This document shows, in pieces, positions 1 through 64,000 of a DNA stretch of 64,000 nt. This DNA comes from an uncultured Verrucomicrobiae bacterium (GTDB taxonomy: Bacteria; Verrucomicrobiota; Verrucomicrobiia; Limisphaerales; UBA11358). Every line of letters begins with the position of its first letter. Within the stretch, counting starts at the first letter, position 1. The stretch lies in the NCBI GenBank assembly GCA_963827815.1, contig CAWHCL010000003.1:20526-84525 (forward strand). The letters are read 5' to 3'. The position numbers were made by a program, and so were the translations under genes. Below the pieces are notes generated by a model, which was given only the letters and a program-made list of their open reading frames with translations, made no database searches and had not been told where the DNA came from.

Positions 1-1337
1 ATGGACACGCTCATTTCGTGGTTCACGTCCAGCAATTCGGTTTCTTTGTTCCAGACCGCGTGCGCGCCCAGCGCCGTGATTTTTTGGATGACCTCCGCCA
101 CCAGTTCTGGATGGCGTTTCCGCAGCCGCCGATTTTCCTCGATAAAGCTGAAATCAATTCCCGGATTATAGCCGATCATCCGGTAGGCGTTTATCAGTGT
201 GCCGAAGCGATGACTAAAGGCCGTGCTCGATGGCAGGTCTTCCGCTGCGTCAATCAGGATGCCCGAAATGCGTCCGTGTTTCAGCAACACGGCGCGCAGA
301 TGTTCCAGCATCTCTTCATTGGTATATTTTCGGCTGCGGGCCAGAATGATTTCCTGCGCCTTCAGGAATAATTCTGGTTCGATGATGCCCGCGAAAACGC
401 CGTTCGCTCGCACCCATTCGGACGGCGGATTATTGACATGCTTCTTTTTCAGTTTGCACGAAGTCCGGGAATAGACGTTGTTCCCGATGTATTTTTCGCT
501 GGTCAGCACTTGATGCACTGTCCCCCGGTTCCAAGCTCGCCCGTAGTCCGTCAAGATGCCTTGCGCGTTCAATCCGGCGGCAATCTCGGATTCAAATTTC
601 ACGTCGGTGACGAACTCATGGTAAATCCGCCGCACGATGGCAACCTCCTCGTCCGGCCCGGCCACCAGCACCACGCGGTCGGTCTGGATGCTCTTTTGTT
701 CACCCATTTTCAACTCACCCTTTTTCACGCCGTTCGCGTCCACCAAAACCCGGCGCAAACCGTAGCCCGCCGCGCCGCCCTGCCGAAATCCAAGTTTCAC
801 CAACCGGCACGCGCCTTGATAAACCTTCGTCGAAAGTTCCCGGCTGTATTCGCCCGCCATCGTCCGCTTGATGCCCTTGATGATGGTGGAGATCGGGCTG
901 CCGTCATTTTCAAATTGTTCCGCGCAGTAGTGAACCGCCACGCCCGCCTGTTTGCAGATGTATTCGTAATAGGCGCTTTCGTCGGCATCCTGAAATCGGC
1001 CCCACCGGCTCACGTCATAAACCAGAATGGATTTGTAATGCGCCTTGCCCTCAAGCACATCACGGATCATTTGTTCCAGCGAACCCCGGCCTTTGATGTT
1101 TAGACCACTTTTCCCGTCATCCGAATATTCTTTGACAATTTCCTGCCCGCGTTTTTTGGCATACTCGCGGATCACATCCATCTGGTTGCTCGTGGAATAT
1201 TGCTGATGTTCCGTGGACATCCGCACATACACCGCCGCGCTGTTCAACCACTCGTCGGGGTTGGCACCGTGCTTCCGGTGGGGTTGGAACGGGTTGTCGT
1301 CGGCCGATGACGGATCATTGGGAACATCGTTGCTCAT
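1..1337 (-). CDS. large serine recombinase, C-terminal end beyond left window edge
   Basis: Own minus-strand translation; it is missing from the ORF track because it is open at the window edge. ATG at 1337 follows GGAAGG. AAVYVRMSTEHQQYSTSNQMDVIREYAKKRGQEIVKEYSDDGKSG, LVYDVSRWGRF and IKRTMAGEYSRELS form a resolvase-type catalytic region, followed by a long recombinase-domain-like part. Confidence 0.85.
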   Translation of the reverse strand, partial: MSNDVPNDPSSADDNPFQPHRKHGANPDEWLNSAAVYVRMSTEHQQYSTSNQMDVIREYAKKRGQEIVKEYSDDGKSGLNIKGRGSLEQMIRDVLEGKAHYKSILVYDVSRWGRFQDADESAYYEYICKQAGVAVHYCAEQFENDGSPISTIIKGIKRTMAGEYSRELSTKVYQGACRLVKLGFRQGGAAGYGLRRVLVDANGVKKGELKMGEQKSIQTDRVVLVAGPDEEVAIVRRIYHEFVTDVKFESEIAAGLNAQGILTDYGRAWNRGTVHQVLTSEKYIGNNVYSRTSCKLKKKHVNNPPSEWVRANGVFAGIIEPELFLKAQEIILARSRKYTNEEMLEHLRAVLLKHGRISGILIDAAEDLPSSTAFSHRFGTLINAYRMIGYNPGIDFSFIEENRRLRKRHPELVAEVIQKITALGAHAVWNKETELLDVNHEMSVS

Positions 1338-1511
1338 GCCTTCCCGCCACCTTTCGCCCCATCCGAATAATCTCTTTACGATTATCAGACCGCGCCGCTT
1401 GGCATATTTGCGAATCACGGCCATCTGCCGAACAACCGAAAACTGCGGATGCTTTGACGACCGGCGCGCGTAGGCGGCGGCACGCTTTGGCTTTGGTGAC
1501 TCATGGCTCAT
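1338..1511 (-). pseudogene. degenerate partial duplicate of the serine-recombinase 5' region, lying in frame upstream of the ATG at 1337
   Basis: AAAYARRSSKHPQFSVVRQMAVIRKYAKRRGLIIVK parallels AAVYVRMSTEHQQYSTSNQMDVIREYAKKRGQEIVK. The nucleotide alignment is clear and shows a 1-nt indel near its end. Confidence 0.5.
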
Positions 1512-1617
1512 GTTGTGTGCTGACGGTTGTATTTTATGACTTCGCAATGGTTTCCGGCCAAAAGCTGGAAAGCATTCTTCCATGATGGCAGAAGGGTGCG
1601 AGCAGCGACGATGAAAA

Positions 1618-1902
1618 CTATGTAGCGCAATTTAGCTTCGGTGAAATAAGGGGAATTGTGCGCTTCCAGTAGAACGGATGCAGCTTGCGCCAAGCTCGGA
1701 CTCGCTCCACTTCAGCCACTCCGCCCCATAATTTCCAAGTCCTCGGTTTTGCCAGCCATTGTTTATGGCTGAAAATCTTGCTGGCTTTGCGGCAAGGTGC
1801 CCGCTTGCAGAATCGTTGGTGATGGTGATTGCGGGGATCGGTGGCAAACAATTTTTTGCAGCATCGGCATTTTCGTTGATGGTGTTTCATAAAAAACACC
1901 AC
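1618..1902 (-). CDS. small Cys4 zinc-ribbon-like protein, paralog of 9612-9941
   Basis: ORF track. KCRCCKKLF..DPR....QRFC.R.PCRK.SK aligns with the 9612 ORF at roughly half identity by eye. Confidence 0.55.
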   Translation of the reverse strand: MVFFMKHHQRKCRCCKKLFATDPRNHHHQRFCKRAPCRKASKIFSHKQWLAKPRTWKLWGGVAEVERVRAWRKLHPFYWKRTIPLISPKLNCAT

Positions 1903-1945
1903 CGAAAACTGCTATGCTGGCACAACTAAAAACTAAAATGCGAGG

Positions 1946-3253
1946 TCAGGCGGATTTATCTGATTTCTGCTGGACCGGTTCAAAATTCATTCGCCCGGCC
2001 ATTGCTTTGCGATGCTCGTTGGCCAGATGCCCATAAACCTTTCCAATCAGGACGCCGCCATCTTTGTGTCCCACCCAGGCAGCTATCGTCATAAAATCAA
2101 TGCCACTCATGACGCCCATTGAAATAAAATGATGCCGGCAATCGTGAAATCCAAAGCTCGGCAGTTTGGCGCGCTCGCGAACCAGTACCAACGATTCACG
2201 AAATGTCTTTGCCGGAATGTCCTTTTCGCCTCGCTGGGGTGAGGGGAAAAGCCATTGCGAGGCGTCGTGTGACCGTGCCTTCATATCGAGAAGGTGCGCC
2301 TTCAGCTTCGGATTGAAATCCACCACGCGCGCATCGCGGTTCTTGAGGTCTTCGATTCCGCGCTCGGTGATCTGTCGGCGGATGAAAAGTTGGTTGTTTC
2401 CGAAATCAACATCCTCCCAGCGTATGCCGAGGGCTTCGTTGCGGCGTGCGCCGCTATAGGCGAGCACCCTGATGTAATCCACAAATTCCTGCGCATTTTC
2501 AGTGACCGGAACATCGCCACCCTGTTTATTCTGCTTCGTTTCAAACGCAGCCTGGCAAAGTTTGTCCAGATCAGCCGCCGTGAACAATGAGCGTTTCTTG
2601 GTGCTGGTCTTGAGCGGTCGCAACCCTTCCATTGGCAACCGCTGGACCAGTCCATCGGACAGGGCGCGCTTGAAAACGACCCGCAGCACAATCACATCCA
2701 AGTTGATGGTTCGCGGTGACACGTTTTCCTTGAGGCGAGATTCAATAAACCGATTGACGTGAACCCGCTTGATCTGGTCGAGACGCAACCCGCCGATATA
2801 ATTATTCCAGCGTTTCAGGAGCGCTTTTTCTTTCGCCACCGTTCCCAGCTTTTTGGTTCCCTGACCACTGCCGATAAAATCCAGATAACGCGCCGAGTAT
2901 TCGTTAAACTTCGGCGTTCGTGCCAGCGTCGGCAGCGTGTTGTCTGACCGTTGCGTCTGCAACCGATTCAACTCGGCCACAGCCTGTGCCACGGTTTGCA
3001 CCGGTTTACCCTCCTTGGTGACCAAAGGCACGCGCTGGTTCTTTTTAATGCCGGTGAGGGGATTCTCAACATTCAGCCGGGCATAATAGCGCGTGCCACG
3101 AATCCACAGTCCGCGAATCGGTTGCTTGCGCCCATCCAATACTTTTGCGAAAGTAGCGCCATGAGCTTGGCGCTTTTCACAATTTTGGTCATTGCTAGTG
3201 GCATCACTTGCCTTCATGCCATAACAGTGGCACAAATAGTGGCACAACGTCAA
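1946..3253 (-). CDS. tyrosine recombinase / phage-type integrase (start possibly at 3217)
   Basis: C-terminal ARRNEALGIRWEDV ... HDCRHHFIS ... WVGHKDGGVLIGKVYGHL matches the R..HxxR..Y catalytic pattern. It lies adjacent to a tRNA. Confidence 0.9.
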   Translation of the reverse strand: MTLCHYLCHCYGMKASDATSNDQNCEKRQAHGATFAKVLDGRKQPIRGLWIRGTRYYARLNVENPLTGIKKNQRVPLVTKEGKPVQTVAQAVAELNRLQTQRSDNTLPTLARTPKFNEYSARYLDFIGSGQGTKKLGTVAKEKALLKRWNNYIGGLRLDQIKRVHVNRFIESRLKENVSPRTINLDVIVLRVVFKRALSDGLVQRLPMEGLRPLKTSTKKRSLFTAADLDKLCQAAFETKQNKQGGDVPVTENAQEFVDYIRVLAYSGARRNEALGIRWEDVDFGNNQLFIRRQITERGIEDLKNRDARVVDFNPKLKAHLLDMKARSHDASQWLFPSPQRGEKDIPAKTFRESLVLVRERAKLPSFGFHDCRHHFISMGVMSGIDFMTIAAWVGHKDGGVLIGKVYGHLANEHRKAMAGRMNFEPVQQKSDKSA

Positions 3254-3297
3254 GTATGGAGTGGTAGCACAATCGTAAGTCGTTGTTAATCAAGGTT

Positions 3298-3385
3298 GCC
3301 GGTGTGGCGAAATGGCAGACGCACAGGACTTAAAATCCTGGGACCGTAAAAAGTCGTGTGGGTTCGAGTCCCACCACCGGCACCA
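3298..3385 (+). tRNA. tRNA-Leu, anticodon UAA, long variable arm, encoded CCA
   Basis: Acceptor GCCGGTG/CACCGGC. Anticodon arm CAGGA-CTTAAAA-TCCTG. T arm GTGGGTTCGAGTCCCAC. Discriminator A followed by CCA. Confidence 0.9.
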
Positions 3386-3445
3386 ATCTCTATATCATCA
3401 ATAGATACGGTAGTTTTACAATTTTTGAGCAGAACGCAGTTGCGT

Positions 3446-3474
3446 CTGCATAACGGTACTGCATAACGTATCTG
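3446..3474 (+). promoter_or_regulatory. candidate integrase arm-type binding site (left arm): CTGCATAACGGTACTGCATAACGTATCTG
   Basis: The doubled GCATAACG motif matches 23585-23613 at 25 of 29 positions in the same orientation, and lies about 60 nt inside the island end. Confidence 0.45.
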
Positions 3475-3980
3475 TCCGTGTTGTTGGTATCGTTTGCGTC
3501 TCTTCCTGTTTTTTACCAACCGCAATCCTCCGGCTCAATGGTTAGGCAAGAGTTATGCAAGGGTGTGGTGAAAGTGGGGAAGGAGTGTGGTGTTCTGGCG
3601 GCCGGGCGACGTTGGGACGGTTGCACAAGAATTATACAACAGTGTGGTGGATTGGCTGAAAGGGTGGGTGGAACTGATGCAGGGCTTCGGCGATCCAGAA
3701 AATGGCATTCGAGGGAGTGTTCACCAAGAGTATACCAAAAGTGCACCATTTTATTGAACCGGGATCGAAAACATGGTGCCAAGGTCGGTAAAGGTTCGGT
3801 AAAAGATTGGTGGGGCGGGAAGTGGCGGGCGAAAAGGACGGATTCCAAAGGACCGTGACCTTTGGCGCGGTCTGGTGTGCGTAACTCCAGCGCAGGGGTT
3901 TGGGGACGGCGCAAGTCCCCAATGGCAATGGCTGCGCGGCTGACGACCATCAAAGGCGTCAGCCGCGAAAATTTTTAGGG

Positions 3981-4005
3981 CGCACGGTGGCGAGCCGTGC
4001 GCCGT
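3981..4005 (-). terminator. hairpin GGCGCACGG-loop-CCGTGCGCC downstream of the 4011 gene
   Basis: Perfect 9-bp GC stem a few nt after the stop codon, followed on the minus strand by CTAAAAATTTTC. Confidence 0.45.
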
Positions 4006-4010
4006 GTCGG

Positions 4011-4432
4011 TCAATCTTCGTCGGGCATCATCACGGTGATGGCGGGTTGCGCGTCGGAAATGTCCATTGCGCTGCAAGTGGCGATCAACTTCACCAGCTT
4101 GGCGCGGGTGTTGTCGTTGCGGACATACATGGCGACGGGGATGCGGGTGCAAGTTGCACCTCCCTCTTCACCTGGGCGGGCACGGATGATTCCGAAACGG
4201 GTCATCCAAACGACATCCCAAAGGCGTCCGGCTTCGTCTTGGCCGGTCACGTCCGGCGGCACGGTGACGTAGGCTTCCCAAACTGCGCGGGTCAGGAACA
4301 TCGGGAATTTGATTCCGGCTTCCTGCGCGGTCTTGGTCACGTCCACTTGCACGCCATCGGCGACGGCATGTTTGCGGGTGTAGGAATAAATGACTTCGCC
4401 AAAAGTGCGATTCGGTGTTGGTTCGTGTTCAT
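4011..4432 (-). CDS. conserved hypothetical protein of mobile elements (FGEVIYSYTRKHAVADGVQVDVT motif, DUF6573-like from memory); the only ATG is in another frame
   Basis: ORF track 4011-4352 plus own upstream reading. The conserved-looking frame is open back to a TGA with no ATG/GTG/TTG before the motif. The ATG at 4432 is offset by one frame. Confidence 0.5.
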
Positions 4433-4479
4433 GGTATCTGGTTGGAAGTGGGGCACGCTGTCACCGCGCCCCGTTGTTG

Positions 4480-4961
4480 TCAGGCGGCGACTGCCTCGGT
4501 GGTCTGCGGCTTGGCCGCACGGCGGATGCGCGCCGGATAATAGCTCGAATACTTTTCGTGCGGGTCGTAGGCGCTGCTCAAGCGGAACTGGCCGCAAGGG
4601 TGCTGCCATGCCTGACGCTCACGATTCCAATGGAAACCAAGCTGCGCCAACTGCTGCCGAATCTCGGCGGCGGGCGTTTCCTTGAATGTCACCCAAACCC
4701 ACTTGCCGACTACCTCGGCCAAACGGTAAATGTCCGGCGCACTGGTCAACAAAAGGTTCAACACCTTCGGTGTGGGCAATGTGCGGTTTTTCTTCCGCGC
4801 TTCCGTGTCAATCGGCAGGCGATTGTCCGGCTTGTCCGTGCCGGACTGGCCTACTGCTGCGCTGGCGCAACTGCGCCCGCTGCTTCCGGTGTGTTTGTGC
4901 TGCTCAACTGTGCGGATTTGCTCTTGAGCCCGATCTGATTTTTTTGTGATGTAGTTTTCAT
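4480..4961 (-). CDS. hypothetical protein with C-terminal GKWVWVTF...LGFHWNRERQAWQH domain; the ATG at 4961 is out of frame, across an A7 run
   Basis: The C-terminal roughly 90 aa of the ORF look protein-like. The N-terminal part of the long ORF looks non-coding. ATG AAA ACT ACA TCA CAA AAA AAT reaches the long frame by a -1 shift at 4939-4945. Confidence 0.45.
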
Positions 4962-5688
4962 ATGCTTTTTTTTCTGCTCTGCTGTGCGTCTTTTGTCCGT
5001 CGCCCTTCACGAAAAAGCGGAGCCGCCAGCCCTCCCCCGTGGAAGTGCTCTTCAGAAGGTCGCCACGAGTGGGCGGGCTGGTCTTTCGGCGACGCCGTGA
5101 GGGCGATGGAGAAAAGCGCAGGAGCAGAAAAAGCCGGCATTGAAAACGAAGCTGCCGACACAAAAAACTTTGTTTTGACTATTCGAGCGGAGCGAGCTGA
5201 CTGAAGGGAAAGGGGGAGATTACGAACGGGTGCAGCGCGGGCTGCTGTTAGGCCGCAGTCTTATGCTTTCTGACTCTACCATACAAAATCCTCAATAATC
5301 TCATGAGCAACCAAATGACACAAACCGCACCGCAAACCGTCAAAATATACGTTGGAATCATCAACTTGTGATACAGTGTCCAGTCTCAATGTAGAATAAC
5401 TTTGCCAGCAGCGTCATGCAGAATTGAACCGTCTGGACCAACAAACGGACGAGCGGCGGGGGAATAGGCCGGAATGAACCCCGACGCTAAAAGGAATGAT
5501 AAGACAGCAACCCAAATCAGAGCCTTTGTTGACGGTGCTTTCACTGTGGCCTACCAGATAATGGACGGCTGGCTTTGCAGGTTATCCTGTTTCATGATTC
5601 TGAAATTATGCGTGTGCTGTTTGCGTGTCCAGAATTGTTTCGAGCGGAGCGAGCCAATTGACTTCCCCTGGCTGCATGAGAGGCGGAG

Positions 5689-5965
5689 CGGCGGAATTGG
5701 CATGAAGGATGCCTGCGAACTGGCGCGGTGCGTGCCGCACTGGCCTTCAGTGCGCCGACCGAGCGCGAGGGTCGGGAAGCACGCAGCGTGACAGTGAAGC
5801 AGCGGGCTGGCACACAACGGCACATTGTCTGACCTTAATTCCGCGCCGAAGGGTCCCGCTGGCGGGGAGTGTCGGCGCGAAAAGAATTAAGGTGGGAGGA
5901 ACGACCGAACGGACAATGTGTGTTGTGTGCCGCACCGGAAGCACTCCTTCATGCCAATTCCGCCG
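5689..5965. repeat. 277-nt branched imperfect palindrome (candidate structured RNA or DNA cruciform)
   Basis: Outer 21-nt perfect inverted repeat 5689-5709 / 5945-5965. Inner arms 5809-5829 / 5912-5931, 5833-5841 / 5884-5892 and 5842-5849 / 5872-5879. Local hairpins lie in the 99-nt left bulge. Confidence 0.6.
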
Positions 5966-6187
5966 CGTAGCCGATGGGTGCATTTACGGCGCAGTCGCGG
6001 TAGCGCGAAGCCATCGAATCCGAGTCCCCGCCGATGGAACGCAGCGGAATGCTGGCCGGATTTGGGGCGACCAGGGGAATCCGAGACAGCAGGCCGCGGA
6101 GTCCAGCGACGGGGTCTCGGACTAATCAGTTTTTCCAGCGGGGTCGGCCAATTTCGCAAGCGCAGCCTGCGGAGCGCCGCGAAAGTT

Positions 6188-6364
6188 GGACCGTCCCCGC
6201 GACTATTGCGGTCGTCTTGGCCGGGCGAAGCCTCGCGGCCTTATTGCTCGTCCTCGGCGATAGGCGGAGCCTCGCGCCGTATTGCTATGTCTTGCCCGTG
6301 CGAAGCATCGCGGGCTATTGCTTGCTGGCCGGACGTAGTCTCGCGGCCATTTTTGTCTTCGGGG
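6188..6364. repeat. five tandem degenerate repeats of about 35 nt, consensus near GCGAAGCNTCGCGGNCTATTGCTNGTCTTGGCC
   Basis: Units read by eye start at 6188, 6223, 6259, 6298 and 6331. Each has a small GCGA-NNNN-TCGC hairpin followed by a TATTGC motif. Confidence 0.6.
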
Positions 6365-7051
6365 GCGCACGATTTATTTCCTGACTGTCTCGCCAGTTTG
6401 CGGCCGTCGAAACGAATGAGCGGAAGCCAGGCATGGAGCCAGTGAATTTTGTGGCGGAATGCAGGGCTGGAGCGATTGGAGTGAAGCGGGTGCAAAGCTG
6501 GCGAGTCAGTCATCGTGCGCGGGCGGAACCGTGCCGATACTTGGCACGAGTGCAAGTGTCGGCTCGGTGAAGCCAGGGTGCGTGCCGCACTTGCCATTAT
6601 GCCGAGGAGCGAAGCGACGAGGTTGTATTGCCTGACACCGCGCCTGAAAATCATCCGCCAACATTTCACGGTTGGAATGCGCGAATGATATTCAAACACC
6701 TGAAGGCGTCCAACGCACGCGCGGTGTAGCGAAAGGCACGCCGAGGATGGCATCCGTAAACCATAGATGGCGTGCCGGTGCCCGCCAGCAGACCGCGTCA
6801 GCGGGCTGCGAGGGCATGAGCGTCAGGCATCCGCGCGTGCGCCCGCATGGTTCGTAAATGGAAACCGTGAATTGTTGTCGCGGTCCGTGCCGGACTGGCC
6901 ATCTGAGCGCGTAGTGGGTCAGGGAACGAAGCGCGAACTAACATTCTGTTGAGCAACGCGAACTAACTTTGTCTTTGAAGGGCGAACGAGGTCCAAGGCG
7001 CATTGTATGCCGCTTGTGTCTTTGCAACATTTCAGGTAATCGTTTTTCACC

Positions 7052-7987
7052 ATGCGGCGCCTCGACTCACGTTTTTGCACTTTGCTGAACAAATGGATGG
7101 CTTACATCTTCCTTGCTTTCATGTGGGGTATAACTATAAAAGCCTACGCGGAAGGGAACCACAGGGTTGACCTCCTGCATTACATTCTCCCCCCGGTTTC
7201 AGTCCTCATCTTGTGGTGGCTTTCGACTTTTAAGCAGGTCACACTTGACGGAGATACCTTGGTCATTCGTGGTTTTATACGAGAGGCGCGTGTTCCTGTG
7301 TCGCAGATCGAGCGCATTGGCAAACATCGCGGAGCCAAAGACCCTGATTTTATTACCATCTTTTTTAAGACCGAGACGGAGTTTGGGCGTCGTGTCCGTA
7401 TAATGACCGGAATCCGTTCGGACAGAGGGATTGACCAGATCGCCAAAATGTTGCAACGCGCAATGGGTGGGAAAGATGTTGGACCGAAAATCATTCAAGC
7501 TCCGCGTGAACTGGCGACGATTTCAGATCCAGCGAGTGGGAAAGAAGTAGTCGTGCGTGGGTGGACCAATGAAGAATTGTCGGGAATCCTGACTGATTTC
7601 GACGATTTGTCTGGTGACGATCTAGGTCCACACTTTGATTGCGAAGTCCATGCACGCGAAAATGGTTCCATCCGCATCACGTTTCCGCACGATATTCCTG
7701 CGCAGCAATTTTCATTTTTAATCAACTATTTGCAGTATCCCAAAAATTATGACCTTAAAGGGCGTTCCGTCTCGGTAGTCGGCAAAGCGATTATTTCTCC
7801 AAAATTCAAGCCGCCAAGCAAAAGCCTGATAGGCCAGACCGGCACTTTCTATATTCCAAAAGATGATCAAGCCTTTGATCTGGTTTATGTCCGTGTCGGA
7901 GACGAGACATTCGAGAATTCATTTGCTGCGCTTCATTGGAAGCGAGTGGCGGACTCGCGTATTCCACCTGATTTGGAAATCAAATAA
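7052..7987 (+). CDS. hypothetical membrane protein: two N-terminal TM helices, a PH-like segment and an unknown C-terminal domain
   Basis: ORF track. Hydrophobic N-terminus, then VTLDGDTLVIRGF...ITIFFK. Visibly AT-richer than its neighbours. Confidence 0.65.
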   Translation: MRRLDSRFCTLLNKWMAYIFLAFMWGITIKAYAEGNHRVDLLHYILPPVSVLILWWLSTFKQVTLDGDTLVIRGFIREARVPVSQIERIGKHRGAKDPDFITIFFKTETEFGRRVRIMTGIRSDRGIDQIAKMLQRAMGGKDVGPKIIQAPRELATISDPASGKEVVVRGWTNEELSGILTDFDDLSGDDLGPHFDCEVHARENGSIRITFPHDIPAQQFSFLINYLQYPKNYDLKGRSVSVVGKAIISPKFKPPSKSLIGQTGTFYIPKDDQAFDLVYVRVGDETFENSFAALHWKRVADSRIPPDLEIK

Positions 7988-8030
7988 TGAATTTTGAGCC
8001 TCCTCACGTCGGCTACTACGAAAATTGAAC

Positions 8031-8181
8031 TGGCTGGCATGGGCGTATCTACCAACTGACCGACTTCAGACACCGTCAACTCTCTCGGAACTAACACTGT
8101 CTGCTACCGTCAACCGACACTCACGCTCATACCAGCCAATGCACACTCGTCCCCTTTTCCAATCTGTCAAGTGGCTGTGTT
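8031..8181. repeat. 151-nt direct repeat, copy A
   Basis: Matches 10532-10682 with 3 mismatches, by hand alignment. Confidence 0.85.
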
Positions 8182-8425
8182 TGTCGCCCTGGCCGCCTTC
8201 AACTTTCTTGGCACGAGTTGCGCCCATAAAATAGCCAGATGATGACGCTGAACCAGTCGGGATGCCACCGGATTCCGTTTAAGCCGTGAAAATAAGAAAA
8301 CGTCTTATTATCGTTTTTTGCATTTTGTGAAAATAGCGGCAAAACGATAAATCCAAAGTGAACTTTAGAAATAGGCGATAAATCTAAACCAGACTTTAGA
8401 AAACGCGCCGTTGCGCGGCATGGGA

Positions 8426-8617
8426 TCACTGGCTTGTCGGACGACGAGAGGATTCTAGATCGGCGAGCTGGTCATTCACTTCGAGACGAGCGATGCGCCG
8501 ACGCAAAACACGGGTGGACGCTTTGATTTCCTCCGTGGACTCCCAATGGGTCATGTTGGAGTGGCCGCGTTTGCCACCCTGACCGCCTTCAACTTTCTTT
8601 GCACGAGTTGCACCCAT
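8426..8617 (-). CDS. small basic hypothetical protein (MGATRAKKVEGGQGGKRGHSNMTHWE...)
   Basis: ORF track 8426-8641, trimmed to the internal ATG. Its first 14 codons recur as a remnant at 8183-8227. Confidence 0.55.
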   Translation of the reverse strand: MGATRAKKVEGGQGGKRGHSNMTHWESTEEIKASTRVLRRRIARLEVNDQLADLESSRRPTSQ

Positions 8618-8722
8618 AAAACAGTTGAACCATGATGGCATCGAGCCAGCCGAAGCACCAACGGAATTGTGTCAACGCCGCTTGCGACCGAGAAACCAAG
8701 CGGCGGAAAGGCAACATCCGAC

Positions 8723-8751
8723 TTGACATTGTTTACGTTGTAAACGATACT
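8723..8751 (+). promoter_or_regulatory. candidate promoter TTGACA-17 nt-GATACT with GTTTAC/GTAAAC operator palindrome, implying a leaderless TA mRNA
   Basis: The -10 element ends 6 nt before the ATG at 8758. The inverted repeat 8731-8736 / 8740-8745 sits in the spacer. Confidence 0.5.
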
Positions 8752-8757
8752 CTGGTC

Positions 8758-9120
8758 ATGCCAACAATTGTGCAATCGTGTCGGATCGAAGAAGGTCATG
8801 CGGCGTTGCTTTCGCGGCAGGCGAAGCGGCGTCATCTAGAAGTGTCCACATTGAGCAGCCTTTATCTGAAGGAAAAAGCGCTGGAGGAAGAATATCCGGG
8901 AATCGGCTTTCGCGACTCGGTGGGTGGCCGTGAAGCGTATGTTCAGGGCCATCGTGTCGCCGTGTGGGAAGTGGTGGACGTGTATCGCGAAGCCAAAACC
9001 ATCAGCAGGACGGCGGATCACTTTCGATGGACCCCGGCGCTGGTGCGGTGTGCGCTGGCGTATGCGAAAGATTTTGCGAAGGAGATATTGCAACAGCGCC
9101 AGGCCGAGGTTCCCGCGTGA
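8758..9120 (+). CDS. DUF433-like antitoxin-type protein
   Basis: C-terminal YPGIGFRDSVGGREAYVQGHRVAVWEVVDVYREAKTISRTADHFRWTPALVRCALAYA matches the DUF433 pattern as I recall it. It has a GTGA overlap with the next gene. Confidence 0.7.
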   Translation: MPTIVQSCRIEEGHAALLSRQAKRRHLEVSTLSSLYLKEKALEEEYPGIGFRDSVGGREAYVQGHRVAVWEVVDVYREAKTISRTADHFRWTPALVRCALAYAKDFAKEILQQRQAEVPA

Positions 9121-9491
9121 AGCCGCGACTGCTGGGGGATGAAAACACGTCGCACCGGCTGGTGGCGGCGTGCCGGCAAATTGATGCGGACTTTCCCCTC
9201 GTTCACATTTCGGACTGGAAGGAAGGCGCTTATCTGTCGGTGAAAGACCCAGCATTGCTGATGACGCTGCGGGAATTGGAGATCATTCTCGTGGGCTTTG
9301 ATCGGGCGAGCATCCCGATGCACGCGGGTGAACTGACGCGCGAGGGTTTGGGACACGCGGGCGTGATCCTCTTCCGCCGTTCGGTGCCGGCGGTGGCGTA
9401 TGGCAAGCAAGCCCGCCTGTTGGTGGATCTGTGGCGTGAGGCCGAGGATTGGGATTGGGCGGATCGTATCGAATATCTGCCACGACCATAA
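9117..9491 (+). CDS. DUF5615-like (PIN/Mut7-C-like) toxin-type protein
   Basis: GTG start overlaps the upstream stop. VKPRLLGDENTSHRLV..., about 125 aa, in the typical position downstream of DUF433. Confidence 0.65.
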   Translation: MKPRLLGDENTSHRLVAACRQIDADFPLVHISDWKEGAYLSVKDPALLMTLRELEIILVGFDRASIPMHAGELTREGLGHAGVILFRRSVPAVAYGKQARLLVDLWREAEDWDWADRIEYLPRP

Positions 9492-9611
9492 ACCAACTGA
9501 TATAAATTTCATGTGCGGCTCGCTGACGCCAGTCAGCGGGCCGCGTTGCTTTTGGTGGACCTGTGCGCCGTGGCCGTTGTGGGTTTATAACCGGATTGAG
9601 GCTGATGACCA

Positions 9612-9941
9612 TTGGGGATGCAATATCAGCATCATCTCAAGAAGTGTCTCAACTGTAACAAATGGTTTGAACCCGATCCACGCACCCGGTCTCGCCAACA
9701 ATTCTGCATACGGCCCGCCTGTCGCAAGATCAGTAAAATATGGAGTCAGCAGCAATGGCGGGCCAAGCCAGGGAATCGAAACCTGAGCAACCCGGTAAAG
9801 GATCGGGAGCGAGTCCGGGACTGGCGCAAGGCCCATTCTGAATATTGGAAACGCGTATTCCGCAGATTCCATCGAGGTAAAATTGTGCTACGGAGATGTG
9901 ATAGATGGTTTGAGCGGCGTGTGTATAGTCTTCCGCCATGA
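9612..9941 (+). CDS. small Cys4 zinc-ribbon-like protein, paralog of 1618-1902
   Basis: KCLNCNKWFEPDPRTRSRQQFCIRPACRKISK...RERVRDWRKAHSEYWKR aligns with the 1618 ORF. Confidence 0.6.
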   Translation: MGMQYQHHLKKCLNCNKWFEPDPRTRSRQQFCIRPACRKISKIWSQQQWRAKPGNRNLSNPVKDRERVRDWRKAHSEYWKRVFRRFHRGKIVLRRCDRWFERRVYSLPP

Positions 9942-10261
9942 TTATGCGAGATGATCAACATCGTTTTCTGATGATTTATGGACACCTACCGGCGCGGGTC
10001 GATGCGGAGCAAGCGGGCTGGTTGCTAAATTGTCTCCCGCATAACATTCCTATCCTGGTGGCTGCGCGGCTTTTGAAGCCATTAGGTAATCCGCCTGCCA
10101 ATAGCATCAAATTTTTCGCCACCGCAGAGATTCTAGAACTTTCCAAAGACAAGGCATGGCTGAGCAGGATGACGAATGCTGTCTATCAATATTGGCAAAG
10201 GAAGAACGCCAACAAAAAGCACCGAATCCTGGCTCAGACGGAGAATGCAAACTTAGCCTGA
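9938..10261 (+). CDS. hypothetical protein, possibly DNA-binding or excisionase-like
   Basis: ATGA overlap with the Zn-ribbon ORF implies coupling. LPARVDAEQAGWLLNCLPHNIPILVAARLLKP is HTH-like, but the assignment is weak. Confidence 0.45.
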   Translation: MIMRDDQHRFLMIYGHLPARVDAEQAGWLLNCLPHNIPILVAARLLKPLGNPPANSIKFFATAEILELSKDKAWLSRMTNAVYQYWQRKNANKKHRILAQTENANLA

Positions 10262-10531
10262 CGCGAAAATGATTAATTTCAAGCAACCGCAACGGATTGT
10301 TCCCAAACCTCAACCTGACGCCGCAAACAACACGTGGTGGCCGGCATGCTTATGCACCGAGGATGCCGCGCGTTATCTCGGCTTTGATCCATCAACAATT
10401 CCGTTTGGCGGGCCCTATCCCGAAGCTCAGAATTTACCACCTGCATCTTAAAGTTTGTTTGGTGTGCCGCGCTGGATGAGTCAAGTGTAAGTCAAGTTTT
10501 TGGTCAAGCGGTTGGAAATGGGAAAAGGGAT

Positions 10532-10682
10532 TGGCTGGCATGGGCGTATCTACCAACTGACCGACTTCAGACACCGTCAACTCTCCCGAAACCAACACTG
10601 TCTGCTACCGTCAACCGACACTCACGCTCATACCAGCCAATGCACACTCGTCCCCTTTTCCAATCTGTCAAGTGGCTGTGTT
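10532..10682. repeat. 151-nt direct repeat, copy B
   Basis: See copy A. Confidence 0.85.
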
Positions 10683-10888
10683 GCCGCCTTGGCCAACGTG
10701 AAAAGGCGAAATGAAAATTTGAAACTGCCCTACCTCACCCAATGCCCTCACCCCCAGCCCCTCTCCCATCCGATCCGCCTCCATCGGATTTCGGCGCGAC
10801 GGGTGGGCGAGGGTGGCGTCGGACTCTCCCTCCCATCCGATGGGCCGGAGAGGGAATATGCCGAGGCGTGAGAAATAAAATGGAAAAA

Positions 10889-12148
10889 TCAGGCCAGAAT
10901 GTATTGTCCGGTCTTCCTGGTGCCGACGCGCTTCACCAGTCCGGCCTTGATCAGAGGACGTAACAAATCCAGCGAACCTTGTTTGGAGACACCGAGCGCG
11001 TCCCACAGTTCACGCGGGGTCATGCCCCGATTGTCGCGCAATAAATCCAGCAACTGTTCCTGCTTTGGGCGTAAGACCAGTTTCTCCTGTCCCGGTTGGG
11101 CGGAAAGTTTCTGCACACGTATCCACACGCGCTCCAGTATCAGCAATAAACCTTCGGCACAGTATGCCAGCCATTGTGTTAAATCTTCGCCTTCACGGCG
11201 CACGCCGTCCAGTGCCTTGTAGTAGCGCGGGCGATTCTCCCAATAATATTCGTCCACGGAAAAAATGTGATGGGTGTCGAAGCCGCGCCGGTAAAGTTCC
11301 CACACCCGATTGATGAGAATGTCGCCATCGGCCAACGCGAACTGCTCCCGCTCTTTCTTACTTATCTGAAGGCGCTTTAGCTCTGACCAATTGGTGATTT
11401 TACCATCGTAGAAAGCGTCAATGCGGACGATTGGCGTTCCACTGCCATAACACGATTGGGGTTTGTAGAGTCCGTTATTTGGACCTTTGGAAATCAAACT
11501 TCCAAACTCAACCAACTCCCAACTGCGCGGCAAATCGTCTGGGCCATCATCGCCTTCCCGCCAATCGGCGGTGAGGCGGCCGGAGCAGGCGGCGGCAAGG
11601 ACGGATTGGCGAAAGCGTTTGAGCAGCGTCGGCAGTTTTTGCAGCCGCTGCTGGCAGGCGTCAACTTGGCTCAACAGCGTCTCCAGCTTCGCCACAATCT
11701 GCCGCTGTTCGGCCAACGGAGCGAGCGGCATTTCAAAATCTGTGATGACTTCATCCGATGTAGTCGGATACATCGTGCCCGTGCAGTTTTCGCCGAGGTA
11801 ATTGAGATAAGCACGATTCCAAGCCAAGAATTGCCACAAGCATTTTTCAGCAAGTGCGCCTTTGTTTCGCAGCACCGTGAATGCCGAAGAGACTTCAAGT
11901 TTATCTTCACGAATCTGGATTATTGCACCACGCGTTGGCCTGACTTTCGATACGAGCACATCATTCTTCTTCGCGACTCGGCATCCTTTGACGGAAGGTT
12001 TGTCCGTGAGCGTGTAATTTTTTGAGCCGATGTCTACGTTGCCGATTTCCAAATACGGAACAACACCTTCACGACCTTTTTCTTTGGGAACATCACATAA
12101 TTCGCTGATGCGAGCTGTTGCCCATCCTTGTGGCAGTTCGTCACTCAT
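10889..12148 (-). CDS. hsdS: type I R-M specificity subunit truncated in TRD2 and fused to the C-terminal part of a Fic-family protein, including its wHTH tail
   Basis: TRD1, then the central helix LAPLAEQRQIVAKLETLLSQVDACQQRLQ, then the start of TRD2 up to GDILINRV (junction near 11300). After that come WELYRRGFDTHHIFSVDEYYWENRPRYYKAL...GEDLTQWLAYCAEGL and LRPKQEQLLDLL...MTPRELWDALGVSKQGSLDLLRPLIKAGLVKRVG. No HPFxxGNGR motif is present. Confidence 0.8.
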   Translation of the reverse strand: MSDELPQGWATARISELCDVPKEKGREGVVPYLEIGNVDIGSKNYTLTDKPSVKGCRVAKKNDVLVSKVRPTRGAIIQIREDKLEVSSAFTVLRNKGALAEKCLWQFLAWNRAYLNYLGENCTGTMYPTTSDEVITDFEMPLAPLAEQRQIVAKLETLLSQVDACQQRLQKLPTLLKRFRQSVLAAACSGRLTADWREGDDGPDDLPRSWELVEFGSLISKGPNNGLYKPQSCYGSGTPIVRIDAFYDGKITNWSELKRLQISKKEREQFALADGDILINRVWELYRRGFDTHHIFSVDEYYWENRPRYYKALDGVRREGEDLTQWLAYCAEGLLLILERVWIRVQKLSAQPGQEKLVLRPKQEQLLDLLRDNRGMTPRELWDALGVSKQGSLDLLRPLIKAGLVKRVGTRKTGQYILA

Positions 12149-12531
12149 TCCGAAATTTCCTGAAGGAATAAGATTTTATAGACGTTGGTTCGATTTGCCT
12201 GCTGCTCACGAAAACGAATTTCATTCGCGTCTGACGACTGGCCGATGACCTTGAACCGGCCACGGTAATACCATTTGCCATCCAACTCTTGAACGAACAC
12301 CGGAACAGGTTCGGCCTGCGCACAAAATGTATCGGCCCATGGAGCGATGAACTTTCCATTTTTTGGGATGATCTCGTATGGCGCGCGCGGATTCTTGTCG
12401 ATCCGAAGACAAGCGGCAGCAACTTTATCCGTGCCCTTGTAGTGAAGCACGTAAAAGACAGGTCCGGCCACCGCGTTCAATCCGGTTAGAATTTCGCTCC
12501 ACTCGTAGGTTTGATTTTTGATGAAGTCCAT
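12145..12531 (-). CDS. 128-aa hypothetical protein translationally coupled to hsdS; tentatively a PUA/SRA- or DUF3427-like beta-barrel
   Basis: ATGA overlap with the hsdS start. PVPVFVQELDGKWYYRGRFKV resembles the barrel-type motif of modified-DNA reader domains. This is a guess. Confidence 0.6.
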   Translation of the reverse strand: MDFIKNQTYEWSEILTGLNAVAGPVFYVLHYKGTDKVAAACLRIDKNPRAPYEIIPKNGKFIAPWADTFCAQAEPVPVFVQELDGKWYYRGRFKVIGQSSDANEIRFREQQANRTNVYKILFLQEISE

Positions 12532-12569
12532 TAAATGATTGATTATTTCTTCACGCCTCCGTTGCCTTT

Positions 12570-12641
12570 GTAGCAGCCGACGTGAGAAGGCTCCAATTGA
12601 AAATCGGAAATTGAAATGAGCCTCGTCACCTCGGCTGCTAC
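12570..12641. repeat. REP-like hairpin with arms GTAGCAGCCGACGTGAGAAGGCTC / GAGCCTCGTCACCTCGGCTGCTAC
   Basis: 24-nt imperfect inverted arms around a 24-nt loop. A third related arm lies at 7996-8019. Confidence 0.6.
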
Positions 12642-12661
12642 GCGATTGTATTGGCCGTCGC

Positions 12662-12760
12662 TCACTTTTCCACCCCTTCCTCTTTTTCCAGCAGCGTGAT
12701 GATTTCGCGCAAATCGTCCACGACGGATTCCAGTTCCGTGATGGCTTCCGCCTTCGCTGC
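12662..12760 (-). pseudogene. orphan duplicate of the hsdM 3' end, covering the last 30-35 codons plus the stop
   Basis: It encodes ...AEAITELESVVDDLREIITLLEKEEGVEK*, against the hsdM tail ...TEAVTELEAVVDDLREIIELLEKEEGVEK*. The first 26 nt, counted from the stop codon (plus-strand TCA at 12662-12664), are identical, and the copy is out of frame with hsdM. Confidence 0.7.
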
Positions 12761-12798
12761 GCTTCGGCGCGACAGGTCGCTTTGGCGTGGATTGGCGG

Positions 12799-14256
12799 TC
12801 ACTTTTCCACCCCTTCCTCTTTTTCGAGCAACTCGATTATTTCCCTAAGGTCATCCACCACCGCCTCAAGTTCTGTGACCGCTTCAGTTGCCAAGTCCTG
12901 CGGTTCGGGCAGTTCGTCGCTGTCTTCCAGCGAGTCGTCCTTGAGCCAGGTCACGTCCAATTTGAATTGGCGATTGCGGATTTCGGAATGCGGAAAACAA
13001 CGGAAGCGTCCGGTCTCGCCGCCATCGGTCCGTTTGCTCAAGCCGTTCGGGTCTTTGCCGTAGGCTTTTTCAAATTCTTCAAAGTGCGCCGACGTGAGCG
13101 GACGATCTTTCTTGGTGATGCCGGGCACGTTGGAGCGCGCGTCGAAAATCCAGACGTTTTCCGTGGGTTTGCCCTTTTGCAGGAAGATGACATTGGCTTT
13201 CACGCCCTGGCTGTATGGCGTGAACGTGCCGCGCGGCAGGCGCAGGACGGTGTGCAGGTTGCAGTCCTGCATGAGAATCTCGAAGACCTCGCCGGCCTTG
13301 CCCTCGAACAGGCAATTGTCCGGCAGCACAATGGCGGCGCGTCCGCCGGGTTTTAGGATGGTAAGGACGTGCTGGACGAAGTTGAGCTGCTTGTTGCTGG
13401 TCTCGATGGTGAAGTCGTCGCGGTCGGGCGCTTGGTTCGCGCCTTTCGTGCCGAAGGGCGGATTGGTAAGGACGCAATCGAAACGGTCGCCTCGATCCGG
13501 TTCGTAAATGGTGTCGCCCAGCGCGATATGCGGTTCGACGCCGTGCAGGAACAGGTTCATAAGCGCGAGCCGGCGCGGGCGCGGCACGAGGTCCTGACCG
13601 TGATACACTTTTTTGCGGATGAAATAATCGGCGCGGTCAAACACGCCGCCGGAGACGGGCTTGGAGATGAGCCATTCCCACGCGCAGACGAGAAAGCCGC
13701 CGGTGCCGCAGGCGGGATCGCAGAGGCGGAAGTCGGGATTGCCGCGCGGGTCGGGCTTCATGACGCGGCAGATGGTCTGGATGAGCGGGCGGGGCGTGAA
13801 GTATTGGCCTGCGCCTTTCTTGCCTTCGCTGGCGGCCTTTTCGAGCAGGCCCTCGAACGCCGCGCCTTTCACGTCCACATCCATGGCGGACCAGTCTTCC
13901 TCGTCAATCATGGCGATGACGCGCTTGAGGTTGACGGGATTGTTGAAGCGCGGCGTGGCCTGCGCAAAGATGTCGCCAAGGAGGCCGGCGGACTCGCGCA
14001 ATTTTCGAAGATTGTCAGCGTATTGATCGGTCAGGGCGGTGCCGGACTTTTCCTTGAGACAGGCCCAGGAACAATCCGAGGTTTCCCTTTGGCCTTTGGC
14101 ATTGGTGGATTGAACCTTGGTGAGGTCCACGCCGCGTTCCTCGGCCATTTTCAGGAACAGCAGGTAGGTGAGTTGCTCGATGTAGTCGCCGTAATCCACG
14201 CCGTCATGGCGCAGGGTGTGACAGAAGCCCCAGAGTTTTTGGACGATGTCGGACAT
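12799..14256 (-). CDS. hsdM: type I R-M N6-adenine DNA methyltransferase subunit
   Basis: N-terminal HsdM-type region, motif I DPACGTGGFL, motif IV TNPPFG. Confidence 0.95.
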   Translation of the reverse strand: MSDIVQKLWGFCHTLRHDGVDYGDYIEQLTYLLFLKMAEERGVDLTKVQSTNAKGQRETSDCSWACLKEKSGTALTDQYADNLRKLRESAGLLGDIFAQATPRFNNPVNLKRVIAMIDEEDWSAMDVDVKGAAFEGLLEKAASEGKKGAGQYFTPRPLIQTICRVMKPDPRGNPDFRLCDPACGTGGFLVCAWEWLISKPVSGGVFDRADYFIRKKVYHGQDLVPRPRRLALMNLFLHGVEPHIALGDTIYEPDRGDRFDCVLTNPPFGTKGANQAPDRDDFTIETSNKQLNFVQHVLTILKPGGRAAIVLPDNCLFEGKAGEVFEILMQDCNLHTVLRLPRGTFTPYSQGVKANVIFLQKGKPTENVWIFDARSNVPGITKKDRPLTSAHFEEFEKAYGKDPNGLSKRTDGGETGRFRCFPHSEIRNRQFKLDVTWLKDDSLEDSDELPEPQDLATEAVTELEAVVDDLREIIELLEKEEGVEK

Positions 14257-14258
14257 GA

Positions 14259-15545
14259 TTATTTATTTGGCTTTTCAGAATCCGTAGTCGGGGCCGGATT
14301 TACCGATGAAAAGAGTTTGCCAGCAATGGCTGGTCGGTAATTTGGGGGAGACTTCAAGTAGTTTAAATTAATTTTGGGCATTGAAGCCAATGCAGCCCCC
14401 AATGATTTCATAGCATTTTGCATTTCTGGGCTGTTAAAACCTGAAAGCGCCACTTTTGCCATCGGACTGATAAAAGTAAACTGACTGTCAATATAGCTAA
14501 TATTTTCCAAGGTGTAATTACTAAAAGCACCATCATCCGCTATGGTGCATTTCCATTCCACATCAAAGAACACTGTCAACGTTGATTCCCGAATGTATCC
14601 GGAAGAAGTATTTTTGTAATCGACCAAGTAATTGATCCTCGTTTTCCATCGATATGAGTTATCTCCTGTAACACTATTTAGACTTGTTTCTCCGACGACC
14701 AATCTCTTCGTTTCCGGCGAAGGCTCCCATCCGACCGCAAGGACCGTTTCATAAATATTTTTGGGTGTAGGCAGGGCTAAATGCTTTTGTTGTTCTGTTT
14801 CTATACGTTTCTGAAGATCAAATTCATAAAACAAACCAGACTCATCTGATTGATCATAAAACTGTTTGCCTGCATTGGTCAGCATTGTGTTTACGAATGC
14901 CTCTTCAAGTTGTTTGCTCATCAATTCGATTTTTGATCGAAATAACCCGAGAGATTTGTAAACGGTAAATCTGTCTGTTTGGCCAATCTTGGCGTTTGTT
15001 GCCTCCGTCAAAATTTGGTCCCCACAAATAAAAGCAATATGGTCAACGTGTTTTGTTTCATAAAGGTACGCAACGGTTTCCATGACCAGCCTGTCTCGGA
15101 AACCTTTTTCCTCGTCAGGGTTTTCAATAAAGGGTGGATTCCGCCAGATGGCATCCTCAATGACTAACTTCCAATCAATTTTTGTGTCAGGTGTCGGGAT
15201 TTCCACACCACCCACAGACTTCAGCCAGTCGGCAAAGCGCGTCATAAGTGCCTTTTTTAGGGTGGATAGGTCTGGCGCAGGCGGACTCTCGAGACCGGTG
15301 CAATCCTTAACCGTCGCCATATTCTTGCTCAGATTCTCAAGTGATTGTCTTACGGTTGAAAACTTCTGAAACAGAATTTCTCCAACCACAACAGCAGGAA
15401 CCTCAATACGACCTTTCCCAATTTTTCTACAATTATTCCATTCCGTCTCAAATCCGGGGGAGACAATTTGTTGCGGCTTGTTAGTAAACAGGCTGTTTGA
15501 ATCCGGAATTACCGAGTATGTTGTTGTTCTTTTCGGATGGGACAT
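14259..15545 (-). CDS. PIN-like nuclease-domain protein with an unknown C-terminal domain of about 230 aa, embedded in the hsd operon
   Basis: Intact 428-aa ORF, 21 nt after the hsdR stop and 2 nt before the hsdM start. AT-rich. Acidic residues sit in PIN-like contexts: IPDSN, VVVGEI, FRDRLVMET, FICGDQ. Confidence 0.7.
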   Translation of the reverse strand: MSHPKRTTTYSVIPDSNSLFTNKPQQIVSPGFETEWNNCRKIGKGRIEVPAVVVGEILFQKFSTVRQSLENLSKNMATVKDCTGLESPPAPDLSTLKKALMTRFADWLKSVGGVEIPTPDTKIDWKLVIEDAIWRNPPFIENPDEEKGFRDRLVMETVAYLYETKHVDHIAFICGDQILTEATNAKIGQTDRFTVYKSLGLFRSKIELMSKQLEEAFVNTMLTNAGKQFYDQSDESGLFYEFDLQKRIETEQQKHLALPTPKNIYETVLAVGWEPSPETKRLVVGETSLNSVTGDNSYRWKTRINYLVDYKNTSSGYIRESTLTVFFDVEWKCTIADDGAFSNYTLENISYIDSQFTFISPMAKVALSGFNSPEMQNAMKSLGAALASMPKINLNYLKSPPNYRPAIAGKLFSSVNPAPTTDSEKPNK

Positions 15546-15566
15546 TTTGATTCCTTTTTTCAGGGT

Positions 15567-18260
15567 TCAGGCGGCAATCGCTTCGTTCAGTTGGGCCACG
15601 AGCAAATTCAATTCGCCAAAAACTTGACGGGCGCGCGCCACGCCGCCGCGACCTTGCAGCAGTGGCGTGTTGTCAAAATCATCCTCGTCAATGGTGAGGT
15701 TCTTGATGAGTTGCTCGCGGACGAGCGAGAGCCATTGCATTTGCTCGGTGGTGAATTTGTGTTTTGCCGCCAGCGCGTCCATGGCGCGATTCACGCGTTC
15801 CTCGGCGGTGAGCAAGGGCGATTGCCCGGCGGCGGCGTGCTTGACGATGGAAATGACGTCAGCCAGGGCCTTGAAGCCACGGGCGCGGTGGGCGCGCTGT
15901 AGTTTTTCCGGGTCGAAGCCGTTTTGGTTGAATGCGCGCTTGAGGTCTTCCAGCACGCCGGGCCGCCAGTCTTTGGGATGCTGGAGCAGCACGCCCAGCG
16001 CGGCGACTTTGGCGGCGTTGGCCCGCACGAATTTCTCAAAGGCGTCGAGGTAGTCTTCGGCACTGTCGAACTGGCCATAGCGTTCGAGTTTCTCAGAGGT
16101 GACGACGTCTTTGTCCTCAATGGTGGAGGTGAAGATGCGCCGTGCGCGCGGGTATTCGAGCAGCAACTTTTGAAAATCCTTGTTTCGCAGCAGTTTCATG
16201 GTGCCGGCGAAATCGGATTTCAGCGCCGACGGCAGCTCCCTGGCGAACGCGGCCACGTCGCCACCGGCAATCCACGCTGCAAACTGCGTTCGGGCCTCGC
16301 CGCTCATGTCTTTGTCAATCCGCAGCAGGCGTTTGGCGAGAACTTTGACGTGGTAATCGCGATCCACGCTCTGCCAAATATTCTCGATGACTTCGATGAT
16401 GGTGAGCGGCGTTTTGCCCGGCGGCTGGAGGTCGAAGCTGGAGACGTTCTTGAAATACCGGATGAGCGTGCCGTCGAAGCAGTCAAAGATGACGAACTTG
16501 GTTTTGTTGATGTCGTTGCAACGGCGCGTGCCGCGCCCGAGCATCTGCTCCCACAGGATGCGGGACTTGACCGGACGCAGAAACACGATGAATTCCAGCG
16601 CAGGGATGTCAACGCCGGTGGAGAGCATGTCCACGGTGACGACGACCTTGGGATTGGGGCGGTTGCGGAACTCACGGATGCGCTGGAGCGGCCGGTCCAC
16701 GTTGGGGTTGCCGGTGATTTTTTTGACGAAGTCGTCGCCCTGCTTGAATTCGTCCCGGCAGATTTTCACCAACTGATCGGCGTGAGAGGTGTGCGGGATG
16801 TCGTTGACGGCGAAAATCAGGATTTTTGGAAAGCGGCCTGTGACAGCCTCGTGTTCGTAGGCGTATTTGGCGACTTCCTGGATGATCTTGCGATTGCTGT
16901 CGGGTGCGGTGATGGAGCGCTCGACATCGGCGGCATCGTAGGCGCGCTCGTCTTCCAACTGATCGAGCGCCAACTGGCCGGTGTCGGTGTCCACGCGCTC
17001 GACGGTCTCGCCTTCCTTAAGAAACACGCCTTTCATGCGGACATCGGATTTGATGGCGACGGGCTCGTAATCCACGAGGTAGCCATCGAGGATGGCCTGT
17101 TCGACAGTGTAACGGAAGACCGGCGGCCCGAAAACCGCCGTGGTGTGCGCCGCCGGCGTGGCGGTGAGGCCGACCTTGACGGCGTCGAAATGATTGATGG
17201 TCGCGCGCCAGATGCTCATCTCTTCCGCCGTGTAGCCGCGATGACATTCGTCGGCAATGATTAGATCAAAGGCGTGGATGGGGATGTCGAGCTTGTCCGC
17301 ATCCGCTTCAGCTTCGGTGTCGCCGCCGCCCTGGGCGAAGCAGCCTTCCGCGCCAAAGAGATTGCGCGCCATTCGCTGGATGGTGGAGACGTAAACAAAG
17401 GTGTGCGAGGCCTTTGGCGCGGTCAGGTATTCATTGGGCAGCACCTTGGGGTCGAATGGTTCGTCGTCACCGAAATCCTCTTTTTGGAATTTCTGGCTGT
17501 AGAGTTCGTATTCCTGGGTGAACTTCTGGCCCGAGGGCGTGCTGAAGGCGTTGAACTCGCGCACGGCCTGGGCGGCGAGAGCTTTGCGATCCACGAGGAA
17601 CAGGATGCGCTTGAACTGGCCACTCTTGAGCAGGCGATAGACTTGGGCCACGGTGAGAAACGTTTTGCCCGTGCCGGTGGCAAGGGCGAGAAGAAGTTCG
17701 CGCCGGCTGGAACGGATGGCGGCCTCGGTGGCCGTGATGGCGCCCACCTGATACGGACGCAACCGGACGATGTGTTCGGGCGGCGTATCGAGCAGCCAAT
17801 CGTGGGCGAGCTTGGAATTGAAGGCGAATTTTTCCGCCAGAGCCGGGGCGGTGTGGAAATCCGCGACGGGTCGGGAGGTCGGTTTATCCGACCGGACATC
17901 GAGGTGCCAGATGATCTCACCGTTGGTGGCGTAGAGGAATGGAACGTGGAAGCCATTCCAGTTGCCGGGACCATTCGTCGCCCCCTTGGCGTAGCGCTTG
18001 GCTTGTTCCAGGACGTTCTGGGGGTTCACGGTTACCTTTTTGGCCTCGATGATGCCGAGAAAAATGCCATCCACGAAGAGGGCGTAGTCGGCGGGGCCAT
18101 TCTCGGTAGGAAATTCGGTGACCGCGTGGCAGGTGAGCTTGGAGGTATCGATGCCGGCTTGCCAAGGGATGATTTGCCACGGCGGATTGAGCGCCCGCAG
18201 CCGGGTATCAATCCGATTTTTCCTAGTCAGCCATTCCGCCTCGTGCATAGGTAGTTGCAT
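15567..18260 (-). CDS. hsdR: type I restriction endonuclease R subunit
   Basis: N-terminal nuclease motif ADYALF...GIIEAKK, helicase motif I ATGTGKT, DEAD box IADECHRG, EcoEI-R-like C-terminal region. Confidence 0.95.
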   Translation of the reverse strand: MQLPMHEAEWLTRKNRIDTRLRALNPPWQIIPWQAGIDTSKLTCHAVTEFPTENGPADYALFVDGIFLGIIEAKKVTVNPQNVLEQAKRYAKGATNGPGNWNGFHVPFLYATNGEIIWHLDVRSDKPTSRPVADFHTAPALAEKFAFNSKLAHDWLLDTPPEHIVRLRPYQVGAITATEAAIRSSRRELLLALATGTGKTFLTVAQVYRLLKSGQFKRILFLVDRKALAAQAVREFNAFSTPSGQKFTQEYELYSQKFQKEDFGDDEPFDPKVLPNEYLTAPKASHTFVYVSTIQRMARNLFGAEGCFAQGGGDTEAEADADKLDIPIHAFDLIIADECHRGYTAEEMSIWRATINHFDAVKVGLTATPAAHTTAVFGPPVFRYTVEQAILDGYLVDYEPVAIKSDVRMKGVFLKEGETVERVDTDTGQLALDQLEDERAYDAADVERSITAPDSNRKIIQEVAKYAYEHEAVTGRFPKILIFAVNDIPHTSHADQLVKICRDEFKQGDDFVKKITGNPNVDRPLQRIREFRNRPNPKVVVTVDMLSTGVDIPALEFIVFLRPVKSRILWEQMLGRGTRRCNDINKTKFVIFDCFDGTLIRYFKNVSSFDLQPPGKTPLTIIEVIENIWQSVDRDYHVKVLAKRLLRIDKDMSGEARTQFAAWIAGGDVAAFARELPSALKSDFAGTMKLLRNKDFQKLLLEYPRARRIFTSTIEDKDVVTSEKLERYGQFDSAEDYLDAFEKFVRANAAKVAALGVLLQHPKDWRPGVLEDLKRAFNQNGFDPEKLQRAHRARGFKALADVISIVKHAAAGQSPLLTAEERVNRAMDALAAKHKFTTEQMQWLSLVREQLIKNLTIDEDDFDNTPLLQGRGGVARARQVFGELNLLVAQLNEAIAA

Positions 18261-18411
18261 GATGCACTCGGGGGAGAAAACTGCACAGAAAAAATTAGCA
18301 AATCTGGCGGCAGAAATGAGACACGAATTTCACGAATTAACACGAATGAAGATTCGGCTCGAACGGAGTCTCGCCGATTGAACATGGGTGCTAGGCTCTG
18401 GGCTTTTGGCT

Positions 18412-18966
18412 TTAGGCCGGAAGATTTAATTTGAGGTCGGCGAGACATGATTCGATGCCTTCAAGGAGTTCCCAGACCTGGGCCTCTGTCCGATTCAATT
18501 GCCAGCAGGCGGCGTCCCGGGCGGCCGCGTAGTTCAACAGGGCGCTGTCCCAGTTCATGCCAATAGTTGCAAAATAATGCGCTTTGCGCTGAGTCAGCCA
18601 TTCGCGTAGTTGCCGGTCATCGCATTGGCGCGTCAGGTAGGCGATGACTAAATCGCGCCGGGCCGTGGTTGGTGGTCCTTGCGGACGGCCACCGTTAAAA
18701 CCTGAAAGCGGAAATTTGAAACCTGAAAGTCCTTCCGGAGGCGTCGTTCCGAACCGGCAGTCCTTACGTCCCGCTTTTTTCGGACTGGCACTTTTAACCG
18801 CTGTGGTTGTGAGCAGGACAAGGACCTCGGTTTTGTGGCGGCGGAGTTCGTCGGCCAGTTCGGACGGCAGTTTTGAGGCCGGGCGAACGGCCAGTCCGCC
18901 ACCAGCCCGGGGTTCGAGCTGGAGGCCGAGGCCGCGCGCCCGTTGCAGGAGGTCGGCGGCGGTCAT
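18412..18966 (-). CDS. hypothetical protein of the replication module
   Basis: ATGA overlap with the primase stop. The N-terminal LLQRARGLGLQLEPRAGGGLAVRP...ELRRHKTEVLVLL docking-type motif is common in mobile elements. Confidence 0.55.
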   Translation of the reverse strand: MTAADLLQRARGLGLQLEPRAGGGLAVRPASKLPSELADELRRHKTEVLVLLTTTAVKSASPKKAGRKDCRFGTTPPEGLSGFKFPLSGFNGGRPQGPPTTARRDLVIAYLTRQCDDRQLREWLTQRKAHYFATIGMNWDSALLNYAAARDAACWQLNRTEAQVWELLEGIESCLADLKLNLPA

Positions 18967-21338
18967 AGGACGATTTCATCCGGCTGGGGCTGTTCCGAAC
19001 CGTCACACCGTAACAGTTCAATGTTTTCAAGTGTTTCATGCTGATTCTGAACCGTCACAGGCTCAACGGCTGTGACGGATTGAAACATTGAATTTTCGCC
19101 TGTGTTTACAGGTGTTGTGACGGTGTGACGGTTTGCAGGCGGGGTATCCGGCAGATAGCGCCCGAATGACTCGTCGAAGTCTTCGAGTTGGTAGCCTTTG
19201 GCTGTCTCATCCTGGCCGACTCCGGTGCGGATGGTTCGCGGCTGGATCGAAAATGGCCGGAGTTTGCGGGACAGCCAGTTGGCGTTCACGCCATGCCCCT
19301 TGCGCTCGTCGCACCAAGGCCGGTCTTCCATGTGGTTGAGGCACTCGACGATGGTGGCGGAGGTGAGCCGGTCCACGCCATCGGCGGTGAAGAGATCACG
19401 AATGTCGCGCAGGAGCATTACGCCGTGGCCCTGCACCTCGACATCATCATTGGCGGCAAGCAGCGTGAAGGCGGTTCGGGCGCGTGCCGGCCAGGGACCG
19501 CCGACGGCCTCGGCGATTGCCATGAGCGGACGCCAATTGTCGGCGAGCCGGTTGAAGCAGTCCGGCGGCATGACCGGGTCGCACGCTTCGAGCCGCTGGA
19601 TGTTGTCCCGTGCCCAGCGGGCGAGTTTGCGGCTTAATTCGCGTTCGCGGGCGATGCGGCGCGAGTCGAATCGGGCCGTGACTTCGCCGGGCCGGGCGCG
19701 CACGAGCCGGATTTGCACGGAGCGGTCGTGCAAGGTTCCTTGCAAATGACCGATACCGGCAAGAACGGCCGGGGCGTAGGCGTTGAAGGCGCGGACTTCG
19801 TTTTTATCGCCTTCACACCGGTAGGCCCGCGCGCCGCGCTTGTGGCCGGCGTTGAGCAGGCCGCGAAGTTCGTCGTTGTCGGCGAGGTAGGTGTCCACCT
19901 CGTCGAGTGCGAGGATGGGCTTGTGCAATTCAACCAGGCGGAACAGCACCGCCGGGGTGATACTTTCTGTCCGGAGCGCACGAGGCGTGAGGCTGCACAC
20001 CACGTCGAGCAGTGTGGTTTTGCCGCAGCCTTTTTCCGGCGAGAATAGATTCAGCCGGGGCGAATGTATGAACGCCTCGAAGCAGTGCGCGTGGGCGGTC
20101 CAGAGCGCGAGCGCATCCCCTGCCCCGGCTGGCAGCACAACGTAATTCGCAAACGTCGCGGCAACTGAGTCGAGAACTTCGGCACCATCCACCGGCTCGG
20201 TCCACGGTTCGGGGTCGTCGAATTCGACCGTGGAACCGCTGGCGCTGGCGTCGGAAGTTTCAGGCCGGCGTTGGGCGACCTCGGCGTCGAGCGTCGAGTT
20301 GCGGACACCGAGTTTTTTCGCCTCCTCATCGCGGACGCGGTCGTATTCCGCCAGCGAGAGTTTTGCGAGGGCCGTGAAGACGGCTTCGTCGGCTTCGTTG
20401 GAACGACGGAAGATGCCGGCGGCGGTCGCCGGCTGGTCACGCTCGTCGAGCTTCAACGTGGGCCAGATTTTTTCACATTCACCGGCGACAAACTTCGCGG
20501 ATTTCTTTGACCACTCAATCCACTGTGGCAGGCCGGCGTCACCCAGGGAGCGTTTCAGCGAGTAGCCGGTGGCGATCCAGACGCCGCGGTCGTCGCTTGG
20601 CACCGGCAACAGGTTGGCCTTGAGTTTCAGCTCGAGCGCGGCGGTTTCCTCCGGCGTGCGCTCCGCCGCGATGGTTGGCGACGAAATGCTGAGGTTCTCC
20701 TTTACCGGAGTTGGAACCTCAAAAATTGGAATTTCCGGCACGGGCAATTCCCCGGCGTTGGGATTGTAATATGCATCCGGGTCCCATGACGCGAAACAGA
20801 GGCGTTCCGGGTTCTTGCCGCTGGCGTCAATTCCAAGGCCGGTGGTCGCCTGGACGCGATCGCGCACGGCGGCGAAGTTGGCGGCGTGTGGCTGATCCGC
20901 CCGCGCGCGATAAACGGCCTTGATGCCAGAGGACGGCGAGGCATACACGAGGACGACATGCGGGTCCGCGACCAGTTTCGCGCGGAGCGCGGCTTGCGCG
21001 TCAGCGTCGAGGTTGTCGAGGTCCGTGACGACAAGGCCGGAGGATTGTGCAAGACCGGTATCGCCGCGACTATTGAACACGCCGGTGAACATGAATGCCG
21101 GCAGCGCGGCTTTCATGTCTTTGACGGCTTTTTTGGCGTCGGTCACGGAGCCGGTTGCCTGGAGGACCGAGTTGTAGGTGGCGCGAATGGCTTCGACCGC
21201 CGGGCGGAGCCGGTCGCCCCGAAGCAGGTCGAGAGCCTCGTCAAGCGTGCAGCGCTTGGGGCATTTATCGAGGACGTTGTCCACGCGCGAAAACAGAACG
21301 GCGGTCTTGCCGCCGGAATTTGAAAGGTTAGAATTCAT
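18963..21338 (-). CDS. primase-like / PriCT-like / DUF3631-type P-loop NTPase replication protein
   Basis: 791 aa. The N-terminal region resembles VirE/BT4734-type primases. Central GVWIATGYSLK...WIEWSKKS. Walker A SPEKGCGKTTLL, followed by LALDEVD. Confidence 0.75.
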   Translation of the reverse strand: MNSNLSNSGGKTAVLFSRVDNVLDKCPKRCTLDEALDLLRGDRLRPAVEAIRATYNSVLQATGSVTDAKKAVKDMKAALPAFMFTGVFNSRGDTGLAQSSGLVVTDLDNLDADAQAALRAKLVADPHVVLVYASPSSGIKAVYRARADQPHAANFAAVRDRVQATTGLGIDASGKNPERLCFASWDPDAYYNPNAGELPVPEIPIFEVPTPVKENLSISSPTIAAERTPEETAALELKLKANLLPVPSDDRGVWIATGYSLKRSLGDAGLPQWIEWSKKSAKFVAGECEKIWPTLKLDERDQPATAAGIFRRSNEADEAVFTALAKLSLAEYDRVRDEEAKKLGVRNSTLDAEVAQRRPETSDASASGSTVEFDDPEPWTEPVDGAEVLDSVAATFANYVVLPAGAGDALALWTAHAHCFEAFIHSPRLNLFSPEKGCGKTTLLDVVCSLTPRALRTESITPAVLFRLVELHKPILALDEVDTYLADNDELRGLLNAGHKRGARAYRCEGDKNEVRAFNAYAPAVLAGIGHLQGTLHDRSVQIRLVRARPGEVTARFDSRRIARERELSRKLARWARDNIQRLEACDPVMPPDCFNRLADNWRPLMAIAEAVGGPWPARARTAFTLLAANDDVEVQGHGVMLLRDIRDLFTADGVDRLTSATIVECLNHMEDRPWCDERKGHGVNANWLSRKLRPFSIQPRTIRTGVGQDETAKGYQLEDFDESFGRYLPDTPPANRHTVTTPVNTGENSMFQSVTAVEPVTVQNQHETLENIELLRCDGSEQPQPDEIVL

Positions 21339-21394
21339 GCAAGTTAGTCATATTGCCGCCGCTTCAGCCTGACCGTTGATCGACGGCAAATTTT

Positions 21395-21691
21395 TTAGTT
21401 CCGATTGCCTGCGGTTTCGGCGTTGGCAAAGATGTGCGCCTTCAAGCTGGCGTAATCCACCAGCCGGATGCCCGTCTTGGCGCCGCGTTTGCGGAGGCAA
21501 AACGAGCGCACTGGCGGGGTGAAACCGTTCAGCTCGGTCGGGAGTATTAATTCATTCAACGCGGACCGCGAGAGTCCGGTGAATGGACAACGCACTCCCG
21601 GCGGCGGGAGGCGAAGGAATTCAGGTTCAGCCGGCGTTTGAATGCGCGGCGATGTTTGAACGATCTCAGTGGTCATGTTCATGGCTGTCAT
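21395..21691 (-). CDS. small excisionase/AlpA-like DNA-binding protein
   Basis: FLRLPPPGVRCPFTGLSRSALNELI...GIRLVDYASLKAHI. It sits between the primase and the integrase. Confidence 0.5.
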   Translation of the reverse strand: MTAMNMTTEIVQTSPRIQTPAEPEFLRLPPPGVRCPFTGLSRSALNELILPTELNGFTPPVRSFCLRKRGAKTGIRLVDYASLKAHIFANAETAGNRN

Positions 21692-21780
21692 GCGACAACC
21701 ATGAACGATCCGTAAATCTAAAAAAGGGAACCGAAAAAAAAGAATTTTCCCTAATTACCACCAATTTTTCAGTCGTGGCG

Positions 21781-22368
21781 CTAACGGCGGGCGCGATGGA
21801 CGTGGTTTCGTTTTTGACCCTTGCGGAGTCCACGTTTATCGGGAGCCAATATCAGACCTAATTCCTTGGCGCGATTGCGGATGGTTTTGATATCGCAAGT
21901 AAAGCCTGGCGCCCTGAACTTGACGAGCGCGAGTATCTGTCTGGCGGTGCGATTAAGATGCTTCAACTTAACCCACTTAAAATCGAAAGGCTTATCGCTA
22001 AGGCGAATTAAATCTTTGGAACGTTCCAACAATGCCGAGCTCACCGGATCCACCGGGGAATACCTCCAATAGTCAAAGCCAGGTTGACCTTTGACATTTT
22101 CCACAGCCGCAATCGTCCAGTCCTCCAACAATTCGACAAACGCATGAACATCGGCGAATTGTTTTTTGTTGATGGCGTCAGCAAACAAGGCAAGCAGCTT
22201 GCGAGCAGGATCTTTCTTAGATTTGTTTTTAACATCATAGTGAATACCCCGTGCGAGCCAAAACATTGCCTGATTTTCCAATGCCCTGGCCCCGTATTGC
22301 GCGACGAAATCCTGATCTTCCCGAGACAGGGAAGACAGATAAAGTTCATACTTTCCTTTGTTTCTCAT
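21781..22368 (-). CDS. hypothetical protein
   Basis: ORF track. 4-nt overlap with the integrase stop. AT-richer than its surroundings. Confidence 0.55.
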   Translation of the reverse strand: MRNKGKYELYLSSLSREDQDFVAQYGARALENQAMFWLARGIHYDVKNKSKKDPARKLLALFADAINKKQFADVHAFVELLEDWTIAAVENVKGQPGFDYWRYSPVDPVSSALLERSKDLIRLSDKPFDFKWVKLKHLNRTARQILALVKFRAPGFTCDIKTIRNRAKELGLILAPDKRGLRKGQKRNHVHRARR

Positions 22369-23579
22369 AGCGTGATGTCGGGCAGTTTGTTGACGGCGGC
22401 GCGCTTGGCGGTGTCGTCAATTTTGGTGTAGTTGCGCGAGATGGAAGCGGTTTCATGGCCAACGATGTCCATGGCCACGGAGTCGGACACGCCGGACGAT
22501 TTCAAGGCGCTGGTGCAGTTGTAACGCAGGCAGTGAAAAGATATTTCATTCCGTTTGTGCTTGGAGTCGCGGCCTTTGCCGTTCTTGGTCTTCTCGTGTC
22601 CGCGTTTTTTGACAATGCCCGCCTTCACCATGACCTTGTAAAACTGCGCGGAGAGCCACGCAGCAGGCTTGCCATGCAGCTTCGGGCAAAGCGCGGCGCG
22701 GGGATCGTCGCCCGCAATAGTGGACAAGTGCCGTGCCAGCGGTTCAGCCAAAGGCAACACCTGGCGGCGTCCGGTCTTTTCCGTAAGGACATTGAGCGTG
22801 TCCGTGTGCAACTCGACATTGCGCCACGTCAGGTTTGCACAGTCGCGCAAGCGCAGGCCGGTGTAAAACGCCGTCAGAATCATTGTGCGCCACTCCGCGT
22901 CCGCGTGTGACAAAAGGTCGGTCAATTCCTTGCCAGTGAACGGGCGGCGGCTTTCCGGCTCGGTCTGGATGAACTCGACATGTTCGGCAGGGTTGAATTC
23001 CAACTGACGGCTTTTAACGGCGGCGTTGAAGGCAGCCTTCAATACCTTCACGCTTTTGTTTATGGTGGAGGGTGAGACGCGCTTGGCCAGATGTGTTTTG
23101 AAATCCTCGACTTGACGCGGCTGTAACGTCGACAGGGCGCGGTTGGAACGTGCACCCAAGAATGTGAGAAAAAGAACAATAATTCGACGGTAGGCGATCA
23201 CCGTCGCCTTACTCGCGTCCGTGCGCCCGGTAATCCATGAATCAAGCCAGCCGCGAACGGTATGGGACGTGAACTCGCCTCCAGCGATTCGGATGAACTC
23301 TTCGACAGCGAGGTTCAAGACAGCTTCAGCGCGGTCTGCCGCAAGTTTGCCATGAGTCTCGGCAATGGCCGCGCCTGCCTCGTGCACAAGTTTCATGCCT
23401 TTTTCATTGGAAAGCTTTCCGTTCCGCGTAAGGTCTGCAGCTTGTTCGAGATTGACACATATCGTGCGGGCGATTTTAGCGTTCTGCGTGCCGGTGCTGC
23501 GAAAGCGGCGGAAACCTTCAGGATCGTAAAAAGCGCAGAACCAGTTCGGCCTGCCCTTTTGCTTGTGGATGGATGCCAT
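22365..23579 (-). CDS. tyrosine integrase of the island (ORF track extends to 23672; the ATG at 23579 is preferred)
   Basis: MASIHKQKGRPNWF... SAM-like N-terminal domain, then LRLRDCANLTW...HCLRYNCTS...IVGHETASISRNY, matching the catalytic R-HxxR-Y pattern. Confidence 0.9.
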   Translation of the reverse strand: MASIHKQKGRPNWFCAFYDPEGFRRFRSTGTQNAKIARTICVNLEQAADLTRNGKLSNEKGMKLVHEAGAAIAETHGKLAADRAEAVLNLAVEEFIRIAGGEFTSHTVRGWLDSWITGRTDASKATVIAYRRIIVLFLTFLGARSNRALSTLQPRQVEDFKTHLAKRVSPSTINKSVKVLKAAFNAAVKSRQLEFNPAEHVEFIQTEPESRRPFTGKELTDLLSHADAEWRTMILTAFYTGLRLRDCANLTWRNVELHTDTLNVLTEKTGRRQVLPLAEPLARHLSTIAGDDPRAALCPKLHGKPAAWLSAQFYKVMVKAGIVKKRGHEKTKNGKGRDSKHKRNEISFHCLRYNCTSALKSSGVSDSVAMDIVGHETASISRNYTKIDDTAKRAAVNKLPDITL

Positions 23580-23584
23580 AAAAG

Positions 23585-23613
23585 CTGCATAACGGTAGCG
23601 CATAACGTGTGTG
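23585..23613 (+). promoter_or_regulatory. candidate integrase arm-type site (right arm): CTGCATAACGGTAGCGCATAACGTGTGTG
   Basis: Partner of 3446-3474. It lies between the integrase ATG and the att core. Confidence 0.45.
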
Positions 23614-23666
23614 GGTGTCAAGTGTATCATAAATGTTGTGATTTCGAGTGATTTTGACAGCGAGCA

Positions 23667-23709
23667 GGCCAAAAACGTCGTGTGGGTTCAAGTCCCGCCA
23701 CCGGCACCA
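23667..23709 (+). repeat. attR: 43-nt copy of the 3' end of tRNA-Leu (variable arm end, T arm, acceptor 3' strand, CCA)
   Basis: GGCCAAAAACGTCGTGTGGGTTCAAGTCCCGCCACCGGCACCA against tRNA 3343-3385. No 5' half of the tRNA lies upstream. Confidence 0.8.
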
Positions 23710-23880
23710 GCCTTCGACTCCAGCTAGCGAACAGCTACAGCTCGGCAACCAGCCGAAAGTTCTTGTATTGCCATTCCAGCGGGAGTATTCCGCCAGCAAC
23801 ATGTCCAATTGGAATTTTTACAAACATTTGACAACTGTTTGACAATTCGCGGTGTTCAATGGTTTATCTGTTGAATTATT

Positions 23881-25329
23881 ATGAAATCTACCATTCTCAT
23901 CGCGATGCTGACAGGGCTGACTGCTCAAGCCGTTTTCGCCCAGCCCGCGCTCACCATCTATAACCAGAACTTCGCCGTCGTGCGCGACACCGTGCCGCTC
24001 GATTTGCAGGCGGGCGTCAATTCCGTCCGCTACGCCGGCGCGACGGCACAGGTCGAGCCGGACTCGGTGATCCTGCGCGACCCGACCGGCAAACATTCGC
24101 TCCAAATCCTGGAACAGGATTACCGCAATGATCCGGTCTCGCAGGAATTGCTCCTATCACTCTTTGAGGGCAAGACGATTGATTTTGAAAAAGTCCGGCT
24201 CAAGGACAACACGCAAACCACTGAATTGGTTCCGGGCAAAATCGTCCGCAGCGGCTACGTTCCCGGAGGCGAGGCGCAGCAGCCCATCATCGAGATGGAC
24301 GGCAAACTGCAATTCAGCCTGCCTGGTGAACCCCGGTTTCCCGACCTCGGCGACGACACGGTGCTCAAGCCGACGCTCAATTGGCTGCTGCAATCCGACA
24401 CGCCTGGCAAATTTGATGCCGAAATCGGCTACATCACTGAAGGTTTCGACTGGAGCGCCAGTTACAATCTCGTCTCGCCGGAGAAAGGCGACAATGTGGA
24501 TCTGGTCGGCTGGATCACGATGAACAACAACAGCGGCAAGACGTTTGAAAATGCCAAAATCAAATTGATGGCCGGTGACGTGAATAAAATCCAGCCGCAA
24601 AATTATGGAATGTTAAGAGATAGAATAATGACAATGAGCGCAATAGGTGGTGCAGTCCCATCTCCCGCCGTCACCGAGAAAGTCTTTGACGAATTTCATC
24701 TTTACGACATTGCCCGTCCGACGACATTACATGATCGCGAGACGAAGCAGGTTGAATTCGTTCATGCTGAGAAGATGTTCGCGCCGACGATTTATGTTTA
24801 TGATGGCGCAGCCGATTACCGCTTTTACGGCGGGCTGAACACGGAACAAGGCTACGGCGAATCGGATGAAAAAAAAGTTCTCGTCCAGCGCGAGTTTGTG
24901 AACGCCGAGACGAACCAGCTCGGCATCGCACTGCCGGCGGGCAAGCTGCGGTTCTATCGCCGGGACGACGACGGCCAATTGCAATTTGTCGGCGAGAACA
25001 CGATTGACCACACGCCGCGCAACGAAACCGTCCGCGTGACCACCGGCAATTCCTTCGACCTCGTCGGCGAGCGCAAGCAGACGAATTTCCGGGTGGACAC
25101 GGGTGACAAATGGATTGACGAGTCGTTTGAAATCAAGCTGCGCAACCGCAAGAAAGACACGCCGGTGGAAATCCGCGTGGTCGAGCACCTCTACCGCTGG
25201 AGCAACTGGGAAATCACGGCCAAGTCAGATGACTTTGTGAAAAAAGATTCGCAGACGATTGAGTTCCGCATTCCTGTCAAGCCGGATGAGGAACGCACGG
25301 TGACTTACACCGTGCATTATTCGTGGTGA
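23881..25329 (+). CDS. secreted DUF4139-like protein
   Basis: Signal peptide MKSTILIAMLTGLTAQAVFAQ. LTIYNQNFAVVRD... fits the family pattern as I recall it. Confidence 0.65.
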   Translation: MKSTILIAMLTGLTAQAVFAQPALTIYNQNFAVVRDTVPLDLQAGVNSVRYAGATAQVEPDSVILRDPTGKHSLQILEQDYRNDPVSQELLLSLFEGKTIDFEKVRLKDNTQTTELVPGKIVRSGYVPGGEAQQPIIEMDGKLQFSLPGEPRFPDLGDDTVLKPTLNWLLQSDTPGKFDAEIGYITEGFDWSASYNLVSPEKGDNVDLVGWITMNNNSGKTFENAKIKLMAGDVNKIQPQNYGMLRDRIMTMSAIGGAVPSPAVTEKVFDEFHLYDIARPTTLHDRETKQVEFVHAEKMFAPTIYVYDGAADYRFYGGLNTEQGYGESDEKKVLVQREFVNAETNQLGIALPAGKLRFYRRDDDGQLQFVGENTIDHTPRNETVRVTTGNSFDLVGERKQTNFRVDTGDKWIDESFEIKLRNRKKDTPVEIRVVEHLYRWSNWEITAKSDDFVKKDSQTIEFRIPVKPDEERTVTYTVHYSW

Positions 25330-25611
25330 AATTGGCAAGAGCGTCACGGATTATTAACCACGAAATACACTAAAAGATGGGAGAAAAACAAAAGGTGAAA
25401 AGCTGACCTGCCTACGTCGAACTTCCGTCTTCGCGACGCTTCGACGCGACGAGTCGGTGCGGCAAGAAGCTGAAAGTTGAAATTTTCAACCACGGATGAA
25501 CACAGATGAACACGGATGCACCTCATCAGAAACCCTCACCCAATGAGCGCCGGTCCTTGCGGACGGACACCATCGCACGAACGGCGGGCAGAGGACTGCC
25601 CGCCCTACCAT

Positions 25612-28600
25612 TTACGCCGCCACCGGCTCTGGAGTTTGTGGCGAAACCGGCTGTTCGGATTCTTTGTGGAATTTCACGCTGACGATCTTGCTCACGCCGT
25701 GTTCCTGCATCGTCACGCCGTAAAGAATGTCCGCCATCCCGATGGTCCGCTTGTTGTGCGTAATGATGACGAATTGCGAACGTCCCAGAAACCGCTGCAA
25801 AATTTTCACAAAGCGGACGACGTTCGCCTCGTCCAACGGCGCGTCCAATTCATCCAGCACGCAGAACGGGCTCGGCTTGACCTGATAAATCGAGAACAAC
25901 AGCGCCACCGCCGTCATCGTCTGCTCGCCGCCGGACAGCAGTGAAATGCTTTGCAATTGCTTGCCCGGCGGGCGCGCCACGATATCAATGCCGCTTTCCA
26001 GCACGTCGTTTTCGTCCACGAGAATCAGGTCCGCCTTGCCGCCGCCGAAGACCTCGACGAACAGGCTGCGGAAATTGTCGCGGATTTTCTCGAACGTCTC
26101 GAGGAACATCTGCCGCGTCTGGACGTTGATGCGGTTGATAATTTCCAGCAACTGCGCCTTGGCGGAAACCAGGTCGTCGTGCTGCTTGGTCAAAAATTGG
26201 TGCCGCTGCTCGGTCTCCTCGTATTCCTCAATCGCCACCAGATTGACCGGCCCTATTTCATCGAGCCGTTTCTGCAACGTCTCAACCTGCTGCGTCACGG
26301 CATTCCAGTCCGTCGCCGCGCCACTCGCCGCCATTTCCTCCGGCGTGAGCGTCTGCACTTTGGCCGGGCCTTCATCGGCGTAAGTGATGGTGATGCACTC
26401 GCTGCGAACGTCGTCGAGGTTGACGTGATATTTCTGCTGGATGTGCTCGCGCAGGTTTTGAACCGACATGTCCTTCTGCGCCAGTTCCACGTCCAACGCG
26501 CCGCGCTGGTTCTGCAAGTCCGGTCAGACGGTTCCGCTGGGTGCGCAAATTTTCATCGCGCGATGAAATGTCCGCTTCCTGCGAATTTTTCCGGCCAGCC
26601 AGTTCGGCAGTCTGCGCGCCGACCTGTTCGCGGTCGTGCTGCAATTTTTCAATCTGGGAGCGCGAATCCTGAATTTCGGATTCCGCCTGTTCCTTGCGAC
26701 CGACAAACGAGGAAACTTCGCCGCGCCGCTGCTCCAACGCCTGCGTCAGCTCCCGGATGCGCTGCTCCAACGCCTGTTGCTGCTGGCGGAACGACGCCGA
26801 AAGCTGTTCTTCCGCCGCAAGCCCGATCTTGCTCTCGGTGAGCGCGGTGTTGGCGCCGTCGCGCTGCTGCCGGAGATTTTCCAGTTCCGTGGCGAGCGCG
26901 GCGACTTTTTCCTGGCCGGCGCGTTCACGGGCTTCGAGTTCGTTCAATTGCGCCGTCAGCGCGCCGCGTTTCTGCGAACCTTCCTGTTCCTGCGCGGCGA
27001 GGCTCTGGACTTCAAAAACCACCGTCTCGATTTTCTGGTGCAGCAGCCGGTTGGAATTTTGCAGCGCGTTGAACTCGCCTTCGCGCGTGGCGATGGCGAC
27101 TTCCTGCTCGCGCAATTCCGTCTGCGCCTGCTGCAGGCTAGCCTGCAATTCGGTCTGCTCGCCCAGCAGCGCCCCGCGTTTGCGGCTCATCTCGGCCACG
27201 CGGTTCTGGACTTCCGTCAATTCATTTTGCAGATCGGTGATCTGGTTCTTGCGGCCGAGAATGGAGCCCGGCGCCTTGGGATTGCCGTGGCCGTTCAAAT
27301 AGCCGCCGGTGTAAATGCCGTGACGGCTCAACAAATCGCCTTTCAACGTGACGAAATCGCAGCCTGCGTGGCCGTTCTGGATTTGCGCCGTCGCCGCCGG
27401 CAAATCCGCCGCGATGAACGTGCGGCCGAGCAGCGACTTCAAAAGTTTATCCACCGACGGATCTGCCTGGACAACGCTCAACGCATGGACAATCTGGCCG
27501 CCGTCCAGAGTGTGTTGCGCCGCCGCGCCGGTGTTTCCCGGCGACATGTCGCCATCGAACGCAAGCTGGTTCTCGTCCGTGTGCTGGATCGCCAAAGCCG
27601 CGACGCTCGCGCGGCCGGTTTTGTTCGTGCTCAAGTCGGCAAGGATTTCCTGCGCCGATTCCGGCTGTTCCGTCAAAACGAGCTGCAAGTTGATGGCCCA
27701 GCGCATTTTCAATTGCCACCACAAATTGCTCCGGCACACGGATGCGGTCGGCCAGCGAGCCGATGACTGAGCGCGACTGGCGCAACGCCGCAACCGCGCC
27801 CGCATCGAAACCTTCGCGCGAGCCTTCGAGCTGCTCCAGCACGCCAAGGCGCGAACGTTTCTCGGCCTGCGTTTGCAAAAACTGGTCCTGCTCGGCGGAG
27901 GATTGATGCAACTCATCCTGGATTTCGCGCAGCCGGTTCTGCCGCTGCTCGACCGAACCGCGCTTGGTCTGCGACGTTCAGCTTTTCCACCTCGACACTC
28001 GCGGTGAATTCCTGCAACCGCGATTCCAAACCGGTGCGCTCGACTTCCAGTTGGATTTTTTCGGCGGAAAGTTTTTCAAGGCGGATGCTGTTGCCCTGTT
28101 TCTGCAAATCGAGCGCGGTGATTTCGTTGCGGATGCGCGTCAAATCCTGCGCTGCGGCGAACGCGGCCGCCTGCGCCTCGCGCAACGATTCCTGCCGATC
28201 CTTCAAATCCTCCTCAACCTTGCCCAGCGTCAACTGCTTGGTCTCCAGCGCAAGGCGATGTTGCGCCAGCGCGGCCTCGGAAGCGGACAACTTTTCCGCC
28301 ACGGCCCCCAATTCCTCCTGCGCGGCACGGCAGCGTTCCTCGGCCTGCGTGATGTCCGCAAGCGCCTTGGCGTTCTGCGCCGCCAGCTCGCGCAATCGTT
28401 CTTCGTTGAATTGAATCCGGCTTTCGTGCCGGTCCGTTTCGCCTTTCAATTCCAATCCGCGCTGCTGCATTGCGGCGATTTCGTGCTCCAGTTCGGAAAG
28501 CCGTTCGCGCAATTGCGCGATTTCGTTTTCAAATCGCAGCACGTCGGCGGAACCCTGTTCGATTTCGTTCCGCAGTTTTTCGACGGCGGCCTGCTTTTCG

Positions 28601-29344
28601 GAAATTTCCGCCTGCAACACGTCGAACTGATGCCGCGCGAGCTGCGTGTCGAGGTGCTGGAGTTCCGGCTGAAATTTGTTTGTAGCGGCGCGCCTTGCCC
28701 GCCTGGCGCTGGAGCGACCCGATCTGCCGCTTCACTTCGCGGATGAGATCGGCCACGCGCAAAAGATTTTGCTCGGTGTATTCCAGCTTGCGAAGCGATT
28801 CCCGTTTTTGCGATTTGAACTTGGTGATGCCGGCGGCTTCCTCGAAAATCATCCGGCGGTCTTCCGGCTTGCTGGAAAGAATCTGCGTGATGTGGCCCTG
28901 CGCGAGGATGCTGTAGCTCGTCCGCCCGATGCCCGTGCCCATGAAGAGCTGCTGGATGTCCTTGAGCCGGCACGGAGTGCGGTTCAGAAAATATTCGCTG
29001 TTGCCGTCGCGGAAAATCCGGCGCGTGAGCGTGACCTCGTCGTAAGTGACCTCGACGCCCGCCGCGCGCAAATTTTCCCCGTCCACGTCGCCGAGCGTGA
29101 GCGACACTTCGCCCATGCCCATCGGCTTGCGGCCGTCCGTGCCGTTGAAAATCACGTCGGCCATTTCGCCGCCGCGCAGCGCCTTGGCCGACTGCTCGCC
29201 GAGCACCCAGCGGATGGCATCGGAGACATTGGATTTGCCGCAGCCGTTCGGCCCGACAATGGCAGTGACACCGGGCTGAAAATTCAGCGCGGTTTTGTCC
29301 GCGAAGGACTTGAACCCGAACAGGGTTAAATTCTTTAGATACAT
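25612..29344 (-). CDS. smc: chromosome segregation ATPase SMC, broken into four ORFs by at least four 1-nt frame breaks (near 28675, 27970, 27695 and 26520)
   Basis: Walker [10 protein letters not shown] at the N-terminus, long coiled coils, a hinge, and C-terminal [17 protein letters not shown]...[10 protein letters not shown]. Fragments are 28529-29344, 27913-28620, 26372-27916 and 25612-26517. Confidence 0.9.
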
Positions 29345-29611
29345 GACCTAGCTTTCGGTTAAATAATCAAAATCGCCGGTTAAAGTCCAGCAAAAAACCA
29401 CAATATAAAGCACACAACCACCCTTGCGGCACAACTAATTGGTGAGGAACCGTGATTGGCGTTGTGCCGCTAACTACCCTATTTATCCATCAATTCAGCA
29501 ATATTTATACGCCTGCGGCAGGCATTCCGTCAACTGGTTTTTGAATCCAAAAAATTCCAGTTGACACTTTGACGATTTGATATCACTTTATCCGCATCCG
29601 TTGATTTGACG

Positions 29612-29730
29612 GACTCATGACGAGTGGTCGAGGGACTGGCCCGATGACACCACGGCAACCGATTGAACTTGTTTTCAATGTCAGGTGCCAATTCCAGCTC
29701 AAGCATCATTAGCTTGGGAAAAATGAGAAG
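29612..29730 (+). promoter_or_regulatory. SAM-I (S-box) riboswitch
   Basis: CTCATGACGAGTGGTCGAGGGACTGGCCCGATGACACCACGGCAACC ... AGGTGCCAATTCCAGC ... GAAAAATGAG matches the conserved S-box core and closes the P1 helix. Confidence 0.85.
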
Positions 29731-29750
29731 AGATGCACAACCGTTTTGTC

Positions 29751-29782
29751 GCCCCTTCTCGTCACGAGTCGGGGCTTTTTTG
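29751..29782 (+). terminator. riboswitch expression-platform terminator
   Basis: GCCCCTTCTCGTCACGAGTCGGGGC followed by TTTTTT. Confidence 0.6.
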
Positions 29783-29904
29783 TTGCCCTGAAACAAAGCT
29801 GGACAGGCGTGTCGGCAGACTGCCGACGGCAAAAGCCAGTGGCAGGAAACCGCTTAAGCGGAAAAATGGCCGGCGAGACGCCTGCCCTACAGTGGAAATA
29901 ATTT

Positions 29905-31160
29905 ATGAGTGAACAACACGGTTTCATGAAGGCGCTCAAGTGCCGCGAATGCGGACGCGAATATCCGCTCACGGCCACGCACGTCTGCGAATTCGACTTC
30001 GGCCCGCTCGAAGTCGCCTACGACTACGACCGCATCAAAAAGTCGCTGACGAAGGCGGCCATCGAGTCGCGCCCGAAAACGATGTGGCGTTACCGCGAGC
30101 TGCTGCCCGTCGCGACCGAGCCGACCGTCGGCCAACAGGTCGGCTTCACGCCGCTCGTCAAGGCCGACCGGCTCGCGAAGGCGCTCGGCATCCGCGAACT
30201 TTACGTCAAGAACGACGCCGTGAATTATCCGACGCTCTCGTTCAAGGACCGCGTCGTCAGCGTCGCCTTGAGCCGCTCGAAGGAACTCGGCTTTGACACC
30301 GTCGCGTGCGCCTCCACCGGCAATCTGGCGAACTCCGTCGCCGCCCAGGCCGCGAGCGCCGGATTGAAATCCTACGTTTTCATTCCGTCGGATTTGGAGC
30401 AGGGAAAAATTTTGAACTCGCTCATCTACGGCGCGAACGTCATCGGCATCAAAGGCCATTACGACGAGGTGAACCGCCTTTGCGCCGAGATCGCCGGCAA
30501 ATTCGGCTGGGCGTTCGTGAACGTCAATATGCGCCCCTACTACGCCGAAGGCTCGAAGAGCATGGCGTATGAAATCGCCGAGCAACTCGGCTGGCGCGCG
30601 CCGCAGCACACCGTCATCCCGATGGCGTCCGGCTCGCTGCTCACGAAAATTTACAAGGGCTATCAGGAATTTGCGAAGGTCGGCCTCATCACCGACAGCA
30701 AGCCGGTGATTCACGGCGCGCAGGCGACGGGCTGTTCGCCGATTTCCGTCGCGCAAAAGGCCGGACTCGATTTCTTCAAGCCGGTCAAGCCCGACACGAT
30801 TGCGAAGTCGCTCGCCATCGGCACGCCGGCGGACGGTTTTTACGCGCTCAAAGTGATGCGCGACACCGGCGGCGCGGCCGAGGACGTGACCGACGACGAA
30901 ATCCGCGACGCGATCAAGCTGCTGGCCGAGACGGAAGGCATTTTTGCCGAGACCGCCGGCGGCGTGACCGTGGGCGTGGCGAAGAAACTCATTGCGTGCG
31001 GCAAGATTCCGAAGGATTCTTCCGCCGTCATCTGCGTCACCGGCAACGGATTGAAAACCCTCGATGCCGTGCAACGGCTACTGCGGCAAACCGCGCGAAA
31101 TCAAGCCGAGCCTGCGCGAGTTCGAGGCGCTGCTGGCGCATGAAGAAAAAGTGAATGCGT
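29905..31160 (+). CDS. threonine-synthase-family PLP enzyme (thrC-like, likely sulfur-carrier-dependent homocysteine/cysteine synthase); 1-nt frame break near 31075
   Basis: N-terminal Zn-ribbon-like CRECG, the PLP lysine motif LSFKDR, and the family fold throughout. The true C-terminus ...KPSLREFEALLAHEEKVNA* is read in the shifted frame. Confidence 0.85.
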
Positions 31161-31164
31161 AAAA
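31129..31164 (+). repeat. 36-nt direct repeat, copy 1 (the native 3' end of the thrC-like gene)
   Basis: GCTGCTGGCGCATGAAGAAAAAGTGAATGCGTAAAA matches 31624-31659 at 32 of 36 positions. Confidence 0.8.
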
Positions 31165-31179
31165 GCGTGTGTCTAAATT

Positions 31180-31437
31180 GTGGCAAATCAACGCTATCGC
31201 ATCGAATACACGGCAGACGCATTGGAAGATTTGCGCTCGCTTCCGAGACGTGAAGCTGACCAAATTCTCCGCAAAGTTCTGCGGCTTGAAAGCGGATTGC
31301 ACGGCAACATCAAGCGGCTGCAAAACGCCGATGTTGGTTTTCGGTTGCGCATGGGCGATTATCGGGTTTTATTTGATATGATTGGCGATAAGATTTTGGT
31401 TCAAAAAGTCGGCAATCGAAAAGATGTTTATGAGTAA
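31180..31437 (+). CDS. RelE/ParE-family type II toxin
   Basis: 85 aa, GTG start. YRIEYTADALEDLRSLPRREADQILRKV...RLRMGDYRVLFDMIGDKILVQKVGNRKDVYE. Confidence 0.8.
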   Translation: MANQRYRIEYTADALEDLRSLPRREADQILRKVLRLESGLHGNIKRLQNADVGFRLRMGDYRVLFDMIGDKILVQKVGNRKDVYE

Positions 31438-31621
31438 CGCCATTGCAGAAAAACCGACCGCGAAAATTCAGCGGAAGAATGTCATCAACCAAATCTCCTC
31501 ATTGCGCGAGCAAATGAGCGATTTGAATGATTATCTTGACCTGCTGGAAGCCCGCGCCCGCAACAAGGGTAAACGAACGTTCACGACGGACGAAGTGCGC
31601 AAACAGCTTGGCCTCGCTTAA
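31424..31621 (+). CDS. putative cognate antitoxin located downstream of the toxin
   Basis: Overlaps the toxin stop. Small, acidic, helical protein (start at 31424 or 31430). Confidence 0.5.
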   Translation: MFMSNAIAEKPTAKIQRKNVINQISSLREQMSDLNDYLDLLEARARNKGKRTFTTDEVRKQLGLA

Positions 31622-31623
31622 AT

Positions 31624-31659
31624 GCTGCTGGCGCATCAAGAAAAAGTGAATAGTTAAAA
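31624..31659 (+). repeat. 36-nt direct repeat, copy 2 (orphan copy of the thrC-like 3' end)
   Basis: Encodes LLAHQEKVNS* and lies directly upstream of the MoaD-like gene. Confidence 0.8.
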
Positions 31660-31663
31660 ATTT

Positions 31664-31939
31664 ATGCCAAAGAAAGTCCGAATCCCCACTCCGCTCCGCA
31701 AGTTGACCAACAACGAGGAGCTGGTCGAAATCAACGCCGCCACCATCGGCGAGGCGATCGTCGAATTGCAGACGCGTTACCCCGGCATCCAGGAGCGCCT
31801 CGTGGATGACAAGGGCGAGGTTCGCCGATTCGTCAATGTCTATGTCAACGAGGAGGACATTCGCTTCCTCAAAAACCGCGCGACACCGCTCAAGGATGGC
31901 GACGAAATCAGCATTATCCCCGCCATCGCGGGAGGCTAG
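31664..31939 (+). CDS. MoaD/ThiS-family sulfur-carrier protein ending in Gly-Gly
   Basis: 91 aa. ...DGDEISIIPAIAGG* is the beta-grasp carrier signature. Confidence 0.8.
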   Translation: MPKKVRIPTPLRKLTNNEELVEINAATIGEAIVELQTRYPGIQERLVDDKGEVRRFVNVYVNEEDIRFLKNRATPLKDGDEISIIPAIAGG

Positions 31940-32143
31940 CCCGTTTTGAAAATGACCACGCGCTTTCCCCTCACCCTAACCCTCTCCCTCGGGGAGAGGG
32001 GACAGCCGTTGTCTGTCTTCCGTAATTCAAATAGTCGTCCAGCAGAATCCAGGCACCGATTTAGCATGAGGCTTGGAACGATTCTCTATCTCCTCACGGA
32101 AGAGGGCCGGGGTGAGGAGCGTTAATTAAAATCATTTAAATTT

Positions 32144-32425
32144 ATGTCTAAGAAAAAAGCTTCCGCGACGAAATCCAATTCGCCCACACAGCAACGGCTT
32201 TGGCTGATGTATCCGCCCAAGCTCATCAAGAAGCCGTTCATTTGGGAAGTCGCCAAAAAATTCAAGGTTGTCACAAATATCCGCCAGGCCAGCGTGACCG
32301 ACGAAATCGGCATTGTCTGCCTCGAGCTGGACGGAAAGCGTGATGAAGTGAAGGCGGCCATCAAATGGCTGGAGAAACAAGGCGTGAACGTGGAACCGGT
32401 GGAAATAGGCGTGATAGCCGGTTAA
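32144..32425 (+). CDS. NIL-domain protein
   Basis: LWLMYPPKLIKKPFIWEVAKKFKVVTNIRQASVTDEIGIVCLELDG resembles the MetN C-terminal NIL domain. Confidence 0.6.
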   Translation: MSKKKASATKSNSPTQQRLWLMYPPKLIKKPFIWEVAKKFKVVTNIRQASVTDEIGIVCLELDGKRDEVKAAIKWLEKQGVNVEPVEIGVIAG

Positions 32426-32446
32426 TTTTTCAAAAAAAATAGAATT

Positions 32447-32477
32447 GGCGCGGGAGACTCCCGCGCCATTTTTGTTT
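32447..32477 (+). terminator. intrinsic terminator
   Basis: GGCGCGGGA-GAC-TCCCGCGCC followed by ATTTTTGTTT. Confidence 0.7.
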
Positions 32478-32561
32478 GAAGTTGCTGGACAGAAACTGAA
32501 GAGAGGCATAGGGTCGCCCAAGTCACACGAACAGATGAATTGAGTTTCTGACTCAGAAGTT

Positions 32562-33218
32562 ATGATGCCAATCAAAATTGAGTGTGGATGCGGCCAACAT
32601 TATGCCTTTGATGTTGAGCCGATAAACGGGCGCATGCCTTCAACGATCGCCTGCCCGACCTGCGGCGCGGACGGCACGACCACCGCCGATGACCAAATCG
32701 CCCGGCAAATGGCGGAGCAACCTGTTGCCACGACTGCCGCATCAAGCCCCACACCTGTGCGCATCGTGGCACCTCAAAATCCAATTCGTCTGGCAACTGC
32801 TGCGATAAATGCCCCGACTCCCACGAGACGCAACTTGCTCCCCGGACAAGTGGATAGAACGCAGGCGGAACATGAGGCGCGGGCAAAGGCGATGTGGGGC
32901 GATTCGCAGGATGCGGTCACGAAGTATTTGATGATACAAGGATTCAGCCATCAGGAGGCTTTGAGCCTGGTGCAATCGATTTTTCGGGAAAGAGCGGCTG
33001 CAGTCAGGGCTAATGGAATCAGGAAAATTTTCACCGGCTCGGGAATGATATGCGTTCCCATCATTGCCCTTATCGTTTTCCTGTCAATCGGCGTCATTCC
33101 GCTAAAAATATTCGCGATAACCGTTATGATTGGACTCTATGGCGTCTGGCTTGTCATCAACGGCATACTGATGGCTGTGGCTCCGAAATCGGAACAAGGG
33201 GACGTTGCCGATCAATAG
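32562..33218 (+). CDS. hypothetical protein with N-terminal zinc ribbon and C-terminal TM helices
   Basis: CGCGQHY...CPTCG, then two hydrophobic helices. Confidence 0.55.
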   Translation: MMPIKIECGCGQHYAFDVEPINGRMPSTIACPTCGADGTTTADDQIARQMAEQPVATTAASSPTPVRIVAPQNPIRLATAAINAPTPTRRNLLPGQVDRTQAEHEARAKAMWGDSQDAVTKYLMIQGFSHQEALSLVQSIFRERAAAVRANGIRKIFTGSGMICVPIIALIVFLSIGVIPLKIFAITVMIGLYGVWLVINGILMAVAPKSEQGDVADQ

Positions 33219-33242
33219 AAAAAAACAGAAGAGCCAGGACGC

Positions 33243-33650
33243 TTATTTTTTGCGGCGCTGCTTCACTCTGAGCTGGGTCGTGGCATGGGCGAGCGCTGCT
33301 TGAATATGCGCAGATTCTTCGTCTGTGACTTTTTGCGAAAGACGAGCCTCGGCCAGTTGCCGCGCTTGCTCGGCCTTGGCCTCGTCAATGTTGTCGGCTT
33401 CAATCGCCATGTCGGTGAGGATGGCGACACGATCGCCGGTGACCTGCACAAAACCGTCGCCCACGGCGAGGAAAATCGTTTCGCCACCCTTTTGCGCGAT
33501 GATTTCGCCCGCGACAAGCTGCGTCATCAACGGCATGTGCTGCGGCAGGATGCCCATCTCGCCATCCGAGCCGGTGAGCGTGACCATGTCCACATCGTCG
33601 GAGAAAATCTTCGCCTCCGGCGTGACGATTTCAAGTTTGATAGTTGCCAT
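33243..33650 (-). CDS. atpC: F1 ATP synthase epsilon subunit
   Basis: MATIKLEIVTPEAKIFSDDVDMVTLTGSDGEMGILPQHMPLMT. Confidence 0.9.
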   Translation of the reverse strand: MATIKLEIVTPEAKIFSDDVDMVTLTGSDGEMGILPQHMPLMTQLVAGEIIAQKGGETIFLAVGDGFVQVTGDRVAILTDMAIEADNIDEAKAEQARQLAEARLSQKVTDEESAHIQAALAHATTQLRVKQRRKK

Positions 33651-33716
33651 TTTTATCGGGAGGGTTGCCGTGTGGCGACCCATTATCCAGGGACGGCGAC
33701 CGGCCGTCCTTCCCTG

Positions 33717-36070
<2,354 letters not shown>

Positions 36071-36082
36071 GAAAATTATTTC

Positions 36083-36648
36083 CTACAACGTCTCCTGACG
36101 CGATACGGCGGCGCCAGTCTCGCGCATGAAACCAATCTGCCTGCCGGTCTTCCGGCAACGGCGGTTCGACCAGTTGCCTGATCGCTTCAAATAAATTTTG
36201 CAATCGCCGTCGTCGTGCCCGCCAACGCGCTGCTCCAAATTCGCTCAGTTTTCTGCGCCAATTCCTTGTTCGCGGCCAATTGTTCGCGCATCAACACGAA
36301 CGCGCGCACCACCCGAACACTCGCTTCGACTGCAACCGGACTGTTCAAAACCGTCGCCAGCATCAACGCGCCGTGCTCCGTGAATACAACCGGTGAACGA
36401 CGCAGGTTCCGTTTTGATGAGGTCACAATTTGTGACCTCATATCCGCAACTTCTTGATTGGTAAGCTCAAACGCAAAGTCATTTGGAAATCTTTCCCGGT
36501 TGCGTTTGAATTGTTGATTCAATTGCCTGGTCTCAACCCTGTAAATTGTTGCCAAGTCCGAATCCAGCATCACACGCAAGCCGCGAACAGTCAGAATCAA
36601 TGATTCGATCCTGACCATCTCTTTGACTTGATATTTTGCCATATGCAC
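36083..36648 (-). CDS. ORF6N/KilA-N-type DNA-binding protein inserted in the atp operon; 3' part has at least two frame breaks
   Basis: ILTVRGLRVMLDSDLATIYRVETRQLNQQFKRNRERFPNDFAFELT...TSSKRNLRRSPVVFTEHGALMLATVL. C-terminal pieces FEAIRQLVEPP and RQIGF are found in other frames. Confidence 0.7.
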
Positions 36649-36666
36649 CTGGTTTTAGTTCATTTC

Positions 36667-36699
36667 AAACTTGAGGTCGCAAATTGCGGCCTCAAGTTT
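36667..36699. repeat. 33-nt near-perfect palindrome AAACTTGAGGTCGCAAATTGCGGCCTCAAGTTT between atpA and the ORF6N gene
   Basis: Read directly from the sequence. Confidence 0.7.
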
Positions 36700-36706
36700 G
36701 CAAGTT

Positions 36707-38239
36707 CTAGTGATACGTCGGCTTGAATTCCGTCACCGCCGCCTTCAACTCCGCCGCCAGCGCGTCGCTGATGGCCTTTTCGTTGCGAACTTTCGCCAGC
36801 AAATCCGCTTTGCGCGTGGCGAAGAAATCCGCGAGCTTGGCCTGGAAATCCTTGATTTTTTCCACCGGCACGTCGTCCATGAAATTGTTTTGCGCCGCCC
36901 ACAAAATGACGATCTGCACCTCGAGCGGCGTCGGATTGTATTGGTTCTGCTTGAACAATTCGACGATGCGCTTGCCGCGTTCGAGCAGCGCCTGCGTCTT
37001 GGCATCGAGGTCGGAACCGAACTGCGCGAACGCCGCCAGTTCGCGGAATTGCGCGAGGTCGCCCTTGATGCGACCGGCGACCTGCTTCATCGCCTTGACC
37101 TGCGCCGCCGAGCCGACGCGCGACACGGACAGACCGACGGAAATCGCCGGGCGCACGCCCTGATAAAACAAATCCGTTTCCAGATAAATCTGGCCGTCGG
37201 TGATCGAAATCACGTTCGTCGGGATGTAAGCCGAAACGTCGCCGGCCTGCGTCTCGATGATGGGCAGCGCGGTGAGCGAGCCGTTGCCGTATTTTTCACC
37301 GACACGCGCGCTGCGTTCGAGCAAGCGGCTGTGCAGGTAAAACACGTCACCCGGATAGGCTTCGCGGCCCGACGGACGTTTCAAGATGAGCGACACCTGG
37401 CGATAGGCCACCGCGTGCTTGGACAAATCGTCGTAAATGATGAGCGCGTCCATGCCGTTGTCCATGAACCATTCGCCGATCGCCGCGCCCGCGAACGGCG
37501 CGAGATACTGGTTCGTGGCCGAGTCGGACGCCGAAGCCGCGACGATAATCGAGTAAGGCAGCGCGCCCGCCTCTTCCAAAACGCCGATGACACGCGCGAT
37601 GTTCGACTGCTTCTGGCCAATCGCGACGTAAATGCTGTAAATCGGGCGGAAATCCTTGTCGCCGGCATCTTCAGCCGCCTTGTTGATGCGCGCCTGATTG
37701 ATCATCGTGTCCACGCAAATGGTCGTCTTGCCGGTGGAACGGTCGCCGATGATGAGTTCGCGCTGGCCGCGGCCAATCGGAATCATCGCGTCAATCGCCA
37801 TGATGCCGGTCTGCACCGGCTGGCTGACCGAACGGCGCTTGATGATGCCCGGCGCGATTTTTTCCACCGGATAAAACGCGGTTTCCTTGATCGGCCCCTT
37901 GCCGTCGAGCGGCTGGCCGAGCACGTTGACGACGCGGCCCAGCAACCCTTTGCCGACCGGCACCTGCAACAGCCTGCCCGTCGTGCGGACTTCGTCGCCT
38001 TCCTTGATTTCGGTGTAATCGCCGAGAATGATGGCGCCGACTTCGGTTTCTTCGAGGTTGAGCGCGATGCCGGTGATGCCGTGGCCGAAATCCAGCATCT
38101 CGTTGAGCATGGCGTCGGTGAGGCCCTCGATTTTGGCCACGCCGTCGCCGATTTCGCGGACGGTGCCGACATTTTGCTTGGCCGTCGCGAGCTTCGCGCC
38201 GCTGATTTGCGCTTCAATTTCCTGCAACAAGTTACTCAT
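36707..38239 (-). CDS. atpA: F1 ATP synthase alpha subunit
   Basis: GDRSTGKT Walker A. Intact at 510 aa. Confidence 0.95.
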
Positions 38240-38248
38240 AAAATTTCG

Positions 38249-38642
38249 TTAAAAACTTTGTTCCAATTTTTCCAAACGCGTCTTCACGCTGCCGTCGTAA
38301 AGGTCGCTGCCGACCTGAATCCGCAACCCGCCAATCAGCGCCGGGTTCTGGCGGAACGAAATATCCACGCCGGCGCCGTAATTCTTTTTGATCCGGTTTG
38401 TCACGTCCGCCTGCAAATCGGCCGCCAACGGCGTCGCGCTTTCGACGCTGCGCGGCGTGCTGTTCCAGGTCCAGTTTCACCAGCCGGTGCAGCCGCGACA
38501 AAATCCCGACGTAGCCGCGCGGCTTTTGCGAGACGAGCAGCGACACCGCCTGCCGGACGCGGTTTTCATCCAGCAAACCGTTGGCCTGGCAACTGCGGAA
38601 CAGTTGCCGGGCGTCGCGCTGCGCTTGTTTGGAAATTTTCAT
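38249..38642 (-). CDS. atpH: ATP synthase delta (OSCP) subunit, frame break near 38460
   Basis: The N-terminal half is in the ORF track. The C-terminal ESATPLAADLQADVTNRIKKNYGAGVDISFRQNPALIGGLRIQVGSDLYDGSVKTRLEKL is read in the shifted frame. Confidence 0.8.
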
Positions 38643-38706
38643 TCCTTTTGGCAGGGATGCTGCTGACCGCCGATCCGGCTGACTCGACAGAGCCGCCCTA
38701 CCGTTT

Positions 38707-39196
38707 TCAAGCCGCCAATTGTTTTTCCGTTTCCTCGGCCAGCCGCTTTTGGTCTTCCGCCGTCAGAACCTTGCCGGTGACGGTCGCGGTGGTCTGCACG
38801 ACGAGCCTGCCGACTTCGCGTTTCAGCTCGGCGAGCATCCGCGCATGGTCCTGCGCGGCGGCTTCGCGCGCCTTGGCCACGATTTGTTCGGCGGCGGCGA
38901 CGGCCTTTTGCGTTTCCGCCTCGCGCACGCGGGCGGCGGCGGCGCGGGCCTCGTCAATCAGATGCGTTCGCCTGGTCGCCGGCGTCGGCCAGGATTTTCG
39001 GCGGTCGGCCTCGGTCTTGGCAACCTCGACCTTGATGTGGTCGGCGTTGGCCAGGCTTTCGGCGATTTTCTCGCGGCGCAACTGCAGCATTGCGAAGATC
39101 GGCTTGTAGGCAAATCTCCACAGGACAAAGAAAACGACGGAGAAGCTGATCGTCTGCGTGAGCAGCGCCCTCCAGTCAATTCCAAGTTCGCTCCAT
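38707..39196 (-). CDS. atpF: ATP synthase Fo b subunit, with a frame break right after the ATG and a compensated pair near 38955-39006
   Basis: The TM segment ELGIDWRALLTQTISFSVVFFVLWRFAYKPIFAMLQLRREKI is continuous with ORF 38707-39090. Confidence 0.75.
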
Positions 39197-39204
39197 AGCC
39201 GGAT

Positions 39205-39423
39205 TTATTTGACGACGAACCAGGCGATGACCGCCCAGCCTTCGGCCAGTGCCATGCCGACGAACATCCACAACAGGATGCGTCCCATCATTCCGGGATT
39301 GCGGCTCATGGCGATCAGAGCGCCCGCCGTGGCGCAACCGATGCCGATGGACGCGCCGGCCATGGCCACACCGGTTTTAATATCGGTGTTGATGACCAAA
39401 TTTTGCGCTATATCTGCTAGCAT
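39205..39423 (-). CDS. atpE: ATP synthase Fo c subunit
   Basis: 72-aa hairpin proteolipid. GIGCATAGALIAMSRNP ... ALAEGWAVIAWFV. Confidence 0.9.
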   Translation of the reverse strand: MLADIAQNLVINTDIKTGVAMAGASIGIGCATAGALIAMSRNPGMMGRILLWMFVGMALAEGWAVIAWFVVK

Positions 39424-39496
39424 ATATTTATTCCTTCAGTTTGTTTTTGTTGTTGTCGCAGCCGCCTTTTGATTGCGGCGGCAAATATCTAATAAA

Positions 39497-40528
39497 TCAA
39501 TGGCCGGGTTCCTCTTCATGCGAACACATCGTGCCGACAAACGCCACGACCAGCAAGCCAAACACAAACGCCTGCACGGCGCAGACAAATGTTTCATAAA
39601 AATAGACCGTGAGCGTAATGAACAAGGACGCCAGCCAGTTTGGCATGTGAAATCCCATGTCCAGCATCGTTTCGCCGGCAAAAACATTTCCATAAAGGCG
39701 CATGGCCAGCGCGACCGGCCGGGCAAACAAAATCGAAACCACTTCCATCACGCCGATGAAAATGAAAAGCAACGAAATGATCGGGAACACCCATTTGTTC
39801 GTTTTCATTTTCACGCCGAAAACGTGTTTGACGAATCCGAAAACACCATTGTAACGAACCGCCCAAAAAAGGCTCATCACCAAAAAAATCGCAGTCATCG
39901 CCACCGTCAGATTCGCATCGGTCGTCGGAGGGCGGAAGATGGGCCGATGCACGTTCTCAACGGCAAAAGGGAGCACGCTGTCCTTGACGGGCGTTCCGAA
40001 TCCGATGCTGCCCACGCCCGGAATCAAATCCACATAATTCGACAGGACGATGAAAATTAAAAAGGTCGTCGCGAACGGAAAAACCCAGCGCGTGACTCTG
40101 GCGTCCAAAACGTCGGTCATAAAACTTTCCCAGCCTTCGACGAGCGCCTCCAGCACGTTTTGCATTCCCGACGGAATTTCCTTGAGGTTTTTCCAGGTCG
40201 TCACGCGCACGGTGACCAGGATGATTGCCGCCACAATCCATGTGCAGATAATTGAATTGGATATCGGAAGTGCGATTGACCCGGGCCACCAGCTCGCGAA
40301 AATCGAAGGCACGTTTTTTACCGGCGACGGCCCGATGTAAAAAAGCGCGGGGGGTGATTGAGACGGAAGGGCTTCCTCTTCAGCCGCCGGCTGGGCTTGC
40401 GTCGCGGCTGCGCTTGAAATCACCTGACCAGAGGGACTTGCCGGAGCCGGGTCCATTGACGGCACGACTGCCGCAAATAACGCGGTGGAAAGCACGCAGG
40501 CAAAGATGATGGCGCCAAGTCGCTTCAC
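39497..40528 (-). CDS. atpB: ATP synthase Fo a subunit with an N-terminal extension
   Basis: Polytopic. LAMRLYGNVFAGE is the conserved Arg motif. Confidence 0.9.
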   Translation of the reverse strand: MKRLGAIIFACVLSTALFAAVVPSMDPAPASPSGQVISSAAATQAQPAAEEEALPSQSPPALFYIGPSPVKNVPSIFASWWPGSIALPISNSIICTWIVAAIILVTVRVTTWKNLKEIPSGMQNVLEALVEGWESFMTDVLDARVTRWVFPFATTFLIFIVLSNYVDLIPGVGSIGFGTPVKDSVLPFAVENVHRPIFRPPTTDANLTVAMTAIFLVMSLFWAVRYNGVFGFVKHVFGVKMKTNKWVFPIISLLFIFIGVMEVVSILFARPVALAMRLYGNVFAGETMLDMGFHMPNWLASLFITLTVYFYETFVCAVQAFVFGLLVVAFVGTMCSHEEEPGH

Positions 40529-40707
40529 TTAAAATTTCACTTCAGACGGCAATAATACCCTTTGATCAAATCAGTCACAGGTTTAAACGGAGGCGCAGGT
40601 TACAATGTCGTGAAAAATTCACAAGCACTTTTTGGAAATTTTTTGGCAGGGTGCTTGAAATTAAAGCCAGTTCCGGCGCAGCAATTCGGGCGTTTCACCG
40701 CGGGCGG

Positions 40708-40917
40708 TCATGCTCCGTTAGATTGCGCTAAAAAGTAAATTATCAAAAGAATAAGTCCCATTGTCACGTTGCACATCCCAAGCACCTTCACTCGCTTGCG
40801 GTCTCGTGCCGCTTGGTCGGGGGTTACAACTTTATACCACCAATGAGGAAAAGCTAGACAGGCGGCTCCCCAGACTATAAACACCACCGCCATCAAAAGT
40901 GCAATCGGGTCTTTCAT
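40708..40917 (-). CDS. small two-TM hypothetical membrane protein
   Basis: ORF trimmed to MKDPIALLMAVV.... AT-richer than its surroundings. Confidence 0.4.
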   Translation of the reverse strand: MKDPIALLMAVVFIVWGAACLAFPHWWYKVVTPDQAARDRKRVKVLGMCNVTMGLILLIIYFLAQSNGA

Positions 40918-40964
40918 ATTTTGTGCGGCTAACTCTTCAACCGTGAACCCGCCGCACCTTAAAA

Positions 40965-41843
40965 TCAAACCAGCAAATCGACAATTTTCATCCCGCGGGC
41001 GCGCAATGTCCGCAAACTCAAGGCATCATGCCGCTTGGCCAGCCGCACTGCCGGCTTCATCCCGCCAGAGCGGGCAATGATAAAATGCCGGCGGCGTCAG
41101 GCCCAGCGCACGGTAAAGCAGAATCTGCCGCGCCGTGCTCACCAGCAAATCTGCGCCGCGCACGACCTCGGTGATTTGCATCGCCGCGTCGTCCGCCACG
41201 CAGGCCAGTTGATACGCCGGAACGCCGTCGCCGCGCCAGACCACAAAATCGCCAAAATCCTTTCCCGCCACGAATCGTTGCTCGCCGCAATTGCCGTCAA
41301 TGAAGGAAATGGTCTCGCCATCGGGAACGCGGAAGCGCCAGTGACAGGTGACGTGTGACAGGTGACAAGAAGGGCGCTGTGTTGTTTCACGTCACTCGCC
41401 ACACGCCACTCGTCACCCTTCAGTCGGCAAGTTCCGGGATAAATCGCCTCGTCATCCTCCGCGTGCGGCGCGCGGGCGGCTGACCGGATGTCTTTGCGCG
41501 AACAGGTGCAGGGATAAATGAAATTGCCGGCGCGGAGTTTTTCCAGCGCGGCGCGATAAACATCCATCCGCTCGCTTTGATTGTAAGGCGCAAACGGCCC
41601 GCCGCAGTCCGGGCCTTCCTGCCATTCAAAACCAAACCAGCGCAAGTCCTCCATCATGGCCGGGACAAATTCCATCTTGAAGCGGGTGGAATCCAAATCC
41701 TCGTTCCGCAAGACCAGCGTGCCGCCATTGGCCTGCGCCCGCTGCTGCGCCATCCAGAACGTCCGCGCATGGCCGAGATGCAGATAGCCCGTCGGCGACG
41801 GCGCGAGCCGCCCGCGATATTTTTGCAGCGCGGACAAATTCAC
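40965..41843 (-). pseudogene. gluQ: glutamyl-Q tRNA(Asp) synthetase, disrupted by a 68-nt insertion and carrying one further frame break near 41045
   Basis: RLAPSPTGYLHLGHART, then FRVPDGETISFIDG...GDFVVWRGDGVPAYQLACVADDAAMQITEVVRGADLL, then RLAKRHDALSLR, read across three frames. Confidence 0.85.
41336..41408. mobile_element. 63-nt palindromic MITE/REP-like insertion flanked by a 5-bp direct duplication (CGCCA)
   Basis: Removing 41341-41408 restores GDEWRFRVPDGE in gluQ. The element ends share GTGACGTG-type inverted termini. Confidence 0.65.
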
Positions 41844-41949
41844 GGCAGCAATTAACCATCAAGGCGCGAAGGCACAAAGCTCTCTTTTTGGCAGCTTACC
41901 CGGAAATTAGGATGGACTTTTGCCGGTCTTGAATTCTATTTTGTCCGCC

Positions 41950-44104
41950 ATGCAACACACTCTTTCGTTCAGGAAACATTTCTCCACGCTGGCCGGTCTT
42001 GTCCTGGCCGTCCTCGGCGCAACCGCATCTCCCCTGCCCGCGCAGGACTCCGACTTGGTCACAGATACGATTGAAACCGCCACCAACGGGATTATCGTGA
42101 CACCGGTAATTCCCGTCCTGCAAATCAAGGCCGACCAGGTGTCCGCGCAGGTCAGCCCGATGCTTTACGGCTTGATGACGGAGGAAATCAATTTCTCCTA
42201 CGAAGGCGGGCTTTACGGCGAGCTGGTCCGCAACCGCACGTTCAAGGCAAACCCGACGAACGCGGTTTATTGGAGACACGGTCGGCGGCGCGGCCATCTC
42301 GCTCGACACGAACCAGCCGCTCAATGCCGCGTTGAACGTGAGCTTGAAACTGGACACGAGCAAGGCGTCGAAAAATTCGCCGGCGGGAATCGCCAACAGC
42401 GGTTACTGGGGAATTCCCGTCAGGCCGAACACGACTTATCACGCGTCGTTTTATGCCAAGGGGAAACATTTCAATGGCCCGTTGACGGTCAGCCTGTTCC
42501 ACGTTGACAAAACTATCCAATCCTTACCTATCACACCAGAGACGGCTCTGTGACAAAGGCTTGAGGCTGTCGCTGTGCCAATCGCCAGCGCGACGGTTCC
42601 AAAAATTTCCGGCGAATGGCAGAAATATGAAGTGACGTTGACGACCGGCGATGTGCCGACGTCCAAGGACAACAAGCTGGTCATCTCGACGACCAAGCCG
42701 GGAACATTTTTCAACATGCACGGCACGGTCTGGTTCCAGCAGGTCTCGCTGTTCCCGCCGACGTTCAACAACCGTCCGAACGGCAACCGGCCCGACATCA
42801 TGCAATTGCTCGCGGACATGCAGCCGAAGTTTTTGCGCCTGCCCGGCGGCAATTATCTGGAGGGCGATTACATCAACGAGCGTTTTAACTGGAAGAAGAC
42901 CATCGGCGACGTTTCGCAGCGGCCCGGCCACCGCAGCCCGTGGAATTATTGGTCCACCGACGGTTTCGGCCTGATGGAATATCTGAACTGGTGCGAAGAC
43001 CTGCACATGGAACCGTTGCTCGCGGTTTACGCCGGTTATACGCTGAAGCAGGATCATGTCAATCCCGGCCCGGACCTTGAGCCTTATGTCCAGGACGCGC
43101 TCGACGAGATTGAATACGTCACCGGCGACACGAACACGAAGTGGGGCGCGCAGCGCGCGAAGGACGGCCATCCCGCGCCGTTCCCGCTGCATTACGTCGA
43201 GGTCGGCAACGAAGACTGGTTCGACCGCTCGCGGCAGCCTACGACGGACGGTTCGCGCAATTTTCAACGCCATCAAGGCGAAGTATCCCAACCTGCAAGA
43301 TCATCGCCACCGACGCAGCGGTGCAAGAGCGTCACGCCGGATTTGGTTGACGAACATTATTACCAAACATCAGGAGGAGATGGAGGCGCAGTCGCACATG
43401 TATGACACGCGCAGCCGCACCGATCAAACGAAGGTTTTCGTCGGCGAATGGGCCACGCGCGTGGGCCGCCCACGCCGAACATGGCGGGCGCGCTCGGCGA
43501 CGCCGCGTGGATGTGCGGCATGGAACGCAATTCCGACATCGTCCTCCTGGAATCGTATGCGCCGCTGTTCGTCAACGTCAGCGACCTCGCTCGCGGCGGC
43601 TCGATGCAATGGCCCAGCGACTTCATCGGCTACGACGCGCTCACCAGCTATGGCTCGCCGTCCTATTACGCGCAGGTGATGTTCAGCACGCATCACGGCG
43701 ACAAAATGCTGGCGACCGATTCGCAGGACATTCCGACCCACCCCTGGCAGCCGCCGCAGCGCACCCGCAACGGGGTTCCGCAAGGCGGACCCCCGGCTCC
43801 GCAGCAGGTGCCGTCGGTTTTCTTCGACGCCACGCGCGACAGCCAGAGCGGGACGATTTATCTGAAAGTCGTGAACCGCCAAGGCACGCCGCAGCCGGTG
43901 CATGTTCAAATCAGCGGCGTTTCCACCGTCGAAGCCGAAGGCACAGCCATCGTGCTGAAAGCGGACAAACCGGACGACACGAATTCAATTGAAGAGCCGA
44001 CGAAGATTGTTCCCGCCACGGCAACAGTTGACGGACTTGGAACGGATTTCACGCGCGAGTTCCCGCCGTATTCCATCACAATTCTGGAATTGAAGGCGAA
44101 ATAA
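41950..44104 (+). pseudogene. GH51-like alpha-L-arabinofuranosidase with signal peptide; at least five frame breaks plus an in-frame TGA at 42551
   Basis: Fragments 41920-42507, 42332-42553, 42575-43405, 43056-43679 and 43448-44104 concatenate into one family-like protein (LRLPGGNYLEGDY, VEVGNEDW, VFVGEWA). Confidence 0.75.
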
Positions 44105-44162
44105 TTACGGTAGGGCGAGGCTACTGACGAGCCGGCTCGCGAGGACGCTTCCCTACCTACTT

Positions 44163-45024
44163 TCAAAACTTTTCGCTGGGATTTGCCGCCAGCCATTCGC
44201 CCAATCCGGGCAATGGCGCGGACAATACCGCTTGCGCCTTGGAAATATTCAGCGACGTGTCCGGTGCGCGCACCGGGCCGGTAAAATCCTTCGCCGAACC
44301 CGGTTCGATTTTGGTTCTTATTTCCGGCCAGCGTTTGACCAGCAAGCTGGCCAATCTGCCAGCGCGACAGCTTTTCTGCGCCGGCAACGTGATAAATGCC
44401 CGCGCAATTTTTCCCCGCCAATTCCCAGACTGCCCGTGCTGTTTCCACCGCCGGAATCGGGCAGCGGAATTCGTCGGTGAACAGCTTCATCTTTGACTTC
44501 GTCAGCAGCGTCTGGCGGAGTTGCTCGTTAAAACCGCGGTTCCCTGCCCGCGACACTCCGCCGTTGATCGACGCGCGCACGATGGTGTGCTTGGGATTCT
44601 TCAAAAGGATCTCCTCGGCGGTGGCCTTCGTTTCGCCATAAACATGAATTGGGTTCACCGCGTCGGTTTCAACATAATTGCCCTTGCGCCCGTCGAAAAC
44701 CAGATCGGTGGAAAAAAATACGAATTGGATTTCCGCCGCCAGTTCCGCAATCAGCCTCGTGACTTCGACGTTCAACCGCCACGCAAGTTCAGGATTCTTC
44801 TGCGCGTCGGCCACGTTGCTGATGGCGGCGCAATGAATCACGAGTTGCGGCCTGTCCTTTTCAAACTCCCGGCGGACGGCGGCGAAATCGAGCAGGTCAA
44901 GCTGGTCGCGTGTCAGCGCGTGCAGTCGCCATTGCGGGGCGAACTTCGGCGCGGCTTGGACAAGATAATTCCCGATGAGTCCGCCCGCGCCGGTGATCCA
45001 AGCCAGTTTATTTTGGCGTTCCAT
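44163..45024 (-). CDS. RmlD-like NAD(P)-dependent sugar reductase (dTDP-4-dehydrorhamnose reductase family), frame break near 44340
   Basis: ITGAGGLIGNYL Rossmann motif, YGETK catalytic motif. The C-terminus continues in ORF 44163-44387. Confidence 0.7.
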
Positions 45025-46486
45025 CGGGAGCAGGTCGCATTTGCGGCAGGCGGCCAATCCACAAGCCTGTGGCGGCGTAATGCCATTCCAATTCTGGAAT
45101 TTCCGGTGCGTAGCCGCCAGCCGCGCGGATAATCATCCGGTCAGCAGGTCGCATCTTATTAACCCACGGCTCGTAAGCCGCAAAAGCGGCACCGTGGTTC
45201 CACTGGATTTTGCGAAGTGTTTCCAAATCATCCGGTCGCATAAAGCCGGGTTCAAACCCCAGGACGTAACGCCAGTCGGCTGTCGGATTTTTGAAAAACA
45301 TCTGGTAAAAAACGTCCATGTCCGAATTGTATATGATGCCGCCCTTACCCGGCAGCCAGCCGGTGATGCCGGGTGTGTCGGGTGTCAGATATTCCGTCGT
45401 GAGATTCGCCGTCCAGCGGCTGTCGCGGTCGCTGGTGAATCCCAGGAAAACCCCGACGGCAATTCCCAGCGTGACCAGCAGGCGTCTGGCCGCATCGAAC
45501 GTGAGATGATTTTCGAAATGCTCCTGCAATTCCAGCGCCACCCAGACCATGAACGCGGGCGTGCCGAAATCCCACCAGAACCGGCGCACCTTCAATCCGA
45601 GCAGCCAGTCCAAAACCATCATCATGAAAACCGGATTGAGCAAAACACGCGGATTCCAACCGATAAAGATTTTGCGGCATAACAGCAGGACGACAACCGC
45701 CAGCACAGCGGGAATTTCACCGTCGGACGGATACCATTCAGGTTCCAATTGACGATTGACCACAAAATGTCCGAAGGCGCCAGACATATGGCGCACCGCC
45801 TGAAGCAGGAATTCCCACGGATGGCCGGTGAGCGCGCAGCCCAGGAAACTTCCCGCCAGCCAGCAGCCGCCATACCAGAACGCTGAACGCCAGAAACCGG
45901 CAAACAAAATCGCCGCGCCCGGCAAACACAGCAAATACCAAGAGCCATGAATCCACGCGGATGCGGCAACGAGCAGCGGCGTAAAAATCAAGGCCGACCG
46001 GCGGAGCCGGTCCTCCGACTGGCGCGACCACAAAAACAAAATCGTGATGAGAACGGCATCGGTCAAAAGATAAGGCCGCCCGCGCGCGAAGCGGGTCGTG
46101 CAAGCCGGAATAAAAATCGCCGCCGCAAACAGCGCCGCCAGCCACGCTTCGGGCCGGCGAAACCACGGCAACGCACAGAGCGTCACCAGCAGCATCAAGG
46201 AGACGACCGAAAAGACGACCAGTGATTCGGCGTTGCAATTTTGCCAGTTGTGAACCCATTGCAAAATCGCCTGCCAGCCGGGGCTTGGGTCTATCGGAAA
46301 ATCGTCCCGCATGACCAGGATTTGCTGCCACGATTTTCCTGAAATCGTCCTGGCCGCGTGCCGGAGTGCGTCGTCCATCGGCAGAAAACCGTAGCCGATG
46401 ATTTTCAGAGGTATGACGATGATGGTTAAGACGGCAACAATCCAGACAGTCAACGGCACGTATCGCTTCAGCCAGAAGAAATTCAT
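45008..46486 (-). CDS. polytopic membrane protein of unknown function
   Basis: 492 aa with many hydrophobic helices. Intact. Confidence 0.65.
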   Translation of the reverse strand: MNFFWLKRYVPLTVWIVAVLTIIVIPLKIIGYGFLPMDDALRHAARTISGKSWQQILVMRDDFPIDPSPGWQAILQWVHNWQNCNAESLVVFSVVSLMLLVTLCALPWFRRPEAWLAALFAAAIFIPACTTRFARGRPYLLTDAVLITILFLWSRQSEDRLRRSALIFTPLLVAASAWIHGSWYLLCLPGAAILFAGFWRSAFWYGGCWLAGSFLGCALTGHPWEFLLQAVRHMSGAFGHFVVNRQLEPEWYPSDGEIPAVLAVVVLLLCRKIFIGWNPRVLLNPVFMMMVLDWLLGLKVRRFWWDFGTPAFMVWVALELQEHFENHLTFDAARRLLVTLGIAVGVFLGFTSDRDSRWTANLTTEYLTPDTPGITGWLPGKGGIIYNSDMDVFYQMFFKNPTADWRYVLGFEPGFMRPDDLETLRKIQWNHGAAFAAYEPWVNKMRPADRMIIRAAGGYAPEIPELEWHYAATGLWIGRLPQMRPAPDGTPK

Positions 46487-46492
46487 GATAAT

Positions 46493-47392
<900 letters not shown>

Positions 47393-47395
47393 CGC

Positions 47396-48400
47396 TCAAG
47401 GCTTGGGATGGATGCGGACGGTGTGCTCCAACATATCCGTCGCGCCGTGTGGTGCGGGAGATGCCGGAACGTTCTGGCCGAACAGTTCCCGGGTGAATTT
47501 GCCAAGGGTCTCGTTAGTCGGGCCGTAACCGCCGTGGTAGATGTTGTATTCAAGGTCATACAACAACTGGTCGGCGCTGGCATATCGCTGGGCGGGGTCG
47601 CGCACGAGGCAGCGCTGGAGAATTCCATTGAGCGCCTCGTCAATGCGGGGATCGTGCTTCCGGAAATCGGGGATCTCCATGTTCAAGATCCGCTGGCGCG
47701 ATTCGTCGGCGTTTTCCCCCTTGAAAATATTCCTGCCGAGCAGCAGGTGCGCGAGCACGACGCCGGTCGAAAACAAATCGGAACGTTTGTCGGTGATCTG
47801 GAAGTCCGCCTGTTCGGGGCTCATGAAATCGGCCTTGCCGGCGACGACCTCGCCTTCCTGGTCGGTCAGGAACCCACGCGCCTTGGCGATGCCAAAATCC
47901 GTCACCTTCACGTCGCCTTCGAACGCGATCATGATGTTCTTCAAGCTCACGTCACGATGGACGATGCCCAGCGGCCTGCCGTCCTTGTCCGTTTTGGAGT
48001 GCGCGTAGGAAAGTCCGCGCGCTATGCGGCTGGTGATGAACACCGCGAGTTCCTTCGGCAACGGACGATTCTTGTCGGTGAGCTGCCGCGTGAATTGTTC
48101 CAGGTTCACTCCGCGGATCAATTCCATGCAGATGAAGCAGACACCCTTGGCCTCGCCGAGTTGATAAGTCTGGACAATGTTCGTATGGATCAAATCAGCG
48201 ACCAGCTTTGCCTCGCCGATGAAATTCTCGATAAACATCTTCTGGCTGGCAAAATTCGGCCGGATGATCTTGATGGCCACACGCTTGACGAAGTCGCGCG
48301 CACCGTGCTGCTCGGCTTCAAACACAATCCCCATGCCGCCCTCAAATATCTTGCGGACAATCTCATAACGAAAGTCGCTCTCTATGGTGAATAGTGCCAC
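47396..48400 (-). CDS. Ser/Thr protein kinase
   Basis: GGMGIVF, VAIK, HRDVSLKNIM, DFGIA. Confidence 0.85.
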   Translation of the reverse strand: MALFTIESDFRYEIVRKIFEGGMGIVFEAEQHGARDFVKRVAIKIIRPNFASQKMFIENFIGEAKLVADLIHTNIVQTYQLGEAKGVCFICMELIRGVNLEQFTRQLTDKNRPLPKELAVFITSRIARGLSYAHSKTDKDGRPLGIVHRDVSLKNIMIAFEGDVKVTDFGIAKARGFLTDQEGEVVAGKADFMSPEQADFQITDKRSDLFSTGVVLAHLLLGRNIFKGENADESRQRILNMEIPDFRKHDPRIDEALNGILQRCLVRDPAQRYASADQLLYDLEYNIYHGGYGPTNETLGKFTRELFGQNVPASPAPHGATDMLEHTVRIHPKP

Positions 48401-48584
48401 GCGGGAATGGTCGGAAATTGCAGAAGGAAGTCAAGCCCAGCCCGTGGCAGGCTGGCAACCCTCAAATTTTTTATGCTTTTTTGCTTGCACGATTCGTCTG
48501 AAATCCTTTAATTCGAGCCAAGTCACATGACTTTTGAACCAAAACAACAACACAACAACCACCAATAGGAAGGACACCGACATT

Positions 48585-48872
48585 ATGGCAAAAGCACTAT
48601 CGAAATCTCAACTCATCACCGCAATCGCCGAAAAAGCGCAACTCTCCAAGAAACAGGCTGGCGAAATCCTCGACCACCTCGCCGCGCTTGCCTACAAGCA
48701 CGCGAAAGACACCTTCACCCTGCCCGGCATCGGCAAGCTCGTCCTCAAGGACCGCGCCGCCCGCATGGGCCGCAATCCCAAGACCGGCGAAGCCATCCAG
48801 ATCAAGGCCAAGCGCGTCGTGAAGTTCCGCGTCGCCAAGGCCGCGAAGGATGCAATCCTCGGCGCCAAGTAA
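48585..48872 (+). CDS. hup: HU-family nucleoid protein
   Basis: MAKALSKSQLITAIAEKAQLSKKQAGEILD...RMGRNPKTGEAIQIKAKRVVKFR. AGGAAGGA lies upstream. Confidence 0.9.
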   Translation: MAKALSKSQLITAIAEKAQLSKKQAGEILDHLAALAYKHAKDTFTLPGIGKLVLKDRAARMGRNPKTGEAIQIKAKRVVKFRVAKAAKDAILGAK

Positions 48873-48889
48873 GTTTCGCCTCTTCACAA

Positions 48890-48921
48890 GGCGCTTCGAT
48901 CTGTTCGAAGCGCCTTTTTTT
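48890..48921. terminator. bidirectional intrinsic terminator between convergent genes
   Basis: GGCGCTTCGA-TCTGT-TCGAAGCGCC followed by TTTTTTT. Confidence 0.7.
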
Positions 48922-49558
48922 ATTCCGAAACCAATTCAATGCCCGCGTAATCACCTGTCAGTTTGCAACCGAGACTGTCGCCGTCCGTTAGAACGCCGAT
49001 GCCGATGATTTTCGGCATCGCCCTCTGTCCGAAGCAACTTTTCCAATCCGCCGTCACGTCGCGCTCCTCGGAAATCCATTCGCCCGCCCGCGCGTTGCCG
49101 GATTCCACCACGACCAGTTGGGTGCGGCTGGACAAGGGATGCGGCAGGATCGCGCCCACCTTTTCCTCGTTGGCCCAGATGTAATCAATCGAGCGCGGCG
49201 GCCCGATGAAGGTGTCGAACGCGATGAACACCCGCGCTGCATGGTCAAATCTTCGGGTGACGCGCTCCGAGCCGTTCGCCGGCACGCCGTCTATTTTCCA
49301 GCGCCAGCGCAGCTTTAACTCTCCCTGCGGCTTGATGTTGAGCTTCACGCTGAATGCCGAGCAGGATTTGTCCGCTGAGGCCTGCAGGAAAAAATTCGTT
49401 CCGTCCCGTACGACGTGATAATCCGTCGGTGTCCCAAACTTCACCTGCTGCCAGCGGTTGCTGACGCCATGCTCGAAATTTTCCGAGAACAGCACCGCAT
49501 CGCTTCCCGCCGCGCGGCAAAACAATGGAATCAGAAAGAGCGACACTCTCAAAAACAT
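48920..49558 (-). CDS. secreted DUF3047-like protein
   Basis: Signal peptide MFLRVSLFLIPLFCRAAG. RRFDHAARVFIAF...IDYIW pattern. Confidence 0.65.
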   Translation of the reverse strand: MFLRVSLFLIPLFCRAAGSDAVLFSENFEHGVSNRWQQVKFGTPTDYHVVRDGTNFFLQASADKSCSAFSVKLNIKPQGELKLRWRWKIDGVPANGSERVTRRFDHAARVFIAFDTFIGPPRSIDYIWANEEKVGAILPHPLSSRTQLVVVESGNARAGEWISEERDVTADWKSCFGQRAMPKIIGIGVLTDGDSLGCKLTGDYAGIELVSE

Positions 49559-49689
49559 TTTTATCACGCGCCAAGCATACGTTCCAGCCGCGCCCACCCG
49601 AAGTGACAAGTGTGTGACGGCAAATCCGCCCGCTTTTTTTGTTTTTCATCCGTGTCCATCCGTGTTAATCCGTGGTCAAATATAATGAC

Positions 49690-51033
49690 ATGAAACCTCG
49701 CGTCCGATTCGCCCCCTCGCCCACCGGTTACCTCCACATCGGAGGTGCGCGCACGGCTTTGTTCAACTGGCTTTACGCACGCCACACCGGCGGCACGTTC
49801 ATCCTCCGCATCGAAGACACCGACGCCGCGCGCAATTCGCAGGAAGCTGTGGACGTCATCCTCAACGGCCTGCGCTGGCTCGGCCTCGATTGGGACGAAG
49901 GCCCGCTCACTGGCGACGCCACCGGCCCGAGCAAGGGCGATTGCGGCCCGTATTTTCAATCGCAACGGAAGGAAAATTACCAGCGCCGCGTCGAAGCCCT
50001 GCTCTCGCACGGCCTCGCCTACGAACACGAAGGCGCCATCAAGTTCAAGATGCAGCGCGAACCCATCACCATCCACGACCTCGTCGTCGGCGACGTCGTC
50101 CGCAAGCTGACCGACCGCGAGGAGGCCGACCCCGACTTCGTCATCCAGCGCTCCGACGGCCAGCCAGTGTTCCATCTCGTCAACGTCATTGACGACCTTG
50201 ATATGAACATCACCCACGTCATCCGGGGCGAAGATCATTTGAGCAACACCACCAAGCACATCGCACTCTTCAAGGCCTTTGGCGTGCCGCCGCCACATTA
50301 CGCCCACATCCCGCTCATCCTGAACAAGGACGGCACCAAGATGAGCAAGCGCGATCAGGGCGCGTCGCTCACCAGCTACCTCGACAACGGGTTTCTGCCC
50401 GAAGCCGTCGTGAATTTCCTTTGCCTCCTCGGCTGGTCGCCCAAGGAAAACCGCGAGAAGCTTACCCTTGCCGAGACCATCGAACGCTTCGACCTGCCGC
50501 AGATTCTCCGGCATAACGCCAAGTTCGATTACGAGAAACTCCTCTGGCTCCAGGGCGAATACGCCCGCGAACTGAAGGACGACCGCTTTTACGAACTCGC
50601 CGTCCACGCCTTCGCAAAGGCGGGCGTGAACACCAACGCCTTTCCCCTGCCCTTCGTCAAGGCCGCGCTCAACACCTGCAAGGGCAAGTTCAAGCTCTTC
50701 AGCGAATTGCCCGGCTACGCTGGATTTTATTTCACCGACGCGATTGAATACGACGCCGAAGCCGCCAAAAAAGATTTCGTGCCGGAGAACAAACCGCGCC
50801 TGACCCAACTCCGCGACGCCTTTGCCGGCGCGCCCGCGTTTGATGCCGCGACACTGGAAGCCGCGCTCAAGGAAACCGCCAAAACGCTGGGCGTGAAAGC
50901 CGGCGTGCTGGTGCATCCCTGCCGGCTGGCGATGACCGGCAAAACCTCCGGCCCCAGCCTTTACCATCTGCTAGAAGTGCTGGGCAAAGAGCGCATCATG
51001 GCGAGGATTGAGAAAGCACTTGGCAATTTCTAA
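49690..51033 (+). CDS. gltX: glutamyl-tRNA synthetase
   Basis: PSPTGYLHIGGART (HIGH motif) and KMSKRD (KMSKS motif). Confidence 0.95.
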   Translation: MKPRVRFAPSPTGYLHIGGARTALFNWLYARHTGGTFILRIEDTDAARNSQEAVDVILNGLRWLGLDWDEGPLTGDATGPSKGDCGPYFQSQRKENYQRRVEALLSHGLAYEHEGAIKFKMQREPITIHDLVVGDVVRKLTDREEADPDFVIQRSDGQPVFHLVNVIDDLDMNITHVIRGEDHLSNTTKHIALFKAFGVPPPHYAHIPLILNKDGTKMSKRDQGASLTSYLDNGFLPEAVVNFLCLLGWSPKENREKLTLAETIERFDLPQILRHNAKFDYEKLLWLQGEYARELKDDRFYELAVHAFAKAGVNTNAFPLPFVKAALNTCKGKFKLFSELPGYAGFYFTDAIEYDAEAAKKDFVPENKPRLTQLRDAFAGAPAFDAATLEAALKETAKTLGVKAGVLVHPCRLAMTGKTSGPSLYHLLEVLGKERIMARIEKALGNF

Positions 51034-51867
51034 ATCGCCTTGTATTCGAGGGCATATTCCGTTTTATGAAAAACCGCTCTGCGCCTGACAATTTTGGGAT
51101 AGTCAGTTTTAAGCAGGCCTAGCACCTTTTCTATTTCTGCTTGCGGGCAACGGACTCCGAAGTCAATTGATTTGACCCATTCAGGTTTGAAATCCAAAAA
51201 TTCTCCAGTTGTCAAATCAGGCATTTTTCGCTGCTCGCAGTATTCTGGCATGGTTATCAATCTGTATTCATTTTCATAACGCCACGCTGAGCTCTTCGTT
51301 GTTGCGCTCTTGAACATGGCCTCTTTCATTGCATCTATCTGAGACCCAAGGGAAAAATCAACTGCGACTCTTTTATCATCATATATCATTTGAACGACGC
51401 CAAACGATCTTTGTATTCACCTCCGGAAATTCAAATCCGATTCGGGCACCAAAATGTTTGGATGCATAATGCGACCACATTAGAATTTCATCCAGCGGCT
51501 TCACATTGATCGCAGAAAAGCAGACCACACGCACACATGAATCCGCTAACTCTTCCCGCTCTTTCAGACTTGGCTCGTCAAATAATTGAGAATTTTTAAC
51601 CATCTTCGCTACAACTATCGGCAATTTACGCATGGCCGTTTTCCGATTGAATCCCGGAACTTGTCGTTGAGTTTCAGCCATAAAAAAAGGTGAATCCAAT
51701 TGAGACAGAACATATTTCCGCGCCTTGTCAGCCGTGGTTTTACCGGAAGGAATGTATAAAAATTCAAATGGGTCGTTGAAACTCGTGATTCGAGACGTTT
51801 TTAATTTCGCCTCTTTCAGTGTTTCAAAAACGTGCGAACCAAAATAGCGATGCAGCAACATATTCAT
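51030..51867 (-). CDS. DUF2971-like protein, AT-rich, frame break near 51385
   Basis: SFNDPFEF, LMWSHYASKHFGARIGF, WRYENEYRL, read across two ORFs. Confidence 0.6.
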
Positions 51868-52055
51868 GAAAAATGCGCCCTTGAAATCTTAATTGAAAGA
51901 CAGAACTGAAATGGTTTTCCATCCCTCCGGCCTCGAGCCCGCCCCTTTCCGTGATGCTGCGCTTCCGCCTCCGTCCCCCACCGCCATTTTTGGCTCCAAT
52001 GATTGAAAATGGCCTATTCTTAGCCCGAACTGGCCTGTCGGAGTGCCGATATCCT

Positions 52056-52288
52056 TGATTTACACGCCGGTAATTGCCAATGACGCGTCCGTCGGAAGGA
52101 ATTACGGAGCCGTATTTGCCAATGATGCGTCGGTAATTTTTAATTGCGCGCTCGTAAATGCCATCGACGGGCATGTAATTGCCAACGGCGCACGTGTAAT
52201 CATGATTTACGCACCCGTCGGAATGATTGTGATGCCTCCCGATGGCAAGGGGACGCCTCCTGATGCCAAAGGGATGCGTCCCAATTGA
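52056..52288. repeat. degenerate short tandem/dispersed repeats (TGCCAATGAYGCGTC twice, GATGSCAARGGGAYGC twice)
   Basis: Read directly. The ORFs across this region are periodic repeat translations. Confidence 0.5.
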
Positions 52289-52391
52289 GCAGTTTTACCG
52301 GCTTATTCGTCATTGTTCATTCGCGTTAATCCCTGAAATCCGTGCCCGCTCAAAACTTCAATGTCGCGTCGATAATTTTTTCCCTTAAACT

Positions 52392-53421
52392 TTGCGCGTG
52401 GCAAACCCGTTCATCCATTGGATTGAGGCCAAGGGGCCTTATGCGCCGTGGCTGTTTCTGGCGGTGTTCCTCGTGGCGTCGTTCCTGATGCTCTGGCGGC
52501 TGGAGGTTTTGAGCGCCAAGGGCTTTGAAGGCACGGTGCTCGGCACGCTGGTGATGCCGTATTGCACGGGCATGGGCAACCTCATCTTTGCCTTCATCCT
52601 CGGCCGCAACGGCGGCTCCGGCGCGGACGTGATGACGAACTCGCTGGTGAACAACATCACGAACATGACGCTGGTACTCGGTGTGCCGGCGATTTTCTGG
52701 GGCATCAAAGTTTTACCGTCGAAGGCCAAGGCCAACGGGAAAAGTCCGCCGAAGAAGAAATCCAACGCCGCCGGCAAGACGCATGAGTTGAACCGGCTCT
52801 CGCTGATGCTGACGCTGACGGCCGTCCTGTTTTTCACCGGCGCGGTCTGGGCGATGGGCCACAAGGGGCGGATTGATTTCTACGACGGGCTGTGCTGATC
52901 GGCCTGTTTTTGTTCTGGCAATGCTTCCATGTGTTCGACGTGCTCAAGTCAAACGTGCGACAGGGAAAATCGTTGAGCTGGACGCTGCCGTTTGACCTGG
53001 CGCTGCTGGCCATCGGCGCGTATGGAATCTATATCAGCACGGACTGGCTGGTGAGCTGGCTGCAACTGCGTCCACACCGGCTTCATCAGCGCCACATACA
53101 TCGGCTGGTTGAGCGGCTGGCTGATGGTGCTGCCAAACGCGATGCTGGCGGTTTATTACAGCTGGCGCGGGCAGCCGGAAACGGTCTATGCCTCGCAAGT
53201 CGGCGACTGCGCATGTGTCCATCCCATTGTGCCTCGGCGTCTATGCGCTGTATCACACGATGGCGATGCCGCCGGTTTTCCACGTGGCGATGTTCATCCT
53301 GCTTGGCGCGACGCTGGTGCATCTCTTCTTCGTGACGGTGCTGGGGCGGCTGCCGCGGTTCGCTGGCTGGGCGCTGGTCGCGGCCTATGGATTTTTCCTT
53401 TGGAAAGGATTGCTGGGATAA
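52392..53421 (+). CDS. CaCA-type (Na+/Ca2+ exchanger-like) membrane protein, at least three frame breaks
   Basis: GTLVMPYCTGMGNLIFA and GWLMVLPNAMLAVYY alpha-repeat-like motifs. Fragments are spread across three frames. Confidence 0.6.
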
Positions 53422-53538
53422 AATCCGGTTGGAGCCGACGTAAGGAGGCCCTGATTGATTCCAATTTCGGAACAGCGCGATAAATTTTGCTGCATCGTAG
53501 ACTGCGAAGAGGTAGCCTGACAAAGGCTCCCGTCCCTT

Positions 53539-54370
53539 ATGTCATTCAGAAAAAAGAAAGTTGATGCCACTGCAAAGATGTCGCGCTGGTCGCATCGGCT
53601 TTTCACCATTCTGTTTCTGGCCGTCTATGCGCTGGTGCTGGCGCGGCTGTTTTGGACGATGGATCTGCCCGGCAAACCCGGCTGGCCGGTGGCCGTGCTG
53701 CTGATGGTGGCGGTCGTAAGCACCATCGCCGCGCTCGCGCAGCATCTGCCGCTGCAAAACATTTTGTTTGTGGCGGCCTTCATCGCGATTGTTGGCGGGG
53801 CGGCGGAGTGGCTCGACATCAAAACCGGCATTCCATTCGGCTCGTTCACGCTGGGCAAAATCGCCGGGCCGAAACCGTTCCTCCATGCGGTGCCGTGGAT
53901 GATGCCGTTGATCTGGATACTGGCCATCTTGAACTCACGCGGCGTGGCGCGACTGGTGCTCCGCCCGTGGCGCAAGATGCACAGCTACGGCTTCTGGCTC
54001 ATCGGCGTCACGGCGGCGCTGACGGTGATGTTCGACCTCGCATTCGATCCGTTCGCCTCGCGAGTGAAACAATACTGGTTTTGGGAGCCGACGAAATTAC
54101 CGCTGACGTGGCAGGGCGCGCCGCTGGTGAACTTTTTTGGCTGGGGGGTCGTAACGCTGATCATTCTGGCGTTCATCACGCCAATGCTGATCAACAAGCG
54201 CCATCACAAAAACCGCCCGCCGGATTTTCATCCGCTCGTTGTCTGGCTCGGCGCGATGTTGCTTTTCGGCATCGGCGACGCGTCACAGGGCCTCTGGCTG
54301 GCTGCCGTGGTGAATGGAGTTTTTGGCGGTCGTTGTCGCCGTCTTCGCGGTTCGCGGCGCGCGGTGGTGA
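53539..54370 (+). CDS. DUF422-like (carotenoid-biosynthesis-protein family) membrane protein, possible frame break near 54320
   Basis: Polytopic. A hydrophobic alternative C-terminus EFLAVVVAVFAVRGARW* is read in the shifted frame. Confidence 0.5.
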
Positions 54371-54373
54371 CAA

Positions 54374-55711
54374 TTATCTGTCAGGAATCCTCGTGGCTCC
54401 GGCGCGCTTGATGATTTTCAACCGCGCCACACGCGGGCCGTCCATTTCCTCGACGCGCAATTCAAAATTCCCAACCGCCAGCGAATCGCCGGCCTTCGGA
54501 AATCCGCCGAGCTTCTGCGTGACCCAGCCGCTCGCGGTCGCGACGCTTTCATCGTGAGTGCACCTCGCCGATGATTTTTTCCAGTTCATGCAGCGGGCAG
54601 CGTGCCGGCGACTTCCCAGGAATTCTCGTCCCGCCGGACATACTGCGTCTCCTCCTGGTCAAATTCGTCCTGAATCTGGCCGACCAGCGCCTCCAGCACG
54701 TTTTCAAGCGTGACGATGCCGAGCGTGCCGCCGTATTCGTCCACGATGACCGCAAAATGCAGCCGGCGTTCGAGAAACAGCTGCAGCAACTTTTCCAGCC
54801 GCGCCGTCGCGGGCGCGTAAATGAGTTTGCGCGCCACCGGCAGCAAATCCGCCGCCGTCGTCGCCTTGTCGCGCAGCGCATAAAGGTCCTTGATGTGGAC
54901 AACGCCGCGCGTCTTGTCCAGATCGCCGTCGTCGCAAATCGGGAAGCGCGAGTAGCGCGTCTTTTCCGCGAGCGCCAGACAGTCGGCCATCGTCGCGCCG
55001 GTGTTGAACGCGACAATTTCCTGGCGCGGGCGCATGACTTCGCGCGCGATGCGATGGCTCAAGTCGAGCGCGTTCAAGATCAGGTTGCGACCGGCGGCCG
55101 TCCCGCCCTGCGGAACCGCCGCGAGCACCAGGCGCAATTCCTCCTCCGTTTGCGAGCGGTCGGCGACGGCGTCCGGTTCGATGCCAATGCGTTTCAGGAG
55201 CCAGCGCGCCGCGAGGTTCAGCAGCCGGTTGAACGGATAAAACGCCAGATAAAACCAGCGCAGCGGGATGGCCGTGGCCAGCGCGACCGGCAGCGGCTTT
55301 TGAATCGTCAGCCATTTCGGCGCAAGTTCGCCCGACGCAGATGTGCAGAAACGTCAGCGCGGTGAAACCGACGGCAAACGAAATGGACCGCAGCCACACG
55401 CCGGATTCGATGCCGAGCAGACCCAGCAGCGGCGACAGCAGCGTGGTGAACACCGGCTGGCCAATCCAGCCGAGGCCGAGGCTGGCCATCGTGATGCCGA
55501 GCTGCGTCGCGCTCAAATACGAATTTAGATGCCGGACGATGTGCCGCGCCATCTGCGCCCGCCGCCAGCCCTTCGCCACGAGCATGTCGAGCTGCGTCTC
55601 GCGGATGCGGACCAGCGCGAATTCGGCGGCGACAAAAAATCCATTCATCAGCACCAGCACCAGCACCGCCAGGATTTTCAGCACGGTCAAAATGAATGCG
55701 TCCGAGTTCAT
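54374..55711 (-). CDS. CNNM/CorC-family protein (DUF21-CBS-CorC_HlyC), at least three frame breaks
   Basis: NGFFVAAEFALV; CBS pair with VIVDEYGGTLGIVTLENVLE; CorC tail in ORF 54374-54589. Confidence 0.75.
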
Positions 55712-55856
55712 GTAAATGGAATGACGTAAGACGGATGGCGGATGGCCGAAACGATGGATTGTTGGATTGATGGATGAATGGATTCCTGGAATCGCAGGCC
55801 GGGCAAACTGGCGACCCAATAATCCAATAATTCAATAATCCAATTATCCAACTCTT

Positions 55857-56846
55857 TCATAATTTCATCTCTCCAAACATCACCTTCAAAATGTCCTCCA
55901 GGCTCACGATGCCCATTTCCGCGCCGTCGCGCGCCAGCACGATGGCCAGCCGGTGCCCGGCGCGCTGCATCAGGCGCAGCGCGACTTCCAGCCGCATGTT
56001 TTCATTCACAAACAGCGCGGGCGTCATGTGCGCGGCGGCGGGCTTTTGCAAATCCAGATCGTCGCGGAACAGCAGCGGGCCGAGCGAGAGCAGCCCGGCG
56101 ATGCGCGGAGCGCCGTCGCGCGTTTCGCGGACCGGCAGCCGCCACAACCGGCGTTCGCGCCCAGCCGGAACGCGTCGCCCAGCGGCGTCTGCGCCTCCAC
56201 CGTCACCACCTGCGCGAGCGGCGTGGCGATCTGCCGCACGGTGAAATTTTGCAGGTCGAGCACGCGGTTGATCATCGCGCGCTCGTCGCTGGTGAGCGAT
56301 TGCGCGGATTCCTGCATGACCGAGCGCATTTCCTCGCGGCTGCCAAACAGCCGGCCCGTGAACGCCTGTCCGCCCGTCAGCCGCAGCGCCATCTGGGAAA
56401 CGCCCTCTACCAATGGCAACGAGCGGGCTTAACACGACATGCACGAGGCGGAACACGGGCGCCGCCATCAGGCACAACTGGTTCGGGTGCGCCCGGAAAA
56501 ACATTTTCGGCAGCAGATCGAACAGCGCGTAGAACAGAAAAACGGCGGCGGCAAAAGCGGCGGCGATCCAGACGTCATGACCCAAAAGCCATTCATGCAG
56601 CTCGAGCAGCGTCCAGCCCAGAATCAAAAAGTTGGCGAGCGTGTTGCCGACGAGGATTGTCCACAGGAAATTCTCCGGCTTTTCGAGAAAGCCGTGCAGC
56701 AGCTTCGCCGACGGCTTGCCGGCCCGCGCCAGCCGCCGCACCCGCAGCCGGCTCAACGCGAACACGCCCGCCTCCATGCCCGACAGCAAAAACGCCAGCA
56801 ACAGGCACAGAAACAGCGCGACCCAATTGATGATGTTCGTGTCCAT
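55857..56846 (-). CDS. CNNM/CorC-family paralog (DUF21-CBS), at least two frame breaks
   Basis: LSGMEAGVFALS; the middle part is read in ORF 56024-56419 (TSDERAMINRVLDLQNFTVRQIATP). Confidence 0.7.
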   Translation of the reverse strand: MDTNIINWVALFLCLLLAFLLSGMEAGVFALSRLRVRRLARAGKPSAKLLHGFLEKPENFLWTILVGNTLANFLILGWTLLELHEWLLGHDVWIAAAFAAAVFLFYALFDLLPKMFFRAHPNQLCLMAAPVFRLVHVVLSPLVAIGRGRFPDGAAADGRTGVHGPAVWQPRGNALGHAGIRAIAHQRRARDDQPRARPAKFHRAADRHAARAGGDGGGADAAGRRVPAGRERRLWRLPVRETRDGAPRIAGLLSLGPLLFRDDLDLQKPAAAHMTPALFVNENMRLEVALRLMQRAGHRLAIVLARDGAEMGIVSLEDILKVMFGEMKL

Positions 56847-56847
56847 T

Positions 56848-58069
56848 TTATTTCAGCTTTTGGACCATCAACTCCAGCACACGGCGTTCGTCCACCGCGT
56901 GCGCCGTGAGTTTCAAGCCACGAAACGACGCCGATTCACCGGCCTCCGGCACGACGCCGCGCAGATGCGTGAGCAATCCGCCCATCGTTTCGACCTCCGG
57001 CACGTCGCCGAGCGCCGGAAATTCGCGGCGGAAATCGTCCAGCCGCATCGTCCCGCTCACGCGCCAGCGATCGGGCGAAATTTTTTCCATCACAAAACCT
57101 TCCGGCTGCGCCGCGGCGTGGATTTTGCCGATGAGCTTGCCCAGGATGTCCTCCATCGTCACCAGCCCCGCCGTGCCGCCGAATTCATCCAGCACCATTG
57201 CCAGCCCGCGCTGCTGCTTTTGCAGGCTCTGGAACAATTGCAGCAGATTCATCGTCTCCGGCACATACGACGGAAATTCAATCGCGTCCGCCAGGTCAAT
57301 CTTCGGATCCAGCAGCAGCGCCCGCGTGTTCAAAATGCCGACGATGGTGTCCGGCGTTTCGTCGTAAATCGGCAGGCGGCGGTGCTTGAATTTTTTCGCG
57401 GCGGCAATCATCTCCTCCACCGTCGCGTCGTCGGAGATGGCCGCCATACCGGCGCGTGGTCGCATCACGTCGCGGGCCGCCCGCTTGTCGAGGCTGATGA
57501 TTTGGAGGATGATTTCCTTTTCGGACTCGGCAAGCGTGCCCTGCTGGTAGGCCATTTCCAGCAGCTCGTGATACTCCGCGTCCGTCAACAGCCGGCGTTG
57601 CGGCCATTTGCGGCGCGGTCTTCTTCAGGATCGCCACGTTCAGCCACCGCGCCACGCGATGCAGCGGCGTGGTGGCTTTTTGAAAAACCAGCAGCGGCAG
57701 GCTCACGCGCAGCGCCCAGTATTCCGGCTGCCGCACCGCCAGGGTCTTGGGGAAAACCTCGCAGCCCAGCAACGTCAGCGCCAGCAGCGCAATCATCACC
57801 GTCAGCGCCAGCGTCCAATGCGCGTTGAAGACCAGCCGCAGCGCGACCGCGAGCATCGCCGCGTTGGCGAACGTGTTGCCCAGCGCCAGCGTCGCGAGCA
57901 AATCCTGCGGATGTTCGAGCAGCGCCGCGACGATTTTGCCCGCGCGCGGATTTTTTTCCGCGAGCTGCGCCACCTGCCATTTGCCGAGCGAAAACAGCGC
58001 CGTCTCCGCCAGCGCGAAAAAGAAACTCGCGCCCGCGAAAATCAAAATCGCCGCCACAGCCTGCTCCAT
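56848..58069 (-). CDS. CNNM/CorC-family paralog (DUF21-CBS-CorC), one frame break near 57590
   Basis: FFFALAETALFSL; LDEFGGTAGLVTMEDILGKL; CorC C-terminal domain. Confidence 0.75.
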
Positions 58070-58174
58070 GCGTGGAGTGTGCTGGAAAAAGTGGTCTGGA
58101 AAAAGTAGAAACGGTTGACACCAATTTCACCTCTTTTGGCTGATCAAGTCCGCGCCAATCTGCGAAATCGCCGG

Positions 58175-58552
58175 CTACCCCTCCAAAACCGCCGTCACCG
58201 CCGCGTAATGCTCCGTGTGGCTCAAGCTGACCAGCAACTGCTTCGCATTGCGCGATTCAAACAATTGCCTTCCCTTCCCATGCAGCACCACGAACGGCTC
58301 GCCCGATTCCTTCTTGCGGATTTCCATGTCGCGCCAGCCAAGCTGCGCGCCGATACCCGTGCCGAATGCCTTGGAAATCGCTTCTTTGGCCGCAAATCGC
58401 GCCGCGACGAACGGCGCGGGATGCCGGTGCGACAGGCAATACGCCATTTCATCCGGCAATAAAATCCGTTGACCAAACCGCTCCCCAAATCTCTCCAGCG
58501 ACGCCGTGATGCGCGCCACCTCGATGATATCAATGCCGAGGCCAAGAATCAT
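58175..58552 (-). CDS. acpS: holo-[acyl-carrier-protein] synthase
   Basis: MILGLGIDIIEVARI...FAAKEAISKAFGTG. Confidence 0.85.
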   Translation of the reverse strand: MILGLGIDIIEVARITASLERFGERFGQRILLPDEMAYCLSHRHPAPFVAARFAAKEAISKAFGTGIGAQLGWRDMEIRKKESGEPFVVLHGKGRQLFESRNAKQLLVSLSHTEHYAAVTAVLEG

Positions 58553-58687
58553 TTTTGAGCTACGATTTACGATTTGCGATTGGCACGCAAGCAAACTTGC
58601 TGAGTCAAAATTGATTTTGAGAACCGGACTAGAACAAAAATACGATTGTCAAACTCACGCGTGTCCGGCTTAACTCAAGGCAATTTC

Positions 58688-59401
58688 ATGAATAAACTCA
58701 CACCGCTCGCGCTTGGCCTGTTGTTTGTCACCGTCATTGCCGGCTGTTCGACCGCAGGCAAAACGGGAAGCGCGCCGAACATCGTTTCTCTTTTTGACGG
58801 CCAGACTCTCGACGGCTGGATTGACCAGGAAAACAAAGGAACCGCCGCCGGATGGATTGTCACGAACGGCGTCATCGCCAGCACCGGCGCCGGTCGCGGA
58901 ACGCTTTACACGAAAAACGACCACGGTCATTTCCGGCTGACGTTTTTGATGCGGCATGTTTCGGGCAACAAGGATCATCAGGCGTGCGTTCTGATTTTCT
59001 GCCGGCGACCGGAGGCTGGCGAGAAGCCGCTCGATGCGCTCGGCGGCATTCAGTTCCAAGTGCCCAATGGCGGACATTGGGATTATCGTCCGACGGAAAA
59101 TGGCGTGAAGCACAACAACGGCGGCGGAAAGGAATTCACGAGCGTGACGAAATCCAGGTTCAACGTCCACGATTGGAGCCAGATTGAAATTGTCGCCGAT
59201 GCCAAAACCGGCACGGCGCGCATGGCCGTCGCGCAACCGCCCGGCAGCAAAGCCGTCGAGGTGCTGGATTTCGAAGACCCGACTGCCGGGCACGTCGGGC
59301 CGATTGCGCTACAGATGCACAATGCCGGCCTGTTTGACGAATACAAGGATTTGAAAATCGAAGAGAATCCCGCGACCGACGATCTGGTTACGACGAAATA
59401 A
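58688..59401 (+). CDS. DUF1080-like lipoprotein (3-keto-disaccharide hydrolase family)
   Basis: Lipobox VIAGCS; FDGQTLDGW...GVI...; LQMHNAGLFDEYKDLKI. Confidence 0.7.
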   Translation: MNKLTPLALGLLFVTVIAGCSTAGKTGSAPNIVSLFDGQTLDGWIDQENKGTAAGWIVTNGVIASTGAGRGTLYTKNDHGHFRLTFLMRHVSGNKDHQACVLIFCRRPEAGEKPLDALGGIQFQVPNGGHWDYRPTENGVKHNNGGGKEFTSVTKSRFNVHDWSQIEIVADAKTGTARMAVAQPPGSKAVEVLDFEDPTAGHVGPIALQMHNAGLFDEYKDLKIEENPATDDLVTTK

Positions 59402-59404
59402 TTT

Positions 59405-60163
59405 TCACGCGCGATAATTTTTCATCAGCGCGAGCATTTCTTTAACCGCTTTTTCCAGCCCCACAAAAATTGCGCGACTCATTATGCTGTGGCCGATGTT
59501 CAATTCCACCAGGTGCGGCACGCGGCGAAGCGCCGGCAGATTTTCGTAATTCAATCCGTGCCCGGCATTCACTTTCAAACCGAGCGCGTATGCCTGTTTC
59601 GCGCCGGAAACCAAGCGCTGCAACTCAATTCCCACTTTCTGCTTTCTGCTTTCTGCTTTTTGAAACTCCTCCGCAAATTGTCCGGTATGCAACTCGATGA
59701 ATTGCGCGCCGATGCGTGCGCTGGCTTCAATCTGCCTTTCGTCTGGCGCGATGAACAGACTCACTTCAATGCCCGCGCCATTCATCTTTTTGCGCGTCTC
59801 GGTCAGAGATTTCTCGGCGGCGACCACATCCAGTCCTCCTTCCGTTGTCACTTCCAGCCGCCGTTCCGGCACGATGCAGGTGATATCCGGTTTCAATTTC
59901 AGGGCGATGCCGATGATTTCCGGCACGTTGGCCATTTCGAGGTTCAGCCGCGTCTTGACGGCTTCGCGCAGCTTCCAGATGTCGCGGTCCTGGATGTGCC
60001 GGTGATCTTCGCGCAGATGAGCGGTGATGCCGTGACAGCCCGCCGCTTCGCAGATGTTCGCCGCCCCGACCGGATCGGGTTCGCCAAATCCGCGTCCGCG
60101 ATAGCGCGCCTCGCGAATCGTCGCGACGTGGTCAATGTTGACGCCGAGCTTGAGCATGATCAT
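59405..60163 (-). CDS. pdxJ: pyridoxine 5'-phosphate synthase
   Basis: LGVNIDHVATIREAR, HLREDHRHI, VNAGHGLNY, ELNIGHSI. The ORF-track N-terminal extension is a repeat translation. Confidence 0.9.
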   Translation of the reverse strand: MIMLKLGVNIDHVATIREARYRGRGFGEPDPVGAANICEAAGCHGITAHLREDHRHIQDRDIWKLREAVKTRLNLEMANVPEIIGIALKLKPDITCIVPERRLEVTTEGGLDVVAAEKSLTETRKKMNGAGIEVSLFIAPDERQIEASARIGAQFIELHTGQFAEEFQKAESRKQKVGIELQRLVSGAKQAYALGLKVNAGHGLNYENLPALRRVPHLVELNIGHSIMSRAIFVGLEKAVKEMLALMKNYRA

Positions 60164-60330
60164 GGGCGCGGTGGCGATCCGGCCTCCGTTGCAAAAATCA
60201 AGAGCATATTCTTCATCAGGAAGCTTTTGTGTGCCAGATGAGCACGCAGGTTTCAAGTTTTCAGTTTTCAGCTTTTCAGATTTGAAAACTTGAATCTTGA
60301 AACTGAAATCTCCATCGGCTTTCATTCGGC

Positions 60331-60819
60331 GTGCCCAAGCTCCGCTCTTTTTTCAAATTCTGGCTGCCGCCGCTTGCGTGGATGGTTTTGATTTTCTCCG
60401 CCTCCAGCGACGCAAGATCCTATCAACATTCCTCGCGGTTCTTGGAACCGCTGTTGCACTGGCTCTTCCCGCACATGACGCAGCCGCATATCGAGGTCGT
60501 CCATCATTTCATCCGCAAATGCGGACATCTGACCGAATACGCCGTGCTTGCCCTGCTGCTCTGGCGCGCCATCCGGCAAACGGTCGGAAAAAATACGCAC
60601 GCGCTCGTCGCGCCAGCCTCCGGCGCAGGCGGATGGAGCTGGCCAGATGCCCGGCTCGTGCTGTTGCTTGTCATGTTCTACGCGGCCACCGACGAATTTC
60701 ATCAAAGTTTTATTCCCACAAGAACCTCTCTGGTTTCAGATGTATTGATTGACACCGTCGGCGGCGCAGTCGCGCTGGTTGCGCTCTGGATTTTTGGCCG
60801 CTGGCGAAAACACTGGTAA
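60331..60819 (+). CDS. VanZ-like membrane protein
   Basis: RKCGHLTEYAVLALL ... TDEFHQSFIPTRTSLVSDVLIDTVG. Confidence 0.65.
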   Translation: MPKLRSFFKFWLPPLAWMVLIFSASSDARSYQHSSRFLEPLLHWLFPHMTQPHIEVVHHFIRKCGHLTEYAVLALLLWRAIRQTVGKNTHALVAPASGAGGWSWPDARLVLLLVMFYAATDEFHQSFIPTRTSLVSDVLIDTVGGAVALVALWIFGRWRKHW

Positions 60820-60828
60820 ATTCAAGAA

Positions 60829-63291
60829 ATGAAACGCCCGCTTGTTGCTGTCGTTTCCTGCTACACCATCGGGTTACTGTTGGGCGAGGCTTTCCAGCCG
60901 CCGCTCATGGCATTGTTTGTCGTTGCGTTCGTCGTCCTCGTCCTCGTCCTCGCTCTCGAAAAAATCCGTCCGTTCCTGATTTGGCCGCTACTCCTGCTCG
61001 CAGGTTGGATCAATCTCACCAGCCGTATCACCATTATGTCGGAGGAGGATTTGCGTGCGCTCGATCGGCAACGACGCCACCATTGCCACAGTGCGGGGGA
61101 CTTTGATCGAAACGCCGCACCTGAAAATCGTCGAGCGTGACGGGCAGGAAGCACAACATTCGCTCTCCAGGGTTCGGGTCACCGGATTGCGTCGCGGGGA
61201 TGATTGGCAGCCGGCCAGTCGGCTCCATCATGGTCACGACGCCGGAACCGCTCGCCGAAACATTTTTCTCCGGCCAGCCGGTTGAAATCTCCGGCGTCAT
61301 CGCGCCGCCACCACCACCGCTGGCCGAAGGTCTTTTCGATTACCGCGATTATCTCCAGACGCGCGGCATTTACTTACCAGCTCAAAACCGAGTTCCACCA
61401 ACAACTGGCAACTGCGCGCGTCAACTTTATCCACTCCACCATTGACCGACCGCTTTTTGAACTGGTCCAAACAGACGCTTGCGCTCGGGCTGCCGGCGGA
61501 AGATGAACCGCTGCGGCTGCTCTGGGCGATGACACTCGGCTGGCGCACGGCGTTCACCGGCGACATCAGCGAACCGTTCTTGCGCGCCGGCACGATGCAC
61601 CTCTTCGCCATTGACGGCCTCCGCATCGCGCTGATTTCCGGGCATGCTCGTCGCGCTGCTGCGCGTGCTGCAAGTCTCGCGCGCCTGGTGCGGACTCATC
61701 GCCATCCCGGCCATCTGGTTTTACACCGCCGCCACCGGCTGGGAATCCTCCGCCATCCGCGCCTCGGTGATGATGACCGTCATCCTGGGCGGCTGGGCGC
61801 TGAAACGCCCGGGCGACACCATCAACTCGCTCGCCGCCGCCGCGTTCATCATTTTGCTCTGGGAACCGCGCCAGCTTTTCGAGGCCGGCTTCCAGCTTTC
61901 ATTTTTCGTCGTGCTCGTCATCGCGCTGATGCTGCCGCCGCTGAACAGAATTTCCGACCGGCTGCTGCGGCACGATCCGCTCCTGCCAGACGAATTGCTG
62001 CCGCGCTGGCGTCGCGCGTTGAACGCGACGCTGCGGATGTCTCCGCGGTATTGCGCGCTTTCACTCGCCGCGTGGATTGGCTCCATCCCGCTCTCGGCGA
62101 AATATTTTCATTTGTTCAGCCCCGTTTCGACGCCGGCCAACATCGTCGCCGTGCCTCTCGGCACGCTTGCGCTGATGAGCAACCTCGGCGCGCTCATCTG
62201 CGGAACGTGGCTGCCGTGGGTGACGGAATTGTTCAACAACTCCGCGTGGTTTTTCATGGTGGCGATGACGGATGTGAGCGAATGGGCCACGAAAATCCCC
62301 GGCGCATTTTTCTACGTCCCCGCGCCGTCGTGGCTGGAAATCGGAATTTACTACGCCGTCATCATCGGCGCGTTGAGCGGCTGGCTGTTTGCGCCGAGCC
62401 GGCGAATCTGGAGCATGTCGGCTTTGATTCTCATCGCCGCAACTTGTTTATGGCGATGGGAACAGTCGCGCGATGAAACCGATTTGACCGTGCTGCCGCT
62501 CAACGGCGGCCATGCGGTTTTCGTGGATGCCGCCGGTCAAAAAAACGACTGGCTCGTGGATTGCGGTGACGAAAACAGCGTCGAGTTCACCCTGAAACCG
62601 TTTCTTCGCGCGCAGGGCGTGAACAAAATTCCGCGGCTCGTGTTGACACACGGCGATGTGCGCAACTGCGGCGGGGCGGAATCTCTCGATGAACTCTTCG
62701 GCGTCAGCGATCTGGTCACCAGCCCGGTTCATTTTCGCTCAATCCCCTACCGCAAGGCTGTCGCGAAATTCGACAAGACGCCGGTGCGCCACGAAATCAT
62801 CCAACGCGGCGACACCGCCGGTTTATGGCAGGTGTTGCATCCCGGCGCGACCGGTGATTTCCCGCGGGCTGACGATGGCGCGCTGGTCTTGCTCGGAAAT
62901 TTTCGCGGATCAAGGATTTTACTTTTGTCGGATTTGGGCCGCGCCGGACAGGACGCCCTGCTCTCGCGCACAAATGATTTGCGCGCGGACATCGTCATCA
63001 CCGGTCTGCCGAACGAGGGCGAACCGCTTTGCGACGCGCTGCATTGACGCGATCCAGCCAAAGGTGATCGTCATTGCGGATTCGGAATTTCCCGCCACCC
63101 GGCGCGCAAGCCGTGCTTTGAAAGACAGACTGGAGCAAAAGAAAATCCCCGTGATTTACACGCGCGGTTCCGGCGCGGTGACAATTGTGACGGACAAATC
63201 CGGTTGGAAATTGAGGACGATGGATGCACAGGAATTCGCATCCACCGATTTCCAATCGGACGGCCCCGCTGCGCCGCTGGCCGCGCAGTAA
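60829..63291 (+). CDS. comEC: ComEC/Rec2 DNA internalisation channel with C-terminal metallo-beta-lactamase domain, at least five frame breaks
   Basis: GTMHLFAIDGLRIALISG, competence-domain TM region, LNGGHAVFVDA...VLTHGDVRNCGG. Fragments are spread across three frames. Confidence 0.85.
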
Positions 63292-63298
63292 CGCGGCC

Positions 63299-63646
63299 CT
63301 ACCGTCTTTTGGTGACTGTGCCGGACACGTGCCGCGCCTGCGGAATGACAAATTTCTTCACCTCGACGGTGACGCTTTGCGGCTTGAACTCGGGTAATAT
63401 CGTATCCGCGATGTCGGCGGCAAGTTTCTCGATGAGCTTCCAGCTTTGGCCTTCGCCGAATTTCAGCAGCCACTGCGTGACGGCAAAATAATCAATCGTG
63501 TCGGCGATGGAATCGCTTTTAGCGGCTGCAGAAAAATCGGATTCCATCTCAACCGTCAGCAGCAGTCGCTGCGGCTGGGCGCGTTCCGCGTCCGGCACGC
63601 CGACGCGGTAAAATACTTCGAGGTCAACAATGGAAATATGAGACAT
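63299..63646 (-). CDS. folB: dihydroneopterin aldolase
   Basis: IVDLEVFYRVGVPDAERAQPQRLLLTVEM...TIDYFAV...LIEKLAADIA. Confidence 0.8.
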   Translation of the reverse strand: MSHISIVDLEVFYRVGVPDAERAQPQRLLLTVEMESDFSAAAKSDSIADTIDYFAVTQWLLKFGEGQSWKLIEKLAADIADTILPEFKPQSVTVEVKKFVIPQARHVSGTVTKRR

Positions 63647-64000
63647 TTACGATTTATGATTTTTGATTTTTGATTTGGAAACCGCGTTGATCAAAACCCT
63701 CGTCGGCTTGTTCAATTTCAATTTCTTCGCTTCGCCGATTTTAAGCCAGCGGAATTCCCGGCCTTCTTCGTTCAAGACCACCTTCGGCTTCCCGGCGCAT
63801 CGGCACGTGTAGTTCAGCAGCACAAAATGCGCGTCGCGGTAAAACTCCTTCGAATGGATGCAATCCTGCACCAGCACGAATTTGATGCCGGAAATCTTCA
63901 GCCCGGTTTCCTCCATGATTTCACGGCGCAACGCAGCCTCGGAGGTTTCGCCCCATTTGATTTTACCGCCGGGAATGCCCCATTTGTCCGACCATTTATG
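63647..64000 (-). CDS. Nudix hydrolase, N-terminus beyond the right window edge
   Basis: Own translation extends ORF 63647-63931 upstream: PGGKIKWGETSEAALRREIMEETGL is the Nudix box. Confidence 0.8.
   Translation of the reverse strand, partial: HKWSDKWGIPGGKIKWGETSEAALRREIMEETGLKISGIKFVLVQDCIHSKEFYRDAHFVLLNYTCRCAGKPKVVLNEEGREFRWLKIGEAKKLKLNKPTRVLINAVSKSKIKNHKS

Follow-up and report, generated by a model that had tools for sequence, protein, structure and literature searches.

A conserved non-coding module of Verrucomicrobia prophages, most likely a structured RNA, stranded in a tRNA-Leu island

Positions 4951-7000 of the 64-kb stretch of DNA analysed here (the window), minus a 441-nt insert, are a well-preserved copy of a large, intricately base-paired non-coding module of 1.5-2.2 kb that is most likely an RNA. 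The module is native to a family of small Verrucomicrobiota prophage-like elements, where it lies between the large-terminase and portal genes. In the window it is found without these genes, in a tRNA-Leu island and beside two broken genes. The available metatranscriptome contigs carry no strand information, and the assignment to RNA rather than to single-stranded DNA, the ends of the transcript and its function are inferred.

Conservation and absence of coding signal

A preliminary description had noted that this region has no credible ORF but carries recurring hairpin motifs, and had proposed a large ncRNA, an origin region or decayed DNA. We confirmed the observation. The 18-nt motif GTSCGTGCCGSACTKGCC occurs exactly at 4834, 5728, 6578 and 6883, all on the + strand, and nowhere else in the 64 kb, whereas 0.03 occurrences were expected by chance. 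The 16-nt box TTCGAGCGGAGCGAGC occurs at 5182 and 5639, and CGCGAACTAAC occurs at 6932 and 6957. Tandem units of about 37 nt lie at 6218-6367, and a perfect 22-bp inverted repeat pairs 5688-5709 with 5945-5966. A further copy of the box that had been placed near 6608 is only a related GCGAAGC element. More generally, GCGNAGC occurs 12 times on the + strand of 4945-7000 and 0 times on the - strand, against a background of about 0.4-0.5 per kb on either strand.

To determine if the stretch is coding, we examined GC3 periodicity in the window and substitution patterns across 80 related loci. There was no GC3 periodicity, and substitutions in 4941-7000 showed no 3-nt periodicity (for example 0.151/0.155/0.157), although the two flanking genes showed it clearly (0.343/0.114/0.185 and 0.180/0.337/0.139). 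Indels in the non-coding part were mostly 1-2 nt. No intact ORF was found in the homologous stretch of relatives, and ORF clusters inside it were rejected as shadows of DNA conservation. Apart from the copy-specific insert, the stretch is conserved at 65-90% nucleotide identity across dozens of species-level genomes, and its domains keep a fixed order in 45-60 of 80 Verrucomicrobiota loci and in IMG/VR viral contigs. The neighbouring genes in these elements are terminase, portal, scaffold, major capsid protein and adaptor. In all 9 IMG/VR loci that were anchored on the portal gene and had enough upstream DNA, domains A-G lie upstream of the portal gene on the same strand. In a pattern scan of viral sequences, 18 of the 23 hits were chance matches, as predicted arithmetically, and 5 were real.

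We divided the region into the following parts.

4011-4436 (- strand): DUF6573 gene, probably a pseudogene here.
4480-4961 (- strand): P0001 family gene of unknown function, frameshifted in the window and so a pseudogene.
4834-4851 (+ strand): copy 1 of the 18-nt hairpin motif, inserted in the P0001 reading frame; the other copies are at 5728-5745, 6578-6595 and 6883-6900.
4951-5165 (+ strand): domain A, an imperfect hairpin of about 200 nt whose base overlaps the ATG (4961-4959, - strand) and the A-rich leader of the P0001 gene, followed by the conserved tail YTGAAAAC.
5198-5638 (no strand assigned): copy-specific 441-nt insert, bracketed by a perfect 16-nt direct repeat TTCGAGCGGAGCGAGC (5182-5197 and 5639-5654), with a 37-aa hydrophobic ORF on the - strand (5248-5361).
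5680-5975 (+ strand): domain B, a branched palindrome with an outer helix 5688-5709/5945-5966 and inner helices 5719-5735/5779-5795 and 5807-5830/5911-5933.
5976-6190 (+ strand): domain C, a long helix 6019-6047/6094-6121 enclosing a variable tip, plus a hairpin 6145-6154/6183-6193.
6190-6380 (+ strand): domain D, 4-5 tandem units of 33-39 nt, each with an outer 4-5-bp stem, an inner 3-bp stem with a GNA triloop and a UCG bulge, separated by UAUUGCU-type linkers.
6381-6600 (+ strand): domain E, a long helix 6384-6413/6481-6510 and a hairpin 6528-6537/6559-6568, with a hotspot for variable insertions at its 3′ end.
6601-6890 (+ strand): domain F, helices 6715-6723/6832-6840 and 6735-6739/6772-6776, a GNNA-loop hairpin near 6790, and helix 6629-6636/6822-6829, which crosses the first one, giving a pseudoknot.
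6891-7000 (+ strand): domain G, with little secondary structure but conserved repeated boxes (TTGAGC-N3-GCGAAC-yrAyTTTG) that include the two CGCGAACTAAC copies; it looks like a promoter or operator and lies just upstream of the next + strand gene (7052-7987).

The insert has a GC content of 0.48 against 0.61 in its flanks. No related locus covers 5236-5635, and metagenome contigs join 5197 to 5661.

Covariation, folding strand and the state of the window copy

Domains A-F contain helices with heavy compensatory covariation. Domain A (z = -8) and the branched palindrome (z = -14) both fold well beyond shuffled sequences. The fold energy of domain A is -113.4 kcal/mol on the + strand and -98.1 on the - strand. 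In 53 sequences, 12 of its 23 consensus pairs show compensatory changes, with G-U 60 against A-C 3; nhmmer matches both strands because the domain is palindromic. In domain B (42 sequences, 47 pairs), 94.9% were paired against 81.6% in shuffles, 27 pairs show compensatory change, none of 500 shuffles reached the observed values, slid controls gave 23-46% paired, and one G-U pair is invariant in 42/42 sequences. In domain C (38 sequences), 97.1% were paired and 17 of 22 pairs were compensatory, again with 0 of 500 shuffles reaching the observed values, and its second hairpin has 10 bp, 9 of them covarying. Overall, slid controls gave 23-53% paired against 88-97% for the true structure.

The units of domain D covary within the window (GGC/GCC, UGC/GCA, GAC/GUC), and across 29 sequences 12 of 18 pairs are compensatory. 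Their copy number varies among relatives, and metagenome contigs show expansion and contraction joints. In domain E, 17 of 28 pairs are compensatory in 44 sequences, and insertions of up to several hundred nt occur at 6578-6600 in relatives. In domain F, 0 of 500 shuffles reached the observed covariation score, pair 142-438 is UA 24 / CG 19, and coordinated indels occur on both strands of the crossing helix, in support of the pseudoknot. This domain is duplicated in several relatives. In contrast, an alignment of 35 sequences of domain G gave only 3 consensus pairs, none of them compensatory. The pooled non-Watson-Crick cells were G-U 290, A-G 62, G-G 47 and A-C 29, indicating that the + strand, which is the sense strand of the phage genes, folds.

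The window copy has 0-1 broken pairs per domain and keeps the invariant positions. The proposal of decayed DNA is therefore wrong for the non-coding stretch but right for the two adjacent genes, which are both frameshifted here but intact in 60 of 80 relatives. For P0001, 60 of 80 relatives have an intact MKT... ORF of 125-155 aa, whereas the window needs a frame change and the frame breaks exactly at the first 18-nt hairpin. P0001 had no match in Pfam, PHROGs, NCBIfam or PDB, and an AlphaFold model (pLDDT 68.7) had no Foldseek match with E below 0.7. The DUF6573 gene (Pfam PF20213, E = 1e-17) has its only ATG one frame off; the family occurs in 227 PLSDB plasmids, 129 of them conjugative.

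The 18-nt hairpin, which the preliminary description stressed most, is not part of the conserved fold, as it is absent from the homologous positions in 24 relatives. It is a phage-wide, strand-specific hairpin that appears as lineage-specific insertions. In 1.07 Mb of related loci its core lies 60:1 on the phage-gene strand, and an ATG lies exactly 8 nt after the stem in 11 of 60 copies. Three of the window's copies lie inside the non-coding stretch.

RNA, single-stranded DNA and other readings

With moderate confidence, we favor a multi-domain structured RNA, which was the best supported of the three options in the preliminary description. The module is most likely transcribed on the window's + strand, and the transcript would fold into a chain of independently closed domains, in which A, B, C and E are long hairpins, D is an array of small hairpins, F is pseudoknotted and G is a promoter- or operator-like box region. 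It would work as a structured RNA of the phage's late (packaging and head) program, and could act in cis as a giant leader controlling the downstream operon, or in trans as a protein-binding or self-assembling scaffold like other large ornate phage RNAs. In this reading the module was carried, without terminase or portal, into a tRNA-Leu island that has its own integrase, primase and defense cargo, where its two protein-coding neighbors have decayed but the fold has not. Pieces of the module occur in more than 20 metatranscriptomes from separate studies. However, over a whole prophage the RNA-run depth profile resembles a DNA run, so that DNA carry-over cannot be excluded, and no convincing promoter or terminator for a + strand RNA was found. 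One adapter-bearing cDNA fragment (5821-5947) would imply a - strand RNA if the library were dUTP-stranded, but a single fragment proves nothing.

The main rival, which we consider possible but less likely, is that the structures form in single-stranded DNA of the + strand, as a phage-borne counterpart of the establishment (leading) region of conjugative plasmids. Long hairpins on the template strand of the P0001-DUF6573 operon would then act as single-strand promoters or priming signals (Frpo, ssi or sso-like) when the element is transiently single-stranded, for example during rolling-circle replication or an unrecognized transfer route. The + strand is the template for P0001 and DUF6573, hairpin A ends on the P0001 start codon, and DUF6573 is a plasmid family. 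In the PromA-type conjugative plasmid pK1219-2, a 260-nt nested hairpin overlaps the start codon of the first gene of the DUF6573 operon and folds better on the template strand (-86.9 against -79.2 kcal/mol); GCGNAGC is enriched 6:2 on that strand, and 7:1 in pP33-1. The F-plasmid Frpo region shows the same kind of strand bias in fold energy (-121.4 against -112.0). The loops of the conserved small hairpins are mostly cGNAg and cGNNAg with a pyrimidine at the third position (GAA, GGA, GUA, GUUA, GUCA, GCCA), which appear to be the classic hyper-stable DNA mini-hairpin loops rather than GNRA or UNCG and fit DNA at least as well. RadC-like JAB genes also occur in the same slot in some relatives. 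On the other hand, the carriers are tailed-phage-like elements in which no relaxase or mating apparatus was seen, so no known single-stranded transfer stage exists. A consensus scan found no conserved -35/-10 hexamers in hairpins A or B, although the host's promoter consensus is known only from one TTGACA upstream of the SAM riboswitch; the only conserved -35-like word (TTGAAA) lies at the base of a hairpin, with no paired -10. The plasmid parallel rests on one plasmid lineage, and a Xanthomonas plasmid and F show no GCGNAGC bias. In rearranged relatives, B-F lie downstream of the operon rather than upstream, yet remain conserved and keep their orientation to the phage genes; most of the ORFs following B in such loci are Arg/Pro-rich shadows. 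A pseudoknot and an array of small hairpins with conserved linkers are also unusual for single-strand promoters.

A double-stranded-DNA control region, such as a replication origin, a packaging (pac/cos) site or a partition site with iterons bound by the island's primase-helicase or a helper phage's terminase, is improbable. The tandem repeats of variable copy number, the direct-repeat boxes in G, the position next to the terminase gene in the phages, and retention in an island with a primase but no capsid genes, as for a satellite keeping its helper's cis site, would fit this reading, and G alone may well be such a site. However, long-range compensatory changes and the 10:1 G-U to A-C asymmetry cannot be explained by duplex binding sites, and the D units covary as hairpins. 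An origin in the classical sense is not supported, because there is no AT-rich unwinding element (GC is 0.59-0.64), the primase gene (18963-21338) is 12 kb away, and in the phages the terminase gene separates the module from the replication genes. Functionless debris or a chance accumulation of host repeats is very unlikely. Although the frameshifted neighbors, the insert and the four inserted hairpins show that this copy is being remodeled, this reading is contradicted by the covariation and conservation data.

Relation to known systems and significance

No known family was recognized. A window scan at Rfam 15 gathering thresholds found only tRNA-Leu and a distant SAM riboswitch; thus no threshold was reached for GOLLD, ROOL, OLE, HEARO, phi29 pRNA or any other family. 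A permissive scan of 3300-8200 found nothing below E = 3.6 in the stretch, and a permissive scan of 9 related loci gave no recurrent hit. Comparison of 4945-7000 by blastn with GenBank phages and with 72,556 PLSDB plasmids gave no match, and literature searches on DUF6573, on large non-coding RNA with phage, GOLLD and ROOL, and on Verrucomicrobia with prophage, non-coding RNA and terminase found no description.

Like GOLLD and ROOL RNAs (PMC12286853), the module has many covarying helices and a pseudoknot, is carried by prophage-type elements, often near tRNA genes, and has no associated protein-coding function and an unknown role. It differs in being about two to three times longer, in being built as a string of separately closed long hairpins with a tandem hairpin array, and in its fixed position between terminase and portal genes. 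Frpo/ssi promoters of plasmid leading regions (Masai and Arai 1997; PMC11541004) share a long imperfect hairpin on the template strand directly upstream of small plasmid-type establishment genes, with better folding of the template strand. The module has no similarity to known Frpo sequences, is 5-7 times larger and is multi-domain with a pseudoknot. The analogy to phi29-type pRNA, a phage-encoded structured RNA linked to the packaging ATPase and portal, rests on position only; the module is ten times larger and these phages have a classical large terminase. Domain D resembles type III antitoxin arrays (ToxI-like tandem 34-40-nt RNA repeats) and their phage mimics in its repeat period and variable copy number, but its units are hairpins with linkers rather than ToxI-type pseudoknot units, and no ToxN/AbiQ-family gene was found next to D in the window or in relatives. 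D is not a CRISPR array, because its units are 62-74% alike with no unique spacers, and there was no Rfam CRISPR repeat hit in the window.

A bolder interpretation, which remains doubtful, is that the module is a new class of very large (1.5-2 kb), pseudoknotted, multi-domain RNA that is an obligatory component of the packaging and head module of a widespread family of small soil and wetland Verrucomicrobia phages. Because it would work on its own, integrative islands such as this one would capture and keep it even after its neighboring genes die, and the island could use it to exploit or to block a helper phage. A second bold, mutually exclusive alternative is that this is the first plasmid-style single-stranded-DNA establishment structure found in a tailed phage, an extension of such signals that would be just as unexpected.

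Very few large structured non-coding RNAs are known in bacteria and phages, their functions are mostly unsolved, and this family is larger than any of them. It is abundant in soil, peat and wetland metagenomes and metatranscriptomes, with dozens of diverged copies already available for structure modeling. Its fixed place between terminase and portal gives a concrete hypothesis about late gene expression or packaging, and the orphan copy in the window provides a natural experiment in which the fold survives while its neighboring genes decay.

The recurrent motifs and their conservation

The recurring elements noted in the preliminary description, which found no credible ORF here but dense hairpin motifs, were confirmed. 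The 18-nt motif GTSCGTGCCGSACTKGCC lies at 4834, 5728, 6578 and 6883, always on the + strand, and occurs nowhere else in the 64-kb window, where 0.03 occurrences were expected by chance. A repeat search recovered the remaining features, namely the 16-nt box TTCGAGCGGAGCGAGC at 5182 and 5639, CGCGAACTAAC at 6932 and 6957, the tandem units of about 37 nt at 6218-6367, and a perfect 22-bp inverted repeat (5688-5709/5945-5966). The boxes that had been described as GAGCGGAGCGAGC-type belong to a wider pattern: GCGNAGC occurs 12 times on the + strand of 4945-7000 and never on the - strand, whereas the background is about 0.4-0.5 per kb on either strand. There was no GC3 periodicity. Domain A (4951-5165) and the branched palindrome fold far better than shuffled sequences (z = -8 and z = -14, respectively). 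A search of Rfam 15 found only the tRNA-Leu at 3298-3385 and a SAM riboswitch far away.

To determine how widely the stretch is distributed, we searched public metagenomes. Soil, peat and rhizosphere samples hold many variants of 3800-5140, 5640-5970 and 6140-6970 at 85-99% identity, with 1-nt indels, but they skip 5140-5640 and the gene at 7052-7987. A search with the adjacent gene product P0001 retrieved 80 loci, nearly all from Verrucomicrobiota genomes assembled from metagenomes, often several per genome. In blastn and nhmmer comparisons the non-coding stretch was present in 45-60 of these loci, always in the same order, which along the + strand of the window is as follows.

4951-5165, domain A
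a variable linker
5680-5975, domain B
to 6190, domain C
to 6380, domain D
to 6600, domain E
to 6890, domain F
to about 7000, domain G

Substitutions in the two flanking genes were strongly 3-periodic (0.343/0.114/0.185 and 0.180/0.337/0.139), whereas in every non-coding segment they were flat, for example 0.151/0.155/0.157, and indels there were mostly 1-2 nt. Segment 5198-5638 was found in no relative. It is bracketed by a perfect 16-nt direct repeat, has a GC content of 0.48 against 0.61, and is an insertion specific to this copy. It carries on the - strand (5248-5361) a 37-aa ORF, MIPTYILTVCGAVCVIWLLMRLLRILYGRVRKHKTAA, with one hydrophobic helix and a basic tail, the shape of a type I toxin, and has sigma-70-like promoter matches on both strands (5270-5299 +, 5368-5397 + and 5372-5344 -). 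A G+T-skewed, ORF-poor stretch with 11-nt periodic repeats at 3536-3716 is shared with only about 5 of the related loci and is not part of the core module.

Folding of the + strand

Domains A to F showed compensatory changes in their paired positions.

Base pairs with compensatory change in each domain.
Domain A: 53 sequences, 12 of 23 pairs
Domain B: 42 sequences, 27 of 47 pairs
Domain C: 38 sequences, 17 of 22 pairs
Domain D: 29 sequences, 12 of 18 pairs
Domain E: 44 sequences, 17 of 28 pairs
Domain F: 45 sequences, 9 of 19 pairs

When controls were applied, domain B was 94.9% paired against 81.6% in shuffles, with 0 of 500 shuffles reaching the observed values, and slid registers gave only 23-46% paired. 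Domain C was 97.1% paired against 80.2%. In domain F, helix 6629-6636/6822-6829 crosses helix 6715-6723/6832-6840, which makes a pseudoknot. The crossing helix covaries (UA 24 / CG 19 at one pair) and even shows coordinated loss of a base pair on both strands. Pooled over the helices, non-Watson-Crick cells were G-U 290, A-G 62, G-G 47, A-C 29, C-U 19 and C-C 16, and one G-U pair was invariant in 42/42 sequences, indicating that selection acts on the + strand of the window. In contrast, domain G has almost no structure but has conserved repeated boxes, TTGAGC-N3-GCGAAC-yrAyTTTG, which look like DNA-level promoter or operator sites in front of the next + strand gene.

The 18-nt hairpin, although prominent in the preliminary description, is something else. 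At 5728, 6578 and 6883 the 24 full-length relatives lack it, and it sits in variable tips or at domain junctions. In 1.07 Mb of related loci its core (GTSCG-WGC-CGSAC, with the compensating S), which is followed by NNGCC, occurs 60 times on the phage-gene strand and once on the other, and in 11 of 60 cases an ATG lies exactly 8 nt after the stem (…GCCAYCATG). It is therefore a phage-wide, strand-specific hairpin of the sense strand that spreads as small insertions, and it is a candidate phage-specific 5′-leader, processing or initiation signal. Its presence inside the module is mild evidence that the module lies within phage-sense transcription units.

Phage origin of the module and its orphan copy

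In the related loci the neighbors are phage genes: large terminase (phrog_979/2), portal (DUF4055, phrog_145), scaffold (phrog_206), major capsid protein (phrog_247), head-tail adaptor, primase, an AAA_25 helicase, a PIF1 helicase and an integrase. Nearly all run in one direction, which corresponds to the + strand of the window, in the order terminase, the opposite-strand pair DUF6573 and P0001, domains A to G, variable cargo, and portal, scaffold and capsid. The cargo of the terminase-portal gap is swappable, and in relatives (for example loci L014 at 7864-8304, L077 at 10101-10838 and L018 at 7670-8335, and similar positions) includes a RadC-like JAB protein, a Pur-alpha-like (DUF3276-type) nucleic-acid-binding protein and an SOS-response-associated peptidase (SRAP). 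Domain F is present twice in several relatives (loci L018, L038, L047, L049, L051, L053 and L059), and in some of them the P0001-DUF6573 pair, with A, a partial D, F and G, sits between two sets of domains, so the domains behave as separable modules. ORFs following B in rearranged loci are mostly shadows. To test the association independently, we anchored on the portal protein in IMG/VR. All 9 viral contigs with enough upstream DNA carry A-G upstream of the portal gene on the same strand. The module is therefore a constant feature of this phage family rather than sporadic cargo. It has no blastn relative in GenBank phages or PLSDB plasmids, and we found no description of it in the searchable literature. 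Most hits of a pattern scan of viral sequences were chance.

In the window, the module lies directly after tRNA-Leu at one end of an island that also holds the following.

10889-18260, a type I restriction system with a PIN gene
18963-21338, a primase-helicase
22365-23672, an integrase

There is no terminase or portal gene, and the orientation of the module relative to the integrase and primase is opposite to that in the prophages. It is therefore a captured or orphaned copy and not a simple deletion derivative. Both flanking genes are broken here: P0001 (4480-4961) changes frame exactly where one 18-nt hairpin is inserted (4834-4851), and DUF6573 (4011-4436) has its only ATG one frame off. 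Because relatives have intact ORFs (60 of 80 for P0001), programmed frameshifting is an unlikely explanation. P0001 itself gave no family or fold match in the libraries searched. Just beyond the 3′ end of DUF6573, two GC-rich hairpins flank AAAATTTTT (3935-4005). This stretch is conserved in 17-29 relatives and, from the sequence alone, reads like a bidirectional terminator, which would insulate the opposite-strand gene pair from terminase transcription. Although the two flanking genes are broken, the non-coding domains keep the invariant positions of the family and have 0-1 broken pairs per domain, within the normal range.

RNA or single-stranded DNA as the folded molecule

Whether the folded molecule is RNA or single-stranded DNA is the main open point, and we consider RNA only somewhat more likely than not. 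The folding strand is the sense strand of almost all phage genes, and orientation to the portal gene is invariant, even in rearranged relatives where B-F lie downstream of the P0001-DUF6573 pair. In addition, F contains a pseudoknot, D is an array of small hairpins with conserved linkers, and pieces of the module occur in more than 20 metatranscriptomes. However, the depth of RNA runs over a whole prophage follows a DNA run, the contigs have no direction, and no promoter or terminator for a + strand RNA was recognized. The conserved small loops are cGNAg and cGNNAg, not GNRA or UNCG, and loops of the former two types, as in d(GCGAAGC), are probably the most stable in DNA.

The alternative that the structures form in single-stranded DNA remains possible, although less likely. 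The + strand is the template of the plasmid-type operon, and DUF6573 occurs in 227 plasmids, mostly conjugative. In PromA-type conjugative plasmids (pK1219-2 of Citrobacter koseri, 5709-6654, and pP33-1), an intergenic region of about 0.9 kb upstream of the DUF6573 operon holds a 105-nt hairpin and a 260-nt nested hairpin whose base overlaps the first start codon, and GCGNAGC is enriched 6-7 to 1-2 on the template strand. This region is a candidate undescribed single-strand promoter or leader. The 260-nt hairpin of a PromA-type plasmid overlaps the first start codon and folds better on the template strand, which is the same geometry as in domain A and in F-plasmid Frpo. However, the parallel rests on one plasmid lineage, a Xanthomonas plasmid and F show no GCGNAGC bias, no -35/-10 hexamers were found when the stems were scanned for them, and these elements have no known single-stranded transfer stage. 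A purely duplex-DNA site is unlikely and would apply mostly to G, and mere debris is very improbable.

These results lead us to favor a model in which the conserved, non-coding module of phage origin is a + strand, multi-domain structured RNA made from the terminase-portal gap, with G acting as a DNA-level control region. The RNA identity, the transcript ends and the role are inferred in this model. The RNA would work either as a giant leader for the downstream cargo, portal and head operon, or as a trans-acting scaffold in packaging or counter-defence.

Follow-up and report, generated by a model that had tools for sequence, protein, structure and literature searches.

Analysis of a 64,000-nt stretch of DNA from an uncultured Verrucomicrobiae bacterium (GCA_963827815.1, contig CAWHCL010000003.1, positions 20,526-84,525; the whole stretch is referred to as the window) revealed that a 428-aa open reading frame (ORF), situated in a type I restriction-modification (R-M) operon with hsdR on one side and hsdM on the other, belongs to the little-studied PIN_12/DUF4935 family. 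The predicted product is a self-contained, two-domain nuclease whose PIN domain would be of the VapC group. With moderate confidence, we read it as an independent nuclease of the defence type, which is carried by the hsd operon as exchangeable cargo and works without the R-M enzyme. Several observations underlie this reading: the protein belongs to the family, its catalytic residues are conserved and the gene is under purifying selection; the slot has exact boundaries and takes alternative cargo; most relatives are solo genes; and one PIN_12 protein is a validated defence protein. By analogy with that protein, the subfamily represented in the window may have anti-phage activity. Both the PIN_12 family and embedding in type I R-M operons are already known, and we regard the ORF as a reasonable, fairly ordinary phage-defence candidate, not as a new kind of restriction-coupled guard.

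The ORF (14259-15545, minus strand) starts with ATG and has an intact reading frame. Upstream of it lies hsdR (15567..18260, minus strand), which encodes a restriction subunit of 897 aa that was identified by Pfam and PADLOC REase_I matches and that, according to Pfam, contains HSDR_N, ResIII/DEAD helicase and EcoEI_R_C domains. Downstream lies hsdM (12799..14256, minus strand), encoding a methyltransferase subunit of 485 aa (Pfam and PADLOC MTase_I matches). A spacer of 21 nt (15546..15566, minus strand) separates hsdR from the ORF and forms the left edge of what we term cargo slot 1, while the right edge is the ATG of hsdM, 2 nt beyond the stop codon of the ORF. These coordinates agree with a preliminary description of the locus, which had also proposed that the ORF is co-transcribed with the hsd genes. 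Within the 21-nt spacer, a Shine-Dalgarno-like AAGGA is found 7 nt upstream of the ATG. A scan of the operon detected no terminator-like sites in this spacer, and promoter- and terminator-like sites occurred at chance level, with nothing in either junction. The ORF would almost certainly be transcribed together with its neighbours, as proposed.

Across three orthologs of the ORF, dN/dS is 0.14-0.20, and homologs number in the thousands; the ORF is therefore a real gene. It is also a compositionally foreign insert located exactly between hsdR and hsdM, with a GC content of 0.425 (GC3 0.422), compared with 0.597 (0.769) for hsdR and 0.594 (0.765) for hsdM. The preliminary description had taken this AT-richness as a sign of separate acquisition. 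The foreign insertion, exactly in the slot, stands; however, the AT-richness itself is a property of the whole family, whose genes are AT-richer than their flanks at 50 of 53 loci (p = 5e-10), and is not peculiar to this operon.

The N-terminal part of the protein (aa 9-196; 14958..15521, minus strand) is a PIN_12 nuclease domain according to Pfam, residue conservation and a structure model. The match to PIN_12 (PF16289, formerly DUF4935) scores 34.0 bits against a gathering cut-off of 32 (E = 4.7e-8) and aligns aa 43-176 with profile positions 31-169. Eight relatives reach 42-53 bits across profile positions 1-170, and 15 of 16 homologs carry PF16289 as a precomputed annotation. This DUF4935-type profile match bears out the PIN-like character first proposed from four acidic residues. 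These residues are D15, E56, D151 and D176, which are conserved in 99%, 99%, 100% and 99%, respectively, of 147 full-length family representatives and are invariant or nearly so across 15 homologs; the EKGFRD motif (aa 146-151) in the same domain is invariant. In the model of this domain (pLDDT 91), the elements follow the order β1-α-β2-α-β3-α-β4-α-β5, and all four residues occupy canonical PIN positions: D15 just past β1, E56 early in the helix behind β2, D151 at the start of the helix preceding β4, and D176 just past β4. A Foldseek search of the domain model against the PDB gave no PIN match of significance (best E 0.025), with generic Rossmann-like folds leading and the PIN-domain protein Rrp44 at ranks 19 and 43. 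The full-length model structurally matched a predicted 366-aa Siphoviridae protein annotated as 'PIN like domain' (E = 1.7e-11). Searches of PDB sequences with phmmer and the family HMM returned nothing usable, a PADLOC v2.0.0 scan of the ORF found 0 families at E<=0.1, and scans with NCBIfam and PHROGs gave no match. Neither a Walker A motif ([AG]x4GK[ST]) nor a HEPN RNase motif (Rx4-6H) is present in the sequence, the former in keeping with the earlier remark that the protein has no P-loop. The substrate is most likely RNA, which would make the protein an endoribonuclease.

The PIN_12 domain is followed by an alpha+beta domain (aa 197-372; 14430..14957, minus strand; delimited by model and conservation) and a basic tail (aa 373-428; 14262..14429, minus strand; delimited by ortholog comparison). 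The model of the C-terminal domain consists of a long helix (199-229) and four long antiparallel strands (281-358), so that the C-terminal half is beta-rich, as originally noted, and the residues F229, W300 and W331 are conserved. When the full model was searched against the PDB with Foldseek, the matches to this domain were weak and either TULIP/BPI-like or NTF2-like; with TM about 0.3 and rmsd >10 Å, we do not take them to assign a fold. The domain is family-specific and would probably act as a sensor of a trigger or as a regulator of the active site. The tail has a pI of 9.8, unlike the acidic body of the protein. Its residues 373-412 are 88-90% identical among orthologs embedded in hsd operons, a conservation that, in this embedded clade, equals that of the PIN core and exceeds that of the C-terminal domain. 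The tail is confined to the embedded clade and was not found in the rest of the family.

The family comprises 2790 representative clusters when cut at E<=1e-3 and 727 when cut at E<=1e-30; almost all are about 390 aa long and match from end to end. It is found in Verrucomicrobiota, Elusimicrobiota, Acidobacteriota, Planctomycetota, Pseudomonadota and phages. Members occur in phage or prophage genomes, where they adjoin a terminase gene on the opposite strand, as well as on IMG/VR contigs. A tblastn search with the ORF against collections of plasmid and phage records found no match. Most loci (55 of 75) are solo, that is, without a tight same-strand neighbour, and all-against-all BLAST of the neighbours of family genes revealed no conserved partner. 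In a census seeded with the motif EKGFRDA[LI], in which many contigs are short, type I R-M genes are found within 10 kb of the family gene in 4 of 107 non-redundant loci, from three lineages. Two of these lineages show actual embedding: the window's own clade and a locus (L014) where a 26%-identical member has independently entered an operon of a different type I family, where it separates hsdS from hsdR. The third (L045) has type I R-M genes nearby. At a further locus (L030), a MTase-Mrr fusion begins 8 nt after the family gene. The census does not support the preliminary description's proposal of a guard coupled to the R-M enzyme. Among the 25 top families listed in Pfam and PADLOC tallies of neighbouring genes, scattered neighbours include pAgo, ThsB, AbiEii, HEPN, NYN, MzaA, RT_UG29, PDC-S05/S15/S66 and transposases; housekeeping genes such as EF-G, RNase PH, tRNA synthetase and RNR are common too. 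The many housekeeping neighbours, the lack of a PADLOC, NCBIfam or PHROGs model match and the insignificant PDB matches of the N-terminal domain model are points against independent defence cargo.

The slot itself was compared among sibling hsd cassettes, whose HsdM proteins are 88-94% identical. In the identical hsdR/hsdM position, siblings carry unrelated genes: some have a gene for a Collar-domain protein, alone or accompanied by a 263-aa ORF, and others have a 356-aa ORF. Homology among the cassettes ends directly past the hsdR stop codon and the first 30 nt of hsdM are identical in 6 of the 7 cassettes compared, the remaining one (L129) having a single mismatch; junctions of the cargo slots are marked by duplicated hsdM ends. 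In one sibling (L010), a second slot carries the PADLOC candidate PDC-S02. The unrelated cargo argues that the hsdR/hsdM site is a variable cargo slot rather than the seat of a dedicated partnership, which also speaks against the guard coupling. The arrangement with the ORF is nevertheless kept in at least 4 diverged cassettes, with protein identity as low as 72% (dS 0.4-0.75). This persistence and the conserved tail found only in the embedded clade may reflect adaptation to life in the hsd operon, a point against independent cargo. The whole cassette sits on an integrative island, marked by genes for a primase-like protein (BT4734-like_N, PriCT_2 and DUF3631 by Pfam; 18963..21338, minus strand) and a tyrosine integrase (22365..23672, minus strand). 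To define the ends of the island, we looked for further copies of the tRNA-Leu 3' end and found no repeat of >=14 nt.

The protein fits the published account of DUF4935 proteins (Matelska et al. 2017, PMC5499597). These are described as about 350-380 aa long and as starting with a VapC-group PIN-like domain, in which acidic residues are conserved, strand 2 is followed by a long helical insert and strand 3 by two helices; their C-terminal region is alpha/beta and has no known structural relative. [quoted passage not shown] However, DUF4935 genes were described there as usually monocistronic, whereas the gene in the window is embedded in an hsd operon, and the family greatly exceeds the 320 sequences of the 2017 list in both size and phylogenetic breadth.

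A defence role, as first suggested for this gene, is plausible because another PIN_12 protein, Cosus/Brc24, is a validated anti-phage system, encoded by a single-gene integron cassette (bioRxiv 10.1101/2024.07.02.601719). Cosus blocks T7, and each of the substitutions T12A, D14A and D96A cuts its protection >10^5-fold (same reference). Both proteins have an N-terminal PIN domain followed by a beta-rich C-terminal half and are encoded by single genes on mobile DNA. Cosus (about 383 aa) is similar in length to the window's family (about 390-428 aa), and both match PF16289 over the same span of the profile. The Cosus motifs ITID14N, EFPD153 and SQD177 correspond to D15, FRD151 and GD176 of the window protein, and APF corresponds to PPF. 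The Cosus sequence that we used was stitched together from a cassette read from a PDF, with indels, and scores 110 bits on PIN_12, which places it in the core of the family, while the 34 bits of the window protein place it at the edge. Against this indel-bearing sequence, the HMM of the window's family gave no match in a default hmmsearch and 2.5 bits with --max; hhalign reported a probability of 11% over 128 columns, in which the equivalent motifs were aligned. Since direct similarity is weak, the transfer of function from Cosus rests on shared Pfam membership and layout. Furthermore, Cosus is an integron cassette with attC, outside R-M loci, whereas the window protein is embedded in an hsd operon, and the extra conserved tail of the window's clade is not present in Cosus.

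In the reading that we favour, an AT-rich, horizontally mobile accessory gene of the phage-defence type would ride in the hypervariable hsdR/hsdM slot of an EcoEI-like type I R-M operon on an integrative island, and would be expressed from the hsd transcript. Its PIN domain, putatively metal-dependent, would probably cleave RNA internally, with the C-terminal domain sensing the trigger or controlling the active site. The nuclease would thereby add a second, independent layer of defence that does not need the R-M enzyme.

The position of the ORF had originally been likened to that of prrC, and the likeness holds, as does the caveat that the sequences are unrelated. PrrC/RloC genes and the ORF are nuclease genes nested in type I hsd operons, and prrC lies between hsdS and hsdR in the EcoprrI locus, which is also the position of the independently embedded relative at L014. 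It could be imagined that, in the embedded clade, the PIN_12 nuclease is held inactive by binding of its basic tail to HsdM, HsdR or M2S, and that phage anti-restriction proteins, by disabling the enzyme, free the nuclease to cleave RNA and abort infection. The tight packing between hsdR and hsdM, with gaps of 21 nt and 2 nt, the arrangement's persistence in diverged cassettes, the clade-specific tail with its high identity and its basic charge on an acidic body, the L014 embedding and the MTase-Mrr fusion next to the L030 gene all agree with such a guard. We nevertheless consider it unlikely. PrrC/RloC proteins have an ABC ATPase with Walker A and a HEPN-type RNase motif, whereas the window protein lacks both and has an unrelated fold; the L014 member (397 aa) lacks the tail; and sibling cassettes place unrelated cargo, without the tail motif, in the same slot. 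The hsdS gene in the window looks truncated and chimeric while the nuclease gene is intact, which is a poor fit to a nuclease that fires upon R-M failure; half-HsdS proteins can, however, be functional. Embedding in type I R-M is a published heuristic for discovering defence genes ('guilt-by-embedding'; bioRxiv 10.1101/2024.01.29.577857), and with it Payne et al. found PrrC to be embedded almost exclusively, and independently acting embedded systems to occur mostly outside their host loci. The window's family, rarely embedded and overwhelmingly solo, fits the latter pattern. Like the HEC/PDC candidates of that study, the ORF is an accessory gene that sits inside a type I R-M operon and encodes a nuclease, but the PIN protein of HEC-03 is paired with an ABC ATPase and the window protein has no such partner. 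The arrangement is also not undescribed, as had been supposed, since Matelska et al. (PMC5499597) noted that PIN-like nucleases can be coupled to type I R-M, at times lacking an antitoxin, and embedding is the basis of the above heuristic. The strongly conserved basic tail, peculiar to the embedded clade, leaves a guard role in that clade some probability. The narrower idea that the clade converged on PrrC-like logic with a different nuclease, residues 373-412 docking onto the type I complex, so that a PIN-based type I guard evolved from a free-standing defence gene, strikes us as a little more doubtful still.

VapC-group PIN domains are classic toxins of toxin-antitoxin systems, and the window protein, with its predicted PIN fold of this group and its four acidic, putatively metal-binding residues, might instead be a toxin-like nuclease whose activity or expression is tied to the hsd operon or the island, penalizing loss of the cassette by post-segregational killing without sensing phage. 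The published coupling of such nucleases to type I R-M, in some cases with no antitoxin, and the location on an island with integrase and primase genes are compatible with addiction of this kind, which we judge quite improbable. VapBC includes an antitoxin, but there is no VapB-like gene beside the ORF, where the two short gaps leave no room for one, and a small antitoxin-like gene is conserved neither upstream nor downstream anywhere in the family. In addition, VapC is only about one third as large as the window protein, which has large helical inserts and a further domain of its own, and most family members are solo and in chromosomal contexts. We attach equally little probability to a function outside defence, whether in RNA processing or turnover, or in cleaving hsd mRNA so as to tune the balance of restriction and modification during establishment in a new host. 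The frequent housekeeping neighbours and the absence of any matching defence model would suit such a role, and, by lying between hsdR and hsdM, the gene could in principle shift their relative expression. However, the patchy distribution, the AT-richness relative to flanking DNA, the occurrence in phages and mobile elements and the swapping of slot content for unrelated genes are not what this predicts, and the one PIN_12 protein with a validated function, Cosus/Brc24, is a defence protein.

If the independent nuclease does defend against phage, it would add to the known repertoire a large and widespread subfamily (hundreds of clusters at 50% identity) that is missed by current defence-finding tools, and would extend the sole validated PIN_12 system well beyond integrons. 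The tail-bearing embedded clade and the tail-less free relatives also offer a comparison for asking whether, and how, an effector that first acted on its own is later connected to the defence system that hosts it.

The locus is moreover a natural example of how R-M operons collect accessory defence genes, with two exact cargo slots flanking hsdM and scars of recombination. In slot 2, between hsdM and hsdS, a 90-nt relic copy of the hsdM 3' end (12659..12748, minus strand; 78% identical to 12796-12885) is a probable recombination scar. The slot contains a predicted 128-aa ORF (12145..12531, minus strand), whose stop codon overlaps the ATG of hsdS (ATGA); it shows a weak DUF6697 match, below the cut-off, and no match in PADLOC, NCBIfam or PHROGs. 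Profile matches indicate that hsdS (10889..12148, minus strand) is apparently chimeric: the protein is HsdS-like to about aa 285, after which a 135-aa C-terminus with a winged-helix (HTH_24/MarR-like) motif stands in for the end of TRD2 and the distal conserved region. A phmmer search of this C-terminal part against the PDB gave no match; our impression is that it may be Fic-like.

The PIN_12 ORF (14259-15545, minus strand; intact, 428 aa) lies within a type I restriction-modification (R-M) operon, with hsdR upstream (15567-18260, minus strand; HSDR_N, ResIII/DEAD and EcoEI_R_C domains) and hsdM downstream (12799-14256, minus strand; HsdM_N and N6_Mtase domains). The gaps measure 21 nt (hsdR-ORF) and 2 nt (ORF-hsdM), as the preliminary description had it, and the sequence AAGGA occurs 7 nt ahead of the ORF's ATG. 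Since a scan of the operon gave no terminator-like sites at these two junctions, and promoter-like matches across the region only at chance level, the natural inference from sequence is that the ORF is co-transcribed with hsdR and hsdM. The ORF was also rightly described as AT-richer than these genes: its GC content is 0.425 and its GC3 0.422, compared with 0.597 and 0.769 for hsdR and 0.594 and 0.765 for hsdM. Orthologs occupy the same position in two other loci (L001 and L010). Across the three orthologs, GC3 stays at 0.40-0.42, next to hsd genes at 0.75-0.81, and dN/dS is 0.14-0.20 (dS 0.4-0.75; n = 3). A fourth, more divergent embedded member (P0004) is 72% identical and again precedes, by 5 nt, an hsdM of 91.5% identity.

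The sole Pfam match of the ORF is PIN_12 (PF16289, formerly DUF4935), at 34 bits over a gathering score of 32, which bears out the profile comparison with PIN-like and DUF4935 models that had been proposed; scans with PADLOC, NCBIfam and PHROGs gave no matches. A word-indexed search found just 16 relatives and an exhaustive profile search 2790 representative clusters at E ≤ 1e-3 (727 at E ≤ 1e-30), almost all of them around 390 aa long and matching over their full length. The protein therefore belongs to a sizeable two-domain family that word-indexed searching under-samples. Residues D15, E56, D151 and D176, exactly the four acidic residues singled out from the sequence, are 99-100% conserved among 147 full-length representatives, and an EKGFRD motif, WRxPPF and the C-terminal F229, W300 and W331 are also conserved in the family. 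Walker A and HEPN motifs are both missing from the protein sequence, in agreement with the earlier reading that it has no P-loop. The protein closely fits the description of DUF4935 by Matelska et al. 2017 (PMC5499597), in which an N-terminal PIN domain of the VapC group, with helices inserted after strand 2, precedes an alpha/beta C-terminal region that is uncharacterised; there the function is given as unknown and the genes as mostly monocistronic.

AlphaFold models (pLDDT 77 for the full length, 91 for residues 1-200) predict the strand and helix order expected of PIN for residues 1-200, with every acidic residue at its canonical position. The PIN-like call is supported by the PF16289 match and these modelled positions. 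A long helix (residues 199-229) and four long antiparallel strands (residues 281-358) follow in the models, which is consistent with the C-terminal part having been called beta-rich, and the tail past about residue 373 is of low confidence. Structure searches gave mixed support for a PIN fold. The N-domain model had no significant match in the PDB (best E 0.025; the hits are to generic three-layer alpha/beta folds, with PIN-containing Rrp44 only at ranks 19 and 43), and the full-length model had one strong match, over its whole length, among predicted viral structures, to a 366-aa Siphoviridae 'PIN like domain' protein (E = 1.7e-11, probability 1.0). For the C-domain, TULIP-like and NTF2-like identities were considered on weak PDB matches and not accepted.

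A validated defence protein shares this layout. Cosus (Brc24), a one-gene integron cassette with a PIN_12 domain, confers complete resistance to T7, according to its preprint (bioRxiv 10.1101/2024.07.02.601719), and T12A, D14A and D96A each lower protection more than 10^5-fold. We stitched an approximate 383-aa Cosus sequence from the preprint's Table S3 cassette and mutagenesis primers; it scores 110 bits against PF16289 (residues 11-182), and the window protein and eight relatives score 34-53 bits over the same profile span. Matching motif positions in Cosus and the window protein are D14/D15, APF/PPF, FPD153/FRD151 and SQD177/GD176, although direct similarity of the approximate Cosus sequence to the window family is marginal (hhalign probability 11%). 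We thus regard the window family as a divergent PIN_12 subfamily. The preprint's primers cover twelve Brc24 substitutions, including D47A, D153A and D177A at canonical PIN positions, and its text names only T12A, D14A and D96A as strongly reducing defence. A pattern limited to these three would depart from what a canonical PIN active site leads one to expect, which is relevant to the design of mutants for the window ORF.

We took a census of the family's genomic contexts, starting from the motif EKGFRDA[LI], and drew on reference genomes, metagenomes and IMG/VR for 107 non-redundant loci, many of them on short contigs; type I systems were detected with two Hsd query sets in phmmer and by tallies of the best 25 families. 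No neighbouring gene family recurs across the census loci, and of 75 loci flanked by genes on both sides, 55 lack a tight same-strand neighbour. Type I R-M lies within 10 kb only in the window's clade, L014 and L045 among these motif-seeded, often short contigs; the proposed neighbourhood census yielded a few such cases in a family that is mostly solo. In L045, a viral contig, hsdRMS is 3.8 kb downstream of the PIN_12 gene, which is not embedded. L014, an Elusimicrobiota MAG, holds a second embedding, in the order hsdM-DUF3800-x-x-hsdS-PIN_12-hsdR-YgjP with overlaps and gaps of -4 to +2 nt, in another type I family (T1RH-like_C). As its PIN_12 protein shares 26% identity with the window protein and is more distant from it than the nearest non-embedded relatives (31-33%, phage-borne), the two embeddings are independent. 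The L014 operon (5150-14971) is densely loaded: four genes are embedded in it (DUF3800, a 93-aa ORF, an unknown of 369 aa and PIN_12), and a YgjP-like metallopeptidase gene comes after it.

Elsewhere, Pfam and PADLOC tallies of the two genes on either side mix housekeeping genes with defence or mobile genes, the latter seen, among the matches listed, at single loci: HEPN_LA2681, NYN, MzaA, RT_UG29, pAgo with its partner, ThsB, AbiEii, PDC-S05, PDC-S15, PDC-S66, a DUF4411 three-component TA and IS110/IS66. An N6_N4_Mtase-Mrr_cat fusion 8 nt after the family gene (L030:3202-5807) and a 443-aa PIN_4 protein 2 nt after it (L016:9926-12522) may be lineage-specific two-gene arrangements. In two phage or prophage loci (L004, L005) the gene adjoins a terminase encoded on the other strand. 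Of 53 loci, 50 have a family gene richer in AT than the sequence flanking it (median -0.08, p = 5e-10). AT-richness therefore characterises the family, as a mark of horizontal mobility, and is not special to the window insertion.

Close homologs of HsdM number in the thousands and carry Verrucomicrobia annotations, and we compared the closest inspectable sibling cassettes (HsdM 88-94% identical). Their hsdR-hsdM interval holds other genes: a 317-aa Collar-domain protein and a 263-aa ORF in L126 (4937-6682), L128 (5819-7564) and, with an extra 131-aa ORF, L127 (4601-6771), a 331-aa Collar-domain protein in L129 (7005-8000), and an unrelated 356-aa ORF in L130 (5070-6140). The Collar domain is that of phage tails (PF07484). 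The PIN_12 family HMM has no matches among these cargos and PADLOC nothing convincing, and they are further guilt-by-embedding candidates. Every cargo is AT-richer than the hsd genes. Homology between cassettes is lost precisely at the hsdR stop codon and at the hsdM ATG; hsdR 3′ ends are alike, and six of the seven cassettes begin hsdM with the same 30 nt, from which L129 differs at one position. The PIN_12 gene is thus an interchangeable cargo among several and no fixed partner of the window R-M system. The 263-aa ORF of L126 repeats the HsdM N-terminus (MSDIVQKLWGFC) at its start, and in the window 12659-12748 is a 90-nt relic of the hsdM 3′ end, a direct copy 78% identical to 12796-12885 and 137 nt downstream of it. 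Both resemble scars left when cassettes were exchanged through recombination at the ends of hsdM. The hsdM-hsdS interval is a second variable slot, filled by DUF4145 in L001, by the PADLOC candidate PDC-S02 (YhcG-like) in L010, and elsewhere by other unknown genes or nothing. In the window it holds orf128 (12145-12531, minus strand; 128 aa), which overlaps the hsdS start codon (ATGA) and has only a sub-threshold DUF6697 match, with no defence or phage family matches in Pfam, PADLOC, NCBIfam or PHROGs.

We lean towards the reading that the ORF encodes a defence-type PIN_12 nuclease which acts independently and is cargo of the hsd operon, transcribed together with hsdR and hsdM. Cutting would be done by a metal-dependent PIN active site, most likely on RNA by analogy with the VapC group, and the C-terminal domain would sense the trigger or gate the active site. 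The arrangement, first thought undescribed, falls into a class already in the literature: Matelska et al. (PMC5499597) reported PIN-like nucleases whose transcription is coupled to that of type I R-M subunits, and Payne et al. (bioRxiv 10.1101/2024.01.29.577857) found embedded genes to be frequent in type I R-M, BREX and DISARM, several of them validated as defences. The latter authors argue that independently acting systems are mostly outside host loci, and describe PrrC as almost exclusively embedded.

A PrrC-like guard of the type I system, as the preliminary description had suggested, appears rather unlikely: the observation itself and the PIN call stand, and the new guard found weak support. 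What keeps it alive is one observation, a conserved C-terminal extension confined to the embedded clade (P0001-P0004). Its residues 373-412 are 88-90% identical among orthologs, conserved like the PIN core (88-91%) and above the C-domain (77-82%), and form a basic tail (pI 9.8) on an acidic protein. However, the L014 member is embedded too and has no tail, the alternative cargo proteins lack the tail motif, and the window nuclease gene is intact while hsdS looks truncated and chimeric. We hold it quite improbable that the gene is instead an addiction module, and give an equally small chance to a role outside defence. The PIN_12 ORF is a reasonable candidate for testing.

In hsdS (10889-12148, minus strand), the stretch that resembles HsdS takes in TRD1, the central conserved region and some of TRD2 and stops at about residues 221-285, and the last 135 or so residues carry a winged-helix (HTH_24/MarR_2) motif in place of the distal HsdS region. 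This C-terminal part, which may be Fic-like, gave no phmmer matches in the PDB. The window R-M system may be inactive or have altered specificity. The C-terminal 490 residues of HsdR are 74% identical between the window and L001/L010 and 95% between the latter two, whereas every pair has HsdM proteins 93-96% identical. The operon is thus a mosaic that has recombined within hsdR or close to it.

A tyrosine integrase gene (1946-3253) adjoins tRNA-Leu(taa) (3298-3385) and a second integrase gene (22365-23672) adjoins a DUF3631/PriCT_2 primase (18963-21338), which places the hsd cassette on an integrative island. A search for its ends through repeats of the tRNA-Leu 3′ end gave none of at least 14 nt. 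At 8632-9491 (plus strand), a 162-aa ORF with a weak DUF433 match overlaps a 175-aa ORF (8964-9491). L130 has a DUF433 and DUF5615 pair just upstream of hsdR, and a comparable pair, a PIN-like TA, may lie beside the window cassette.
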